64,000 nt of DNA, from positions 33,418,001 through 33,482,000 of the forward strand of contig OX597815.1 in the NCBI GenBank assembly GCA_951406725.2, given 5' to 3'. Below the pieces are notes generated by a model that made no database searches, was not told where the DNA came from, and was given only the letters and a program-made list of their open reading frames with translations. Made by a program: the position numbers and the translations under genes. This stretch comes from Octopus vulgaris (taxonomy: Eukaryota). Positions 1-64,000 of the stretch are shown here, in pieces (position 1 is the stretch's first letter; each line of letters opens with the position of its first letter).

Positions 1-5
1 CTTTT

Positions 6-165
6 GGAGTGGCTGTGTGGTAAGTAGCTTGTTTACCAACCACATGGTTCCGGGTTCAGTCCCACTGCTTGGCACCTTGGGCAAGTGTCTTCTACTATAG
101 CCTCAGGCCGACCAAAGTCTTGTGAGTGGATTTGGTAGACGGAAACTGAAAGAAGCCCGGTCATA

Positions 166-216
<51 letters not shown>

Positions 217-422
217 TTGTGTGTCTGTGTTTGTCCGTTTGTCCCCCTAACATTGCTTGACAACCGATACTGGTGTGTTTATGTCCCCATCACTTAGCGG
301 TTCAGCAAAAGAGACCGATAGAATAAGTACTGGGCTTACAAAGAATAAGTCCCAGGTTGAGTTGCTCAATTAAAGGCGGTGCTCCAGCATGGCTGCAGTC
401 AAATGACTGAAACAAGTAAAAA
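6..422 (+). mobile_element. tRNA-derived SINE, family A (bipartite, internal TA/TG microsatellite)
   Basis: A-box-like TGGCTGTGTGG, B-box-like GGTTCAGTCCC, CORE-like GGCACCTTGGGCAAGT and tail ...GACTGAAACAAGTAAAA; more than 10 copies in the window. Confidence 0.85.
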
Positions 423-1039
423 AAAATATTAGAAAATACTGAGAAAAAGATAAGATGGATCTGGGCTTTGGATAGAATTCCTTTCATCGTTAAATTTATT
501 CAATCTGGACCTACTTGGAGATAAACAATGACAACTATATTATAACACAACATTGTATATGACAATCCTACATATCTACACTCTAGCACAATACTTTTAT
601 GCTACACAACACCACACAACTAAAATGCATTATACTTCACACACACACACACACACACATTCACATGCACATACATATATCCGTTCACATGCACATGCAC
701 ATACATTTAACCATTCACACACCCCAAAATTCCATCTCTCTTACTCTTTCTCTCTTTATTTCTCTAAAACTTCTCTCAACCACAACAATAGTGGTGACTT
801 AATCAGACAAATGTTTAGGATAGACTGCAAATATCAGCAAGGATTACCAATCAAATATTAATAGCAGGAAATATAGAATTGATGTCGTATAATTAATAAA
901 TGCTTGGAAATCCAAATGATATGATACATTGTCAACTAGGATGAGTTGAGAGATTTGACACACAGAGAAGGTCATAGTAAACAGAGATCTTATCTGTGCA
1001 TTAGCTTATGGTGTAGAAGTTGTTGTTTGGTCATTTTCC

Positions 1040-1640
1040 TGATAATGATGATGTTCTCAAGAATTATAGTAATGGTTTTGGTGATGATGGTGGTGGTTAT
1101 CTTGATGCTGGTGGAGAAGCCTCGGTTATGATGGTGGGGTAGTCTTGGTGATGTGAGTGGTGGTGGTGGTGGTTATTTGATGCTGGTGGAGCAGCCTTGG
1201 TTATGATGGTGGTGGTGGTGGTGGTGGTTATTTGATGCTGGTGGAGCAGCCTTGGTTATGATGGTGGTGGTGGTGGTGGTGGTGGTGGTGGTGGTGGTGG
1301 TAATGGTAATGGTGGTTATTGTGGTCTTGGTGATAGAGGTAGCGACAATGGTCATGGTTTTGAGGATGGTCTTCCTTATAAAGGGCAGGTGATTTTGATG
1401 ACAATGGTGGTGGTGGTGGTCATAGTGATGATGGTCTTCAGGATGGTGGTGGTGGTGGTGGTAGCAGTCTTGGTGATATTAATGATGGTGGTAGTCTTGG
1501 TGATGATGAAAATGGTGGTGGTGGTGGTGGTGGTGGTGGTGGTGGTGGATGAGGGGTGGGAGGAGAGTGCTCCCCTATTCCTTTTCCTTTCTTTCCTGGT
1601 GGTGGTAGTGGTGGTGGTGCAGGTGGAGGTGGTTGAGGGA
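1040..1640. repeat. Degenerate (GGT/GAT)n low-complexity tract with 3 copies of an internal ~45 bp unit
   Basis: GGTGGT runs; unit GGTTAT(T/CT)TGATGCTGGTGGAG(C/A)AGCCT(T/C)GGTTATGATGG at ~1095, ~1171 and ~1226. Confidence 0.85.
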
Positions 1641-2160
1641 GGTCCATCTTTGTCATCACAGTGTCAGTGATGTTAACAGAGGTTGATACTGTGTTCAGGA
1701 TATTGTCATTATTTAACCCCCAGATCAGTTCTGAACCAACAGTCCTATCAAAAAGGGAGTTCTCATATTGACTATCCCAACTTTTGTTTTTAGAAATAAG
1801 GTAAATGCAATTGCAGAAGAGCCTCACGTATGTAATAAATAAAATATGCAATAAGTGGGTCAAAATCTTTGACTAACTGAGATTATTCATGCAATTAACA
1901 GACAAAAAAACTCCCTCTAAAAGTATTTAAAAATCTAAAAATATCAACTAGAGAGGCAGCTACTATACTATCAGGTGGCCTAAATATGTGAACATTTTAG
2001 CTCTTTTTTCTAGCAATATAGGTGTTTCTAATACCCTAGTCATATTTAGTGACAATTATAGTTTTCCTTTTTTGATAAAACTTTGTACAATGCTGTCTAT
2101 ATTAATTTTTTATATATGAATATATATATATAATTGACATATCGGTTCCATTCTAGCAAA

Positions 2161-2205
2161 AACTGTCCGATGAACGGCAACGGGAAACTCAGAGTAACAG
2201 GTTTT
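2161..2205 (+). ncRNA. Variant hammerhead-like motif
   Basis: CTGT-CCGATGA-A-CG GCAA CG-G-GAAA-CTCAGAG-TA-ACAG; helix I CTGT/ACAG pairs, but the core has U4C. Confidence 0.3.
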
Positions 2206-2530
2206 GTTGAATTTTCTGCTGCTTTAAATGAAGCATATTACTCTTTTTCCACCTTGTTTCACATTTATGTGTACCACTGGTATTTGAATACTCTTTTTTC
2301 CACCTTGTTTCACATTTATGTGTTTACTCTGGTATATATATATATATATATATATATACAAATTGAGATAGGGGTTGTAAATGCAACCCTCCATGGGATA
2401 ACATATATCCAATATACTGCTAGTGAAGTACCCAACAAAGTTAATACATAAATGTTAAGGATTGCAATGCAATCAATTCATTTACTGTATTATATGGGCA
2501 AAGGTAAAATGATTTACCACAAATTACTAA

Positions 2531-2979
2531 TATAAGATAAGAAAATGGAGAAATACATCTAAATTAAATATCAATTATCAGATAATACTCAATCACATAA
2601 TTTATTAAACCACCACATAAGAGACTGTAGGGTTAGACATAAAAAGGCAGAACAAATCAGTGTACACAAAGGAATGTACATAAAAAAGTGTACATAAAAG
2701 AGTAATGTTGTATAATAAGTAGAATATATATAAAAAAGAGAATATAAATATAAGTAAATATAAATATTATATTCTCTTTTTTATATATATTCTACTTATT
2801 ATACAACATTACTCTTTTATGTACACTTTTTTATGTACATTCCTTTGTGTACACTGATTTGTTCTGCTTTTTTATGTCTAACCCTACAGTCTCTTATGTG
2901 GTGGTTTAATAAAGTATGTGATTGAGTATTATATGATAATTGATATTTGATTTAGATGTAGTTCTCCATTTTCTTATCT

Positions 2980-2985
<6 letters not shown>
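2531..2985. repeat. Long fold-back palindrome (arms ~215 bp, AT-rich loop ~20-25 nt)
   Basis: AAGATAAGAAAATGGAG...AAAAAAGAGAATATAA is mirrored by TTATATTCTCTTTTTT...CTCCATTTTCTTATCTT. Confidence 0.95.
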
Positions 2986-3014
<29 letters not shown>

Positions 3015-3107
3015 AATTTTCTGCTGCTTTAAATAAAGCATATTACTCTACCACTGGTATTTGAGTACTCTTTTTTCCACCTTGTTTCACATTTATGTGT
3101 TTACTCC

Positions 3108-3148
<41 letters not shown>

Positions 3149-3149
3149 A

Positions 3150-3354
3150 GTTAATCCAAACATGAAAACACAAAGAAAAAACACAACAATGCGAGGACAT
3201 GGAACAAGCATAGTGTTTTTGGACGCTCAGGAAAGGAAAGAAAGAAGGAGGATTTAACGTTTCGAGCGGAGCTCTTCGTCAGAAACATAGGAAAAGGAAA
3301 GATCCAAGGAAGGGAAGATGGAGTGAAACAAATCACCAACAATACACATGCGGT

Positions 3355-3356
<2 letters not shown>
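3150..3356 (-). mobile_element. Short HHR-bearing element (Penelope pLTR/retrozyme-like) between (TA)n and (TG)n
   Basis: Contains the hammerhead motif at 3252-3286; a related element lies at 5523-5710. Confidence 0.6.
3252..3286 (-). ncRNA. Minimal type I hammerhead ribozyme motif
   Basis: Minus strand GTTT-CTGACGA-A-GAGC TCC GCTC-GAAA-CG-TT-AAAT: intact CUGANGA and GAAA, 4-bp helix II, palindromic ACGU helix III, helix I GUUU/AAAU. Confidence 0.75.
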
Positions 3357-3413
<57 letters not shown>

Positions 3414-3486
3414 ATGTATATACATACATACATATATATTGTTGTATTAAGGGATGGTCATTGTTTTTTTTGGCCAAATAAACACA

Positions 3487-3776
3487 TGCACTATATAGTC
3501 ATTCCTCACTCATTTATTATTGTTCTTGTTCTAACTCATGTCCGTTGTCCAGAAATCTTTCGTCACACATCTGTGACCTCTTCAGCAACACTTTCTGTCT
3601 TCATGTGTGCTCTTGTGCTACTTATTTGAGAATGAACTAAGTGGCGCAAAAGCACACACGAAGACAGAAAGTGTTGCTGAAGAGGTCACAGATGTGTGAC
3701 AAAAGATTTCTTGACAATGGACATGAGTTAGAATAAGAACAGTAACAAACAAGTGAAGAATGACTATTTAGTGCAA
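3487..3776. repeat. Fold-back palindrome (~140 bp arms) with an HHR motif in each arm
   Basis: Arms mirror around ~3630; minus-strand CTGAAGA-G-GTCACA GATG TGTGAC-GAAA at 3557-3585; plus-strand copy at 3677-3704 has GAAA changed to AAAA. Confidence 0.85.
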
Positions 3777-3971
3777 GAATATCTGTTTCAACACACAATT
3801 TCACATCAGGAATCTTGCAACACAAATACATAAATGTATATATACACAAATTCATAAACATGTGTGCGTGTGTTGAGGTGGCACTAAAATATCTAACTTT
3901 TTCTAACAGTAGTAGTATAATACCTTGTAATGCAATTCTAGACAATGTTCAGAAGGCTTAATAGAACATAA

Positions 3972-4366
3972 TCTCTATATATATAAAGCTGAAGTTGTCT
4001 GCGTATGGCAGGTTTGGTAGCCTTCAACTAACACTATCTCCTCCGAGACCCTGTGGCGCAAGTTGACCAAAATTGAGAGTTTGATAGAAGGCTTGCTCTT
4101 CCTTCCATAGAAGAAAAAATTCAAATCGGACCATGTTAACACCAAAAATTATTTACATCAAAAAGGTGCTTTTTTTTCTCTGAAAATCCCTATTTTTTTA
4201 CGATTTTTTGACTGCTGTGTCGCCATTTTTCAGTGTATTTCAACCAGAAAAATAAATGTTCGCTTAAAGAGAATAACAAGCTACAAAATGCAAAATTTTT
4301 ACTTTTCAAAAATTCCAATTCTAAAGGTTCGAAACAAATCCGAGCAATGCCGGGCGATACTGCTAG
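3972..4366 (+). mobile_element. Non-autonomous Helitron
   Basis: 5' TC after an A; 3' subterminal hairpin CCGAGCAATGCCGGG followed by CTAG then T; no TSD. Confidence 0.8.
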
Positions 4367-4918
4367 TTTATTATAAGAGGAAATGACAATAGCATTAAAT
4401 CAAGGTTTGCTTGACAGCATACATGGTATAGCATTCAGAGGTATGATATAACAGTGTTTTAATTGAACAAAAGAAAAGTTCAAGCTATTCATTATAGGGT
4501 CAAAAATCCAAAAGAATGTGTATGCAGCATAAATAACATGTAGCACTTAATGTTACAGTATATTGTGAACTGTGAACAGGATAAATGTTCAAACAGTCCA
4601 TAAATAGTTATTTAGTTCTAGAATGTTTCTTCCTTCGATATTGTCTACATGGTGGAGTTGAGTTGAGACAGAAACAGGACAATAAGTCTTTCTCACTTGG
4701 ATGCCTAGCTCGAACTCACTAAAACTTTCTTGTGACTAAGTGAAATTGTTGCATTCTTTTTATTAGGTCATATATATAGATTTTCCTACAAACACTCTTT
4801 CTCCATTGTCTATGTTGACTCTTACATGAGAACAAAGCCAAATGACACTATTGTTGTTTACAACTAGTGAACACACAAGATGAGGGGAAGTATAAACTCA
4901 CTCACACAAAAAACACAG

Positions 4919-4919
<1 letters not shown>

Positions 4920-5011
<92 letters not shown>

Positions 5012-5260
5012 TGTGTGTGTGTGCATGTGTGTGTATGTTTGTGTGTGTGTTTATGTATGTATGTATTCATGTATGTATGTATGTATGTATGTATGTATGT
5101 ATGCATGCATGCATGTATGTATGTATGTATGTATGTATGTATGTATGTATGTATGTATGTATGTATGTATGTATGTATGTATGTATGTATGCATGTATGT
5201 ATACATGTAAGTATGTATGTATGTATGTATGTATGTATGTATGCATGCATGCATGCATGT
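4920..5260. repeat. (TG)n/(TATG)n compound microsatellite
   Basis: Directly visible; source of spurious CV/MYVC ORFs. Confidence 0.95.
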
Positions 5261-5522
5261 AACATTCAGCAATGACCAACTGATAATAATGAGTTGAAAC
5301 AATTGTAGCAATGTGTAAAATAACGATTTTATGAAGTGGTTTTTTTCAAACAACAAAAAAACAGAGTACAAGACATACAGCACAAGGAATATTCCCCTTC
5401 TTCAGCTGCCCCTGCTTCGTCTACTTCATGTTTCGAAGGTAAGGGCAAGACACGACTTCGTTGAAACAGTCCTTCCCGCAAAGCAAATTAAATAAATTTT
5501 GGGATTTTATGCATATATATAT

Positions 5523-5710
5523 AGTTAAAATTTAGAGAATAACAAAAGTGAAGATAGGTGTATAAACAACAAGCAGGTGTATTAGTTTAATGCTTGGGAA
5601 GGTGAGAAAGTCTTTTACATTTCGAGCCTACATTCTTCAACAGAAAGGAACATGAGGAAATAAACAGAGGGAGAATATAAAAAAAACTGTGGATTTAGTG
5701 GTCAATTTAC
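5523..5710 (-). mobile_element. Short element with a decayed HHR, flanked by (TA)n
   Basis: Minus strand CTTT-CTGTTGA-AGAAT GTAG GCTC-GAAA-TG-TA-AAAG at ~5612-5647; helix I CTTT/AAAG is retained, core and helix II are mutated. Confidence 0.5.
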
Positions 5711-5810
5711 ATATATATATTTTATTTATTACATTATTGTATGACTGAGCACCCTCGCGTCGATTCAATTCGATTCGTTTTGTTTCGTTTCGTTTCTTCT
5801 TCTCCCAGTA

Positions 5811-5883
<73 letters not shown>

Positions 5884-6877
5884 TGTATGTATATGTGTGT
5901 GTATGTATGTATGTACACATGCACAAGATGCCATATAGTGAAACTAAATCCACTGTATGGCACCTTCAAACTTCATAATAACACAATATTTAGTTTTATG
6001 CTTCCCCAGCCTCAGTTTAAATCCCACTGGATCAAGAAAATCAGTACCAGCTATATATTGATTCTATCAGTTAACTAATCCTCTTTCCTATCACTTGTTG
6101 CTTTCTGCTAATTTATGATAACACTATTTACTCAAAACTGTATCAGTAACATTTCCAGTCATGTAACTAAATGTAATTTACAATGTAACCTACTTAAAAA
6201 CTTTGATTCTGTCAGCAGTGCTAAAGTACAGAAGCTAAATGGCTGGCTTCCCATCTTTTCCACAGCATTATACTCCATAACAAAGCATTGAGCCATTAGT
6301 TGAAAGACTTCAATGTGTTATCCAGTGATCTGCATTTATGATGCTTGCTTATTGTTTCAACATACGATATACTGGATCAATAAGCCAGCTACCAACAAGG
6401 AGACTATTGCTAGCATATGCATACAACAATTTTTTTCCCCTGATGTAGTTTTCACAAGTACCACGGGATCATTACTTTTTTTTATTGATATCTATCATAT
6501 ACAACCAGTAGCCATAAATGCATAAATGGATCCATGATAATACCAGAAGATAACTTTGTGGAATACATTCAAGGTTATGTTAATTCTTTGAGAAATTCAT
6601 ACTACATGTTCAGAGTAATATAGAATTGATAAGAATAAATCTAAATTGTAATTAGGTGTTGGTCATTTCCAGTGGCTAGAAAGAGTGTAATGATAAGATC
6701 TATATTCTGTCAATATTGAGGTTGGTGAAGATAGCCAAGACAGTAATACACCAGACAAAAACGTTTTACTGTCTCCAGTTGACTAATACATACATATGCA
6801 CACGAAATAAAACTGAATAATGACATACATATATATAAAAGTACATACATATATTGTGTGTGCAAGTCCATTGTTGC

Positions 6878-6911
<34 letters not shown>

Positions 6912-6924
6912 TCTTTTATTCTTT

Positions 6925-7290
6925 TTCTTTTACTTGTTTCAGTCATTTGACTGCAGCCATGCTGGAGCACTGCCTTTAGTCAAAGAAATCAACCACAAGA
7001 CTTATTCTATCAGTTGCTTTGCCAAGCTGCTAAGTTACAGGGGACGTAAACACACCAACATCAGTTGTCATGCGATGGTTGGGGGACAAACACAGACGCA
7101 CATATATATACATATATTTATCTTATATATATGACGAGCTTCTTTCAGTTTCTGTCTACCAAATCTACTCATAAGGCTTTGGTTGGCCTGAAGTTGTAGT
7201 AGAAGATGCTTGCCCAAGGTGCCATGCAATGGGACTGAACCTAGAACTATGTGGTTGGGAAGCAAGCTTTTTACCACACAGCCACACCTG
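6925..7290 (-). mobile_element. SINE family A
   Basis: Reverse complement of the 6-422 element. Confidence 0.85.
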
Positions 7291-7755
7291 TACCTCCACA
7301 CAGCCACAAATGTGCTTCCACACAGCCACATTTGCACCTCTCTACAACCATGTGTATGTGTGTGTATCTATATATACATATGTATGTTTGTGTATGTATA
7401 TATGTATATGTATCTATAAATATATGTATATGCATACACACACACACACACATGTGTGTATGTATGTATGTATGTATGTGTGTATGTATGTATGTATGTA
7501 TGTATGTATGTATGTATGTATGCATGTACGTATGCATGCATGCATTCATGCATACTGCATGTATATATATATGTATACACATATGTCATAATCTAAAAGT
7601 TAGAAAATATATGAAAAACATTTCAATCTAATGCACAATATTGAACAGCCACACCTGGGGTGAAACTAAGAGAGTTCAGTCAACTTTTGATATAATAGAT
7701 ATGTGTATGTGTCTGTGTCTGTTTGTTTTGTGTGTAGGTGGGTCAGTGAACGAGT

Positions 7756-7802
7756 GTTTATTACATCAGTTTCACCAGCTGAGCTGTTCATGAGTACTAA
7801 AC
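7756..7802 (-). ncRNA. Degenerate hammerhead motif
   Basis: Minus strand CTCATGA-ACAGC TCA GCTGGT-GAAAC-TGAT-GTA-ATAAAC; G5 is mutated. Confidence 0.4.
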
Positions 7803-7944
7803 TTTTGATGAAACTCAGGGTACACTGTCGACATTTTATATAATTAATATATCTATCTATTGTACCCATCATATTGAGTTCTATATCAAATAATGTTAGT
7901 ATTGTGTAAAATATATTTGAATATACTTAACAACTCTGAAGTTC

Positions 7945-8310
7945 ACTTCTTAACCACATGACTCTGGGTTCAGCCCCACACAGTGTGACACCTTGGACCA
8001 AAGTCTTCTACAATAACCCTTGGCTGATTAAAGCCCTGTGAATGGATTTAGTAGATGGAAACTGAAAGAAACCTATCATAATAGTGTGAGCATATATATG
8101 TATTTAATTATGAGTGAACATGTGTCTCATTGTGTTTGGTTTGCCAATACTCCTGCATGACAACCACTGTGAGTTTGTTTATGTCCCTGTAACTTAGTGA
8201 CTCAGCAATAAAGATCGATAGAATAAATACTGGGGTTGATTTGTTCAACCAAACCCTTCAACCCTGCATCCCAGCATGGCCACAGTCCATTGACAGAAAC
8301 AAGCAATGGG
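7945..8310 (+). mobile_element. SINE family A, diverged
   Basis: Matches both halves of family A. Confidence 0.75.
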
Positions 8311-8351
8311 TAAAAGATGATATATCAGTGACTTCATAACATACTGCCAAT

Positions 8352-8655
8352 CAGGTACATGGCTCCCAGTCATGAGGTAGTCAGTTTGATTCCTGTGTTG
8401 TGTTCTTGAACAAGACACTTTATTTCACATTGTTCCAGTTCACTCAGTTGCAGAAATGAGTTGCGATGTCACTGGTGCCAAGTTTGGCTTTCCCTTGGAT
8501 AACATCAGTGGAGTGGAGAGAGGAGGCTGGTATGCATGGGTGACTGCTGGTCTTCCATAAACAAATTTACCCAAACTTGTGCCTCGGAGGCTAACTTTCT
8601 AGGTGGAATCCCATGGTCATTCATTATTGAAGGGAGTCTTTACCTCACTTTACTT
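8352..8655 (+). mobile_element. tRNA-SINE family D with GTGTTGTGTTCTTGAACAAGACACTT core and TTTACC-type tail
   Basis: Similar head/core at ~39066-39150 and ~55160-55220. Confidence 0.6.
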
Positions 8656-8662
8656 TATTTTA

Positions 8663-9265
8663 TATATACAAACTTGTTGTCAGTTCAAATATGCTTCAAG
8701 CATATTTGAACTCATAAGAAAACCATTCACTGTATTTTGTTATGGAGAAAATTTCTCGCTGTAGACAAATCAGTGTAAATACACTAAACCAGCTTACAGC
8801 ACTCCATAACCTGAATGTTGGATGCACGTATTTCGGAGTGGTTATCTCCTCTTCAACCACAAAGACCAGAAAAGTAGATGCTGTGAACTGACACAAGAGA
8901 CAGGTCCTTCTTATGATATACCCATCATCATTCAATGACTTCTTGTGCTATGCAGCAGCTCACCATAAACAAAATACGGGATGACAGAGCTAAGCAATGA
9001 GGTGTATAAATACAAGCTTGTTACCAGTTCAATATGCTTGTGGCATATTAGAATCCATAAAAAATCCATTCACTGTATTTTATCATGGAGAAAATTTCTC
9101 ACTGTTGACAAATAGGTGTAAATACATCAAGTCAGCTTGCAGCATTCCCTAACCAGACTGCAGGATGCATGCATTTTGGAATGGTTATCTCCTCTTCTGT
9201 CACAGAAACAGGAAAGGCAGACTTAACAAACTGACATGAGAGACAGATCCTTCTAATGATATCCT
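8663..9265. repeat. Diverged tandem duplication (period ~340 bp)
   Basis: 8663-8925 aligns with 9005-9265 (shared CCATTCACTGTATTTT...ATGGAGAAAATTTCTC...GTGTAAATACA). Confidence 0.85.
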
Positions 9266-9279
9266 CAATATATGGCAGT

Positions 9280-9575
9280 AATCACGTGATCACGTAACCG
9301 ACTAGGCTATCAGATGTTAATACACATCGCTGGTTACAATGCGCTTCGCATTGTTTTAGCCTTCAAATGACGCCATCCCGCAGGCCAACAGAAGAAAGAG
9401 TGAGAGAAAGTTGTGGCGAAAGAGTACAGCAGGGATTGCCACTACCCCCTGCCGGAGCCTCGTGGAGCTTTAGGTGTTTTCGCTCAATAAACATTCACAA
9501 CGCCCAGTCTGGGAATCGAAACTGCGATCCTAAGACCACGTATCCACTGCCCAAACCACTGGGCCATTGTGCCTG
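9280..9575 (-). mobile_element. tRNA-SINE
   Basis: Minus-strand head GGCACAATGGCCCAGTGGTT...GTTTCGATTCCC; tail shared with 55280-55385 (+). Confidence 0.65.
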
Positions 9576-10169
9576 TACTATATAATGGAGTTAAACTAAG
9601 TAGGGATCTTGTACCATGCATGTTTCTTAGCATAACATGACATATGTATATATAAGTGTCTTTTACTATTGCATTGGGCTGACCAAAGCCTTGTGAGTGA
9701 ATTTGGTAAACAGAAACTGAAAGAAGTCTCATCATCATCATCATCATCTTTGTTTATTGTCCACCTTCCATGCTGGCATGGGTTGGACGATTTGACAAGA
9801 GCAAGTCAAGTAGAAGATTACACCAGGCTTCTGTGTTGATTTTGGCATGGTTTTTATGGTTGGTTGCCCTTCCTAACACCAACCATCCTACTCGTGTGTG
9901 TGCGTGTGTGTGAGTGTGTGTCTGTGTGTGTATGTGTGCGTGCATGTGTGCATGCGTGCATGTATGTGTGTGTCTTTGTGTCTGTGTTTATAACCTCTTA
10001 ACAACTGGTGCTGATGTGTTTATGTCCCCATAACTAAGCAGTTTGGTAAAAGAGGTAGAACAAACACCAGACATGACAACAAATAAGTTCCAGGGTTGAT
10101 TCATTCAACTAAAAATTCTTCAAAGCAATGTTCCAGCATGGCCATGGTCTAATGATTGAAACAAGTAAA

Positions 10170-10348
10170 TCATCATCATCATCATCATCATCATCGTTTA
10201 ACATCCGCTTTCCATGCTAGCATGTGTTGGACGATTTTGACTGAGGGCTGGTGAACCAGATGGCTGCACCAGGCTCCAATCTTGATCTGGCAGAGTTTCT
10301 ACAGCTGGATGTCCTTCCTAACGCCAACCACTCCGAGAGTGTAGTGGG
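10170..10348 (-). mobile_element. SINE/LINE 3'-end family C with (GAT)n tail
   Basis: (CAT)n-CGTTTAAC(G/A)TCCG(C/T)TTTCCATGCTAGCATG; related copies at ~9730, 12668, 22700(+), 34790, 43920, 44515, 48635, 53720(+), 55780. Confidence 0.75.
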
Positions 10349-11199
10349 TAAAAGAAAAGATTTATTGTCCAAACCTTGCTGCCATGGGATACAAAAGTTA
10401 ACTGATGATGATGATGATGATGGTGGTGGTGATGATGATGATGATTGTGGTTACAGGCAACTATGCTGTCCCCTTATATGAAACATCTTGTATTACATAA
10501 CCTTTGAAATATAAAATAACACATTCAGCCTTCAAACTCGTTAAGTACTTTTTTATGATTTGTAAACATTTTATATATATAGCAGACCAAATAGCTACCC
10601 ACACATGTACCCAAAGCCTAATATTTTATCTATTTAGCCATTTAGCCATTTAGCCCTCTAACCTTTTATTTTCCTATAAATATAAATTATTTGCTAAATT
10701 AATCCTTGCTGTACAGGCTTTGGGTGGAAGTTTCTCAATCGTGAAAACCCCGTTTAATACCTGTAACCACCATTTCCTCTTGGAATAATTGTAGTTTTAT
10801 ATATCTATCACTGAAAAGTAAGTGACATTTGCATGAACTGTAATATTAGAAGGAAAAAAATTAAATCTCTCTCTTTCTCTTTCTCTCTCTCTCTTTCTCT
10901 TTCCTCTCTCTCTCTCTCTCCCCCTCATCTTTTCTTTTTGTTTTTTTATGTGATTTATCTGGGATGGGGTGGCTGACTGAAGCTAGCATCAAAAATTGAA
11001 AGAATAAGATAAAAGAACGATGATAAGAGGAATTAAGAAGAGGAGGAGGAGGAGGATCATCATCATCATGACTTTAAGTGGGAGTATACTAAAGTGTAGG
11101 CAGTTGGTGACAATGACAATGAGGAGAGGGAGGAGGAGGAAGAGGCAAAGATCATTGTCATCATCATCATCATCATCATTGTTGTTAATGCCACTGGGA

Positions 11200-11900
11200 T
11201 TACCATCACCACCACCACCACCACCACCACCGCCGCCGCCAACACCATCACCTCTACTACCAACACCATCATCATTCATCATCATGCAACTACCATTATC
11301 ATCATCAGCAACATCAGTAGCTGCAGCAGCACCACCACCATCACTGCCACCACCATCACCTCCACTACCAACACCATCATCATTCATCATCATGCAACTA
11401 CCATTATCATCATCAGCAACATCAGTAGCTGCAGCAGCACCACCACCACCACCACTGCCACCACCATCACCTCCACTACCAACACCACCATCATCATCAT
11501 CATGCAACCACCATTATCATCATCAGCAACATCAGTAGCTGCAACAGCACCACCACCACCACTGCCACCACCATCACCTCCACTACCAACACCATCATCA
11601 TCATCATGCAACTACCATTATCATCATCAGCAACATCAGTAGCTGCAGCAGCACCACTACCACCACTGCCGCCAACACCATCACCTCCACTACCAACACC
11701 ATCATCATCATCATCATGCAACTACCATTATCATCATCAGCAACATCAGTAGCTGCAGCAGCACCACTACCACCACTGCCGCCAACACCATCACCTCCAC
11801 TACCAACACCATCATCATCATCATCATGCCACCACCATTATCATCATCAGCAACATCAGTAGCTGCAGTAGCATGAGCAGCACCGCACCACCACCACCAT
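11200..11900. repeat. Minisatellite, ~6 copies of a ~105-112 bp unit built from CAT/CAC triplets
   Basis: CATCATGCAACTACCATTATCATCATCAGCAACATCAGTAGCTGCAGCAGCACCACC... at ~11280, 11388, 11499, 11603, 11712, 11822. Confidence 0.9.
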
Positions 11901-12387
11901 AGCTATCTCAAACGATATTGAGCTACACTGCAGAACTAGTTCTAGTTCTATTCTGATATCTTTTGTTCTTACAGTTGTCATTCTTGCTGTTACTTGCCAT
12001 TACACTTTCTCTACATTTCATTTCTTGTTTCTTTCTTTTTTCTATTTTTAAGGGTGAGGGGTACATTATTTTCTGTGATTTTCTTTCTTTTTTTTCCTTT
12101 TTTGGTGGGGTAGGGGCACTCTATTATTTTTGAACAAGATTTTCAGTCAAAATTTAGTGGATGTCTGCTATCAAGTCATATAATAATAAATTCAATTGTT
12201 CCTGTGACATATATACTGTCAGTTAATTGGAAAATTGACATTTCTACAAAAACAGCTTTCGAAAATAATTTGCTCTGTATCTATTTTAGTTGAAATCAAC
12301 TTGAAACTGGCTGTACGAATCCAGACATTCAGATACAACTGGAGAAAATATATAATATAGATAAAATTTAACAGAATTCCATACATT

Positions 12388-12480
<93 letters not shown>

Positions 12481-12634
12481 ATATATATATATATATAATA
12501 AATAAAGATTTTTTCCTGTATCATACTGACTCAAAGGACCAGTTTCCCATTTTCTGTGGTGCATATATCCCACCTTGGAAGGACGCCAGTCCATAAGCAG
12601 GATTACTCATTTTTGTCAGATGGGTGGACAGGAG

Positions 12635-12670
<36 letters not shown>

Positions 12671-12801
12671 TCATCATCATCATCATCATCGTTTAACGTC
12701 CGTTTTCCATGCTAGCATGGGTTGGACGGTTCGACCGGGGTCTGGGAAGCCAGGAGGCTGCACCAGGCTCCAGTCTGATGCAGCCTCCTGGCTTCAGACT
12801 G

Positions 12802-12883
<82 letters not shown>

Positions 12884-12991
12884 TGTTGTGTCTGGGGAGA
12901 GTCATTTTCTTGTGCCTTATAATGTAGCACACTCACCTGTAAAATTTCCACTTATCCCTTATTTTTATTTTCCTAAAATTTCCGTTGCATC

Positions 12992-13040
12992 TTGCAACCT
13001 TTTCAATAGTCTTGAGTCAAGACTACTGAAAAGGTTGCAA
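12992..13040. repeat. Near-perfect 49-bp palindrome adjoining a decayed HHR-like motif
   Basis: TTGCAACCTTTTCAATAGTCTTGA-G-TCAAGACTACTGAAAAGGTTGCAA. Confidence 0.85.
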
Positions 13041-13719
13041 TGTGGTTGTTGAGTGGTACCTGTACAAGCAGAAGAGACCACTCCAAAGACCTCCAATCTG
13101 GTGGGAAGATGATTTAAGGAAAATGTTTGAAGCAATGTGGAGGAGAGTGGCAAGAGCAGAGGGGAATGGAACAAATGTTGTAGCCAGTGGCGCTGACTTG
13201 GCACCAGATAGTCTGGCTGATCCATGTGACATATATATATCTCAATTGAAGTGTACAGTATTACATATCTATTACAGCCGATCTGTAACAGATATATAAT
13301 ACTGTATATAAAATACTGTACACTTCTGTTACACAGGTGACCAATGCAATGAATAGAGCAGGTGAGTGATAAGTGAGAGATTAATCAAGAGAGAAGGCAG
13401 TTGATGGTGGCATAACAGAAATAATGCAATTGGTTTGAAAGACTTAAATATAATTATACTTTACATTCTAGTATCTCCAAACTATTAATATTTTAACATT
13501 CATTTTCCACCAGTTTGCCTGATTAGGCACTGAACAACTTAAGTAAAACAATGCCTTTTCTATGTTTGGAATTTCTTCTCTAAATCTACAGATTCACCAA
13601 AAAGAAATAAATCATCAGCATATAGGAGTTCCCATTGACAACAGCCTTAAATTTTTCATCTATAGTCCAGGGGACAATAATAAATAAGTGGTAATTGAAA
13701 ACTCAGCAATGATGAACTC

Positions 13720-13946
13720 ATGGCAAGCTGGCATACACGTTAGCGTGCCGGGTGAAATGTTTAGCGGTATTTCATCTGTTGTTACGTTCTGAGTTCAAAT
13801 TCTGCCGAGGTCGACTTTGCCTTTCATCCTTTCGGGGTCGATAAATAAAGTACCAGTTTTGCAGGAGTCGATGTAATTGACTTAATCCCTTTGTCTGTCC
13901 TTGTTTGTCCCACCTATGTTTAGCCCCTTGTGGGCAATAAAGAAAT
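13720..13946 (+). mobile_element. tRNA-SINE family B
   Basis: GGCAAGCTGGCA...GTTAGC...GAGTTCAAATTCTGCCGAGGTCGACTTTGCCTTTCATCC; copies at 14174, 19988, 23590(-), 24230(-), 27342, 43603, 53440(-). Confidence 0.85.
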
Positions 13947-14094
13947 ATACATATTATATTAATTGTTAACTCTCACTTTGTTGACTTCACCTCTGTACAT
14001 GGCTTGCATGACACCCATGCTATTCATCTCTTCCTGGTTTCTTTGGAGACCACCAGATTACAGATCTTGGAAACCCATTAAAGACTTTCAAATG

Positions 14095-14680
14095 CTACGT
14101 ATAGGAGTATGTTCCTAAGTACTTCTCCTGAAGTTGTCTCACAAAGATGGTGTCAATACTACTTCTGGAGCAAGGTGGCAAGCTAGCAGAAGAGTTAGTA
14201 CCCTGGGCAAAATACCTAGTTGCATTTTGCCCATTTTTACATTCTGAGTGCAAGTTCCGCTGCAGTTGACTTTGTCTTTCATCCTTTCAGGGTCGATAAA
14301 ATAAGTACCAGTTGAGCACTGGAGTTCATGTAATTGACTAAACTCCGATCCTGAAACTGCTGGCCTTGTGTAAAAATTTGAAACCAATATTACTTCTGGA
14401 ACAAAACCAAACTGAATCTTGTCTATGCTGATTATGTACTCATTCAATTATGCTATAACTCTTTCTGCAACTGTTAAAACCTGGTTCATCAATTTGATGC
14501 CTCTAATGTTGCCTCTCTCTAATGCAGCTCCTTTACTCCCGTAGCAGCTGACAATGGTACTACTACTCCAGTCACTGAGTATCACACCTTTCTATAACAT
14601 GAGATGAACTATGTGAGTGACTAGCATGTGCCTTATCTCATTGAATATTTTGGGTATCCTGAGCTGTTTTCTCTGCCTTC
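14095..14680 (-). mobile_element. RTE LINE reverse-transcriptase fragment split by a SINE B (14174-14385)
   Basis: Translates to ...RGIKLMNQVL...IDKIQFGFVP|...IFVRQLQEKYLG; duplicated AATA(C/T)TACTTCTGGA flanks the SINE as a TSD. Confidence 0.7.
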
Positions 14681-14799
14681 ATATTCTTAATTGTGTCTAT
14701 GCCTACTACGTATTTCTTCTTTCTTTCATTTGTGTTTTGTTTCTGCATCTAGTTTGTAAGTATGTTATCTAATTTTTTAGTTCCATGATTCAATTAGTT

Positions 14800-15095
14800 T
14801 TTTCTCTTCATTGTGGCTTCAGGGCTTTCTTTTCTAAATTGAAATTTATGCTGATAATCCAATTGAACCAGTGCCCCATATATAACAGGATATCCAGTTG
14901 TTTGTTATCTGAAGCATAATACTTGAGGTCATCTATATACAGGATATGCTTGATTATCACCCCACAGAACATCTATCTACATCCAATCTGGTTAATCATG
15001 TTGATTAAACAGGTCAGTGCCACAGATAAAAAAAAAACGATGAAGAGAAATAGTTCTTTTGGAATATTCCATTTTTATTAGGTAGCATTTCCATT
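14800..15095 (-). mobile_element. Decayed non-LTR RT fragment (R4/Dong-like)
   Basis: Translates to IKNGIFQ...KHILYIDDLKYYAS with a frameshift and a stop. Confidence 0.6.
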
Positions 15096-18000
15096 TCTAT
15101 TAATTTCTTCTTTTGTTTTGGATTTGCACAACTGTCTTCTTTTTATTAATGGAATGTTTGATGTTACTTCACTCATGAATAATGTTTCTTTAGCCCATTC
15201 ATAACTCTATCCCTGATGAAACTCAAATTGTTTGAATTTCTATCAATTTTGAAAATAATCAAGAATCCAGAGGATTGAGACAACTATTTTTTTTTCCATT
15301 ATTAAACTTAATATTTCAAATATAACTTAATGAAAGGATCTTAAAGAATATATGATGGAAAGTTTTGCTTTGAAGTTCATGTCAACATTTGAAAATTGGC
15401 AGTTTTGTATCACAAAACCAGAAACAGCCTCAGATATCATAAAGAATTATAGGATGTATTATGATATCCTTCTATAATAACATTGTTTTATGCTTCAACC
15501 CTTCTGTCTCCTAAAATCTTCAGTTATGGTTTTGTTGATCAATAACAGATCCCTACATCTGGATGAGCTTTTGCAGTATACTTTCTATACATCTCAAAAT
15601 GTGTTGGGATTTTTCAGCTGAGTACTTATTTTTATGTAAACATGTTGCATTCATACAAACATATGAACACAAACCACATGTCAAAAAGACCTGGTGACTT
15701 CTAAACTCATGTCAATTTATTATTAGTCACCAGTGTTTATTCTGCTTCAAAGAGAAGACTCAGACGAAGTTTAATGAGCACATACACACACACACATTAA
15801 GGTAAGGAGAAAAAGTCAATATATGTAGCAGATTTATATTTAGTTGTTCAAAGGTGATGATTCATTGTGTCACTACTCAGGATTTCTCACAGTGTGCAAT
15901 CCTTCAGACAGTAAAAATGGCCAAATGTGACTAGAAACTCTGTCGTAACAGAGTGAATCATGAGCTTTGAATGAAGAATGAATAAAGTATGTGTGTGTGT
16001 GTGCACGTGCGCATGTGCACGCAGATGTGAGATCATCATCATTGTCCACTTTTCCATGTTTACATTGTCAAATGAAAAACACATGTATTTAGTTTTTCCC
16101 CTCTTTTTATTTCAATTAACCTTTCTAAACTATAATGTGTTAGTTAACTCATCCATGAACATTCTGATACCAAATTCCCAAGAACAGCAAAAACAGTTTA
16201 TTTCTAAGGTATTACAATTCTTATCCTGATACTTAGATACTACTTTAATATATTTTGCATTTGGGACAACAGACAAGCAATCTCCAGTGTCAAATGTTAG
16301 TTAATATAGGATTGTATACCTGAATTTTTCTTTTCCTATTTTGACTCAAATTCATATTTAATTTATCAGCTCTTAACAGATAAGAAACTGAAAGTCAACT
16401 AAGAACTCTAAAATTGACAATTAAAACTGATTTGTAACATTTAAACTGAGAAACACAAAATCTTGTGGTATGTTATATTATCATCAATGTTATTTTCAAT
16501 CCTAGTTTTTATTAGATAGATATTCAGTATCATGTGTTCCAATGCATCTCACTCTGAGTTATTGCACCTTTGAGATGCAGATGTTTTAGGCTTGATTAGC
16601 AACTATTTCTTTTTTATAAGTCTATGTAACCTACTGCACCAAAGGAGTCTTCCATCCATGTCACTTTTCATCTACCTTATAACATCCGTTCACATCACAA
16701 GTCCATAACTCCTACATAAGTATAACTCCTACATAAGCATCAACCAATACCTTTAATATCAAATTATTGCTAACACTACATAGTCATACTTAACGCATTC
16801 ATTTTTAATTCCAAACAAATTCTGTAATTGTTGGGTGGTACTGTCTTCATGTATAGACAAACTTTAATACAGAGAGAGTTGGGAGAATCCTTTAGCACTT
16901 ACACATAAATACTACCTATCATTTTATTACAATCTCCACCTCCATCACTAGCTTGCAGCACTTATCTGTTATTTCAGAGAACATTCTAAACAACCGTCAT
17001 TTGAATACGATGGCTATTCCTGCTGTTTGTTATGCCAATGCATTTACTTAAAATAATTCTTGCTTTTCTGTCATTTTGATGGATATTCTACAGCAACTTT
17101 GTGTATCTGTTGTTTATTGGCTACAGAATTCATAGCTTCTGTCTACTTCTACCAATTCCTTCCAAGCCTACTGCATAAGTTACTTTTCTGATGATTTTTT
17201 TTTTAAGTGTGCTCATAATTAATACCTTTGTTTTGGTCTTGTTTCCCATTAAACCTTTCAATATAAGCTTACAGATCCAAGTCTGAAACTTTAGAAATTT
17301 TCCTACAGTTTCTCCATTGAAAATCAGATTGTTGGAATATGTAGGTTCTCAATAGCCTCTATTCTGGGTAGATGCCATTTTAATATTTAAACAAAATCCA
17401 ATAATTATCACCCAAACACAATATAGAGAAAACATGCTTAAATATTCTGTTAACAGTTAAAGTAAATTAAATTTTGAAGCCTTCTAATGGGAATCAGCAT
17501 ATTAATATTGATATATCAATTCAAAAAGTTTCACATACATAATGTTGAACAAAAGGTCAAATGGCATTAGAGACATTATTGCAATCAAGGACCTAAAAGA
17601 TTTAATATTATAATCCACAGTGAATACAGAAATCCTATTTGATATATGAGAAAATAAAACTAAAATGCAATACACTATTAAATACCCATATTTTATTATA
17701 ATTGTGTTAAAAAAAAGAGTGACATTGATCATGACATATTGTGACCTTTCAGTTGAAATTAAGATCAGGGGTACATTTATTATGAAAATTATAAATACAG
17801 GACTTGAGATGTTGGAGGTTAATGGTTGCGAAATAAGAACAGCTGCAGATGCTTACCTGTGGCAGCTAGAAAAGGATGAATCAAACAAGATATATCAGGT
17901 ATTTGATAGGAAGTTGAGAGACTTAATATAAATGAACATATAACATCTTGGCGCATGAGAAACAGTAACTGAACTGTTTGCACTTGTATGTATGCTGGTG

Positions 18001-18292
18001 ATTGATGACGGGATCTTGGTGAAGATATGCATCTGTGATAATGATGATAAATGATGGCTGAGCTATTTATATCAGATCTTGGAAAGAAACGTGTTATTGT
18101 TGATTCACTTAGTGATATAAATCCTTCAGTATCAGTGTATTACAACATCATAATTGTAGGCAAGCTAGTGTTAACATATTTAATGCATGGAGAATTAAAC
18201 AGCTTACTAGAAATAAATGTATAGTGAGGCAAAAACAGTATTAGTCAATGACTAATATTGCTTCCATTTTAGTGGGCAAGTATGGCAGACAA

Positions 18293-18334
18293 CTCCAGAC
18301 ATGTTTCTATTTTATTATGGCTTCATCAGTGAAG
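18293..18334 (-). ncRNA. Minimal hammerhead motif with decayed helix II
   Basis: Minus strand CTTCA-CTGATGA-AGCCATAATAAAATA-GAAA-CATG-TC-TGGAG: helix I CUUCA/UGGAG, palindromic ACAUGU, GUC triplet. Confidence 0.6.
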
Positions 18335-19409
18335 CATACTCAAGTACTGATGAAAGAATCACAAAGTAAATCAATGTAAAAGATTGTATGGTTATTGAAG
18401 TAGGAAATTAGAATTGCTTAGAAATTAATACATAGATGTCAACTGCATGAAAATCAGTACATTAGGGTTAACATATAATATGCAGAGAACATTCTTTTTT
18501 GTCACACTAAAATTAATTCTGGTTAGCTTTTTAACCTTACATGCATTAAATACATAAATATTAACTTACCTATAGTTGTACTGTTGCAACCAATTAATAA
18601 AACAAAACAAATATCTAATCATTCAAATTAAGTTTGAAATATCAATAATAGAGAGTTGTAAGTTTGAAAAGTCTAATTGGTAATCATCACTAATAATTAA
18701 ACTTTTGAAATACGAAGCAAAAAAAATGTGAGCAGCACCCATCCAGTGTTACAGGCCTTTCATCCTGTTACATATGCTTACATTCTTTGTTGACATTATG
18801 AGCAGTTGTTCAGTACTTTTACAGGCTTATAAAATGAAAAAGATCTTTTACTTGAAAAACATGTAATGGTTAGCAACAAGAAAAGCAACCAGCCATAAAA
18901 TTCTGCCTCAGATAAGTCCTTAACCATCCCATGATAGCATGAAAATATGGATGTTTGCATGAACAAAAAGACATTACTTTCTTTGATTACTTATTTATCA
19001 TATTAAGTAAGTTAGTAAATCTCTTGCTGGTGACCAGAGTAGGAAGCTGTCCTCTCGACCAATATGCTGATGTGGGTGCCACTGGATGATAGATTCTGGT
19101 GATGATGTTATTTCATGCTTATAGCACTGACCTTGGCATGCTGGAGGTCAAAGCGCTGTAACTTCAGGTTTTCCTCAATTTGTTTCATCCATGTTTTCTT
19201 TGATATGCTACATTGGATACTCCATATTTAAAGCACAGTAACTTAGGTCAGAACCTTGATTTATTTTATTTATTTTCTTTTTATTTATATTCATCCAACA
19301 CTTCTTGGATAGAAGAGAATAAAAGAAGTGGGTGTATAAATTACATCGTTAATTTACGAAACATTAGTTCGACCATAATCCACAAATTTCTCAAACCTTT
19401 TCCACAGAT

Positions 19410-19785
19410 GCAGGCATGGCTATGGGGTTAAGAAGCTTACTTTGCAACCACATGGGTTCGGTTCCACTGTGCAGCACCTTCGTTTTCCACTATAACCCCA
19501 GGTCAACCAATGCCTAGTGATTAAATTTAGTAGACAATGTGTGGAAGCTCATTGTATATGTGTATGTGTGTATGTGTGTGTGCGTGTGCATACGTGTGCA
19601 TGTGTGCCTTTGTGTCTATGATTATCATATCACCACCATGTGCCTGTAACTTAGTGATTCAGCATAAAGACTTGTAGAATAAATACTAAACCTAAAAAAA
19701 TAAGTATTGGAGTGAAATTGATTGCTTAAAACCCTTCAGGGTGGTACCTCAGCATAACCACAATCTAATGACTGAAACAAGTGAA
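19410..19785 (+). mobile_element. SINE family A, diverged
   Basis: Similarity to family A. Confidence 0.75.
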
Positions 19786-21584
19786 CTATAAAAGAAATAT
19801 TGTTAACATAACCCTCTTAAAGAATGAGGTTTAAGGAATTACTGATTACTTTGTTGAACATGAACTGAGAGAAATTTCAGCCCTATCAAAGCCTTTTACT
19901 TCTTAGCATCCAGATTACTCTGTCAAATTGTAATGCTTATTTATTCACATTTTTTAATTAATCCCACATTAACTTGTAGCTATGAAAGTGGTAAGTTGGC
20001 AGAAACGTTAACATGCCAGGCGAAATGCTTAGCAGTATTTTGTCTGTCTTTATGTTCTGAGTTCAAATTCTACCGAAGTCAACTTTGCTTTTCATCCTTT
20101 AGGGGGTCAATAAATTAAGTATCAGTTGCGTAGGATCGATCTAATCAACTGACCCCCTTCCCAAAGATTGTGGGCCTTGTGCCTAGAGTAGAAATGATTA
20201 TCTTGTAGCTATGAGATTTTGATGAGGTAACTGTTAATTTTGTAGAATGACATTGTAAGGGTAGAGAAAATCAGGCCAGTTTGAACTCAAAATAGATAAC
20301 ATGTTTTGGCCAGATACGGATGATTAAAATGCTAAATGGTTAAACAGCATTAGATCGATTCTAATGAGGATTCATAATTTTCTGTAGTTGTTCTTTTACT
20401 TTTCTTATTATTTAATTGTTTCCTAACTTATCTCAAAATTAGGGGAAAGATAATTTTATAGGAAGCTTTACAACAATAAATTGAAGAAGGAAGATTGGGC
20501 ATTTGTGTTATCTGGTTTCATTCCACACAGGTGTGGTGTGTTGTGTGTGTGTGTGTGTGTGTGATAGAAAGAGGGAGAGAGAGAGAGGAGAGAGTAGAAT
20601 TGTAGGAGAAGCTAACAAAGAGAAGGAAATAAGTTAGAAGGACAGATAATTAAAAAGAAAGAAAAAGAAGTAGTGGGGAGGGGACTAGCAGAATGTAGTA
20701 ACTATACCTGGAAATCTTTATATCTTCATATTATATCTGACCTTCACCATGTTGAGATACTGCAGGGTTTTGGTGCTAGCCAACAGAATGGCACCCTATC
20801 GAAATTAGGAACTGACTATAAATTATCATATGGTCACAAAGATAAAATAAAGGTTAAAACATTATTAGGTGCCTCCATAGACATGAATCAAGACTATCCA
20901 GACACAAAATGTTATATATGATAAGGAAAAACAATAAGAAATCAGGTGAAGCAGGTGAATAATCTACTTGAAAGACTTGGACAAGGAAGCCAATGATAGT
21001 GACTAGTGAGTGGGGAAGAAAGAGAGAGAGAGAGAGAGAGAGAGTTGTAGTTGCTAGGAAGAAAACTGTATAATAAAGCAATTTAAGTAAATTGTTATGC
21101 AGAAAGTATGTGGTGACCTATCATGTATATATGTGTGTGTGGATGTGTGTGCGTGTGTGTGTGAATCTGGGTTCGTTACCCCCCCCACACACACACACAC
21201 TGCTTAATTGACAACCTGTATCAGTTTGTTTACATCTGCCATAACTTGGTACTGCTCCATATGGCCACAGTTCAATGGCTGAAACAAGTAGGAGGTAAAA
21301 ACAAATAAAGAAAAAATAGAGATAAAGAAAGAAAGAACTATGCACCAGGGGCCATTTAGTGTTCCCCTCAGAAAATTTTTAAGATAAGCAAACTTACTCT
21401 TGGCATGATTATAAGTGATTACAAGCTTGAAGTTCTGGAACAACCAAGCACCATCAAGTTATAAACCAATGCAAAAATTCACACCTCCAGCAATGCAATG
21501 CTATTTTCTTGTATTGACTATCAGTAGCTCTGTCACTATGTTTGAGATAGTAAATACATATCCACCTAGTGTCTAACTCCCATT

Positions 21585-21797
21585 TTTTTTTTTACCATAT
21601 TTCCATTGAAATACATTACTTTTATTCCAGTTTATTTGGAAAATAATGAAGAATTTCATAAAATACCTCTTTCATGTTTGGAACATAAATTAACACAAAA
21701 TCTTGATGACAGGGTTTGATATAGATAACTTTAAAATAGAAAGTTTTTATCATAAAACCAGGAGCAGTTCCATTGGATTTGGTATCAAAAGAGTTAA
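21585..21797 (+). mobile_element. piggyBac-like MITE
   Basis: Ends ...GGTATCAAAAGAGTTAA; homologous to 28181-28407. Confidence 0.5.
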
Positions 21798-23804
21798 AGA
21801 AAAACAATTCATTGTGGGTGCAAAACCAAAAGGAGTTTTGTTAACTGTCAGAAGCAAAGGGTTGATTCCAGTTTTTATTACAAAAATGGTAGCAAAAATT
21901 TCTTGAAGGAGAAATTTAAAAGAAGTTTAAAAGAAGGCTCAGAGATAGGTTATTTACAATCTAAAATGTTTCGATGGATAGGATTCAGCCACATTCTGAT
22001 AGTATAAAACTAATTGCATTTTTATTGAATAATTTTGTACTTACTGACTGTGGCAATTAAAAATCTGTTGACCTTATCATTTCTGCAACTCTAGAAATTC
22101 CACTCCTGCCTCTTTGTAACAAGACAAGTGACTGCTGTCTTGAAATAAGTTTTTCCACTTGTTAGTTGTTAGCAATATTTGTACATGCAAAGTGTATGAG
22201 GAGATGAACAGATATGGAAATCAGATTGGCAGCTTATGAGTAATGAGTTCAAATCTGCTACAGTTGCGTCAATGTTTCTAAGAAAATTATCTTATTTTAC
22301 TTCATTTTTGTATCTGGCTTGCAAGATTCTTTATGTGAATTCATGTGTTGAAACAAATTTTGTAGTATCTGGGGAGAGTCATACTGCCTTATTATCTAAC
22401 ACACCCACTGGTTCAATTTCCACTCATTTATCATTCTTTTTTGTGTTAGATACCTTATTTTACTTTCCCCAGTATATCTAGTAATGAAGAATAGACACCT
22501 GATACTTCTTGGACAGTTACCAACAATAGATCACCACCCTATATAGAAACAAATCAATTTTACATTTATTCTATTCTATAGAAACAAGAGTCAAGCCTAA
22601 GTGCTAGGATTTTTGTGATTTCTAAATAGTTTTACAGGTATATTGATTTCTAATATAGATAGTGATCAGAATGGTCATCCATACATACAGGCTTGTCCTT
22701 TACAGGTAAATGCACCCATGCCAGTGGCATGTAAAAAGCATGCAGCACACTGTGTGGAATGATTGGTGTTGAGAAGGGCATCCAGCAATAGAAACCATGT
22801 CACAACAGACAATTGGAGTCCAGATAGCTCCCTAGCTGGCCAGCTCCTGTCAAACCATCCAACCCATGCTGGTATGGAAAATAGATGTTAAAAAATGATG
22901 ATGATGATGATGATGATGATGATCAGAAGTACATCTCCTAGTGAAACAATGTAAGTATAAATGGGTATATTGACAAAAGAAGGGTTGTTGTTGTTAAACA
23001 ACAAGACGGGTAAGGGTGATTAGGTGATGGTCTAGGACTTGGGGGCGGGAGATCCCAGACCTTGGAAAAAAAAAAACTTTGGTCATCTTGTTGTAGTTGA
23101 GGGCTCTTTGTTGATGCCCGACACCACTGGGAGGTGGCTATCGAAGTTGCTGGAAAAGGAGATCTCCAGGTCCAAATTCTTGAACGGCTGCTGCTGCTAC
23201 TGTTGTTGTTGCTGCAGCAGGTGTTCTTTAACTCCAGGTCAGCCCCAATCAAGCAGGGTTATGACAAAGGTTTTGCAGCCATGACCTTACTAAATTTTAT
23301 TCAGATATGCGTTTTGTATTACATTATGCAATGTGTCTCTCTCATTTAAGATAATAACGTGTAATGCAGGGAAATTTGGTTGGTTTTAAAGATCACATAC
23401 AAGTTTTAACTGTTTGAGATGGTAATGTTTTTTTCCAGAATGGTACTGCAATTTTTTTTGATTTCTCAAATAGAATTTCTTTTGACTAAAGTAACCAATA
23501 CCTTTGGTTTTGCTAGTCTTAAAGGTTTTGTGAAGACAATGAACACAGCTTCTTCATCCTGACCAGACCAATAATATTAATAATAATAATTCTTTCACCT
23601 AAAGGCACAAGGCCTGAAATTCGGGGGAGGGGGTAAGTCAATTACATCGACCCCAGTGCTCCACAGGTACATATTTCATTGAACCCCAAAAGGATGAAAA
23701 GCAAAGTCGACCTCAGCAGAATTTGAACTCAGAATATAAGGACAGACCAAATGCTGCTAAGCATTTTGCCTGGCATGCTAACAATTCTGCCAGCTTGCAG
23801 CCTA

Positions 23805-23876
<72 letters not shown>

Positions 23877-23877
23877 T

Positions 23878-24163
23878 AATTCTTTTATTGGCCACAAGGG
23901 CTGACAAAAATTAATTATAACAAAAAAGGGACAAAACAGGACAAATGGTTACAAAGGGTTTTGTCCATTTTTAAAAAAACCATGGAAAAACAGTGTAACA
24001 ATCGAAATTATAACAACGAAAACTCCCAATAGGGGGAGGCGTTATGAAAGGTTTCTGGTGGAAAAAACCCATAAAAGCCAATGGGAACCTGGTCAAAAGT
24101 AGAGAGCCCCTTTCTCCTTTTATATTACCTTTTAAATCACAGGTGCAACCTCAGAATGGCTCC

Positions 24164-24165
<2 letters not shown>
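23878..24165 (-). mobile_element. 5'-truncated LINE 3' end inside an (AAT)n array
   Basis: Minus-strand end CCCTTGTGGCCAATAAAAGAA-(TTA)n; (AAT)n on both sides; same terminus as the SINE B copy at 13924-13945. Confidence 0.55.
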
Positions 24166-24214
<49 letters not shown>

Positions 24215-24323
24215 TGACAATAATCATCCTTTCTATTATAGGCACAAGGCCTGAAATCTTTGTGTTGCGGAGGCTAGTCAATTACATCATTCCAAATGTT
24301 CAAACGGTACTTATTGTATCAAC

Positions 24324-24517
24324 CATGCTTCCTGAGATTCACCAACACTACACCTGATTTTCTCCCCTCCATACACACGCTAGCATGTATCTGACTCATA
24401 CACTGTTCACTTCCCAGACTTGTACATTACTGCATATGCTTTATATGCACTTTCGACAAGTTGTGGTGCACCTGAGCACTGTATACAATAATTTCATTTT
24501 TGTATTATCATATTATA
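24324..24517 (+). mobile_element. LINE (CR1/L2-like) 3' end inserted into a SINE B
   Basis: Ends GAGCACTGTATACAATAA...(TAT)n and interrupts a minus-strand SINE B. Confidence 0.5.
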
Positions 24518-24940
24518 ACCCTGAAGGGATGAAAGGCAAAGTCAACCTCATTGAAATTTGAATTCATAATGTATTCTCAAAAGAAATACTAGCACGCATT
24601 TTGTTTGGCATGCTAATAGTTTTGCCAGTTCGTTCATATAATGATTTGTGCTAGCTAATCAGACAGCTCCAGCTGGGTATAGTTACTACTAAATATAGTA
24701 GAAAATAGACAAGTAAAGAAAATATAGGCGCAAGCATGGCTGTGTGGTAAGAAGCTTGCTTCCCAACCACATGGTTCCGGGTTCAGTTCATTACGTTACA
24801 CCTTGGGCAAGTGACTTCTACTATAGCGTCAGGCTGACCAAAGCCTTGTGAATGGATTTGGTAGTCAGAAACTAAAAGAAGCCCCTCATATTATCATCAT
24901 CATCGTTTAACGTCCGTTTTTTACCTGTGCTAGCACGGAA

Positions 24941-27362
<2,422 letters not shown>

Positions 27363-27432
27363 AGCACAAATGCTAAGTGGCGTTTTAAAGTTTGCAAATT
27401 TATCATGTTTTTAGTATATATTATAACAATAT

Positions 27433-27593
27433 GACAAAATTTATTATTTTTACTCTCAACCGAAGTAAGGCCCTATATCTTCACTAACTCCTCCTGGTCC
27501 AATAGAAAAAAAAATTGACCTTATTGGACCAGGAGGAGGTAGTGAGGTTATAGGGCCTTACTTCGGTTGAGAGTAAAAATGATAAATTTTGTC
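27433..27593. repeat. Hairpin/MITE-like fold-back (72-bp arms, 17-nt loop) inside a SINE B
   Basis: GACAAAATTTATTATTTTTACTCTCAACCGAAGTAAGGCCCTATA...CCAATA / TATTGG...TATAGGGCCTTACTTCGGTTGAGAGTAAAAATGATAAATTTTGTC. Confidence 0.9.
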
Positions 27594-28180
27594 CTAAGTC
27601 TGTCTTTACATTCTGAGTTCAAACTCTGCCAAAGCCGACTTTGCCTTTCATCCTTCCAAGGTTGATGAAATAAGTACCAGCTAAGCACTAAGGTTGAGGC
27701 AATCAACTTATTCTCTACTCTGAAAAAATTGGCCTTCTGCCCAAATTTGAAACCAATATTAACCCTGAATAGTAATAACTTCACATTAATTTTTTTTTTT
27801 TTTCTGTGATTGTAGTTATAAGACTTCTTATGACCATAGGTATCTAACCTTAAGCCTAACTCTAACCTTAACCCTAAAACAGATTGAAATGCAATAGATT
27901 AATACTAGGGTCATAATTATGGGTGACAATTTCATATGACACCGCTAGAAAAAACTGCCGTTCAAACCGAAAAGATCCATGATGGCTGGAAGAGGGTTCC
28001 AAAGGTGTGCATTTTGAGGATAGTTGTTCAGAATTGAGGCATAAGTAAGATGACAAGAAGAGACATGAGTTTATTAAAATGGATTTCAGTAATTAAATAT
28101 GGAATTAACAAGAAAATAAGACTATTGCAAATAGCAGTGACAGAAACAGGAAGCCTACTGAGTTCAATCTAAACTCAATG

Positions 28181-28407
28181 TTTAATCTTTTTGTTACTGT
28201 ATTTCTGTTGAGATACATTGCTTTTGTTAAAATTAATTTTGAAAATAACAAAGAATTTACTAAAATAACCTTGTTGTTGCTAAGCTGGTTTTTGGGACAT
28301 AGATTATCATGAAATTTTGACAGAAGGTTTTAAAATCCACCTTAGAATGGGAAGTTTGAATCAAAAACCCAGAGGTATTTTGGGCAGGTAGGTATCAAAG
28401 AGGTTAA
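28181..28407 (+). mobile_element. piggyBac-like MITE
   Basis: TTAA-TCTTTTTGTTAC ... GTATCAAAGAGG-TTAA: imperfect TIRs with TTAA at both ends. Confidence 0.6.
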
Positions 28408-29518
28408 AAGTTTTGGTAAATGAGAGTTTCCCTACCACAGTTGGACAATTGTTATTTATTTCAGTTTGGTTTGAAATGTTGATTAGAATGTTCCAATCTA
28501 ACAAGTAAGTCTTAATTTAACATTTGCTGTTATCTAATAAGTTAAACATCCATAACTTGAATTTATATCACAAGTGTTTCCTTATTTCTTGAAATCTATG
28601 CTCACTCTCCACCAGCATCATAACATTTATTCTATTTATAAGAGAAAAGTATAGTGAAAAGAATATGAAAGAGGAATGGTGAAGTAAACAAGTTTAAAGA
28701 CTCACTAGAAAACTAAAGAATAAAAAATTATCTTAAGAAAAATGAAATTATTATTCAAGTTGACTCCAAATATTCTTATATTTATAATTTTTCTCTTTAT
28801 TGTGTGTATGTGTTTTTTTAATTTTAATATTTGATGGTTTGATAAAAATCATAAATTCTTATTTGTAATTATCCGATTAAAATGGTTTTGAATTCTCTTT
28901 GATTAAAAAAATTCCTAAGAAAGGAAATGATGGGTGATAAAACAAAAAAAATACAATAAGATAAAATAAAACAAAACAAATATCTAATCATTCAAATTAA
29001 GTTTGAAATATCAATAATAGGGAGTTGTAAGTTTGAAAAGTCTAATTGGTAATCATCACTAATAATTAAACTTTTGAAATACGATGCAAAAAATGGAAAC
29101 AATGAAAGTAAAAGAAAAAAATGTTGAGAAAAAAAGAAAATGAATAAACAGGGAACAAACTGATATTTGATTTCAATCTTAAACTAAGCTCAAATGAATA
29201 GAATTTAAAATGCAAATGGAAAACAAAATCTAAATCAATGTAAGAAAATATTTATTTCAGCAAGAAATATAGTCATTTTAGAATTATAGGGAAAATCATG
29301 AAAGTCAATATATTTACCATTTCAGAATGAGAACATGCCAAAAGCTAAAGTCAACACAGATAAGATGGGCAACGTATGAAGAATATGTGAAAAGAATAAC
29401 TATATCAAGGAGTAAATAATCATTTATACTCAGGCTTTAAACAAAAATAATATGAAGGTATCTATCTATACGAGTATCTATCTAATCATACACACATGCA
29501 TACATACATACATATATA

Positions 29519-30822
29519 CGTAGTCTGATCAGTAAGTATCCGGACTGTTGCAATAATAATGAAGCTATAGCACACAAAGTGAAGCTACTTGGCACAGACT
29601 GATCTTCAACACTGCTGGGAATGCACACTAAGTTTTTATATTCTCGCTCACTTCTGCTGTTTACAACAATGCTTGTAAGGAATGTGTGTAGTGTGTAATC
29701 ATCACATTGACCATGACAGAGAAAGTTGAGCAGAGAATCTGCATCAAATCTTGCCAAAAACTTGACAATACCTGCTCAAAGACCTACGCAAAATTGTCAA
29801 AAACTTTTCATCATTAGGAGTAGCTGTGTGGATAAGTGCAGGAATGGTTGTGTGGTAAGAAGCTTGCTTCCCAGCCACATAGTTCCAGGTTCAGTCCCAC
29901 TACATGGCACCTTGGGTAAGTGTCTTCTACTATAGCCTTGGTCTGGCCAAAGCCTTGTGAGTGGATATTGTAGGTGGAAACTGAAAAAAGTGCGTCGTAT
30001 ATAAATATATATATATATGTATTTGTGTGTTTGTGTTTGTCCCTCAGCTCCACCATCGCTTGACAACTGATGTTGGTGAGTTTACATTTCCGTAACTTAG
30101 TGGTTCAACAAAAGAGAACAATAAAATAAGTACTAGGCTTACGAAGAATAAGTCCTGGGGTCGATTTGTTCAACTAAAGGCAGTGCTCCAGCATAGCTAC
30201 AGTCAAGAGACTGAAACAAGTAAACGAGTAAAAGAGTTCTCGACATAACCAAGGAGATCTTGTTTAAATGAAGCCCGAGTGTCATTTTGGTCAGCTGAAA
30301 GCAGTTTTGGTACAAACTTGGCAGTCATGCATCTCATACTCAAATCTTCAGTGATGATGGACTGAACTGAGCTATAACTAATCTGCACATCCTCTGACAA
30401 CTCATGGATGGAGATTCAATGATTTCCCCTCATAGCTGCATGCACATCTGCAATGTTTTTCTCAGTTCTACTGGTTGTGGGCCTCCCAGAACGTTTGTCA
30501 TTATCAACATTTTTCGGTCATCTTGGAAATGTCTGAACCACTTCTACACTTATATGTGGCTCATACACTCCGTACACTTTCAGCAACTTTGCATAGGCCT
30601 CTGAGCAGATATCACAATGACATCTTTCTCGGTCATGGTCAATGTGATGATCAACACTACACACCTTCCTTCCAAGCACTACTGTAAACAGAGGAAATTA
30701 GCTAGAACATTAAAGCTTAGTGCACATGTACAGCAAAGTCAGTCTATGCCAAGCAGCTTCACTCTGCGTGCTTTAACTTCGTTACTATGGTAACAACCCA
30801 GATACTTATTGATCAGACCTTG
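29519..30822. mobile_element. Mariner-derived element made of two inverted 5' ends, with a central SINE A (29818-30232)
   Basis: Ends CGTAGTCTGATCAGTAAGTATC / GATACTTATTGATCAGACCTTG; transposase N-terminus MTEKVEQRICIK on +, and a longer copy on - reaching ...AKFVPKLL (WVPHEL-equivalent). Confidence 0.8.
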
Positions 30823-31729
30823 TGCATATATCTTTAGTGATTTAGATTAAATTTGCATTGCCTTTTTTTATATATATTTTTTGTATATGCACAAGCAAAA
30901 CTCATACACAATGAAATATTTTTTATATATTCAAATCTATAGCTTTTAGCATTACACATGTAGTTAATGAAATGCTTCTTGTTGTTTTCCTGCATTATTC
31001 ATATTTGATTTGACAAGTAGAAAGGTGAAACTCAAGAGTTATGAAATCTGAACTTTCAGGTTAACAAATATAAAATATTTTGATACTCTTTCTGCTTCTC
31101 TCCAGTTGGATCACTGCATTTTTAGCCCTGCCCCAGTACCCCACTTACAGCTACTCTTGTGAGTATGTGAATCCCAGAAGGAAGGCCTTTCTTTCCCAGA
31201 TCTTGTTGGTTTTGGATTGTTATTGATATGTTACCTTTTCTATGTAGGAATGTTGACCCTATGTAAACTCATTTTTACCTCACCATATTTGTCTAGTCTC
31301 TATCCTTTTACCTGGTCCATATTTGTCTGGTCTCTATCTTTTTACCTGTCCAGCATTGAGGTCTCTTCCAGAAGCTTGCTTACTGCCTGCATAATTTGCA
31401 AGATCATTAAGGTACATGTTCCACTGTATTGCCACAAAGACTGGACCTTGTGGTGGATATACATGGTAAGCCTGTTATCCTTTTGCTCCTAGTAAGATGA
31501 AACACAAAGTTGAACTCTGGGATCTGAACTGAAGATGCAAAGATAAGTAACTTAAAATTGATTTATAGTATAGTCACTTAAGATTTCTGCCACCTCTTCA
31601 GGCTGGAGTATTAACAAAATCATTACTAAGTCAAACAAAACAACTTAGAGCATTTGTTTTGATTTTTTATATTTTAAGTTCAAACTCAGCTGAGGTCAAC
31701 TTTGTCATTTATCCTTCTGGAATATAAAG

Positions 31730-31981
31730 CAGGGCTATGGAGTTAAAACAAAAAACTTTGACTCCAACTCTTCTTATGTAATTAAGTGATTGTGGTCTAC
31801 ATATCTCATAAAGCATATGCATACACTTGTACTTTGAGTAGGCCTATATGTTATAACTGGTTTATATCAAAGAATAAAAATATTGTGAGTTGGAATCAAA
31901 GTCAATATAGTTTTACCAACTCCAACTCTACTCCAACTCCACGACTCTGACTCTGACTCCAACTCTGACTCCACAGCCCTG
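31730..31981. mobile_element. hAT-type MITE
   Basis: TIRs CAGGGCTATGGAGT / ACTCCACAGCCCTG, perfect 8-bp TSD ATATAAAG, subterminal (A/G)ACTC(C/T) hexamers. Confidence 0.9.
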
Positions 31982-32764
31982 ATATAAAGTACACCTCAAG
32001 TGCCAGAGTTGCTGTAATGAACTTCTTCTTTAGTAAAATTTCTAACCTTGTGCCAATGTAAAAAAATTATTATTTCTACCAACCTGTCACTCAGTTGTCA
32101 TTATCTTATGTTAATCCATTATAATTATTCTTTATTTAAACATGTTTATTGAACATTTATTATTTACTATATCATCATTTAAAAGATTTCATATAGCATT
32201 TTATTTAATTATCCTGCTCATTATTACATTTCTTCTTTCTTTTTTCCCACCCCATTTCTCTTTAACCATATTTAACTTAAACATTATATATGTTAAACTA
32301 GACTTTAACACATATCATTGTTTATGCAGGACTGCATTATCCAATGTGTCTTCTCTAGCTAAATAACAATATTTGTCTTTGACATTAAATATATCAAACT
32401 AGACATGAACTGCAACTAACAACTTTGCCTAGTCATTCTTATCTTACGAATGAGAAGAGTTTAAAATTTGTATCAGTTTTGCAAGTCTTCTTCAGACAAA
32501 CCTAAGAAAGCAAATATACTAGCAACAAGAGCATCATTTATTCTTACTTACAATGACGAAACTAAGTCTTTGAATTAACTAGTGCTACATTTTTGTCAAA
32601 AGTATCTCTTAATTCCCTTGAGCCCTTTCTTTAATTGCCATCAGATTATTTGGGTAAACAAAGTGATTTTTTCCTGTTCTATGACAATAAAAATAATACA
32701 TAAGAAGACAGAGATGGCAGTCATGTTATCCAGTCCCACATTAAACTATTGAAGGAGCATCTGT

Positions 32765-33265
32765 CTTCTATTATAATTTAATTCATTTCTAGGTTCTATT
32801 ATAGGAAAGTTAAGTTGTCCCTTGTACTTGCTGGGCACATTGCTTTACTGATCTAAATGGATGAAAAAAGTTGGATTCAGCAGTATTTGAACTGATAGAA
32901 ATAGTAGCCAAATCTCCTCTAATTACATTCTTTTATAATTCGTTTCTAGGTTGCCCTATAGGATTGTTAATTTGCTCTTGTACTTACTGGGCACTTTGCT
33001 TTATTGATCCAAAAAGATGAAAATAAAAGATGGTCCCAGCAACATATGAACTCTTAACCTAATAGAAATAGTAGCCAAATCTCCTCTAATTACATTCTAT
33101 TATAATATAATTCATTTCTAGGTTGCCCTATAGGATTGTTAATTTGCCCCTGTACTTGCTGAACACATTGCTTTATTGATCCAAAAGGATGAAAATAAAA
33201 GTTGGTCTCAGCAACTTATGAACTCTTAACCGAATAGAAATAGTGGCCAAATCTCCTCCAATTAT
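32765..33265. repeat. Tandem repeat, 3 x ~165 bp
   Basis: TTTCTAGGTT...TGTACTT...ATAGAAATAGT(A/G)GCCAAATCTCCTC repeated three times. Confidence 0.85.
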
Positions 33266-35469
33266 GTCTCATCATCCTTAAAAATTTGTGGTGGTGGTGG
33301 GGCACACTGGATAATATAGTCCTACATACGTTACATATGAAAAAAATGGAATGGATATAATTGGAACATCTTTGATCAGAGGTCTGCTCAATCAGGAATG
33401 AATAAGGACTAAACAAGTACAATAATAGCTAATGACCAACACCAAATGTTTATAAATTCACTAGACAAGCACCAATAACCTTCCTTCCCTTTCCCATCTC
33501 TGTCATTCAGTATGTTCTATTTGTCTGACCAATCACTCCATTAATATATTGTTTAATGCTTATATCTCTCTTTCAACTGCTAAATACACTGACTTAATAA
33601 CATAAATAATAATGGTGGCAGGGTAAGGGAACACACCACTGACATATGTGACTTCAGTTCAGGTCCAAGATGAAAGCTATTATAATCAATAAATATCATA
33701 GAGTCAATGTTTAGTCATCATTAAATCAATCCTCACATTTTGTGCTGACATCTTTACTAAAGTTAGCAAATATTTTACTGTCACTAGCTATCATAAGTAC
33801 TTCAAAACAAAGAACAAGAAGAAAAAAAAGCAGGTGCTGGGAGTATTACTAATGTCCCCTACAAACAACATGTAAATATAAGGGAGGAATGAATAAATGA
33901 ACAAGGGAAAAACAAAGGGAAAATTTTAAAGAAATGAACCATTTATTTGCCTTCATCTGGAAAGTTCCAATCCAATAAACAGACAAGAGAGAGAGGGGGG
34001 CAAAAGCATGAGTGTGAGAAGAAGAGAGTGAGAGAAAGAGAGAGAGAGACTGAGAGAGAGAGAGAGACTGAGGGAGAAGGAGAGAGACTGAGAGAGAGAG
34101 AAATATCAATGAGAAAGTTGTGCTTCTTGATTTCACTTCAGAGAAAATTCCTTATCTTCTTACTATATATGTAAGTGAGGGGCATGTGTGTGCGTGTTTG
34201 TGTATGCTTATGAAGGACATGTGTATGTGCATGTGCATGTGTGTAAGTGTGTGAAGTGTGTGTGATGCATGTGTCTATGTATATGTGAGTGTGTCTGTGT
34301 GCACATGTTACCTTTTGTGTGTGTATATGTATGTGTGTGCTTCTGTGTGTGTATATGGGTGTGGGTGTGTGTGGGGTTTTTGTGTGGTGTGCATGCATGA
34401 GTAAATATTTATGGCACAGGCATGGCTGAGTGGTTAAGAAGTTTGCTTCACTACTCTGAAATCCTGTGTTCAATACCATTACATGTCATTTTAAGTAACT
34501 CTCTTTGTCACAGCTTTTGGTCAATCCAAGGCTTATGAGTGAAATTGGACAGACAGGAACATCAGATGGACTGTGCTTGTAATTCAAAGGATCAACTATG
34601 CCATGTTACGTCATACTGATTCTTCCTGAGAATTTTGTCAAGGGTAAAGAATTCTGTAGATTACTCAGTCACTTTGTATACTAATTCAATGAGTAGGTTG
34701 TGAAGTTCCACAAACAACTGGATGCTCAGTAGGAGATTCCATCGTATATATCAAATATATTATGCATACATACATACATATATATATATCATCATCATCA
34801 TCATCATCATCATCATCGTTTAACGTCCGTTTTCCCTGCTAGCATGGGTTGGACGGTTCGACCGGGTTCTGGGAAGCCAGGAGGCTGTACCAGGCTCCAG
34901 TCTGATCTGGCAGTGTTTCTACAGCTGTATGCCCTTCCTAACACCAACCACTCCATGAGTGTAGTGGGTGCTTTTTACATGCCACCGGCACAGGGGCCAG
35001 AGGAGGCTGGCAAACAGCCACGATCAGTTGGTACTTTTACATGTCACCGACACGGACACCAGTCAGGTGGCGCTGGCATCAGCCATGTTCGGACAGTGCT
35101 TTTTATGTGTCACCAGTACGGGTATCTTAACTACAATTTCCATTTGATTTTTATTTTGATGTTGGTGTTCACGTACTTGAATCAATAGGTCTCCTCAAGA
35201 ACAGCGGTTCACTCTACAATCCAAGGTTAGCACAGCAGGCCGTCCTGTGAGCCATGAACTCACTTCATTTGTCAGGTCTTCACAGTCACAGCATATCTCA
35301 GAGGTCTCCGTCTTCATCATTTCCTCTGTGAGGCCCTACATGCCACCGGCACAGGTATCACAACTACAATATCCATTCAATTTTTATGTTGATGTTGATG
35401 TACTTGACACAATAGGTCTCCTCAAATACAGCAGCCATCCTGCAAGCCATGAGCTCACTTCATTTGTTG

Positions 35470-36543
35470 GGTCTTCGAAGTCACAGCATATCTCCAGAGG
35501 TCTTGGTCTTTCGTCATAGCCTCTGTGAGGCCCAACGTACGAAGGTCATGCTTGACCACCTTGTCCCATGTCTTCCTGGATCTACCTCTACCCCAGATTC
35601 CTTCAATAGTTTGGGAGTGGCACTTCTTCACACATCTCTCCTCATCCATCCGTAAGTACATGACCATACCAATGCAAACGTCTCTCCTGCATGCTGCATC
35701 CAATGCTTCTTATGTCCAACATTTCTCTCAGGGCGCTTGGACACTGACATTACACATCCAGCGGATCATGCTAGTTTAATTTCTTTCGAGCCTACGCATG
35801 TCCTCCGCAGTCACAGCCCATGTTTTACTGCTGTGAAGCATGGCAGTTTGCACACATGCGTCATACAATCTACCTTTCCCTCTGAGCGAGAGACCCTTTG
35901 TTGCCAGTAGGGGAAGAAGCTTTCGAAATTTTGCCCAGGCTATTCTTATTATAGTGATAACACTCTCTGAGCATCCACCTCCACTACTAACTTGGTCACC
36001 TAGGTAGCGGAAGCTATCAACTACTTCTAGTTTCTCCCCCAGGAGTGTAATGGAATCTGTTTTCTGAGTATCAATAGTGACTATTGCCTGTGCACACGAA
36101 AGCTATCTTCTTGGTTAATTTTCCCTTGATGTTGCTGCACCTCTTATGCGTCCATAGCTTACACTGGGTACATCTTATGGAGTTTCTACCTACACCTTTT
36201 CCACCGATCGAGCAGGGCCACCTACCTGAAGTTGTGTGTGTGGTGCGTTTGCCTTCCTACTTACTAGAACTTTGGTCTTTGCTACATTGACCCAAGGCCT
36301 TTTGATTGTAAACCTAGCTTCCACCCACGAAATTTCTTCTCTAGTTCCGGTAGTGATTCTGCTATGAGGGCTAGGTCATCAGCATAGAGGAGCTCCCAGG
36401 GGCAACCCGTCTTGAAATCTTCTGTCATTTCCTGGTGGACAATGATGAATAGAAGGGAACTGAGGGCTGAGCCTTGGTGGACACCAACTTCTACCTGGAA
36501 TTCTTCACTGTACTCATTGCCAATCCTAACCTTACTAACAGCC
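35470..36543 (-). mobile_element. RTE-clade LINE, 3' part of ORF2 (pseudogenised)
   Basis: VGVHQGSALSSLLF...WELLYADDLALIAES; downstream GRGRSRKTWDKVVKHDL; frameshifts; 3' UTR-like sequence continues towards ~34800. Confidence 0.9.
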
Positions 36544-36801
36544 ATATATATATATATATGCACACACAGATATACATACACACATACATACATACATACA
36601 CATATACTCACATATACATACACACACACACACACATACATATATGTATACAAAAATGGAACAAGAATGCAAAACATCCAGACAGGTGAAACAAAAAAAG
36701 GAAAACAAAATATCCAGACAGACGATACACGGAAAACAAGGACGGATCATTTGGAGTTTTCTATCCTCAGTCGAGTTCCAGATTATCATATATAAATATA
36801 T

Positions 36802-37200
36802 AGGCACAGGAGTGACTGTGTGGTAAGTAGCTTGCTTACCAACTACACAGTTTCGGGTTCAGTCGCACTGCGTGGCACCTTGGACAAGTGTCTTCTACTA
36901 TAGCCTTGGGCCGACCAAAGCCTTGTGAATGGATTTGGTAGACAGAAACTGAAAGAAGCCCATCATATATATATGTGTGTATATGTGTGTGTATATGTTT
37001 ATGTGTCTGGGTTTGCACCACCACCATTGCTTGACAACCATTGTTGGTGTGTTTATGTCCCCATAACTTAGTGGTTCAGCAAAGAGACCGTTAGAATAAG
37101 TACTAGGCTTACAAAGAATAAGTCCTGGGGTTGATTTGTTTGACTAAAGGTGGAACTTCAGTATGGCTGCAGTCAAATGACTGAAATAAATAAAAAAAAA
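36802..37200 (+). mobile_element. SINE family A
   Basis: Full-length match to 6-422. Confidence 0.85.
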
Positions 37201-37695
37201 GAACATTTCGCTAGCTGAGTGATCTGATGCAATGTGAAATAAACTGCCCAGCACAAACAATCCAGTCAGAAAATTAAACTCAGAACCTGATGATTGTGAT
37301 CACAATGCTCTAAACACTAAGCTAAAGGTCAACCAAAAGGCTTTAGAAAATAATATTTAAGATGCCATGCAGTATTGAACCCAAGATCTCATGACTGAGA
37401 GACAGACTTTGTAACCATTCTGCTATACTGCATGTGCTCACAAACACAAATACATTCATACAAACCCGCACATGCATACACATATCTATATGCATGTATG
37501 AAATCAAGTAATTAAATCAATTTAACATATTGTTAGTATGTTAAATGTGTTTAAGTTGGAGATATTTAAATATAACACTACACTGAACAAGAAAGTATTT
37601 ATAATATTTTTGGCTTTTTTCCTTAATTCCAAATCCTTTACACGTGAAATGTTTACCTTTACTCAGAAAATTTTTATTTCAACCATGTGTGCATA

Positions 37696-37745
<50 letters not shown>

Positions 37746-38475
37746 TATACATATATACATATATATAGATAGATAGATATAGATATATGTATCTGTTTGT
37801 GTATGTATGTGTGTGTATGTGCATGTATGTGTATCAATGAATATATGTATATGTAAATGTGTGTGTGCATGTGTGTGTGTGTGTATGTATCACATTTACA
37901 CAGACACACACATAGATGCATATACACAGACACACACACACACACACATACAAACATGTACATGCACATATATACAATTAGTTAAAATCTATACAATTTT
38001 TTAATTATCATTTTTATCATTTAAGCAGAATTTTGATCACATTATTCATATTTATATTAAAATTTATGTATATAGGTTTCTTAATATTTTGTTTTGTAGA
38101 TTAATATGGATTAGAATATAAAACTTAGAGAATGTTTAATTCTATGATCATAATAGTAACAGTGCACCTGCTGCAATTTTTGATTATAAGAAGAAATAAT
38201 AGCCTCCAAAATAATGTTTTCCTTTAAGTACTACCATAATTTGGAAATTTTGCAAGAATTTTGATTTGATGCTTTGGGTGTTGAGACCAAATGTTGTTAT
38301 ATTTTGGAAAAGACACCCTATTAAAGCCTATATGTACAATCACTTGTTGCTGTTCTTCTCTATTGCTTTCTTTTTACATAAATAGTTGTTCATATATATT
38401 TTCCCCAAAACTATTTTCACCATGCTAAACCTGTGGCCTTGTCAATGGGAATATATTTTTAAATGCTTTAGTTTT

Positions 38476-38885
38476 CAGGCATAGCTGTGTGGTAAGAAGC
38501 TTGCTTCCCAACCACATGATTCCGGGTTCAGTCCCACTGCATAGTACCTTGAGTAAGCGTCTTCTACTGTAGCCTCAAGCAGACCAAAGCCTTCTGAGTA
38601 GATTTTGTAGATGGAAACTGGAAGAAGCCTGTCGTAGTACCTCTCCAAGAAAGAGAGGGATATATATATATATATATATATGTATATGCATATATGTATT
38701 TGTGTGTCTGTGTTTGTGCCCCCACCATCACTTAACAACCGATGCTTGTGTGTTTATATTTCCGTAAATTAGTGGTTCGACTGAGAGAATAAGTACTAGG
38801 CTTAGAATAAGATCTGGGGTTGATTTGTTCAACTAAAGGCAGTGCTCCAGCATGGCCACAGTTAAATGATTGAAAGAAGTAAAAT
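38476..38885 (+). mobile_element. SINE family A
   Basis: Full-length match to 6-422. Confidence 0.85.
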
Positions 38886-41739
38886 TTTTAAAAAATAAAA
38901 GAAACATTTGAAAATAAATAACCGCTGAGAAGTTCACAAGTTTAATGTGATGAAAAATATTTCTTGGATGACATAGTTGAACATCAACTTTTGGTAAAAG
39001 AAAGAGACAAAGACAAACTACTGGTCAATATGATTATAGATTTTATTATAATAATTCTTATTAGTGAGGGTGAGTGGCCTAGTTATTAGAGCACTGCACT
39101 CACAGACCAGGTGGTGTATTGTATTCTTGAGCAAAACACTTCATTTTACATTGCTCTGTGATCATTTCAACATTTGACATTTGGCATGCCATACACCTAT
39201 ACAGGCAATGTTTATTTGATGGAGAGAATGAGCTCAAGTGTAACACAGACATTTGATCTCTATAAATAAATTATCTTGTGTGGTTTCTTCAACAAAAGAT
39301 TGCAGAATCATTTGTCTTGGATCCAGTTTCTCGAAATGTCTCATTAGCAGGCAGTCAACAAAATAAGTTCAACTTGTTAAAGATACTACCTACTGTTCCA
39401 GAATTATTAGAAAGTAAACTAACTCTTTCACAATTTCTCTCTAAACACAGATTCCACAGCAAATTGTTTGCAAAAATGTTGCTTATGCAAAAACCAAATG
39501 ACAACATCATCATTATCATATTTAATATCCATTATCTATGCTGGAATGCATTGGACAATTTGACTGTAGCTGGCAAGTCAGAAGACAGTCAGCATTGGCA
39601 TGGTTTCTATAACTGGATGCCCTTCCTAATACTGACCACGTTACAGAGTGTACTGGGTGCTTCTTATGTGGCACCAGTAGCAATGAGGTCACTGAATTGT
39701 TTACAAGATAAGACTCCTCAGCTGATGGTGAGGAGTAGTATTGAAGAAGATGGCTCTGTGCCAGGTGAGAGCATGAGTAGTAGGACAGACATAGGTATTT
39801 TGCAGTAAAAGAGATACATGGATACTGCAGTAGGAGAGAGAGGGGAAAAAGAGGAGAGAAAGGGAGAAAGGAGAGGAGAAAGAGAAGAGTGAGAAGGAAG
39901 AGAAGATAGTGTAGATGTGACAGGAGTGGAGAGACACCCAAGTTACAGGGTGGTGTATATAAGTGAATAGGGACCAAGAATTGGGTAGAGTGAGTGGATG
40001 AGTGGGTAGTCCTTCCTTTTGCATTAACACAATAATTGTAATGGTAAAACTGTGGTGGAGGGGTTAGAGTAGTGGTCTACTAAATACTTCTGCTATACAG
40101 AGAAATCTCTTGAACTATGTAGAGTAGAAAGTTATAAAGTATGAATTTTAGAGTAATTTTGGAAACAACATTGAATAATTGATGATTGTTTTGATGTGCA
40201 GTTATGAAATCCTTCACATTATCTCTAGAGTGGAATCCTGTTTCTTGCACCTTCCTTCACCTGGTCTCATGAAAAATGTCCACAGGGGCAATGTTGATCT
40301 GTTGTACTCCTTTTCTTTATTGATTTATACTTTGTTTCTTCGTCCTTCCATGTGGTCATGGTCTATTTGAGTAGATTCTTAAAACTGGTTTGGTTACTGT
40401 TTTCTTATTACTACATGACACTGTAGTTTCTGTGATGGACTCAAATCCTACTATGATTGTAGTTTAGAGAGACGCTGTCTTGAAAGGCAAGTTGACACAG
40501 ACAGGCTGTTAATTAGAAGAGGAGTACTGACCTTTAAATGCTGGCAAAGTGTCTAATTTTATTCTTAAATGTTTTGGTCAGCCTATTCCACTATAGAGGC
40601 CATGAAAGCAATAATAATACAGATTTTTTTTTTTATCACAGGGTGTAAAAAGCATCTAATGACTCTCTGTGTAACTAGGCTATGGGCTGGAAGTTGTCTT
40701 GAGAAATAGTTTTATATGAGATATTTTTAGTGCTATTTTCATTTACTGAACAACTGTAGTATTATAAAGATAAATCACTTAAGATATTATATAGAAAGGT
40801 AAATCAATTGTATTTGCAATAGTAAGGAATTATCACATGGCTGTCTTGCTGTCTATAATTAGTTGGGAAGTTATACGCCCTGAAACAATACCAATAGCAA
40901 ATAAAACTGCTCAAGTGGAACAGTAGTGTTTCTTTGTTCACTGGATTCTGTTGAAGCCAACCACTGTATCATTTGCAGTGCAAGGTTGCCCTCTAGCAAG
41001 AACTAGACAGTCTTTACTTTTCTTTTTCTCTCTCTTTGTCTCTCACTATTTTCAATAATATTCAGTCTAAGAAATAAAGGAAATGAAATAACACCAAACT
41101 GTGTTCAGTGAAAGAATGGCTGTCAATTTAAATGGAAATATTCACTGCTTAAATGTTGTCTACTTTTGTTATTTGAGTGTATTGTGATGGTGTATTACAC
41201 ATGAAGAGTCATGTTCACATTAATAGCATGCCAAGTCATATAGAAAGAACATAAGATATCAATAATGGACAGAAAAGATGCTACAATGCTATTTTAATCA
41301 GCTTCCTTAACAAAAAATTGTTACATTATTCTGGTTAGTTTAATACGAAGAAAGATTAGCTGGGTTTGATAGGTATCTATAAAAAAATAGAAGAATGTAA
41401 ACTTTGTTTTGTATCTAAAATTAAAAAAAGTCTGCAGAATTATTTGTAACAGTAGTTGTTACCACTTTAACACATGTTTCCATGATTGGATGAGCTGAAT
41501 TCATTTGTAGAGTCACCCCTTCTATTGATCCTTCATTTCTCCTTCCTGTCTCTTCTTATGTTTTACTCCCTCACAAGTAACTTCATCGGTCAACATGTAA
41601 TTCTTTTTTAACCAAATAAGTTTTGTCTATTCTTATCAGGGATTAAAACCAGTGCATCTACCTCTGCAAAATGCATTGAATGATGCCTTTGAAGTCAATT
41701 TGAACTCTGCTTTGTTGCCAGATCATTTCACTCTAAATT

Positions 41740-42613
41740 TTCCTTGTCTTCATCTCTTGATGACACCGTTTCCACACCCACCTATGCACCTTTGACAACA
41801 CATTCACCCACACAGACACCTCTGCTTCTGCCGGCTCCTACTACGCCACCTTCGCCGTCGACGGGTGCCCTGAACACACCGTATATTACTAGATCGGGCA
41901 GAACTGTTCATTGGCCCAAGAGACTTTCAAAACCAATTTACATTTGACATTCCTTTCTTCTGGTCAATTTCATGTTTTACTCTTGGACATTTTGTGAAGA
42001 GACAAAAAGAACTTTGTGCATGTTATATATTCTTATGCATTTCAATTTTCTGTTGACATATTGTGTGCCACATCTTCAGGAGGATCGGTAGCCATCTTGT
42101 TTCCTACAGCCACTACACTCTTCTTGTTTCATGCCTCTGCACTCGAGGGGGAGCCATGTAGTGACGCTATCGTAGAAGTTTCAGTGCACATGCGCAGAGC
42201 TGGATTACTTCCGGTAGGCGCCAGAAGTTCCCTCATGTGCATGCGCAGGAACTGCCACCTGAAAGCGTCTCTGCTAAATCTGCCCTTTTGGAAAAGCAGC
42301 CCTAACGGGAAAGCGTCTCTGCTAAATCTGCCCTTTTGGAAAAGCAGCCCTAACGGGCGGACGTGACTAAAACTTCTCTCAGGGAAAACCCTACGCATAG
42401 AGAAGCTCTCTTCGAAGCGAGAATGGAGACCATGTCTATTTGGCTCACCTGAGTGAACATTTGTGTATAGCCCTGTGGACTTGGCTGCCGGTTTGCCCTT
42501 AAAAAATATATATGTATATATTTAACCTGTGAACCCAAAGAATAAAGTGTTATTTATTATTATCGAAGACAGCCAGATTTTTGGTTCCTTTTCTTCGACT
42601 ATTGTATGTAACA
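41740..42613 (+). mobile_element. Gypsy-type LTR retrotransposon 3' remnant: integrase tail, PPT and 3' LTR (42157-42613)
   Basis: YITRSGRTVHWPKRL* integrase C-terminus; PPT GAGGGGGAG; LTR TGTA...AACA with AATAAA at 42541; 48-bp tandem duplication at 42261-42356. Confidence 0.8.
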
Positions 42614-45600
42614 GGATAAGACCAGACACCCCTCAAGTGTTCCTGAAACTCTCATCTTGTTACATCTTCTATACACAATCCTTATATCTCAACACCATGA
42701 AACAATGCACTTCTTAAATGCTTCACCATCTACACACTACATGAAAAGAAACCTTTTATGCCAACAAAGACAACAGTTTTCTGCACTTCCTCCACCTCTT
42801 TTTACTCAACATATCAACATACTTTGAACACTACTGTCAGGTCAGTATCTGGCAATCATGTTTTTCAGTATTACTTGCTCATGAGCTGTGCTGTCAGTGA
42901 CTACACTGATCTCCTGCAAAACTTGGCATGTGTGTGAGTATTGGGTATCCAGTAGGATTAAAAAACGAAACCTGTCAAAGGTAGATGAGCTCACTGAGAT
43001 CTAGTAGCACCTATTCTGAGGAGGTGATGGATGCCATCAGGGTTACTAAAACTAATGAAATACTACAATGAAGTTACATTAACATTTAATTCTACTAGAT
43101 TAGTTAAGGCCTAGATTTTAAAAAGATCCAAACCCTGACTAGTATAAAGAGAACCCATGACTCAGAAGTATGGGAAAGGTTGGTGAAAAATTTTGACTTC
43201 TCTAATAATGCTAGAGGTATGACTTGACATGGTATGAGCCTGATTACCTCATTCTGTGCAATCAAATATGTTAAGCAGGATATGATATGCCTTGAATAAT
43301 TCACATAATACAAATAAATGTAGTAAACATGATATGGATAATGACTGCATAAACTCATTCAATACATAGAAACATACAAAACATTATATGCATTGCTGCC
43401 CTCCATTCTGCTCAGCTAAGTCCAGTTTAACAAACCATAAAATTATAGTCTGATAATTATCAGTGGAGTCCCAAACAAAGTAAAAGCACATGGGACTTAA
43501 AGCTCAAAACTTTAAATAGTTTTCAACATACCATAGTCCAACCAGCTTCTGAAAAACTATCTTAGTCAATTCAAAGCAACAGTAATATAACTATTTGGAA
43601 AAGTGGTGAGCTAACAGAGAACTATTAGCATGCCAGGCAAGATGCTTAGTGGCATTTTATCCATCTTTATGTTCTGAGTTCAAATACTGCTGAGGTTGAC
43701 TTTGCCTTTCATCCTTCGAGGGTTAAAACAAATACCAGTTGAATACTGGGATTGATGTATTCAATTTACCCCCTTCTCCAAAATTTCTGGCCTTGTGCCA
43801 AAATTTGAAACCAATATAACTATTCAGTCTTAACAATGTTACATTGTTGTTGTTGCTTTTGTCATCATCATCGTTATTGTTGTTGTTATTGTCTTTATCA
43901 TTGTCTTCATAATTGCCACCATCATCATCATCATCATAATTATAATTACTTAATGCCCATGTTTCATGCTAGCACAGGTTGGATGTTTTTGACAGGATCT
44001 AATGAGTCCAGAGGCTTCATTGTGCTTCGATGTTTGTGCTGGCATGGTTTCTACAGTTAGACAACCTTCCTTATGACAACTACATTACAGTATGTACTGG
44101 GTGCTCTTTTCATGCCACCAGCACAAAGATTAATAATACTTGCAAAACAATACTTCTGTATAGAACAGGCGCTATTTTACAAGAGACAGCAAATACATAG
44201 TATAAATGTCAAGATTTTCTTTGGCCTCTATGCTTAAATCCTTCCAGAGCAAATCTTATACGGTAAAATAAAGCCTTTAGCCAAGAGATAATTGTGATAA
44301 GTTAGACGAGAATGGTTTCAATATTTAGATTCACAACAGCCAACAAATAGTAACTGACATAATGAACATCACCAGTGCCACAATCCCCACCATGAACATC
44401 ACTATAACCCATAGGAATGGTTTGAATTTTACATTCTATTCATGCAATCACAACATCTAACAAGTAATAACTAACACTAGCATGATAGACATCACCAACA
44501 TCATAACTCTCTTTCATCATCATCATCATCGTTTAACGTCTGTTTTCCACGCTAGCACGGGTTGGCCGGTTCGGCCGGGGTCTGGGAAGCCAGGGGCTGC
44601 ACCAGGCTCCAGTCTGATCTGGCAGTGTTTCTACAGCTGGATGCCCTTCCTAATGCCAACCACTCCGCGAGTGTAGTGGGTGCTTTTTACGTGCCACTGG
44701 CACATGTGCCAGGGGAGTCTGGCATCGGCCACGATCGGTTGGTGCTTTTAACGTGCCACCGGCACGGAAGCCAGTCAAGGCGGCGCTGGCATCGGCCACG
44801 TTCGGATGGTGCTTTTTATGTGCCACTGGCACAGAAGTCAGTCGAGGTGGCGCTGGCATCAGCCTGAAAGAGTTGCGATAAGGGAATTTAGTTGCTCTTT
44901 CTAGCAGATCACTTGATCCATAAAAAATAGCTGTTGAATTCACTCAGCTCACATCGTATAGTCTCAAAAAAAGGAAGGATATATTAGATTATGTATTAAC
45001 TGTGCTAGTTAAACAAGAAGAAAGGATGGTCATGCATGGAATGTGGTTCAACATAAGTCTGCTCATTCAGTGTTGCTCTGATACTGAATAACAACAACAA
45101 CAGCAAAATCTGTTGTCACCTAACAAATAAATCCATGAAGATTATAAAGTGTTTTCTTTAGAATTTTTCTCTTTTCTTTTATCTTTTCATGCCTTTGTCT
45201 CTGTCTGTCTTGCTTAGATTATGATTTTCCTTATTCTATAAGATCAGATTAAAGATGAACGCAATTTATAAAGACAAGAAGAGAAATGGTGGTGGCATTG
45301 ATGATGATGGAGATAAAGCAGGTGGCCATACACACAGACCCAATGTTAATATTTTTATAGAAATAGTTTTGTGAAATGAAATTAGTTTATTGTGCAATAA
45401 TTGACGTTTACAGTTCTATTTTTATGCTCTAATTGCTTAAATAATCTACCAACATTTATAACCTTGATAAAAATAAAATCATATAAGCAACATTGCCTGT
45501 CCAATGGGAATAATTCATATGCAAAATAATAAGTTTTATTTGATATGGTGCTTAATACAGCATTAAAAATGTTTTTCATAAATCCCTTTGAATCACTGAA

Positions 45601-48600
45601 GAATTTCTGTTTAGGAATTTTCAAGGATTTAAAATGAAATGTTACTAGAATTTAGTCTTCATTATGTAATTTTAGGAAGGAGTTTTCAGTTCAAAGTTCC
45701 TTGTCCAAGGTTATTATTCAGTAATTATGATCTAATGGAAACCCACAAACTGTCAGCAGACCATTTCTCCAAGGTTTTGTGTCTTGAGACAAAATGAGTG
45801 TTGTTTATGAACAGAAATACAATGTAGCCATTTTGAGTTCAGATTTCTAATATTCTAGATTAAGCTTTTATAATGTTTATACACTATAAATAAAATAGCT
45901 ATTTTAGGGTATATCATTTCAAGGAATGGTTATGGTATCGGAAGAATTGTTTTATTATGCTGTATACTAACATCTCTAACATCATTTCTGGCCGTGGCAT
46001 CTCTACTGGATCCCTATGTAATGCATATGTGATTAAAGTGTTTATTGAACAGGAAGTCATAGGGGAAACAAAGGAAAGGATAAATTAAAAGAAAATAAGC
46101 AAATACAAAATCAATGTTAATACAGAAATCCTCTACTGGAAAGATAATTTTAATCTGACTTCAGTAATGTTGATCACTAGTTATCTTTAAAGACTCAAGG
46201 GCTGTTAAATAAATCTAATAATATGTGCTAACTACCTCATGTTATTTTCTCTGTAGCAAAACCTATACAATAGGGAATTCCAAAGCACAGAGTATAAATG
46301 CTGGTTAGTTCAATCCCAGCCTGGGTAGTATATGTAAAAAAAAATCAAAAGTAAAAAAGAAAAACAATGTTTTATCATTCTAACAGGGAACAGTACTTTT
46401 ATGAGGAGGTCAAAGGGAATGATATTATCTTTCTATATTCTTGCTTTATTATGAAAAAGAATAGAATATTGAGTTTTAATTGTATTGCTTACATTCTCCT
46501 TTTATATTCGGTTCCCTTAAATAGTTTTAATGTTTTAGTGGTATGTTAATCAAGGCACTGGAATGGCAAAACAAATAAACATAACTAATTGACTTCAAGT
46601 TGTTCAGAAGCATACTCAAATCTCTACCCACAGAGGTGCTGATTTCTCTTTTACTTTTACTACTTCTGTTATAGCAGTCACTGCTTCTCAGAACTGACTT
46701 ATGTCATGCCACTCCAGTACAAGTATTCCAAACTCAGTTATTTCTCCAACTTGTATCTCCAATATTGTATCTATTCCAGGCTCCACTCTCACTACTTACT
46801 CCTGTCCTTCCTTCTCAAAACATCTCCTCTCTGAAGCATGTGTTAAATTTTGGCATGTAAAAAGCACCCAGCACTCTCTGCTAAGTGGTTGGCATCCAGC
46901 AGTAAAAACCATGTCAGAACAGACAGTTGGAGTTTGGACAACTCCCTGCTAGCCATCTCCATGCCAAACCATCCAACTTATGCCAGCATGAACAATGGAC
47001 ATTAAATCATGATAATGATGACTATGTTATGCCTTTTGCAAGGCACATTATTTTGTTTTATTATTTAGGCAATATCCAGAGTCACTATCAATTTTTCCAG
47101 GTCAGTAAGGTCAATGTAGCTGAGGATCAAGTTGAACTTCTCTTCCAAAAGTATGAACATGGAAAGTACTTTAGAGAGTTGCAGCTCTGGGGAAGAAAAT
47201 TTGGGTGAAATGTTTAATTTGTAGGGCTGTGTGTAGAGGCAATTTAGAGATGATGAGAAGAGAAGAGGACAATGAGGATGGGTTTGATGAAAGGGTGGTT
47301 CACAGCTTGTTTTTTCAGAAAAGTAATCTCTTGTAGATGTGATAGAAGAAACAATCTAGTCAGTTGAGCTAATAACATGTTCCATTCCTGTTTAACTGAT
47401 TTGCTAAGAAAAAGGGTATCCATATATAAAAAACAATAGTTCCAAGAAATTATACGTTGAAATCCAAAATTGCAAAAAGCATCCCATTCATGCTTGCATG
47501 GAAAAAATGGTACAAAATAGAAAGAAAAGAACAAAAAGTGTTTTTTAATTTTGTGTAAGCTTCTTGATCCATGCAAGAACAGCCATTAGCAAAGAAAGAC
47601 TACCAAAACTAATTTAATGTTTTAAAATGAAATAAAATGTAAATGTTACACAACTATGAATGCTTTGCTTTCTCATTCACCTTGTCAGATTCTTAGAATG
47701 GCATGGATAAATGGTTTCACAAATTCAGAAAATTGCAACAAGACAATTGTAGCCAATATTTTTATATTTCAATCTCTTCTAAAACCTTGGATTTAGTTTT
47801 GACATGTAATGTTTAGTTAGGTTTGTTTCACATAATGAACCCCCAATATATTCATTGGTTTGTATCTGTTCTAAACATGGTTAACACATAATGGTTAAAT
47901 GGATTATATCAAATTATTGACTGTTGAATAATTTTTCATATTCCAGTGTGGGCATCTTATTAATTTTGTTCCAGAAGTTGGGGACCCCACCCATCAAATT
48001 GTGAAGGGCATGTGGTTTGGTATCCAGTTTTAACCACAAGATAGTTCATACAGAAAAAAAACCCCCCAGAACAGCGTTCCAGAGGCAGATAGGTTTGAAA
48101 AAAATGTTTAGTGTAGGGTTATTAAATGTGACATAATAAAAATGATAAGAGGAAGAAATATGGGTGGAATGAGTAGTGCTGAGTAATGCAGCTTAGGAAA
48201 ATTTGACTCTCAAGTATTTGATACTTCAGAAGCTGAAAATAATGAGTTTAAAAAAGTATGGAATTCCTGAAAAAATTAATCACACAACAAAAATAAAATG
48301 ATTGTTCGTGAGTGATGTAATTATTCACAAAGTTATGCTCTTAACATAGTTTCAGCTTCTAACTGTAAGTATTTTATTTCCCTGGCATCACATTTTCTTT
48401 TATTCAGTAAGCCTGGGTGGATGGTTAAGAAGCTCACTTTGCAACTATGTGCCTTCCAGTTCAGATCTGTTGCATGGCACCAAGGTTGACTAATGCTGTG
48501 ACAATGTTGTGGCCATGCTGGGGTACCACCATGAAGAATCGACTCCATTATTTTAAAACTTGGTACTTATTCTATTAGTCTCTTTTGCTGAGCTGCTAAG

Positions 48601-50509
48601 TTACAGGGACATAAACACACCAACAGCAGTATGTATCATCATCATCATCATTTAGCATCCGCTTTCCATGCTAGCATGGGTTGGACAGTTCAACTGGTGT
48701 CTGGGAAGCCAGAAGGCTGCACCAGGTGCAGTCTGATCTGGCAATGTTTCTACGGCTGGATGCTCTTCCTAACGCCAACCATTCCGTGAGTGTACTGGGT
48801 GCTTTTTACGTGCCAGCGGCACAGGTGTCAGATGGGGCTGGCAAACGGCCACGGTCGGATGGTGCTTTTTACGTGCCACCGGCACGGGGGATGTATGTAT
48901 GTATGTGGTGGTGTTACACACCATACTAATCATATCTGTTACACATGTGGAAGAGAGTGTAATTTGGCAGGAGGACTTAAATGACATGCAAAGGTACATG
49001 AAGCCCAGTTACAACTACAGCTGGCTATTGCCGGTAAAGGTTTTAGCTGCCAATTCTGTACAAGACATTGTAGATCTTTAGCTGGGCTAAAGAGTCACAC
49101 TTGATCACAGCACCAATAACAGTTAAGCTTCATGCAATGGCCATACTCGATAACGAGGGAGCAGCTATCATGTATGTATGTATGTATGTATGAGCACACA
49201 TGTATGCATGTAGGTTTGTGTTTGTCTCTCACTACTTGACACCCAGTATTGGTTTATTTATATTTCTGTAACTTAGCAGTTCAGCTAAAAGAAACTGATA
49301 AAATAAGTACTAAACTTTAAAATATGTACTGGGATTGATTTGGTTGATGGAAATCTTAAAGGCCGTTCTCCCAGCATGGCTGCAGTCTAATGAGTGAAAG
49401 AGGTAAACAAATAAAAGACTATATATTCCCATTATTTATTTTCTTTGAACAGAAATGATCTGGAGGAGAGCTTAAAGGAAAAACATTGATACTTTGACTG
49501 TTTAACTTTAAACAGCTTTATTTTATTTTTTTTTTGCAGCTGGTTTATCTTTGTTTTTGTCGTAACTTCAGTGAATTACTACTACTTAATATTTGTATAA
49601 TTGTATATATATATATATATGCTTTTGTACCAACTTAATACAAGCTATAAAATGAAAAACAATCTAATTGTATATAAATGAAAATCCTGTCAGTTGTATG
49701 TATATGTGGCTGTAAAAACGTACATATATACTTGCTTATATGTATACACATATTTTGTAATATTGTGTGTGGTGTGAATGTGTGTAAGCCTGCTTGTAAT
49801 ATTAGCTTCCTTCTCACCAGAAGACTTCTTTCTCCTTCCCTTGGCTGACACGGCCACTTCCCCACTCTGTCTCTTCTCTCAAGCAACTGACTAAACTCCT
49901 TTTTCTGATTCCAAAAACCAAATCTGTGGATGGTTGTTCCAGTATTAGCAAGATTCTCCATAATATATTGATTTGTTACAATGGCACAGAACCTCAGTTT
50001 TTAGGGTAGATAAATGAGGTTATACGATGTTTATGTTTTTTTTCTCATGGACATTAGTGATTTCAGTATAACTACCATAAAATAACGATAAGCTATTGGT
50101 AATCAAGTAGCTATGGTAATCAAATCTACAGAAAAAAAGACATTTTTCATTTATATTTAATACATGTTATTTCCATCTATTTTCAATACTCTGGAATGGA
50201 ATAGACTCTGCCAGATTGGTTAACTCCCATAAAATCATGTGGAGACAAAGTCTTTGGTAATTAACCAAACTCATTAATGAAGGTCCGTCTTCTCCCTTTA
50301 TCCCCTTTTTCACTTCAGTCACTCATACTGAAGCACTGCTTTGAAGGGTTTACTTGGACAAATTAACTTCAGCATTTATTTTTTAGGTCTGGTACTTATT
50401 CTATTGGTCTCTTTTACCAAACATCTAAGTTATGGGGATGTAAACAAATGAACTCTGGTTGTTAAGCGATGGCAGAGCAAACGCAAAAGCACACATACAT
50501 ACATACATA

Positions 50510-50570
<61 letters not shown>

Positions 50571-50593
50571 CATCATTATTTTTTTCATTTATA

Positions 50594-50630
<37 letters not shown>

Positions 50631-50667
50631 CTACATATTATTTGATGGTTCATATATACATATATAC

Positions 50668-50952
50668 ATGCGTGGCTGTGTGGTAAGGGGTTTACTTCCC
50701 AGCCACATAGTTCCAGGTTTAGTCCCACTGTGTGGCACCTTGGGCCACTGTCTTTTACTTGGGTCAAGTAAAGCCTTGTAAGTGGATTTGGTCGAGAGAA
50801 ACTGAAAGAAGCCTGTTGTATGTATGTGTGTGTGTGTGTGCATGTCTTTGTCCCTGTGTTTGTCCTCCACCACCACTTGACAACTGGTGTTGGTGTGTTT
50901 ATGTCCCTGTAACTTAGCAACTCAGCAAAATAGACTAATAGACTAATAAGTC
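50668..50952 (+). mobile_element. SINE family A
   Basis: Similarity to family A. Confidence 0.8.
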
Positions 50953-51675
50953 TCAGTCACTAGTCATTGCCTTGGTGAGGCCCAATGTTCGAAGGTCATG
51001 CTTCACCACCTCATTCCAGGTCTTCCTGGATCTACATCTTCCACAGGTTCCCTCAACCACTAGGGTGTGGCACCTTTTCACACAGCTATCCACATCTATT
51101 CTCGCCACATGACCATACCAGTGCAGTCGTCTCTCTTGCACACCACATCTGATGCTTCTTAGGTCCAACTTTTCTCTCAAGGTACTAACATTCTGTCGAG
51201 TATGCACATTGACATTACACATCCATTGGAGCATACTGGCTTCATTCCTTGTGAGCTTACGCATGTCCTCAGCAGTCATGACCCATGTTTCACTGCCATG
51301 TAGCATGGCTGTTCATACACATGCGTCATACAGTCTACCTTTTACTCTGAGCGAGAGGCCCTTTGTTACCAGCAGAGGTAAGAGCTCTCTGAACTTTGCC
51401 CAGGCTATTCTTATTCTAGCAGCTACACTTTCAGTGAAATCCTCCCCAGCTACTGACTTGGTCACCTAGGTAAGGGAAGCTATCAACAACTTCTAGTTTT
51501 TCTCCCTGGAATGTGGCGGAAGTTGTTCTCTGCACATTTGCAGTGTTTATTGCTCCTGAGCATCTGCCACATACAAAAACTACCTTCCCATTTAACCTTC
51601 CTTTGATATTGCTGCACCTCTTATGTGTCCATAGCTTACACTGGGTGGATCTTATAGAGTTTCTACCTATGCCTT
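50953..51675 (-). mobile_element. RTE LINE 3' fragment, same family as 35470-36543
   Basis: MLHGSETW...RRLHWYGHVARI...RKTWNEVVKHDL. Confidence 0.9.
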
Positions 51676-52470
51676 TGGGTTATCCAGAAAGTTTGTGCCG
51701 ATTTTTAAAGGAAAGAAAATGGTCAATAAATACTTGCCATTACACTTTTAATCAACCAAATATGAACCACTTTGCTGCACAATGTGTCTCCATCTTTCCT
51801 TTAACTTGAAAATACCCTCTTCCCAGAACTGAGGTGGTTTCATGGCAAAGAATTCATCAAGGAATTTAAATTTTTACCATTAAGACTATTCTGCAGAGAC
51901 CTGAATAAGTGGAAATCTGAAGGAGCAATATCTGGTGAATATGGAGGATGGGGTAACACATCTCAGCTGAGTTGCAGCAATTTTTGTCTGGTTCCCAAAG
52001 AAATGTGCAGTTTTGCATTATCGTGTTGGAAAACAACACCCTTCCTATTGGCCAATTCTGAACGTTTCTATTGAATTGCTGCTTTTAACTCGTCCAGTTG
52101 TGAGCAGTATTTCTCAGAATGAATTGTCTGGTTACTTGGGAGAAGCTCATAGTACAGAATTCTTTTCCAATCCCACCAGACACAAAGCAAGACTTTTTTA
52201 GGGTGAAGACCTGCTTTTGGGGTGGCTAAGGGTGGCTCATGTCGCTTACTCCAGGATCGCTTTCTCTGAACATTTTGGTAGATAATCCATTTCTCATCAC
52301 CTGTCACAATTTGCTTTAAAAAAGGCACGTTTTCATTCCGTTTATAATGGGAATCACAGATGGAAATGCGATCCAAAAGGTTCTTCTCACTCAACTCATG
52401 TGGTACCCAAACATCATAGCGATTTGTGTACCCAAGCTTTACCAGGTGCTCATGAATGACGGATTTTGTC
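51675..52470 (-). mobile_element. Mariner transposase relic with 3' TIR
   Basis: VWVPHEL (~52393-52413), IVTGDEKW, HPKKVLLCVWW, YSPDIAPSDFHLF (~51905-51943); TIR-like TTGGGTTATCCAGAAAGTT. Confidence 0.9.
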
Positions 52471-55400
52471 TGCTTTCCTACTTACTAAGACTTTGGTTAT
52501 GCTAATTTAACTTTATATGCACACACACACACACACACATACGCATGCACACACACACACATAATGATAGAAAAGTAGTAAGAGATAATGATACATACAT
52601 ACATATATATGAATATATTCAGAGATGATAGGTGATTCCCTATTTTTGACAAGATCTGTCCACCATAGGAAAGATTATTCCCTAAAAGCATTCTGGTTAT
52701 GCTTGTAACCCATTCTGCCCTATCAAATGTCCCTCACATCTCATTTCCCTAACATCCAACCCTCCATCACTTCTCTGTCTATGGCCCTACCTGGTGACTG
52801 TAATCACTAGAAAACATTAGTGACATGCTGTATTTTAACATGTGTAAGGAGCCCCCTAATTTTTGGTGCTTAAAATTTGGAAAAAAAGGTTGTGTAAAGA
52901 ATTATAATACTATCCATGTGTAAGAAACTCCCATATTTTTAACCTAATTTTTGACAAAATCAGTTCCTTATACATGTACTTGTATATACAGTATATTACT
53001 TCTACTTTTTTTGGCCACCAGTTACCTGCTTCCCATTATCGTTCCTTCCCTACTCAGACTAATTCAGTGATTGTCTTCTTTCTGTGCCTTCAGTTATCTT
53101 TCTCCTCTGCTATAATCCATTTAACACCTCATATCTGCGTTGATTCTCAGAACCCCTCATATATACCATCCAACCCTGCTCACTATAGCCAGTGATATGT
53201 ACCCTCTACATCTCCTTCCTCACCACTCTTACACTTTACATATTTTCTCCTTACTTTCTGCTCTATCCTTCCAGAGCCATCTCAATCTCTCACCTTACCC
53301 CCTCTCCATTCTGCTCCATACTAATATTTCCCATAAACCATATCTTCTCTACCGCCATTTCTAACCACTTGTTACTCTTGTTGTATGGCACTTGAAGGGT
53401 GCACAAAAGGTTTGTTTCAGTTAGTTGCCTAAATGTTTCTTATTTCTTTACTGCCCACAAGGGGCTACACACAGAGGGGACAAACAAGGACAGACAAAGG
53501 GATTAAGTCGATTATATCGATTCCAGTGCATAACTGGTACTTAGATGAGTTAGACGGGATGCATGTGTTTTGCCAATGATAACTGGCATGACTCTGATGG
53601 AGCTCCAGCCATTCAGTAGACTTGACATGCTATTAAGTCTGATGGGATGGGGAGACATTGTGCCTTATGTGGATGTGTGTTGGGTAGTTTTTAGCACACA
53701 TACTAAACAAAATAGTGGTTGTGGCATGTAAAAGGGCACCATTCGAGTGTGATCGTTACCAACGTCGCTTCACTGGCACCTGTGTCGGTGGCACGTGTAA
53801 AAAGATTCGAGCGAGGTCATTGCCAGTACCGCCTGTCTGGCGCCCATGCAAATGGCACGTAAAAAAGCACCCACTACACTCTCAGAGTGGTTAGCGTTAG
53901 GAAGGCATCCAGCTGTAGAAACTCTGCCAGATCAAGACTGGAGCCTGGTGCAGCCATCTGGTTGCCAGCCCTCAGTCAAAACCGTCCAACCCTTGCAAGC
54001 ATGGAAAACGGACGTTAAATGATGATGATGATGATGAGATAGCTATAGTTTGGTTGGACTAGGTTTAGAGATGAAGGGTGTTTGAAGTATCTCTCTGTAG
54101 ATCGGTGATTTAAGTATGGGATGAAGCAAATGAAAGTAGAGGGTTGAAAATTAAAAAAAGATTTGACTTCTGCACTGACAGCATTGATGTGGGATGAGTC
54201 TGAGAACCATGGGAAGTTGTGAGTACTAAAGTTACTGAGGATAATGGAGTAAAGTGGAGTGAAATAAGATATGCTTTCAGTACAGGAAGAGAAGTGGTTA
54301 AACAGTTGCTGGTGGTTTGGGATATTCAGAGAGTTACAGAGGAAGCATATCTAATTGGGGAAATGAGAGAATGAAACTTCAAATAACAGTAACCAGAAGT
54401 TTTAACTGATATTCAAATGAAAGAGGTGGGTGACAGGAAAAGTGGAGTCTACATATGTTCAGATGCCACCTTTCAGAGTGAAGTTTGAGTAGAGAGTTGA
54501 GTGTAACATGGATAGAGGAGATGGATAGTAGACAGGAGTTGGGAAATTTTTGACTGGAATGTATCTGGTCAGCTATGAATCTTGTAGGTTAGAGAGAGTT
54601 TCAGTTGATAAATGAAACAAAGTTGTGGAACCTGTCATTTGTTCCACAATCATTAAATATACTGACTATTTTTCCAAGCTGGGATAGAGGTAACCAGCCT
54701 GAGCCAATAAAAGAGTATGTTACTTTAAACATCCCACTTTTTCTCATGGGAGCTAAGAGCTACAATTATTTGGCAGCACATATAAATTTGATGTAGAATG
54801 AATTGTGTGCACCTGCATCACAAGCGGCCCATAATCAGAACAGTGTTCAGGTTTAAAAGTCAGGTCAACTGAAATAGTTGGTATGCTGGACTGAAGCTTA
54901 GTAGTTGACACAATATCCCATTAGCTTCCTCTGGTATATATGAACTCATGAACATAATATGACAAGCCAATAAAATACTTGTTAATTATACAATGCTCTT
55001 GTTATTTACAAAAGGGAGTGTTAGCTATTCTTTTTGGTCAACAAGTCTTGGCAGTGCACAATGAGTAGTGATGTGATATGAACTCTTGTACACTTTGATG
55101 GGAATCAAACACTTCACCATTTCCATTATCTGAGGTACTGTTAGTGCATATATATATATTAGTAAGTTGTGGGTTTGATGCCCTCACTGGGTAGCACATT
55201 GTGTTCTTGAGAAAAATGATTCATTTCACCTTGCTCCAGTCCCCCTTTGATCAGAGAGATTGTTGACCTGTTTGTCTAGCCAGCAGGGTGGCATCATTTG
55301 AAGGCTAAAATAATGCACTAGCGCATTGTGACCAGTGATGTTTAACAACATCTGATAGCCTGGTCAGTCATGTGATCATGTGTAATATATATATATATCA

Positions 55401-55916
55401 CATAAAACTATTCTGCACATACAACAATATTATAACCCATACCAACAATCCAACATACCTCCATCCCCAGCTGCCCCACGAATATCACTATGGTTTCGAC
55501 ACCTGGGCAGTACCATTCAATCCAGAGGTGTCAACAGCACTAAAGTGTTATTTGGGAACATACATACCTTAGATATCACCACATTCATTCAATCTTAATT
55601 CTAGGAAGGATTAAACACTAACATTATTAATTAAACTACAACAAAGAAACCACATTTACTCTATGTACAAAAAAGTATTGGTAAATATATACGTAAATTA
55701 TATATTCTCATTATTTACTATACTCTGAATTTTTGGAATTTGTTTTCCTTTCATACAAGTTTAGATTATATACATCATTACCATCATCTAATGCCTGTCT
55801 TCCATGCTGGCATGGGTTGGACAGTTTGATAGGAGCTGGCAAGCCAGAGGACTGCACCAAACTACACTGTCTGTTTTGGGTTGGTTTTTACAGCTGGATG
55901 CCTCTTCTAACACCAA

Positions 55917-55954
<38 letters not shown>

Positions 55955-57479
55955 CATACATACATATACATGCATGCATATGTGTGTGTGTGTGTGTGTG
56001 CGTGTGTGTGAATTGGATATTTACATTTGACTAGCAGGAGCAACTATTTATATATTTTGCTGTTATCATCAACCTGAAATCTGTTTAATAGAATACAAGC
56101 AGATAGAAACAAATGATTAAGTGTAAAGATTGAACTGCTGATAATATTGCAGTTGTCAATGGTAATGATGAAGATAGTTGTGGTGATAGTGATGGTGTTT
56201 GTTATGGATTTTGTTTTTATGATTCACTACAAAATTAAAATAGGAAAAAAAAAAAAAACTAAAAAGGGAAACATGAAAACAAATAGAATAAATAGCTATT
56301 CCCTATATATTTCTTTTCATTATTATTATTTGATTCTGCAGGCTGGTTTAGATTCTCAGTTTAAGTCAATTCATTTCAGTTATGTTAGTCATGCCCTTAG
56401 GAAAAGCATGAACATCACAATTTTCCTTTGACCTGTGTAAGAAATCATAATTATCTTTGCCTAGTCCATATTTTGGATTAAGAAAGATAATCTAATTTGG
56501 TGATAGTAGCTGTCCCAAACCATCTAGTTCATGAGTAGAATAAACTAGCCACAGCAAAGCAATCCGGCAGAATTAGTAGTGATAGAATTTCCCCAAAACG
56601 TGAGCGTCTGTTAAAGCAATAATTAAGGGTAAAAGTCTCAAATGATAAATAAAAGAAATAAAATAAGCAAGGCAAAACAAATAAATAAATAAATAAATAA
56701 AAAATAGAGATTAGTTATAACCTAATATATGTTAAGAAAAGAATGCGTATGGGTTGTGTAAGGGGAAAAAAACTGCTCAAGATTGTTTTTGACCTAGCAA
56801 TTGAAATATTGCGACCTTATTCCATGGAGTTAAAATACTAAGAGTTTTGTCGGTAAAGATGATTAGAATAATGGCCTGTGTGTGTGTGCTCTTATATATG
56901 TGTGTGTCTATGTAAGAGAGCATATATATGTGTATGCATATATATATATATATATATACACACATATGCAGACATCCAAGCACATTGATACTTATACATA
57001 TGCATAAATGTATGTATCCACCACATTTTATAATTCAGTCTTGTTTCTGAATTATAATTCTTAACACTACCATCCCCCCACTCCTTCTGTCTTTCTGTCT
57101 GTCTGTTTATCCTCCTCTTTCCTTTACACTCTCTTCCCCTTCCCTCTCACAACTCAGCTTTCTCAATATGTCTCTCTCCCTCTCCACTTTTCCGTTTGCC
57201 ATGACATTTCCAGAGCACGAGTAGATATAGAATAATTGGTAGTCGCTTACAACAAATTCTTTCCAAAGATGAGGGGAGGGGTAGAAATTGAAGTATATGA
57301 AGAATTTTTGCTAGAAAAGCTTATGTAATAACAGGAGAAAATAAAACTGAAAAAACGAAAAGCTCCAGAACAGATAATCAAAGCCTTTTTACTCGTTGTA
57401 AAAAAGAAAAAAAAAATCATTTTTATATTTTGAGTTGTGGAAAAAATGGTGAAGGCTGGCTAGTAGCACCGAGAGCATC

Positions 57480-57649
57480 TGGTCTGTGACCACGCCAGTT
57501 CTCGCGAGACTTGAGTGTAGTGATGGGGAAACAGCAAAATGGCGACTATTGATGGCTACGCGATAGACTAAAAGACAGAGGGACGTTTTAAAGAAAGAGA
57601 GAAGAAAAGAAACAAATTAATAAGAATTAACTGCAATATATCTCTAGCC
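57480..57649 (+). promoter_or_regulatory. DIP2 promoter/5' UTR: TCTCGCGAGA (57500-57509) and YY1-type CAAAATGGCG (57535-57544)
   Basis: Both motifs seen ~105-150 bp upstream of the ATG in a CpG-retaining zone. Confidence 0.7.
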
Positions 57650-57734
57650 ATGGCAGACATTGATGTGGACATAACATCTCTTCCTGAAGATGTTCAAGAA
57701 AAACTTGCTGAATTGGATCTTGAACTATCGGAAG
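57650..57734 (+). CDS. DIP2: Disco-interacting protein 2 homolog, coding exon 1 (start of the DMAP1-binding domain)
   Basis: gccATGG context; MADIDVDITSLPEDVQEKLAELDLELSE-G|gtaggt matches the DIP2 N-terminal LP.EV...LAELELELSEG(DITQKG); phase-1 donor; exon 2 not seen in the window. Confidence 0.9.
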
Positions 57735-59041
57735 GTAGGTTAGAGAGACGTTGAAAAAAATTCCCCTCCTCCCTCGTTGTTGTTGTTCAGAATACAATTT
57801 ATGTTACAGCAGTTTTAACACTGCAAATTATGTTACAGCAGTCTTCGTTTGGCATGAAGTCCAGGTGTCTCATATTATATATATATATTTATATATATAT
57901 ATATATATATATTTTATATATATAGATATATATGTATATAATCTCATTTTACTTTCTTTTTAAGATTGTTGACTATTTATAATTTTCGCACTTAGTCATT
58001 TACAGTTGATTTTTAGGAGTTTGATCGTAATGAAAATAGGAATTCAGCAATCGGCGATGCTAAATGAATAATTATATATTTGTGAATTCGGTTTTCTGCG
58101 TGAAAATGTTTACCGTGAATATTTGCAGACATTACTGACATACATAAGACTAGGCTAAATATTCAACTTAAGATTTTCGTCTGCATATTCTGTCTTTCCC
58201 TTTTAAGATATTTCATCGGCTCATGTCGCACTAACACGACAATCATACATACATATATATACACGCACATATATATGTGTGTGTGAAATAGTAATGATCT
58301 ATGTTTGTAACTTTTTCTATATTAATTTTAAAAGTATCTATTCTTAATGTATGTGATAATATCTATTACATCTCAGCTATATTTTCTGTATATCAGAAAC
58401 TCGTTTCTTCACTTCCTCCTTTTACTATAAAATTAAACACTCACAAAAACTAAATATATTCTCCTCACCACTATTAAATGAGATACATTCTGGATTTTCC
58501 GAATTTTTCATTATAATGATTATAATATAAAACAATAACGTTAATATATAATATCTCTCTCTCAAACAGAAACATTTAATAAATTGAGTGAGAAAATATC
58601 TTGTCGAAGAAGTGAGTCGCATTTGAATTCTGTTCAGTGAACATTTCCTATCACTCATATTCTCTCACACATTCACAAAAAGGGAAAAATTGGAATCATG
58701 TAGCTTAAGATATGATTCATTGACATTTTATGTCCGGTTTCTCCTCGAATAGAGCAGTTTGACTGAGGTGTGTGTTTGTGTGCGTGTGTGTGTATGATGT
58801 ATGTATGTGTATGGCCACATTAACTGTTAATAAAAGAGAGAATGGTTCTATTATTTCTCTTCTGAGAATAATTTCATCGCCAAAATGGTACCCCGGCTTC
58901 AGTGACGCCACATTTGTCTGAGTCTCATATGCATACATTTCTATTGAGTACATTTTCTCACAGTTCTGTATACCTCAACACACACACATAATATGCATAC
59001 ATCTATACATTACGCACACACACACATACATGTGTGTGTAA

Positions 59042-59073
<32 letters not shown>

Positions 59074-60057
59074 TATTATATATAAAGAGAGAGAGAGAGA
59101 AAACAGGAGAATAATGAATACATGTACAGTTTATACGTTTGAATGCGATGATTCATTGTGTTGCTACTCAGAGTTGGTCCGACGGTGATTCATTATCCTC
59201 GAACAAATACATATACACTCATAGTGCATACGATTTGGGAGAGTGCGTTAAGTTTATTACTAGGCACAGTGTGGACCATCAGAACGAGGACGGATTATCT
59301 CATTATACATACACACATATATATACATAGGACTGTATTATCATATATATATATATATGCCTTTACTATATGTTTTGACGTTTAGACTGCAACTGTCATT
59401 GTAGTCAAGCTGAAATCTTCATTACTGAGCTTTTTTTCCTTCTCCCTTTGTCGCCACTTTCTTTACATCCAACACTACTTTTCTCTCCCCCTTTCTTTTT
59501 CATTAATTATTGCATTCGGTGTCATTTTATAGAACAGATTCTTTCGTTAAAATTCACCTTAGCTTCAGCCAGTTGAGCCTGGGTTTATTTTCGTCCATCA
59601 AATTCATATAGATACTTGCATATATGTATCGTCATCGTCGTAGGTGTCGTTTTACGTCCATTTTCCTCCCATGTTCGCATGGGTCAAACGGGATTTTTTG
59701 AGGCAGATTTCCTACTACTGGGTGCCCCTTTTGTCGCCAACACTCACTTGTTTCCAAGTAAGGTAATCTCCCCACCTACCAATCATGTTTCCATGGAAGA
59801 TTGGAAACGAAGGACACTGCTTGCATGACGGTGATGCTCGTTTACAACTATCACGTGATGGCAAGACAAGGCGACTGTAACACACGCATGTATGCACATA
59901 TACACTCATAGCAATATATATATATATATATTCTTTCAGTCAACCAAATTTATTTGTCCTGTGGCGAGAAGACATTTGCTCAAAGTGCCAACCAGTGAGG
60001 CTGTACTCGAAGCTGTGTAATTAAAAAATCTTTTTAAGCACAAAATCGCACTCGAAC

Positions 60058-60100
<43 letters not shown>

Positions 60101-60378
60101 GTGACACACACACACATACTACATACATACACATGAACATAAATGCGTATTGTTATTAAGTGGATGTATTTGAGATTGATTCTTTTCTCATTATTTCACG
60201 TGCATTGGTTATAGATCTAATGAATTTCAAATTAGTTGTATAGCACTTGTAGCAAATACTTTAATTAGATGATTTAAGCTGCACCTTGTGAAGTTCAGTG
60301 TATACCTATATATATGTAGTTTCTATACAAAGGTAAATGTGTATATGCACACACACACATACATACACACACACGCAC

Positions 60379-60421
<43 letters not shown>

Positions 60422-61334
60422 TCTTTCGTTTACTTCCGCTTTTCTATGCATTAGTCACATAAATTTTGTTGAGGTAAGTTTTCTATATCTGCATACCCTG
60501 CATCTCACCACCCTATTCCTCTGAACAAACAAGTTAATATTCCCATTACATTTGCATACAAGATACAAACAAAGGTGCCATGCAGTAGGACTGAACTCGG
60601 GCCATGTGATTGAGAAGCAGGCTTATTAATCTTACGTTGATGCCTGCATCTGCTATATATATGCATTTATATATTTATGTATATCCGTGTGTGTGTGTAT
60701 ATATATACGCACACATATTCCTCTATACAAATAAACATGTATGCATATGAGTGTGTGTGTGTGTATGTAAATATATACATATATTCACATACATTTTCTT
60801 TGACTTAACAACCTTTCCAATCTTTCCCTTTCTAGTCTACACCTACAACTCTCCACACCTCTTTCCTTCAATGACTCTCACAGGATTCCTATCCACCCTA
60901 GTCTGTTGCTCCATCCCTGTCCCCTTTTCCTGCAGCTATCAACTCTATCTCTCTTTCTTGCAATTGCTCTCTCAAATTTTTACTTCAGCCTAGTCTGTTG
61001 CTCCTTTCCTGTTTCCTTTCCCCTAACACCTATCTATACTTAGTCCTTTATAATATTGGACAGCCTCCCCACCCCTCAACCATCCCTTGCACAACCCACC
61101 CTATCACCTTTTCAACTTTATCCTTCCTTTTTACTCAATCATGTCACTAATTCCTTCCTTCTCTTCTGTTCCCTACCATGGTTTTTCCTCTCACCACTCA
61201 TTATCCTTCCACCTAGAATCATTGCTCACTTATTTTCCTGTTCTCCTTCAGTTATAGGGGCCACTTGATGCTTTTAACCTTACAAGATATGAAGCAGTCA
61301 TCACTAGTTCCAGTGTCACAGAATATATAGATAT

Positions 61335-62650
61335 GTCAATTCATTTTAAAAGCTATTGCTGAGCTATGGGTGTCCAGCTCACTCAGCATGGTCTGTAGTT
61401 GATTTATGTTTTTAGCAATAAGTATATCAATTAGAGCTGTATGTGTAACTCACCATTGATGTTCATGCCACCTAACCTGTCAGTGTCTCTGATGACTATT
61501 TCTAGACATTTGGTGAAGAGCTTTGGCAAGATGGTGTCTCCTTCTCTGATGTCCTTCCCAGTTGGAACTCTTACTGGTGATGATAGCAGAGTTATATCAG
61601 TGGAGCATGTATAATTTGCATCCCTGAGCATACATCTTCGATGCTATCAAAGACCTTATCATAGTCAACAAAAGCAATGCACAGAGGTGGCTTGTACTCT
61701 TCCGTGTTAGAGTGAATATGTGACCCATTGTACTAGTTCTTACACAAACTTACTCGCTCCCTCAGCTGCAGGTCATCGTGATGTTTCAATAGTCTGGTGA
61801 CTAAGAGCTTTGTAAACAGCTTGTAGAAGTGACAAGAGGCATATAGTTCAATAATTTCTTAAATCTTCTTTTGAAGCAAGATGGTATTTGACTCTTTTCA
61901 CAGAGAGGGCATTTTATCCTCCTTCAGACAGTGATTGAAGCATAGAATAAGACTTCTCCCATAGCTCTTCAATACTGCACCTTAACATCTCTGTTGTTAT
62001 GCTGCCTTTTCCCGGAACTTTGTCTGCTTTCATCATCTTGAAGGCTCTTTACATTTTCCTTGACCAGAATAGGCCTTAAAATGAATTGAATGAAAACAAT
62101 GCACATGGTCTGAAAATATAGCTCAAGGCTAAATAGAGGTGGGAAGCAATGAAATTGAAAAGGTAAAGGCATATGTCTACTTAGAGTACACAATGAATAT
62201 GTGCCAAAAAATGGATGCTGAAATCTTGAAGAGAATAAGGACAGGGTGAAAGGCATTCACCACAATAAAGGATGTGATCAGAGCAAAGCTGGACAAGGTC
62301 ATATGTGCCAGACTATTCAATGGCATCATCCGATCTATGTGGACTCTTGCAAGGAAGGAAGAACATTGATTGGCTACAAAGCAAAGGGCTATGGAAAGAT
62401 CTATACTAGGAATATGATTGTGAGAACATATGTGAAATGAAAAAAACTGGACAGAGTGGAATGAATGATGTGATCACAAAATACTTAAAGCACAAGTTCT
62501 GCTGGACCAGACATGTCACAAGGTTCACTGGCAATAAGTGAACGTGTGCAGTTGCCAAGTGGTATCTAAGAGATTGGAAAAGGCCACTATGATAACGGGA
62601 AACCAATTTAGTTTAACGATTTGGGCCAAGGTATAAAACAATGGTGCAGT
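61335..62650. mobile_element. RTE LINE relic with inverted 5' part (61335-62050 on -, 62060-62650 on +)
   Basis: Minus: ...IREGDTILPKLFT...INGE...AFKMN; plus: IGLKMN...KVKAYVYL and a later WAGH-like region. Confidence 0.7.
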
Positions 62651-63099
62651 CATGAAAGAATGGGAAGTGCATTGTGACCAGTGAATGTGTAATGATGTCT
62701 GATAGTCTGGTCAATACAGTGATATGTGCGTGCATGTATGTGTGTGTGTATATATATCACACACACATAAATATACAATATATACATATATCTGTGCATG
62801 ATATGTATATTTATATATATATATTTATACTTATCTATCTGTTTATATGGATATGTGTATGTGTATATATATTGCATACATAGACATATATAAATATACA
62901 TATACAATACATCTGTGCATTATATGGATATATGTATATGTATACACACACACTCATGTCCATTTTACATTCTACTTTTCCATACTTGGCATTTTTCAGC
63001 ATAAATTTGTTTAGGTAGGTTGCACTTTCTGTCAAATATTTATCTGTTTTGTCATAGCTGCACATGTTTCATGTGCATGCATACACACACACACATATA

Positions 63100-63430
63100 T
63101 GCAGGGCCTTTTTGGTTTCCTTAAACCAGATCCACTTACAAGGCTCTTCTTCTGTGGATCAGGTTTGTAGTTAAAGACACTAGCCCCAAATGTCATGCAG
63201 TGTGACTGAATATGAAACCAAGTGGTTGGGAAGTGAACTTCTGAAATCACACAGCCATGCCTGATTCTATATCATTATTGGCTGTGTGGTTAAGAAGCTT
63301 GCTTCCCAACCATGTAGTTCTGGATTGAGTTCCACAGTAAAACACCTTGGGCAAGTATCTTCCACTTTAACAATGAGCCAACAAAAGCCTTGTGAATGGA
63401 TTTGGAAGATGGAAACTAATAAAAGCCCAT
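63100..63430. mobile_element. Two head-to-head SINE A 5' halves
   Basis: Minus copy ends ~63262; plus copy starts ~63279. Confidence 0.7.
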
Positions 63431-64000
63431 TGTGGGTATTTGTGTGTGTGTGGTTGAGAAGGTTGACCATAGAAAATCTGCTTCAATATGCTATGTGACT
63501 CCTGCAAATATGCAAAAGTGGGCATAAATGATGAGGATGATGATAATGTATGTGTGTCTATGTATTTATACACACACATAGATATGTGTGTGTGTCTCCA
63601 CTTGTCTTGGTATCATGTGATACTGTAAACATGGATCATCCTTATACAAATGGTGTCATTTGTTTTCAGTCACTTGTGAGAAACATCTTGCCAGGGGGAA
63701 ATATTATCTTGGAAACAGGTGAGTGTTGGTGACAGGAAGGACATCAACTTCATTGAACTCCATTCAGAGCTATGCAACCATAGTAAAATAGACAATAAAC
63801 AATGAGGAGGAGGATTTTCAAAACTTGCATGGGTCAGATGAAATTTGATGAGACAGATTTTTCTAAGGCAGGATGCCCTTTCTGTTATTAACCCTCATCT
63901 GTTTCCAAGCAGGTAATATTTCCTCAAGGCCAGACATGTTTTCAAAGATTGGAAATAAAGGATACTGCTTGACAATAATACTCATATATAACTGTTGCTT

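What the first reader, a model, noticed from the sequence alone, without database searches (positions are those of the whole stretch)
2161..18360. Cluster of several distinct HHR-like families with a recurring palindrome-upstream architecture
Seen: HHR-like motifs at 2161, 3252, 3557/3677, 5612, 7756, ~12972 and 18293, with mostly different helix II sequences; most are on the minus strand. At ~3630, ~13016 and ~18338 an inverted copy of the core sits just upstream. Inference: a diverse, largely ORF-less ribozyme retroelement system with a shared fold-back integration step and a preference for (TA)n. This is the best candidate for an undescribed system here, although PLE-HHRs are known in general.
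Basis: partly seen in the sequence, partly recalled or inferred. Interest (0 to 1): 0.75.

Follow-up and report, generated by a model that had tools for sequence, protein, structure and literature searches.

The report
Penelope retrotransposon ends carrying hammerheads
Six of the seven motifs are real hammerhead-ribozyme-shaped sequences sitting in the short leftover ends of several known kinds of jumping gene (Penelope-like elements) in what is likely an octopus genome, so this is an ordinary system, with one unusual detail: a whole lineage keeps a changed letter in the ribozyme's core that would be expected to cripple cutting.

Summary
Six of seven motifs (2161, 3252, 3557/3677, 5612, 12972, 18293) are type-I minimal hammerheads of multi-copy families; 7756 has no family and breaks helix I. 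Five of the six families are linked, in longer copies elsewhere in the genome, to reverse-transcriptase and/or GIY-YIG coding sequence on the same strand (Hydra-, Neptune- and Nematis-like Penelope elements); one link rests on one locus. The window copies are 5'-truncated pseudo-LTR ends in (TA)n. The palindromes at 3630 and 13016 are the published inverted 5' copy: centres vary between copies and the optional tail sits on one arm only. The 'inverted core' at 18338 is ordinary collinear sequence. Only the old 312-nt family at 18293 remains ORF-less (retrozyme-like). Such insertions occur about 0.7 per 10 kb genome-wide; the window total is normal, though bunched. Residual interest: core changes fixed in whole subfamilies (U4C, A13G, and A6U across a Neptune-like clade whose motif is otherwise conserved). 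This scan reported the same general picture on other DNA of this genome (e1-8669779).

The parts
2132..2332 (+). Family A: 5'-truncated pseudo-LTR end of a Hydra-clade Penelope-like element, with tail, between TA runs; 28-nt internal duplication
   Evidence: 98% to family majority
2163..2200 (+). Type-I hammerhead of family A; core CCGAUGA (U4C, shared by the subfamily), 2-bp helix II with GCAA loop, 3-bp helix III
   Evidence: sequence; 30 of 30 top hits have C4; young sister subfamily has U4
3012..3109 (+). 3' fragment of family A without the ribozyme, tail-to-tail with family C across one TA tract (3110-3147)
3150..3357 (-). Family C: truncated pseudo-LTR end of a Neptune-like element
3252..3286 (-). 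Minimal hammerhead of family C; canonical core, bulged A, palindromic ACGU helix III
   Evidence: strict descriptor
3437..3627 (-). Family B left arm (no tail); hammerhead 3588-3549 with canonical core
3635..3835 (+). Family B right arm with tail (3781-3835); hammerhead core from 3677 with G12 lost; Nematis-like element
5524..5706 (-). Family D: truncated pseudo-LTR end of a Neptune-like element
5612..5647 (-). Minimal hammerhead of family D; core CUGUUGA (A6U, shared by the whole clade)
   Evidence: U6 in 53 of 56 D-like copies
7756..7800 (-).
12883..13015 (-). Family E: truncated pseudo-LTR end; hammerhead 13009-12973 with U3-A8 core and A13G
13016..13039 (+). 24-nt inverted arm of the family E insertion
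18163..18456 (-). Family F: about one 312-nt unit of an old ORF-less family; hammerhead 18334-18293 with ACAUGU palindromic helix III
   Evidence: 85% to family majority
18488..18589 (+). Inverted partial arm of family F (3' part only, no ribozyme), head-to-head with the main unit

Best explanation
The region holds six separate insertions of hammerhead-bearing pseudo-LTR ends, five of them from protein-coding Penelope-like retrotransposon families, each likely written into a TA run by the element's own endonuclease and reverse transcriptase and cut short at its 5' side. Shown: family membership, links to RT/EN coding sequence, TA at the 3' ends, inverted 5' arms with variable centres, a tail on one arm only, different ages. 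Inferred from published work on PLEs: the GIY-YIG nuclease nicks AT-rich DNA; reverse transcription starts inside the RNA at one of two sites a short way downstream of the ribozyme (the stretch between them is the tail); most products stop after 100-300 nt, so nearly every copy retains the ribozyme and nothing else; a second priming event, on the other strand or by self-priming, gives the head-to-head arm. The ribozyme is thus a passenger of the region copied first, not the cause of the palindrome. The bunching likely reflects insertion into microsatellites made or used by earlier insertions.
For: A: RT plus CxCX5C endonuclease upstream on the same strand with an inverted 5' pLTR; sister subfamily gives pLTR-727 aa-pLTR, 13 of 30 RT loci have the hammerhead upstream in sense; RWK, DKT and CxCX5C motifs that define Hydra (PMC8557442 section 11) are in the ORF. 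B: 20 of 24 loci picked by the endonuclease end have the B hammerhead downstream on the same strand, with RT and short CxxC linker upstream. D: RT and long-linker endonuclease contiguous with the pLTR in L323, part of it in L326. C: 16 of 30 pattern-picked copies share a long upstream region, reaching endonuclease-end-like sequence in L395 and L369 (read by eye). E: GIY-YIG fragment (PF01541, E 1.4e-4, 22.5 bits against cut-off 22.6) upstream in L128 with the inverted E tail at its 5' junction. Tail on exactly one arm: 13 of 14 B, 10 of 11 A, 10 of 13 E (3 neither). Fold-back centres from -200 to +34 relative to C3. TA 36 of 47. Window copies 85-98% to their family majorities.
Against: Family F has no coding link in 25 loci and 3 of 25 are partial tandems. 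E rests on 1 of 25 loci. C's endonuclease remnant has no Pfam or BLAST support; the younger C subfamily showed no long upstream extension in 9 pattern-picked copies, so it may move as a short non-autonomous unit. Pfam did not recognise the A ORF or the B and D pieces; clade names for B, C, D are by motif comparison. The six insertions are more bunched than uniform. No PLE coding sequence lies near the motifs in the window. My first apparent ORF link for B (L222) proved false.
Confidence: 0.88

Rival explanations
1. Some of the families (F, and the younger C subfamily) are non-autonomous retrozyme- or SINE-like units that borrow PLE proteins and move as short RNAs, possibly circles.
For: F: 312-nt unit, partial tandems in 3 of 25 loci, no ORF seen. 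C: most copies stop near one AT-rich point about 90 nt upstream of the core; only 1 of 24 has a fold-back; 16 copies in 840 kb. Non-LTR retrozymes as PLE derivatives are published (bioRxiv 10.64898/2026.07.22.740005; PMC7229834, listing only). True tandem arrays of other families occur in my sample (L230, L256).
Against: Older C copies run on for more than 1 kb upstream, and L380 of the younger type also extends past the point, so it is a truncation hotspot rather than a hard end. F is old, and coding partners may have decayed.
Confidence: 0.35
2. One reading: one undescribed ORF-less ribozyme system in which the hammerhead directs a shared fold-back integration step.
For: Copies in the window are ORF-less; inverted arms often begin within 60 nt upstream of the core; TA preference is real.
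Against: Five families have coding links from three PLE clades; centres vary by more than 200 nt; C, D and F rarely fold back; hits were picked for carrying the ribozyme, which itself selects short arms; same architecture is published for PLEs, including Naiads that lack canonical hammerheads (PMC8557442).
Confidence: 0.04
3. The motifs are chance matches in AT-rich repeat DNA.
For: Relaxed descriptor not above shuffles; no Rfam hammerhead among the 150 of 235 matches shown; folding z-scores flat. True for 7756 as far as tested.
Against: Strict descriptor 8 vs 0 and 2 vs 0; unrelated families keep the same core, bulge, palindromic helix III and paired helix I, as in the consensus of PMC4209133.
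Confidence: 0.02

Closest known systems
Minimal type-I hammerheads of metazoan PLEs (Cervera and de la Pena 2014, PMC4209133; read parts 1-2 of 4 and passages of one of two supplements)
   Same: Core CUGANGA, one unpaired base before helix II, short helix I, palindromic helix III, many families per genome, mostly single motifs from truncated PLEs, pairs on opposite strands 100-700 bp apart, U3-A8 variant
   Different: Octopus not among the species found in the supplement searched; cores with U4C, A6U or A13G fixed in subfamilies were not seen in the parts read
Hydra clade PLEs (Craig et al. 2021, PMC8557442; section 11, passages, supplement rows)
   Same: Family A ORF has RWK, DKT, CxCX5C; hammerhead in pLTR; (TA)n target; tandem and inverted structures
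   Different: About 3.5 kb with a roughly 1-kb 3' UTR against 'generally <3 kb'; very young and numerous here
Neptune and Nematis clade PLEs (same paper, linker rows of Fig. S2 as text)
   Same: D has the long CxxC linker like Neptune; B has the short linker like Nematis; C is a sequence relative of D and E shares B's tail
   Different: Assignment by motif comparison, no tree built; all coding copies seen for B-E are broken
Penelope structure in Adineta vaga (Arkhipova et al. 2013, PMC3846280; passages) and Poseidon_Ac mechanism (Frangieh et al. 2024, PMC11167929; parts 1-2 of 4)
   Same: Inverted shorter 5' pLTR, junction palindromes, optional tail on one arm, solo pLTRs; tail equals the stretch between two RT start sites; hammerhead cleavage not needed for insertion in vitro
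   Different: Tails here about 55-67 nt against 30-40 nt
Animal non-LTR retrozymes (bioRxiv 10.64898/2026.07.22.740005; part 1 of 5 and passages)
   Same: Family F: short non-coding unit with type-I hammerhead, as monomers and short tandems
   Different: F is old and mostly monomeric; no circular RNA shown; A-E have coding parents

Membership tests
Penelope-like element, EN+ | RT plus C-terminal GIY-YIG endonuclease in one ORF linked to the repeat | tested here: met
   A; B; D. Weaker for C and E
Penelope-like element, EN+ | Same feature for family F | tested here: inconclusive
   no coding link in 25 loci with 1.5-kb flanks
Penelope-like element, EN+ | Pseudo-LTRs flanking the ORF with a hammerhead in each | tested here: met
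   L224, sister subfamily of A; not seen for B-E, where only 3' ends were held
Penelope-like element, EN+ | Inverted 5'-truncated copy and optional one-sided tail | tested here: met
   for A, B, E; rare in C, D
Penelope-like element, EN+ | (TA)n target preference | tested here: met
   36 of 47 vs 9.5%
Hydra clade | RWK, DKT and CxCX5C motifs | tested here: met
   727-aa ORF; definition
Neptune / Nematis clades | Placement in the RT tree | not tested
   linker motifs compared by eye
Minimal type-I hammerhead | Core, bulge, helices I-III, NUH | tested here: met
   strictly for 3252 and 3557; with one or more core or helix changes for the others
Minimal type-I hammerhead | Same, motif at 7756 | tested here: not met
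   G5 lost, helix I unpaired, no family
Minimal type-I hammerhead | Self-cleavage | not testable with these tools
   needs a cleavage assay
Non-LTR retrozyme | Tandem non-coding units each with a hammerhead | tested here: inconclusive
   F: 3 of 25 loci partial tandems; not met for A-E
Non-LTR retrozyme | Circular RNA | tested here: inconclusive
   only contigs of runs not on record as RNA were available

The most novel reading that the evidence does not exclude
A large Neptune-like clade (family D, 5612) carries a natural hammerhead core with U in place of the invariant A6, kept under purifying selection: 53 of 56 copies have U6, position 7 and the cleavage-site base vary between subfamilies as in working hammerheads, and the rest of the motif is far more conserved than its flanks. 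Together with U4C fixed twice (A and C subfamilies) and A13G (E subfamily), this would mean PLE hammerheads are kept as a fold for the RT, or that the PLE protein rescues cores that are dead on their own.
Probability: 0.3. Interest if true: 0.55.

Novelty: new member of a known kind. Interest (0 to 1): 0.27.

Why it matters
As a system it adds nothing new: it is a sample of the roughly 200,000 (extrapolated from 60 in 840 kb) hammerhead-bearing PLE ends of this genome. It is useful in two ways. The one-arm tail counts in three clades support, from genomes alone, the two-start-site model shown in vitro for one lizard element. And the subfamily-fixed core variants, above all A6U, plus a very young Hydra family with intact ORFs, give ready material for the open question of what the PLE hammerhead is for.

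Tried and rejected
Rfam scan: no hammerhead among the 150 of 235 matches shown. First descriptor without the bulge missed all true motifs. ORF link for B through L222: false, that RT belongs to another Hydra-like family with its own hammerhead; 0 of 19 such loci had B downstream. A fixed 5' end for C: looked sharp in 41 copies but longer copies exist. Alternative register for the D core (shifted by two) breaks helices I and II (by inspection). First automated fold-back count was faulty and was replaced; B rows printed were not oriented. Pfam and PDB sequence searches gave nothing for the A ORF; its homologues carry PF26215, PF28514, PF01541. RNA: no RNA holder listed; contigs of four guessed-RNA runs laid on the C copy showed no joints, and on the young A element only strand-change and skip joints plus a few go-back joints of low depth; contigs cannot show ends or circles, so this says nothing either way. 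Luense et al. 2017 on PLE hammerhead variants is not held and may list A6 or U4 variants. Search for hammerhead + A6U + catalytic core: 0 papers; one of two supplements of PMC4209133 could not be searched; bioRxiv supplements were not seen. Longer flanks for six C loci could not all be had, so a C-linked RT core is left open. Other cephalopod genomes were not searchable.
Full report
Setting. The window lies in a 2.8-Gb genome. The closest named relative of one linked protein is labelled Octopus vulgaris, and I take the organism to be an octopus. No Penelope-type coding sequence lies near the motifs; the only hit in the window is a weak one at 39561-39674.

The motifs. With the unpaired base before helix II allowed, the window gives two strict hammerheads (3282 and 3585, minus) against none in 50 shuffles; 720 kb of evenly spaced stretches give 8 against none in 10 shuffles. 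A relaxed descriptor is not above chance, so the worn motifs were judged by family. Genome searches return hundreds to thousands of first-look candidates for six of them; only the best 40 were scored and 25-30 fetched per family, so these sets lean towards the window's own subfamily. The families (A 2161, C 3252, B 3557/3677, D 5612, E 12972, F 18293) match the published consensus for minimal PLE hammerheads (PMC4209133). The motif at 7756 has no family and lacks G5 and helix I.

Coding parents. A: two of 30 loci hold RT within 1.5 kb; the extended locus shows RT, a CxCX5C endonuclease, a same-strand pLTR downstream and an inverted pLTR at the 5' side. A protein search finds a very young sister subfamily with many open 727-codon frames, arranged pLTR-ORF-pLTR or as head-to-head pairs over 99% identical, with the RWK, DKT and CxCX5C motifs of the Hydra clade. 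B: a first link was false; a search with an endonuclease end found upstream of one B copy gave 24 other loci, 20 with the B hammerhead downstream on the same strand and RT plus a short CxxC linker upstream in several. D: L323 has a broken RT and long-linker endonuclease running into the pLTR, L326 a part. C: most copies stop near one point, but 16 of 30 copies picked by a pattern demanding non-TA upstream sequence share a long upstream region, and two reach what reads as an endonuclease C-terminus; this last step is by eye. E: one of 25 loci has a GIY-YIG fragment upstream whose 5' junction carries the inverted E tail. F: no coding link; 312-nt unit; 3 of 25 loci are partial tandems.

The palindromes. 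The 3630 palindrome recurs as a type, not as a fixed unit: in 14 palindromic loci the centre sequence differs each time and the tail is on exactly one arm in 13. Searches with one arm give fold-backs in 13 of 30 A, 9 of 25 B, 17 of 25 E, 1 of 24 C, 2 of 25 D and 0 of 10 F copies whose core could be located (5 B, 1 C and 15 F rows dropped for lack of a located core), with centres from -200 to +34 relative to C3 (centre estimates are rough for arms with deletions). One-sided tails also hold in 10 of 11 A and 10 of 13 E copies. This is the published inverted 5' pLTR with optional tail (PMC3846280; PMC8557442), and the tail has been tied to two internal RT start sites (PMC11167929). The match at 18338 is collinear family sequence next to a deletion; a true inverted arm lies at 18488-18589.

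Target and density. 36 of 47 copies in 840 kb end at (TA)3+, against 9.5% for random places. With 20 families (6 from the window, 13 seeded from the sample and one) there are 60 insertions in 840 kb, about 200,000 genome-wide; the window's six are as expected for 64 kb (P=0.31) but are bunched in a quarter of it. The copies differ in clade and in age (85-98% to family majority), and A/C and C/B share microsatellite tracts, so I read them as separate events; the bunching is not fully explained, as the region is not richer in TA tracts than the sample.

Mechanism. Shown: structure, links, target, asymmetry. Inferred from the cited work: nicking of AT-rich DNA, internal priming just downstream of the ribozyme, early termination, and a second priming that makes the inverted arm. 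Because copying starts 60-170 nt downstream of the hammerhead, even the shortest products keep it, which explains many families of lone hammerheads without a special ORF-less system.

What is left that is unusual. U4C is in 30 of 30 top A hits while the young sister subfamily has U4, and in 13 of 44 C copies as a subfamily trait; U4C is known from a viroid and lowers activity (PMC3088659). A13G is in 16 of 25 E copies (read). A6U is in 53 of 56 D-like copies; position 7 takes all four bases and follows subfamily. Between four subfamily majorities, 1 of 18 motif positions not used to anchor the search varies against 58 of 88 flank columns; caveats: flanks are low-complexity and gapped, one subfamily has 4 copies, 15 copies fell in no subfamily, and the profile included the core. 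A6C is reported as weakly active; my search for A6U found no paper, but a key paper was not held. In vitro, hammerhead mutants did not block insertion of a lizard PLE, so tolerance of such cores fits present knowledge.

Earlier notes of this scan reached the same general reading on other DNA of this genome; I had formed it before looking. Look-ups by the D sequence, by A6U and by place found nothing.

Verdict. Real, mostly correctly seen, and ordinary: new family members of a known kind. Interest 0.27.

Noticed in passing
L202, L224-L227 (G000, many places): Very young Hydra-clade PLE with many open 727-codon frames, copies over 99% identical, in tandem and head-to-head pairs; likely still active and a good substrate for in vitro work.
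   Followed up: partly
window 2530-2984: Palindrome with 218-nt arms, 97% identical, next to a TA run; its outer 94-126 nt match other loci. Probably another fold-back insertion; no hammerhead found in it.
   Followed up: partly
window 38408-38451 (-): Single hammerhead-like match with U3-A8 core and 6-bp helix I; no relative in the loci held; not searched genome-wide.
   Followed up: partly
window 22361-22438 (-): Worn 3' fragment of family E without the ribozyme.
   Followed up: no
window 27430-27596 and 25506-25757: Hairpins with 75-nt (93%) and 88-nt (95%) arms; the second looks like an inverted pair of a common SINE-like repeat.
   Followed up: no
L230:2307-4513, L256:8667-9406: Two-armed tandem arrays of roughly 355-360-nt hammerhead units (retrozyme-like), in an unbiased sample.
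   Followed up: no
L303-L321: A second, older Hydra-like family with its own hammerhead (long helix II, 3-bp helix III like family A).
   Followed up: partly
L118 (family E): Arms within one locus differ at position 13 (GAAA versus GGAA), which could mean two templates or later mutation.
   Followed up: no
window 11200-11870: Tandem repeat of about 105-110 nt built of CAT/CAC/CAG triplets.
   Followed up: no
window 39266-39500 (+), 18990-19200 (-), 15880-15960 (-): Stretches that look like exons of a host gene; not identified.
   Followed up: no
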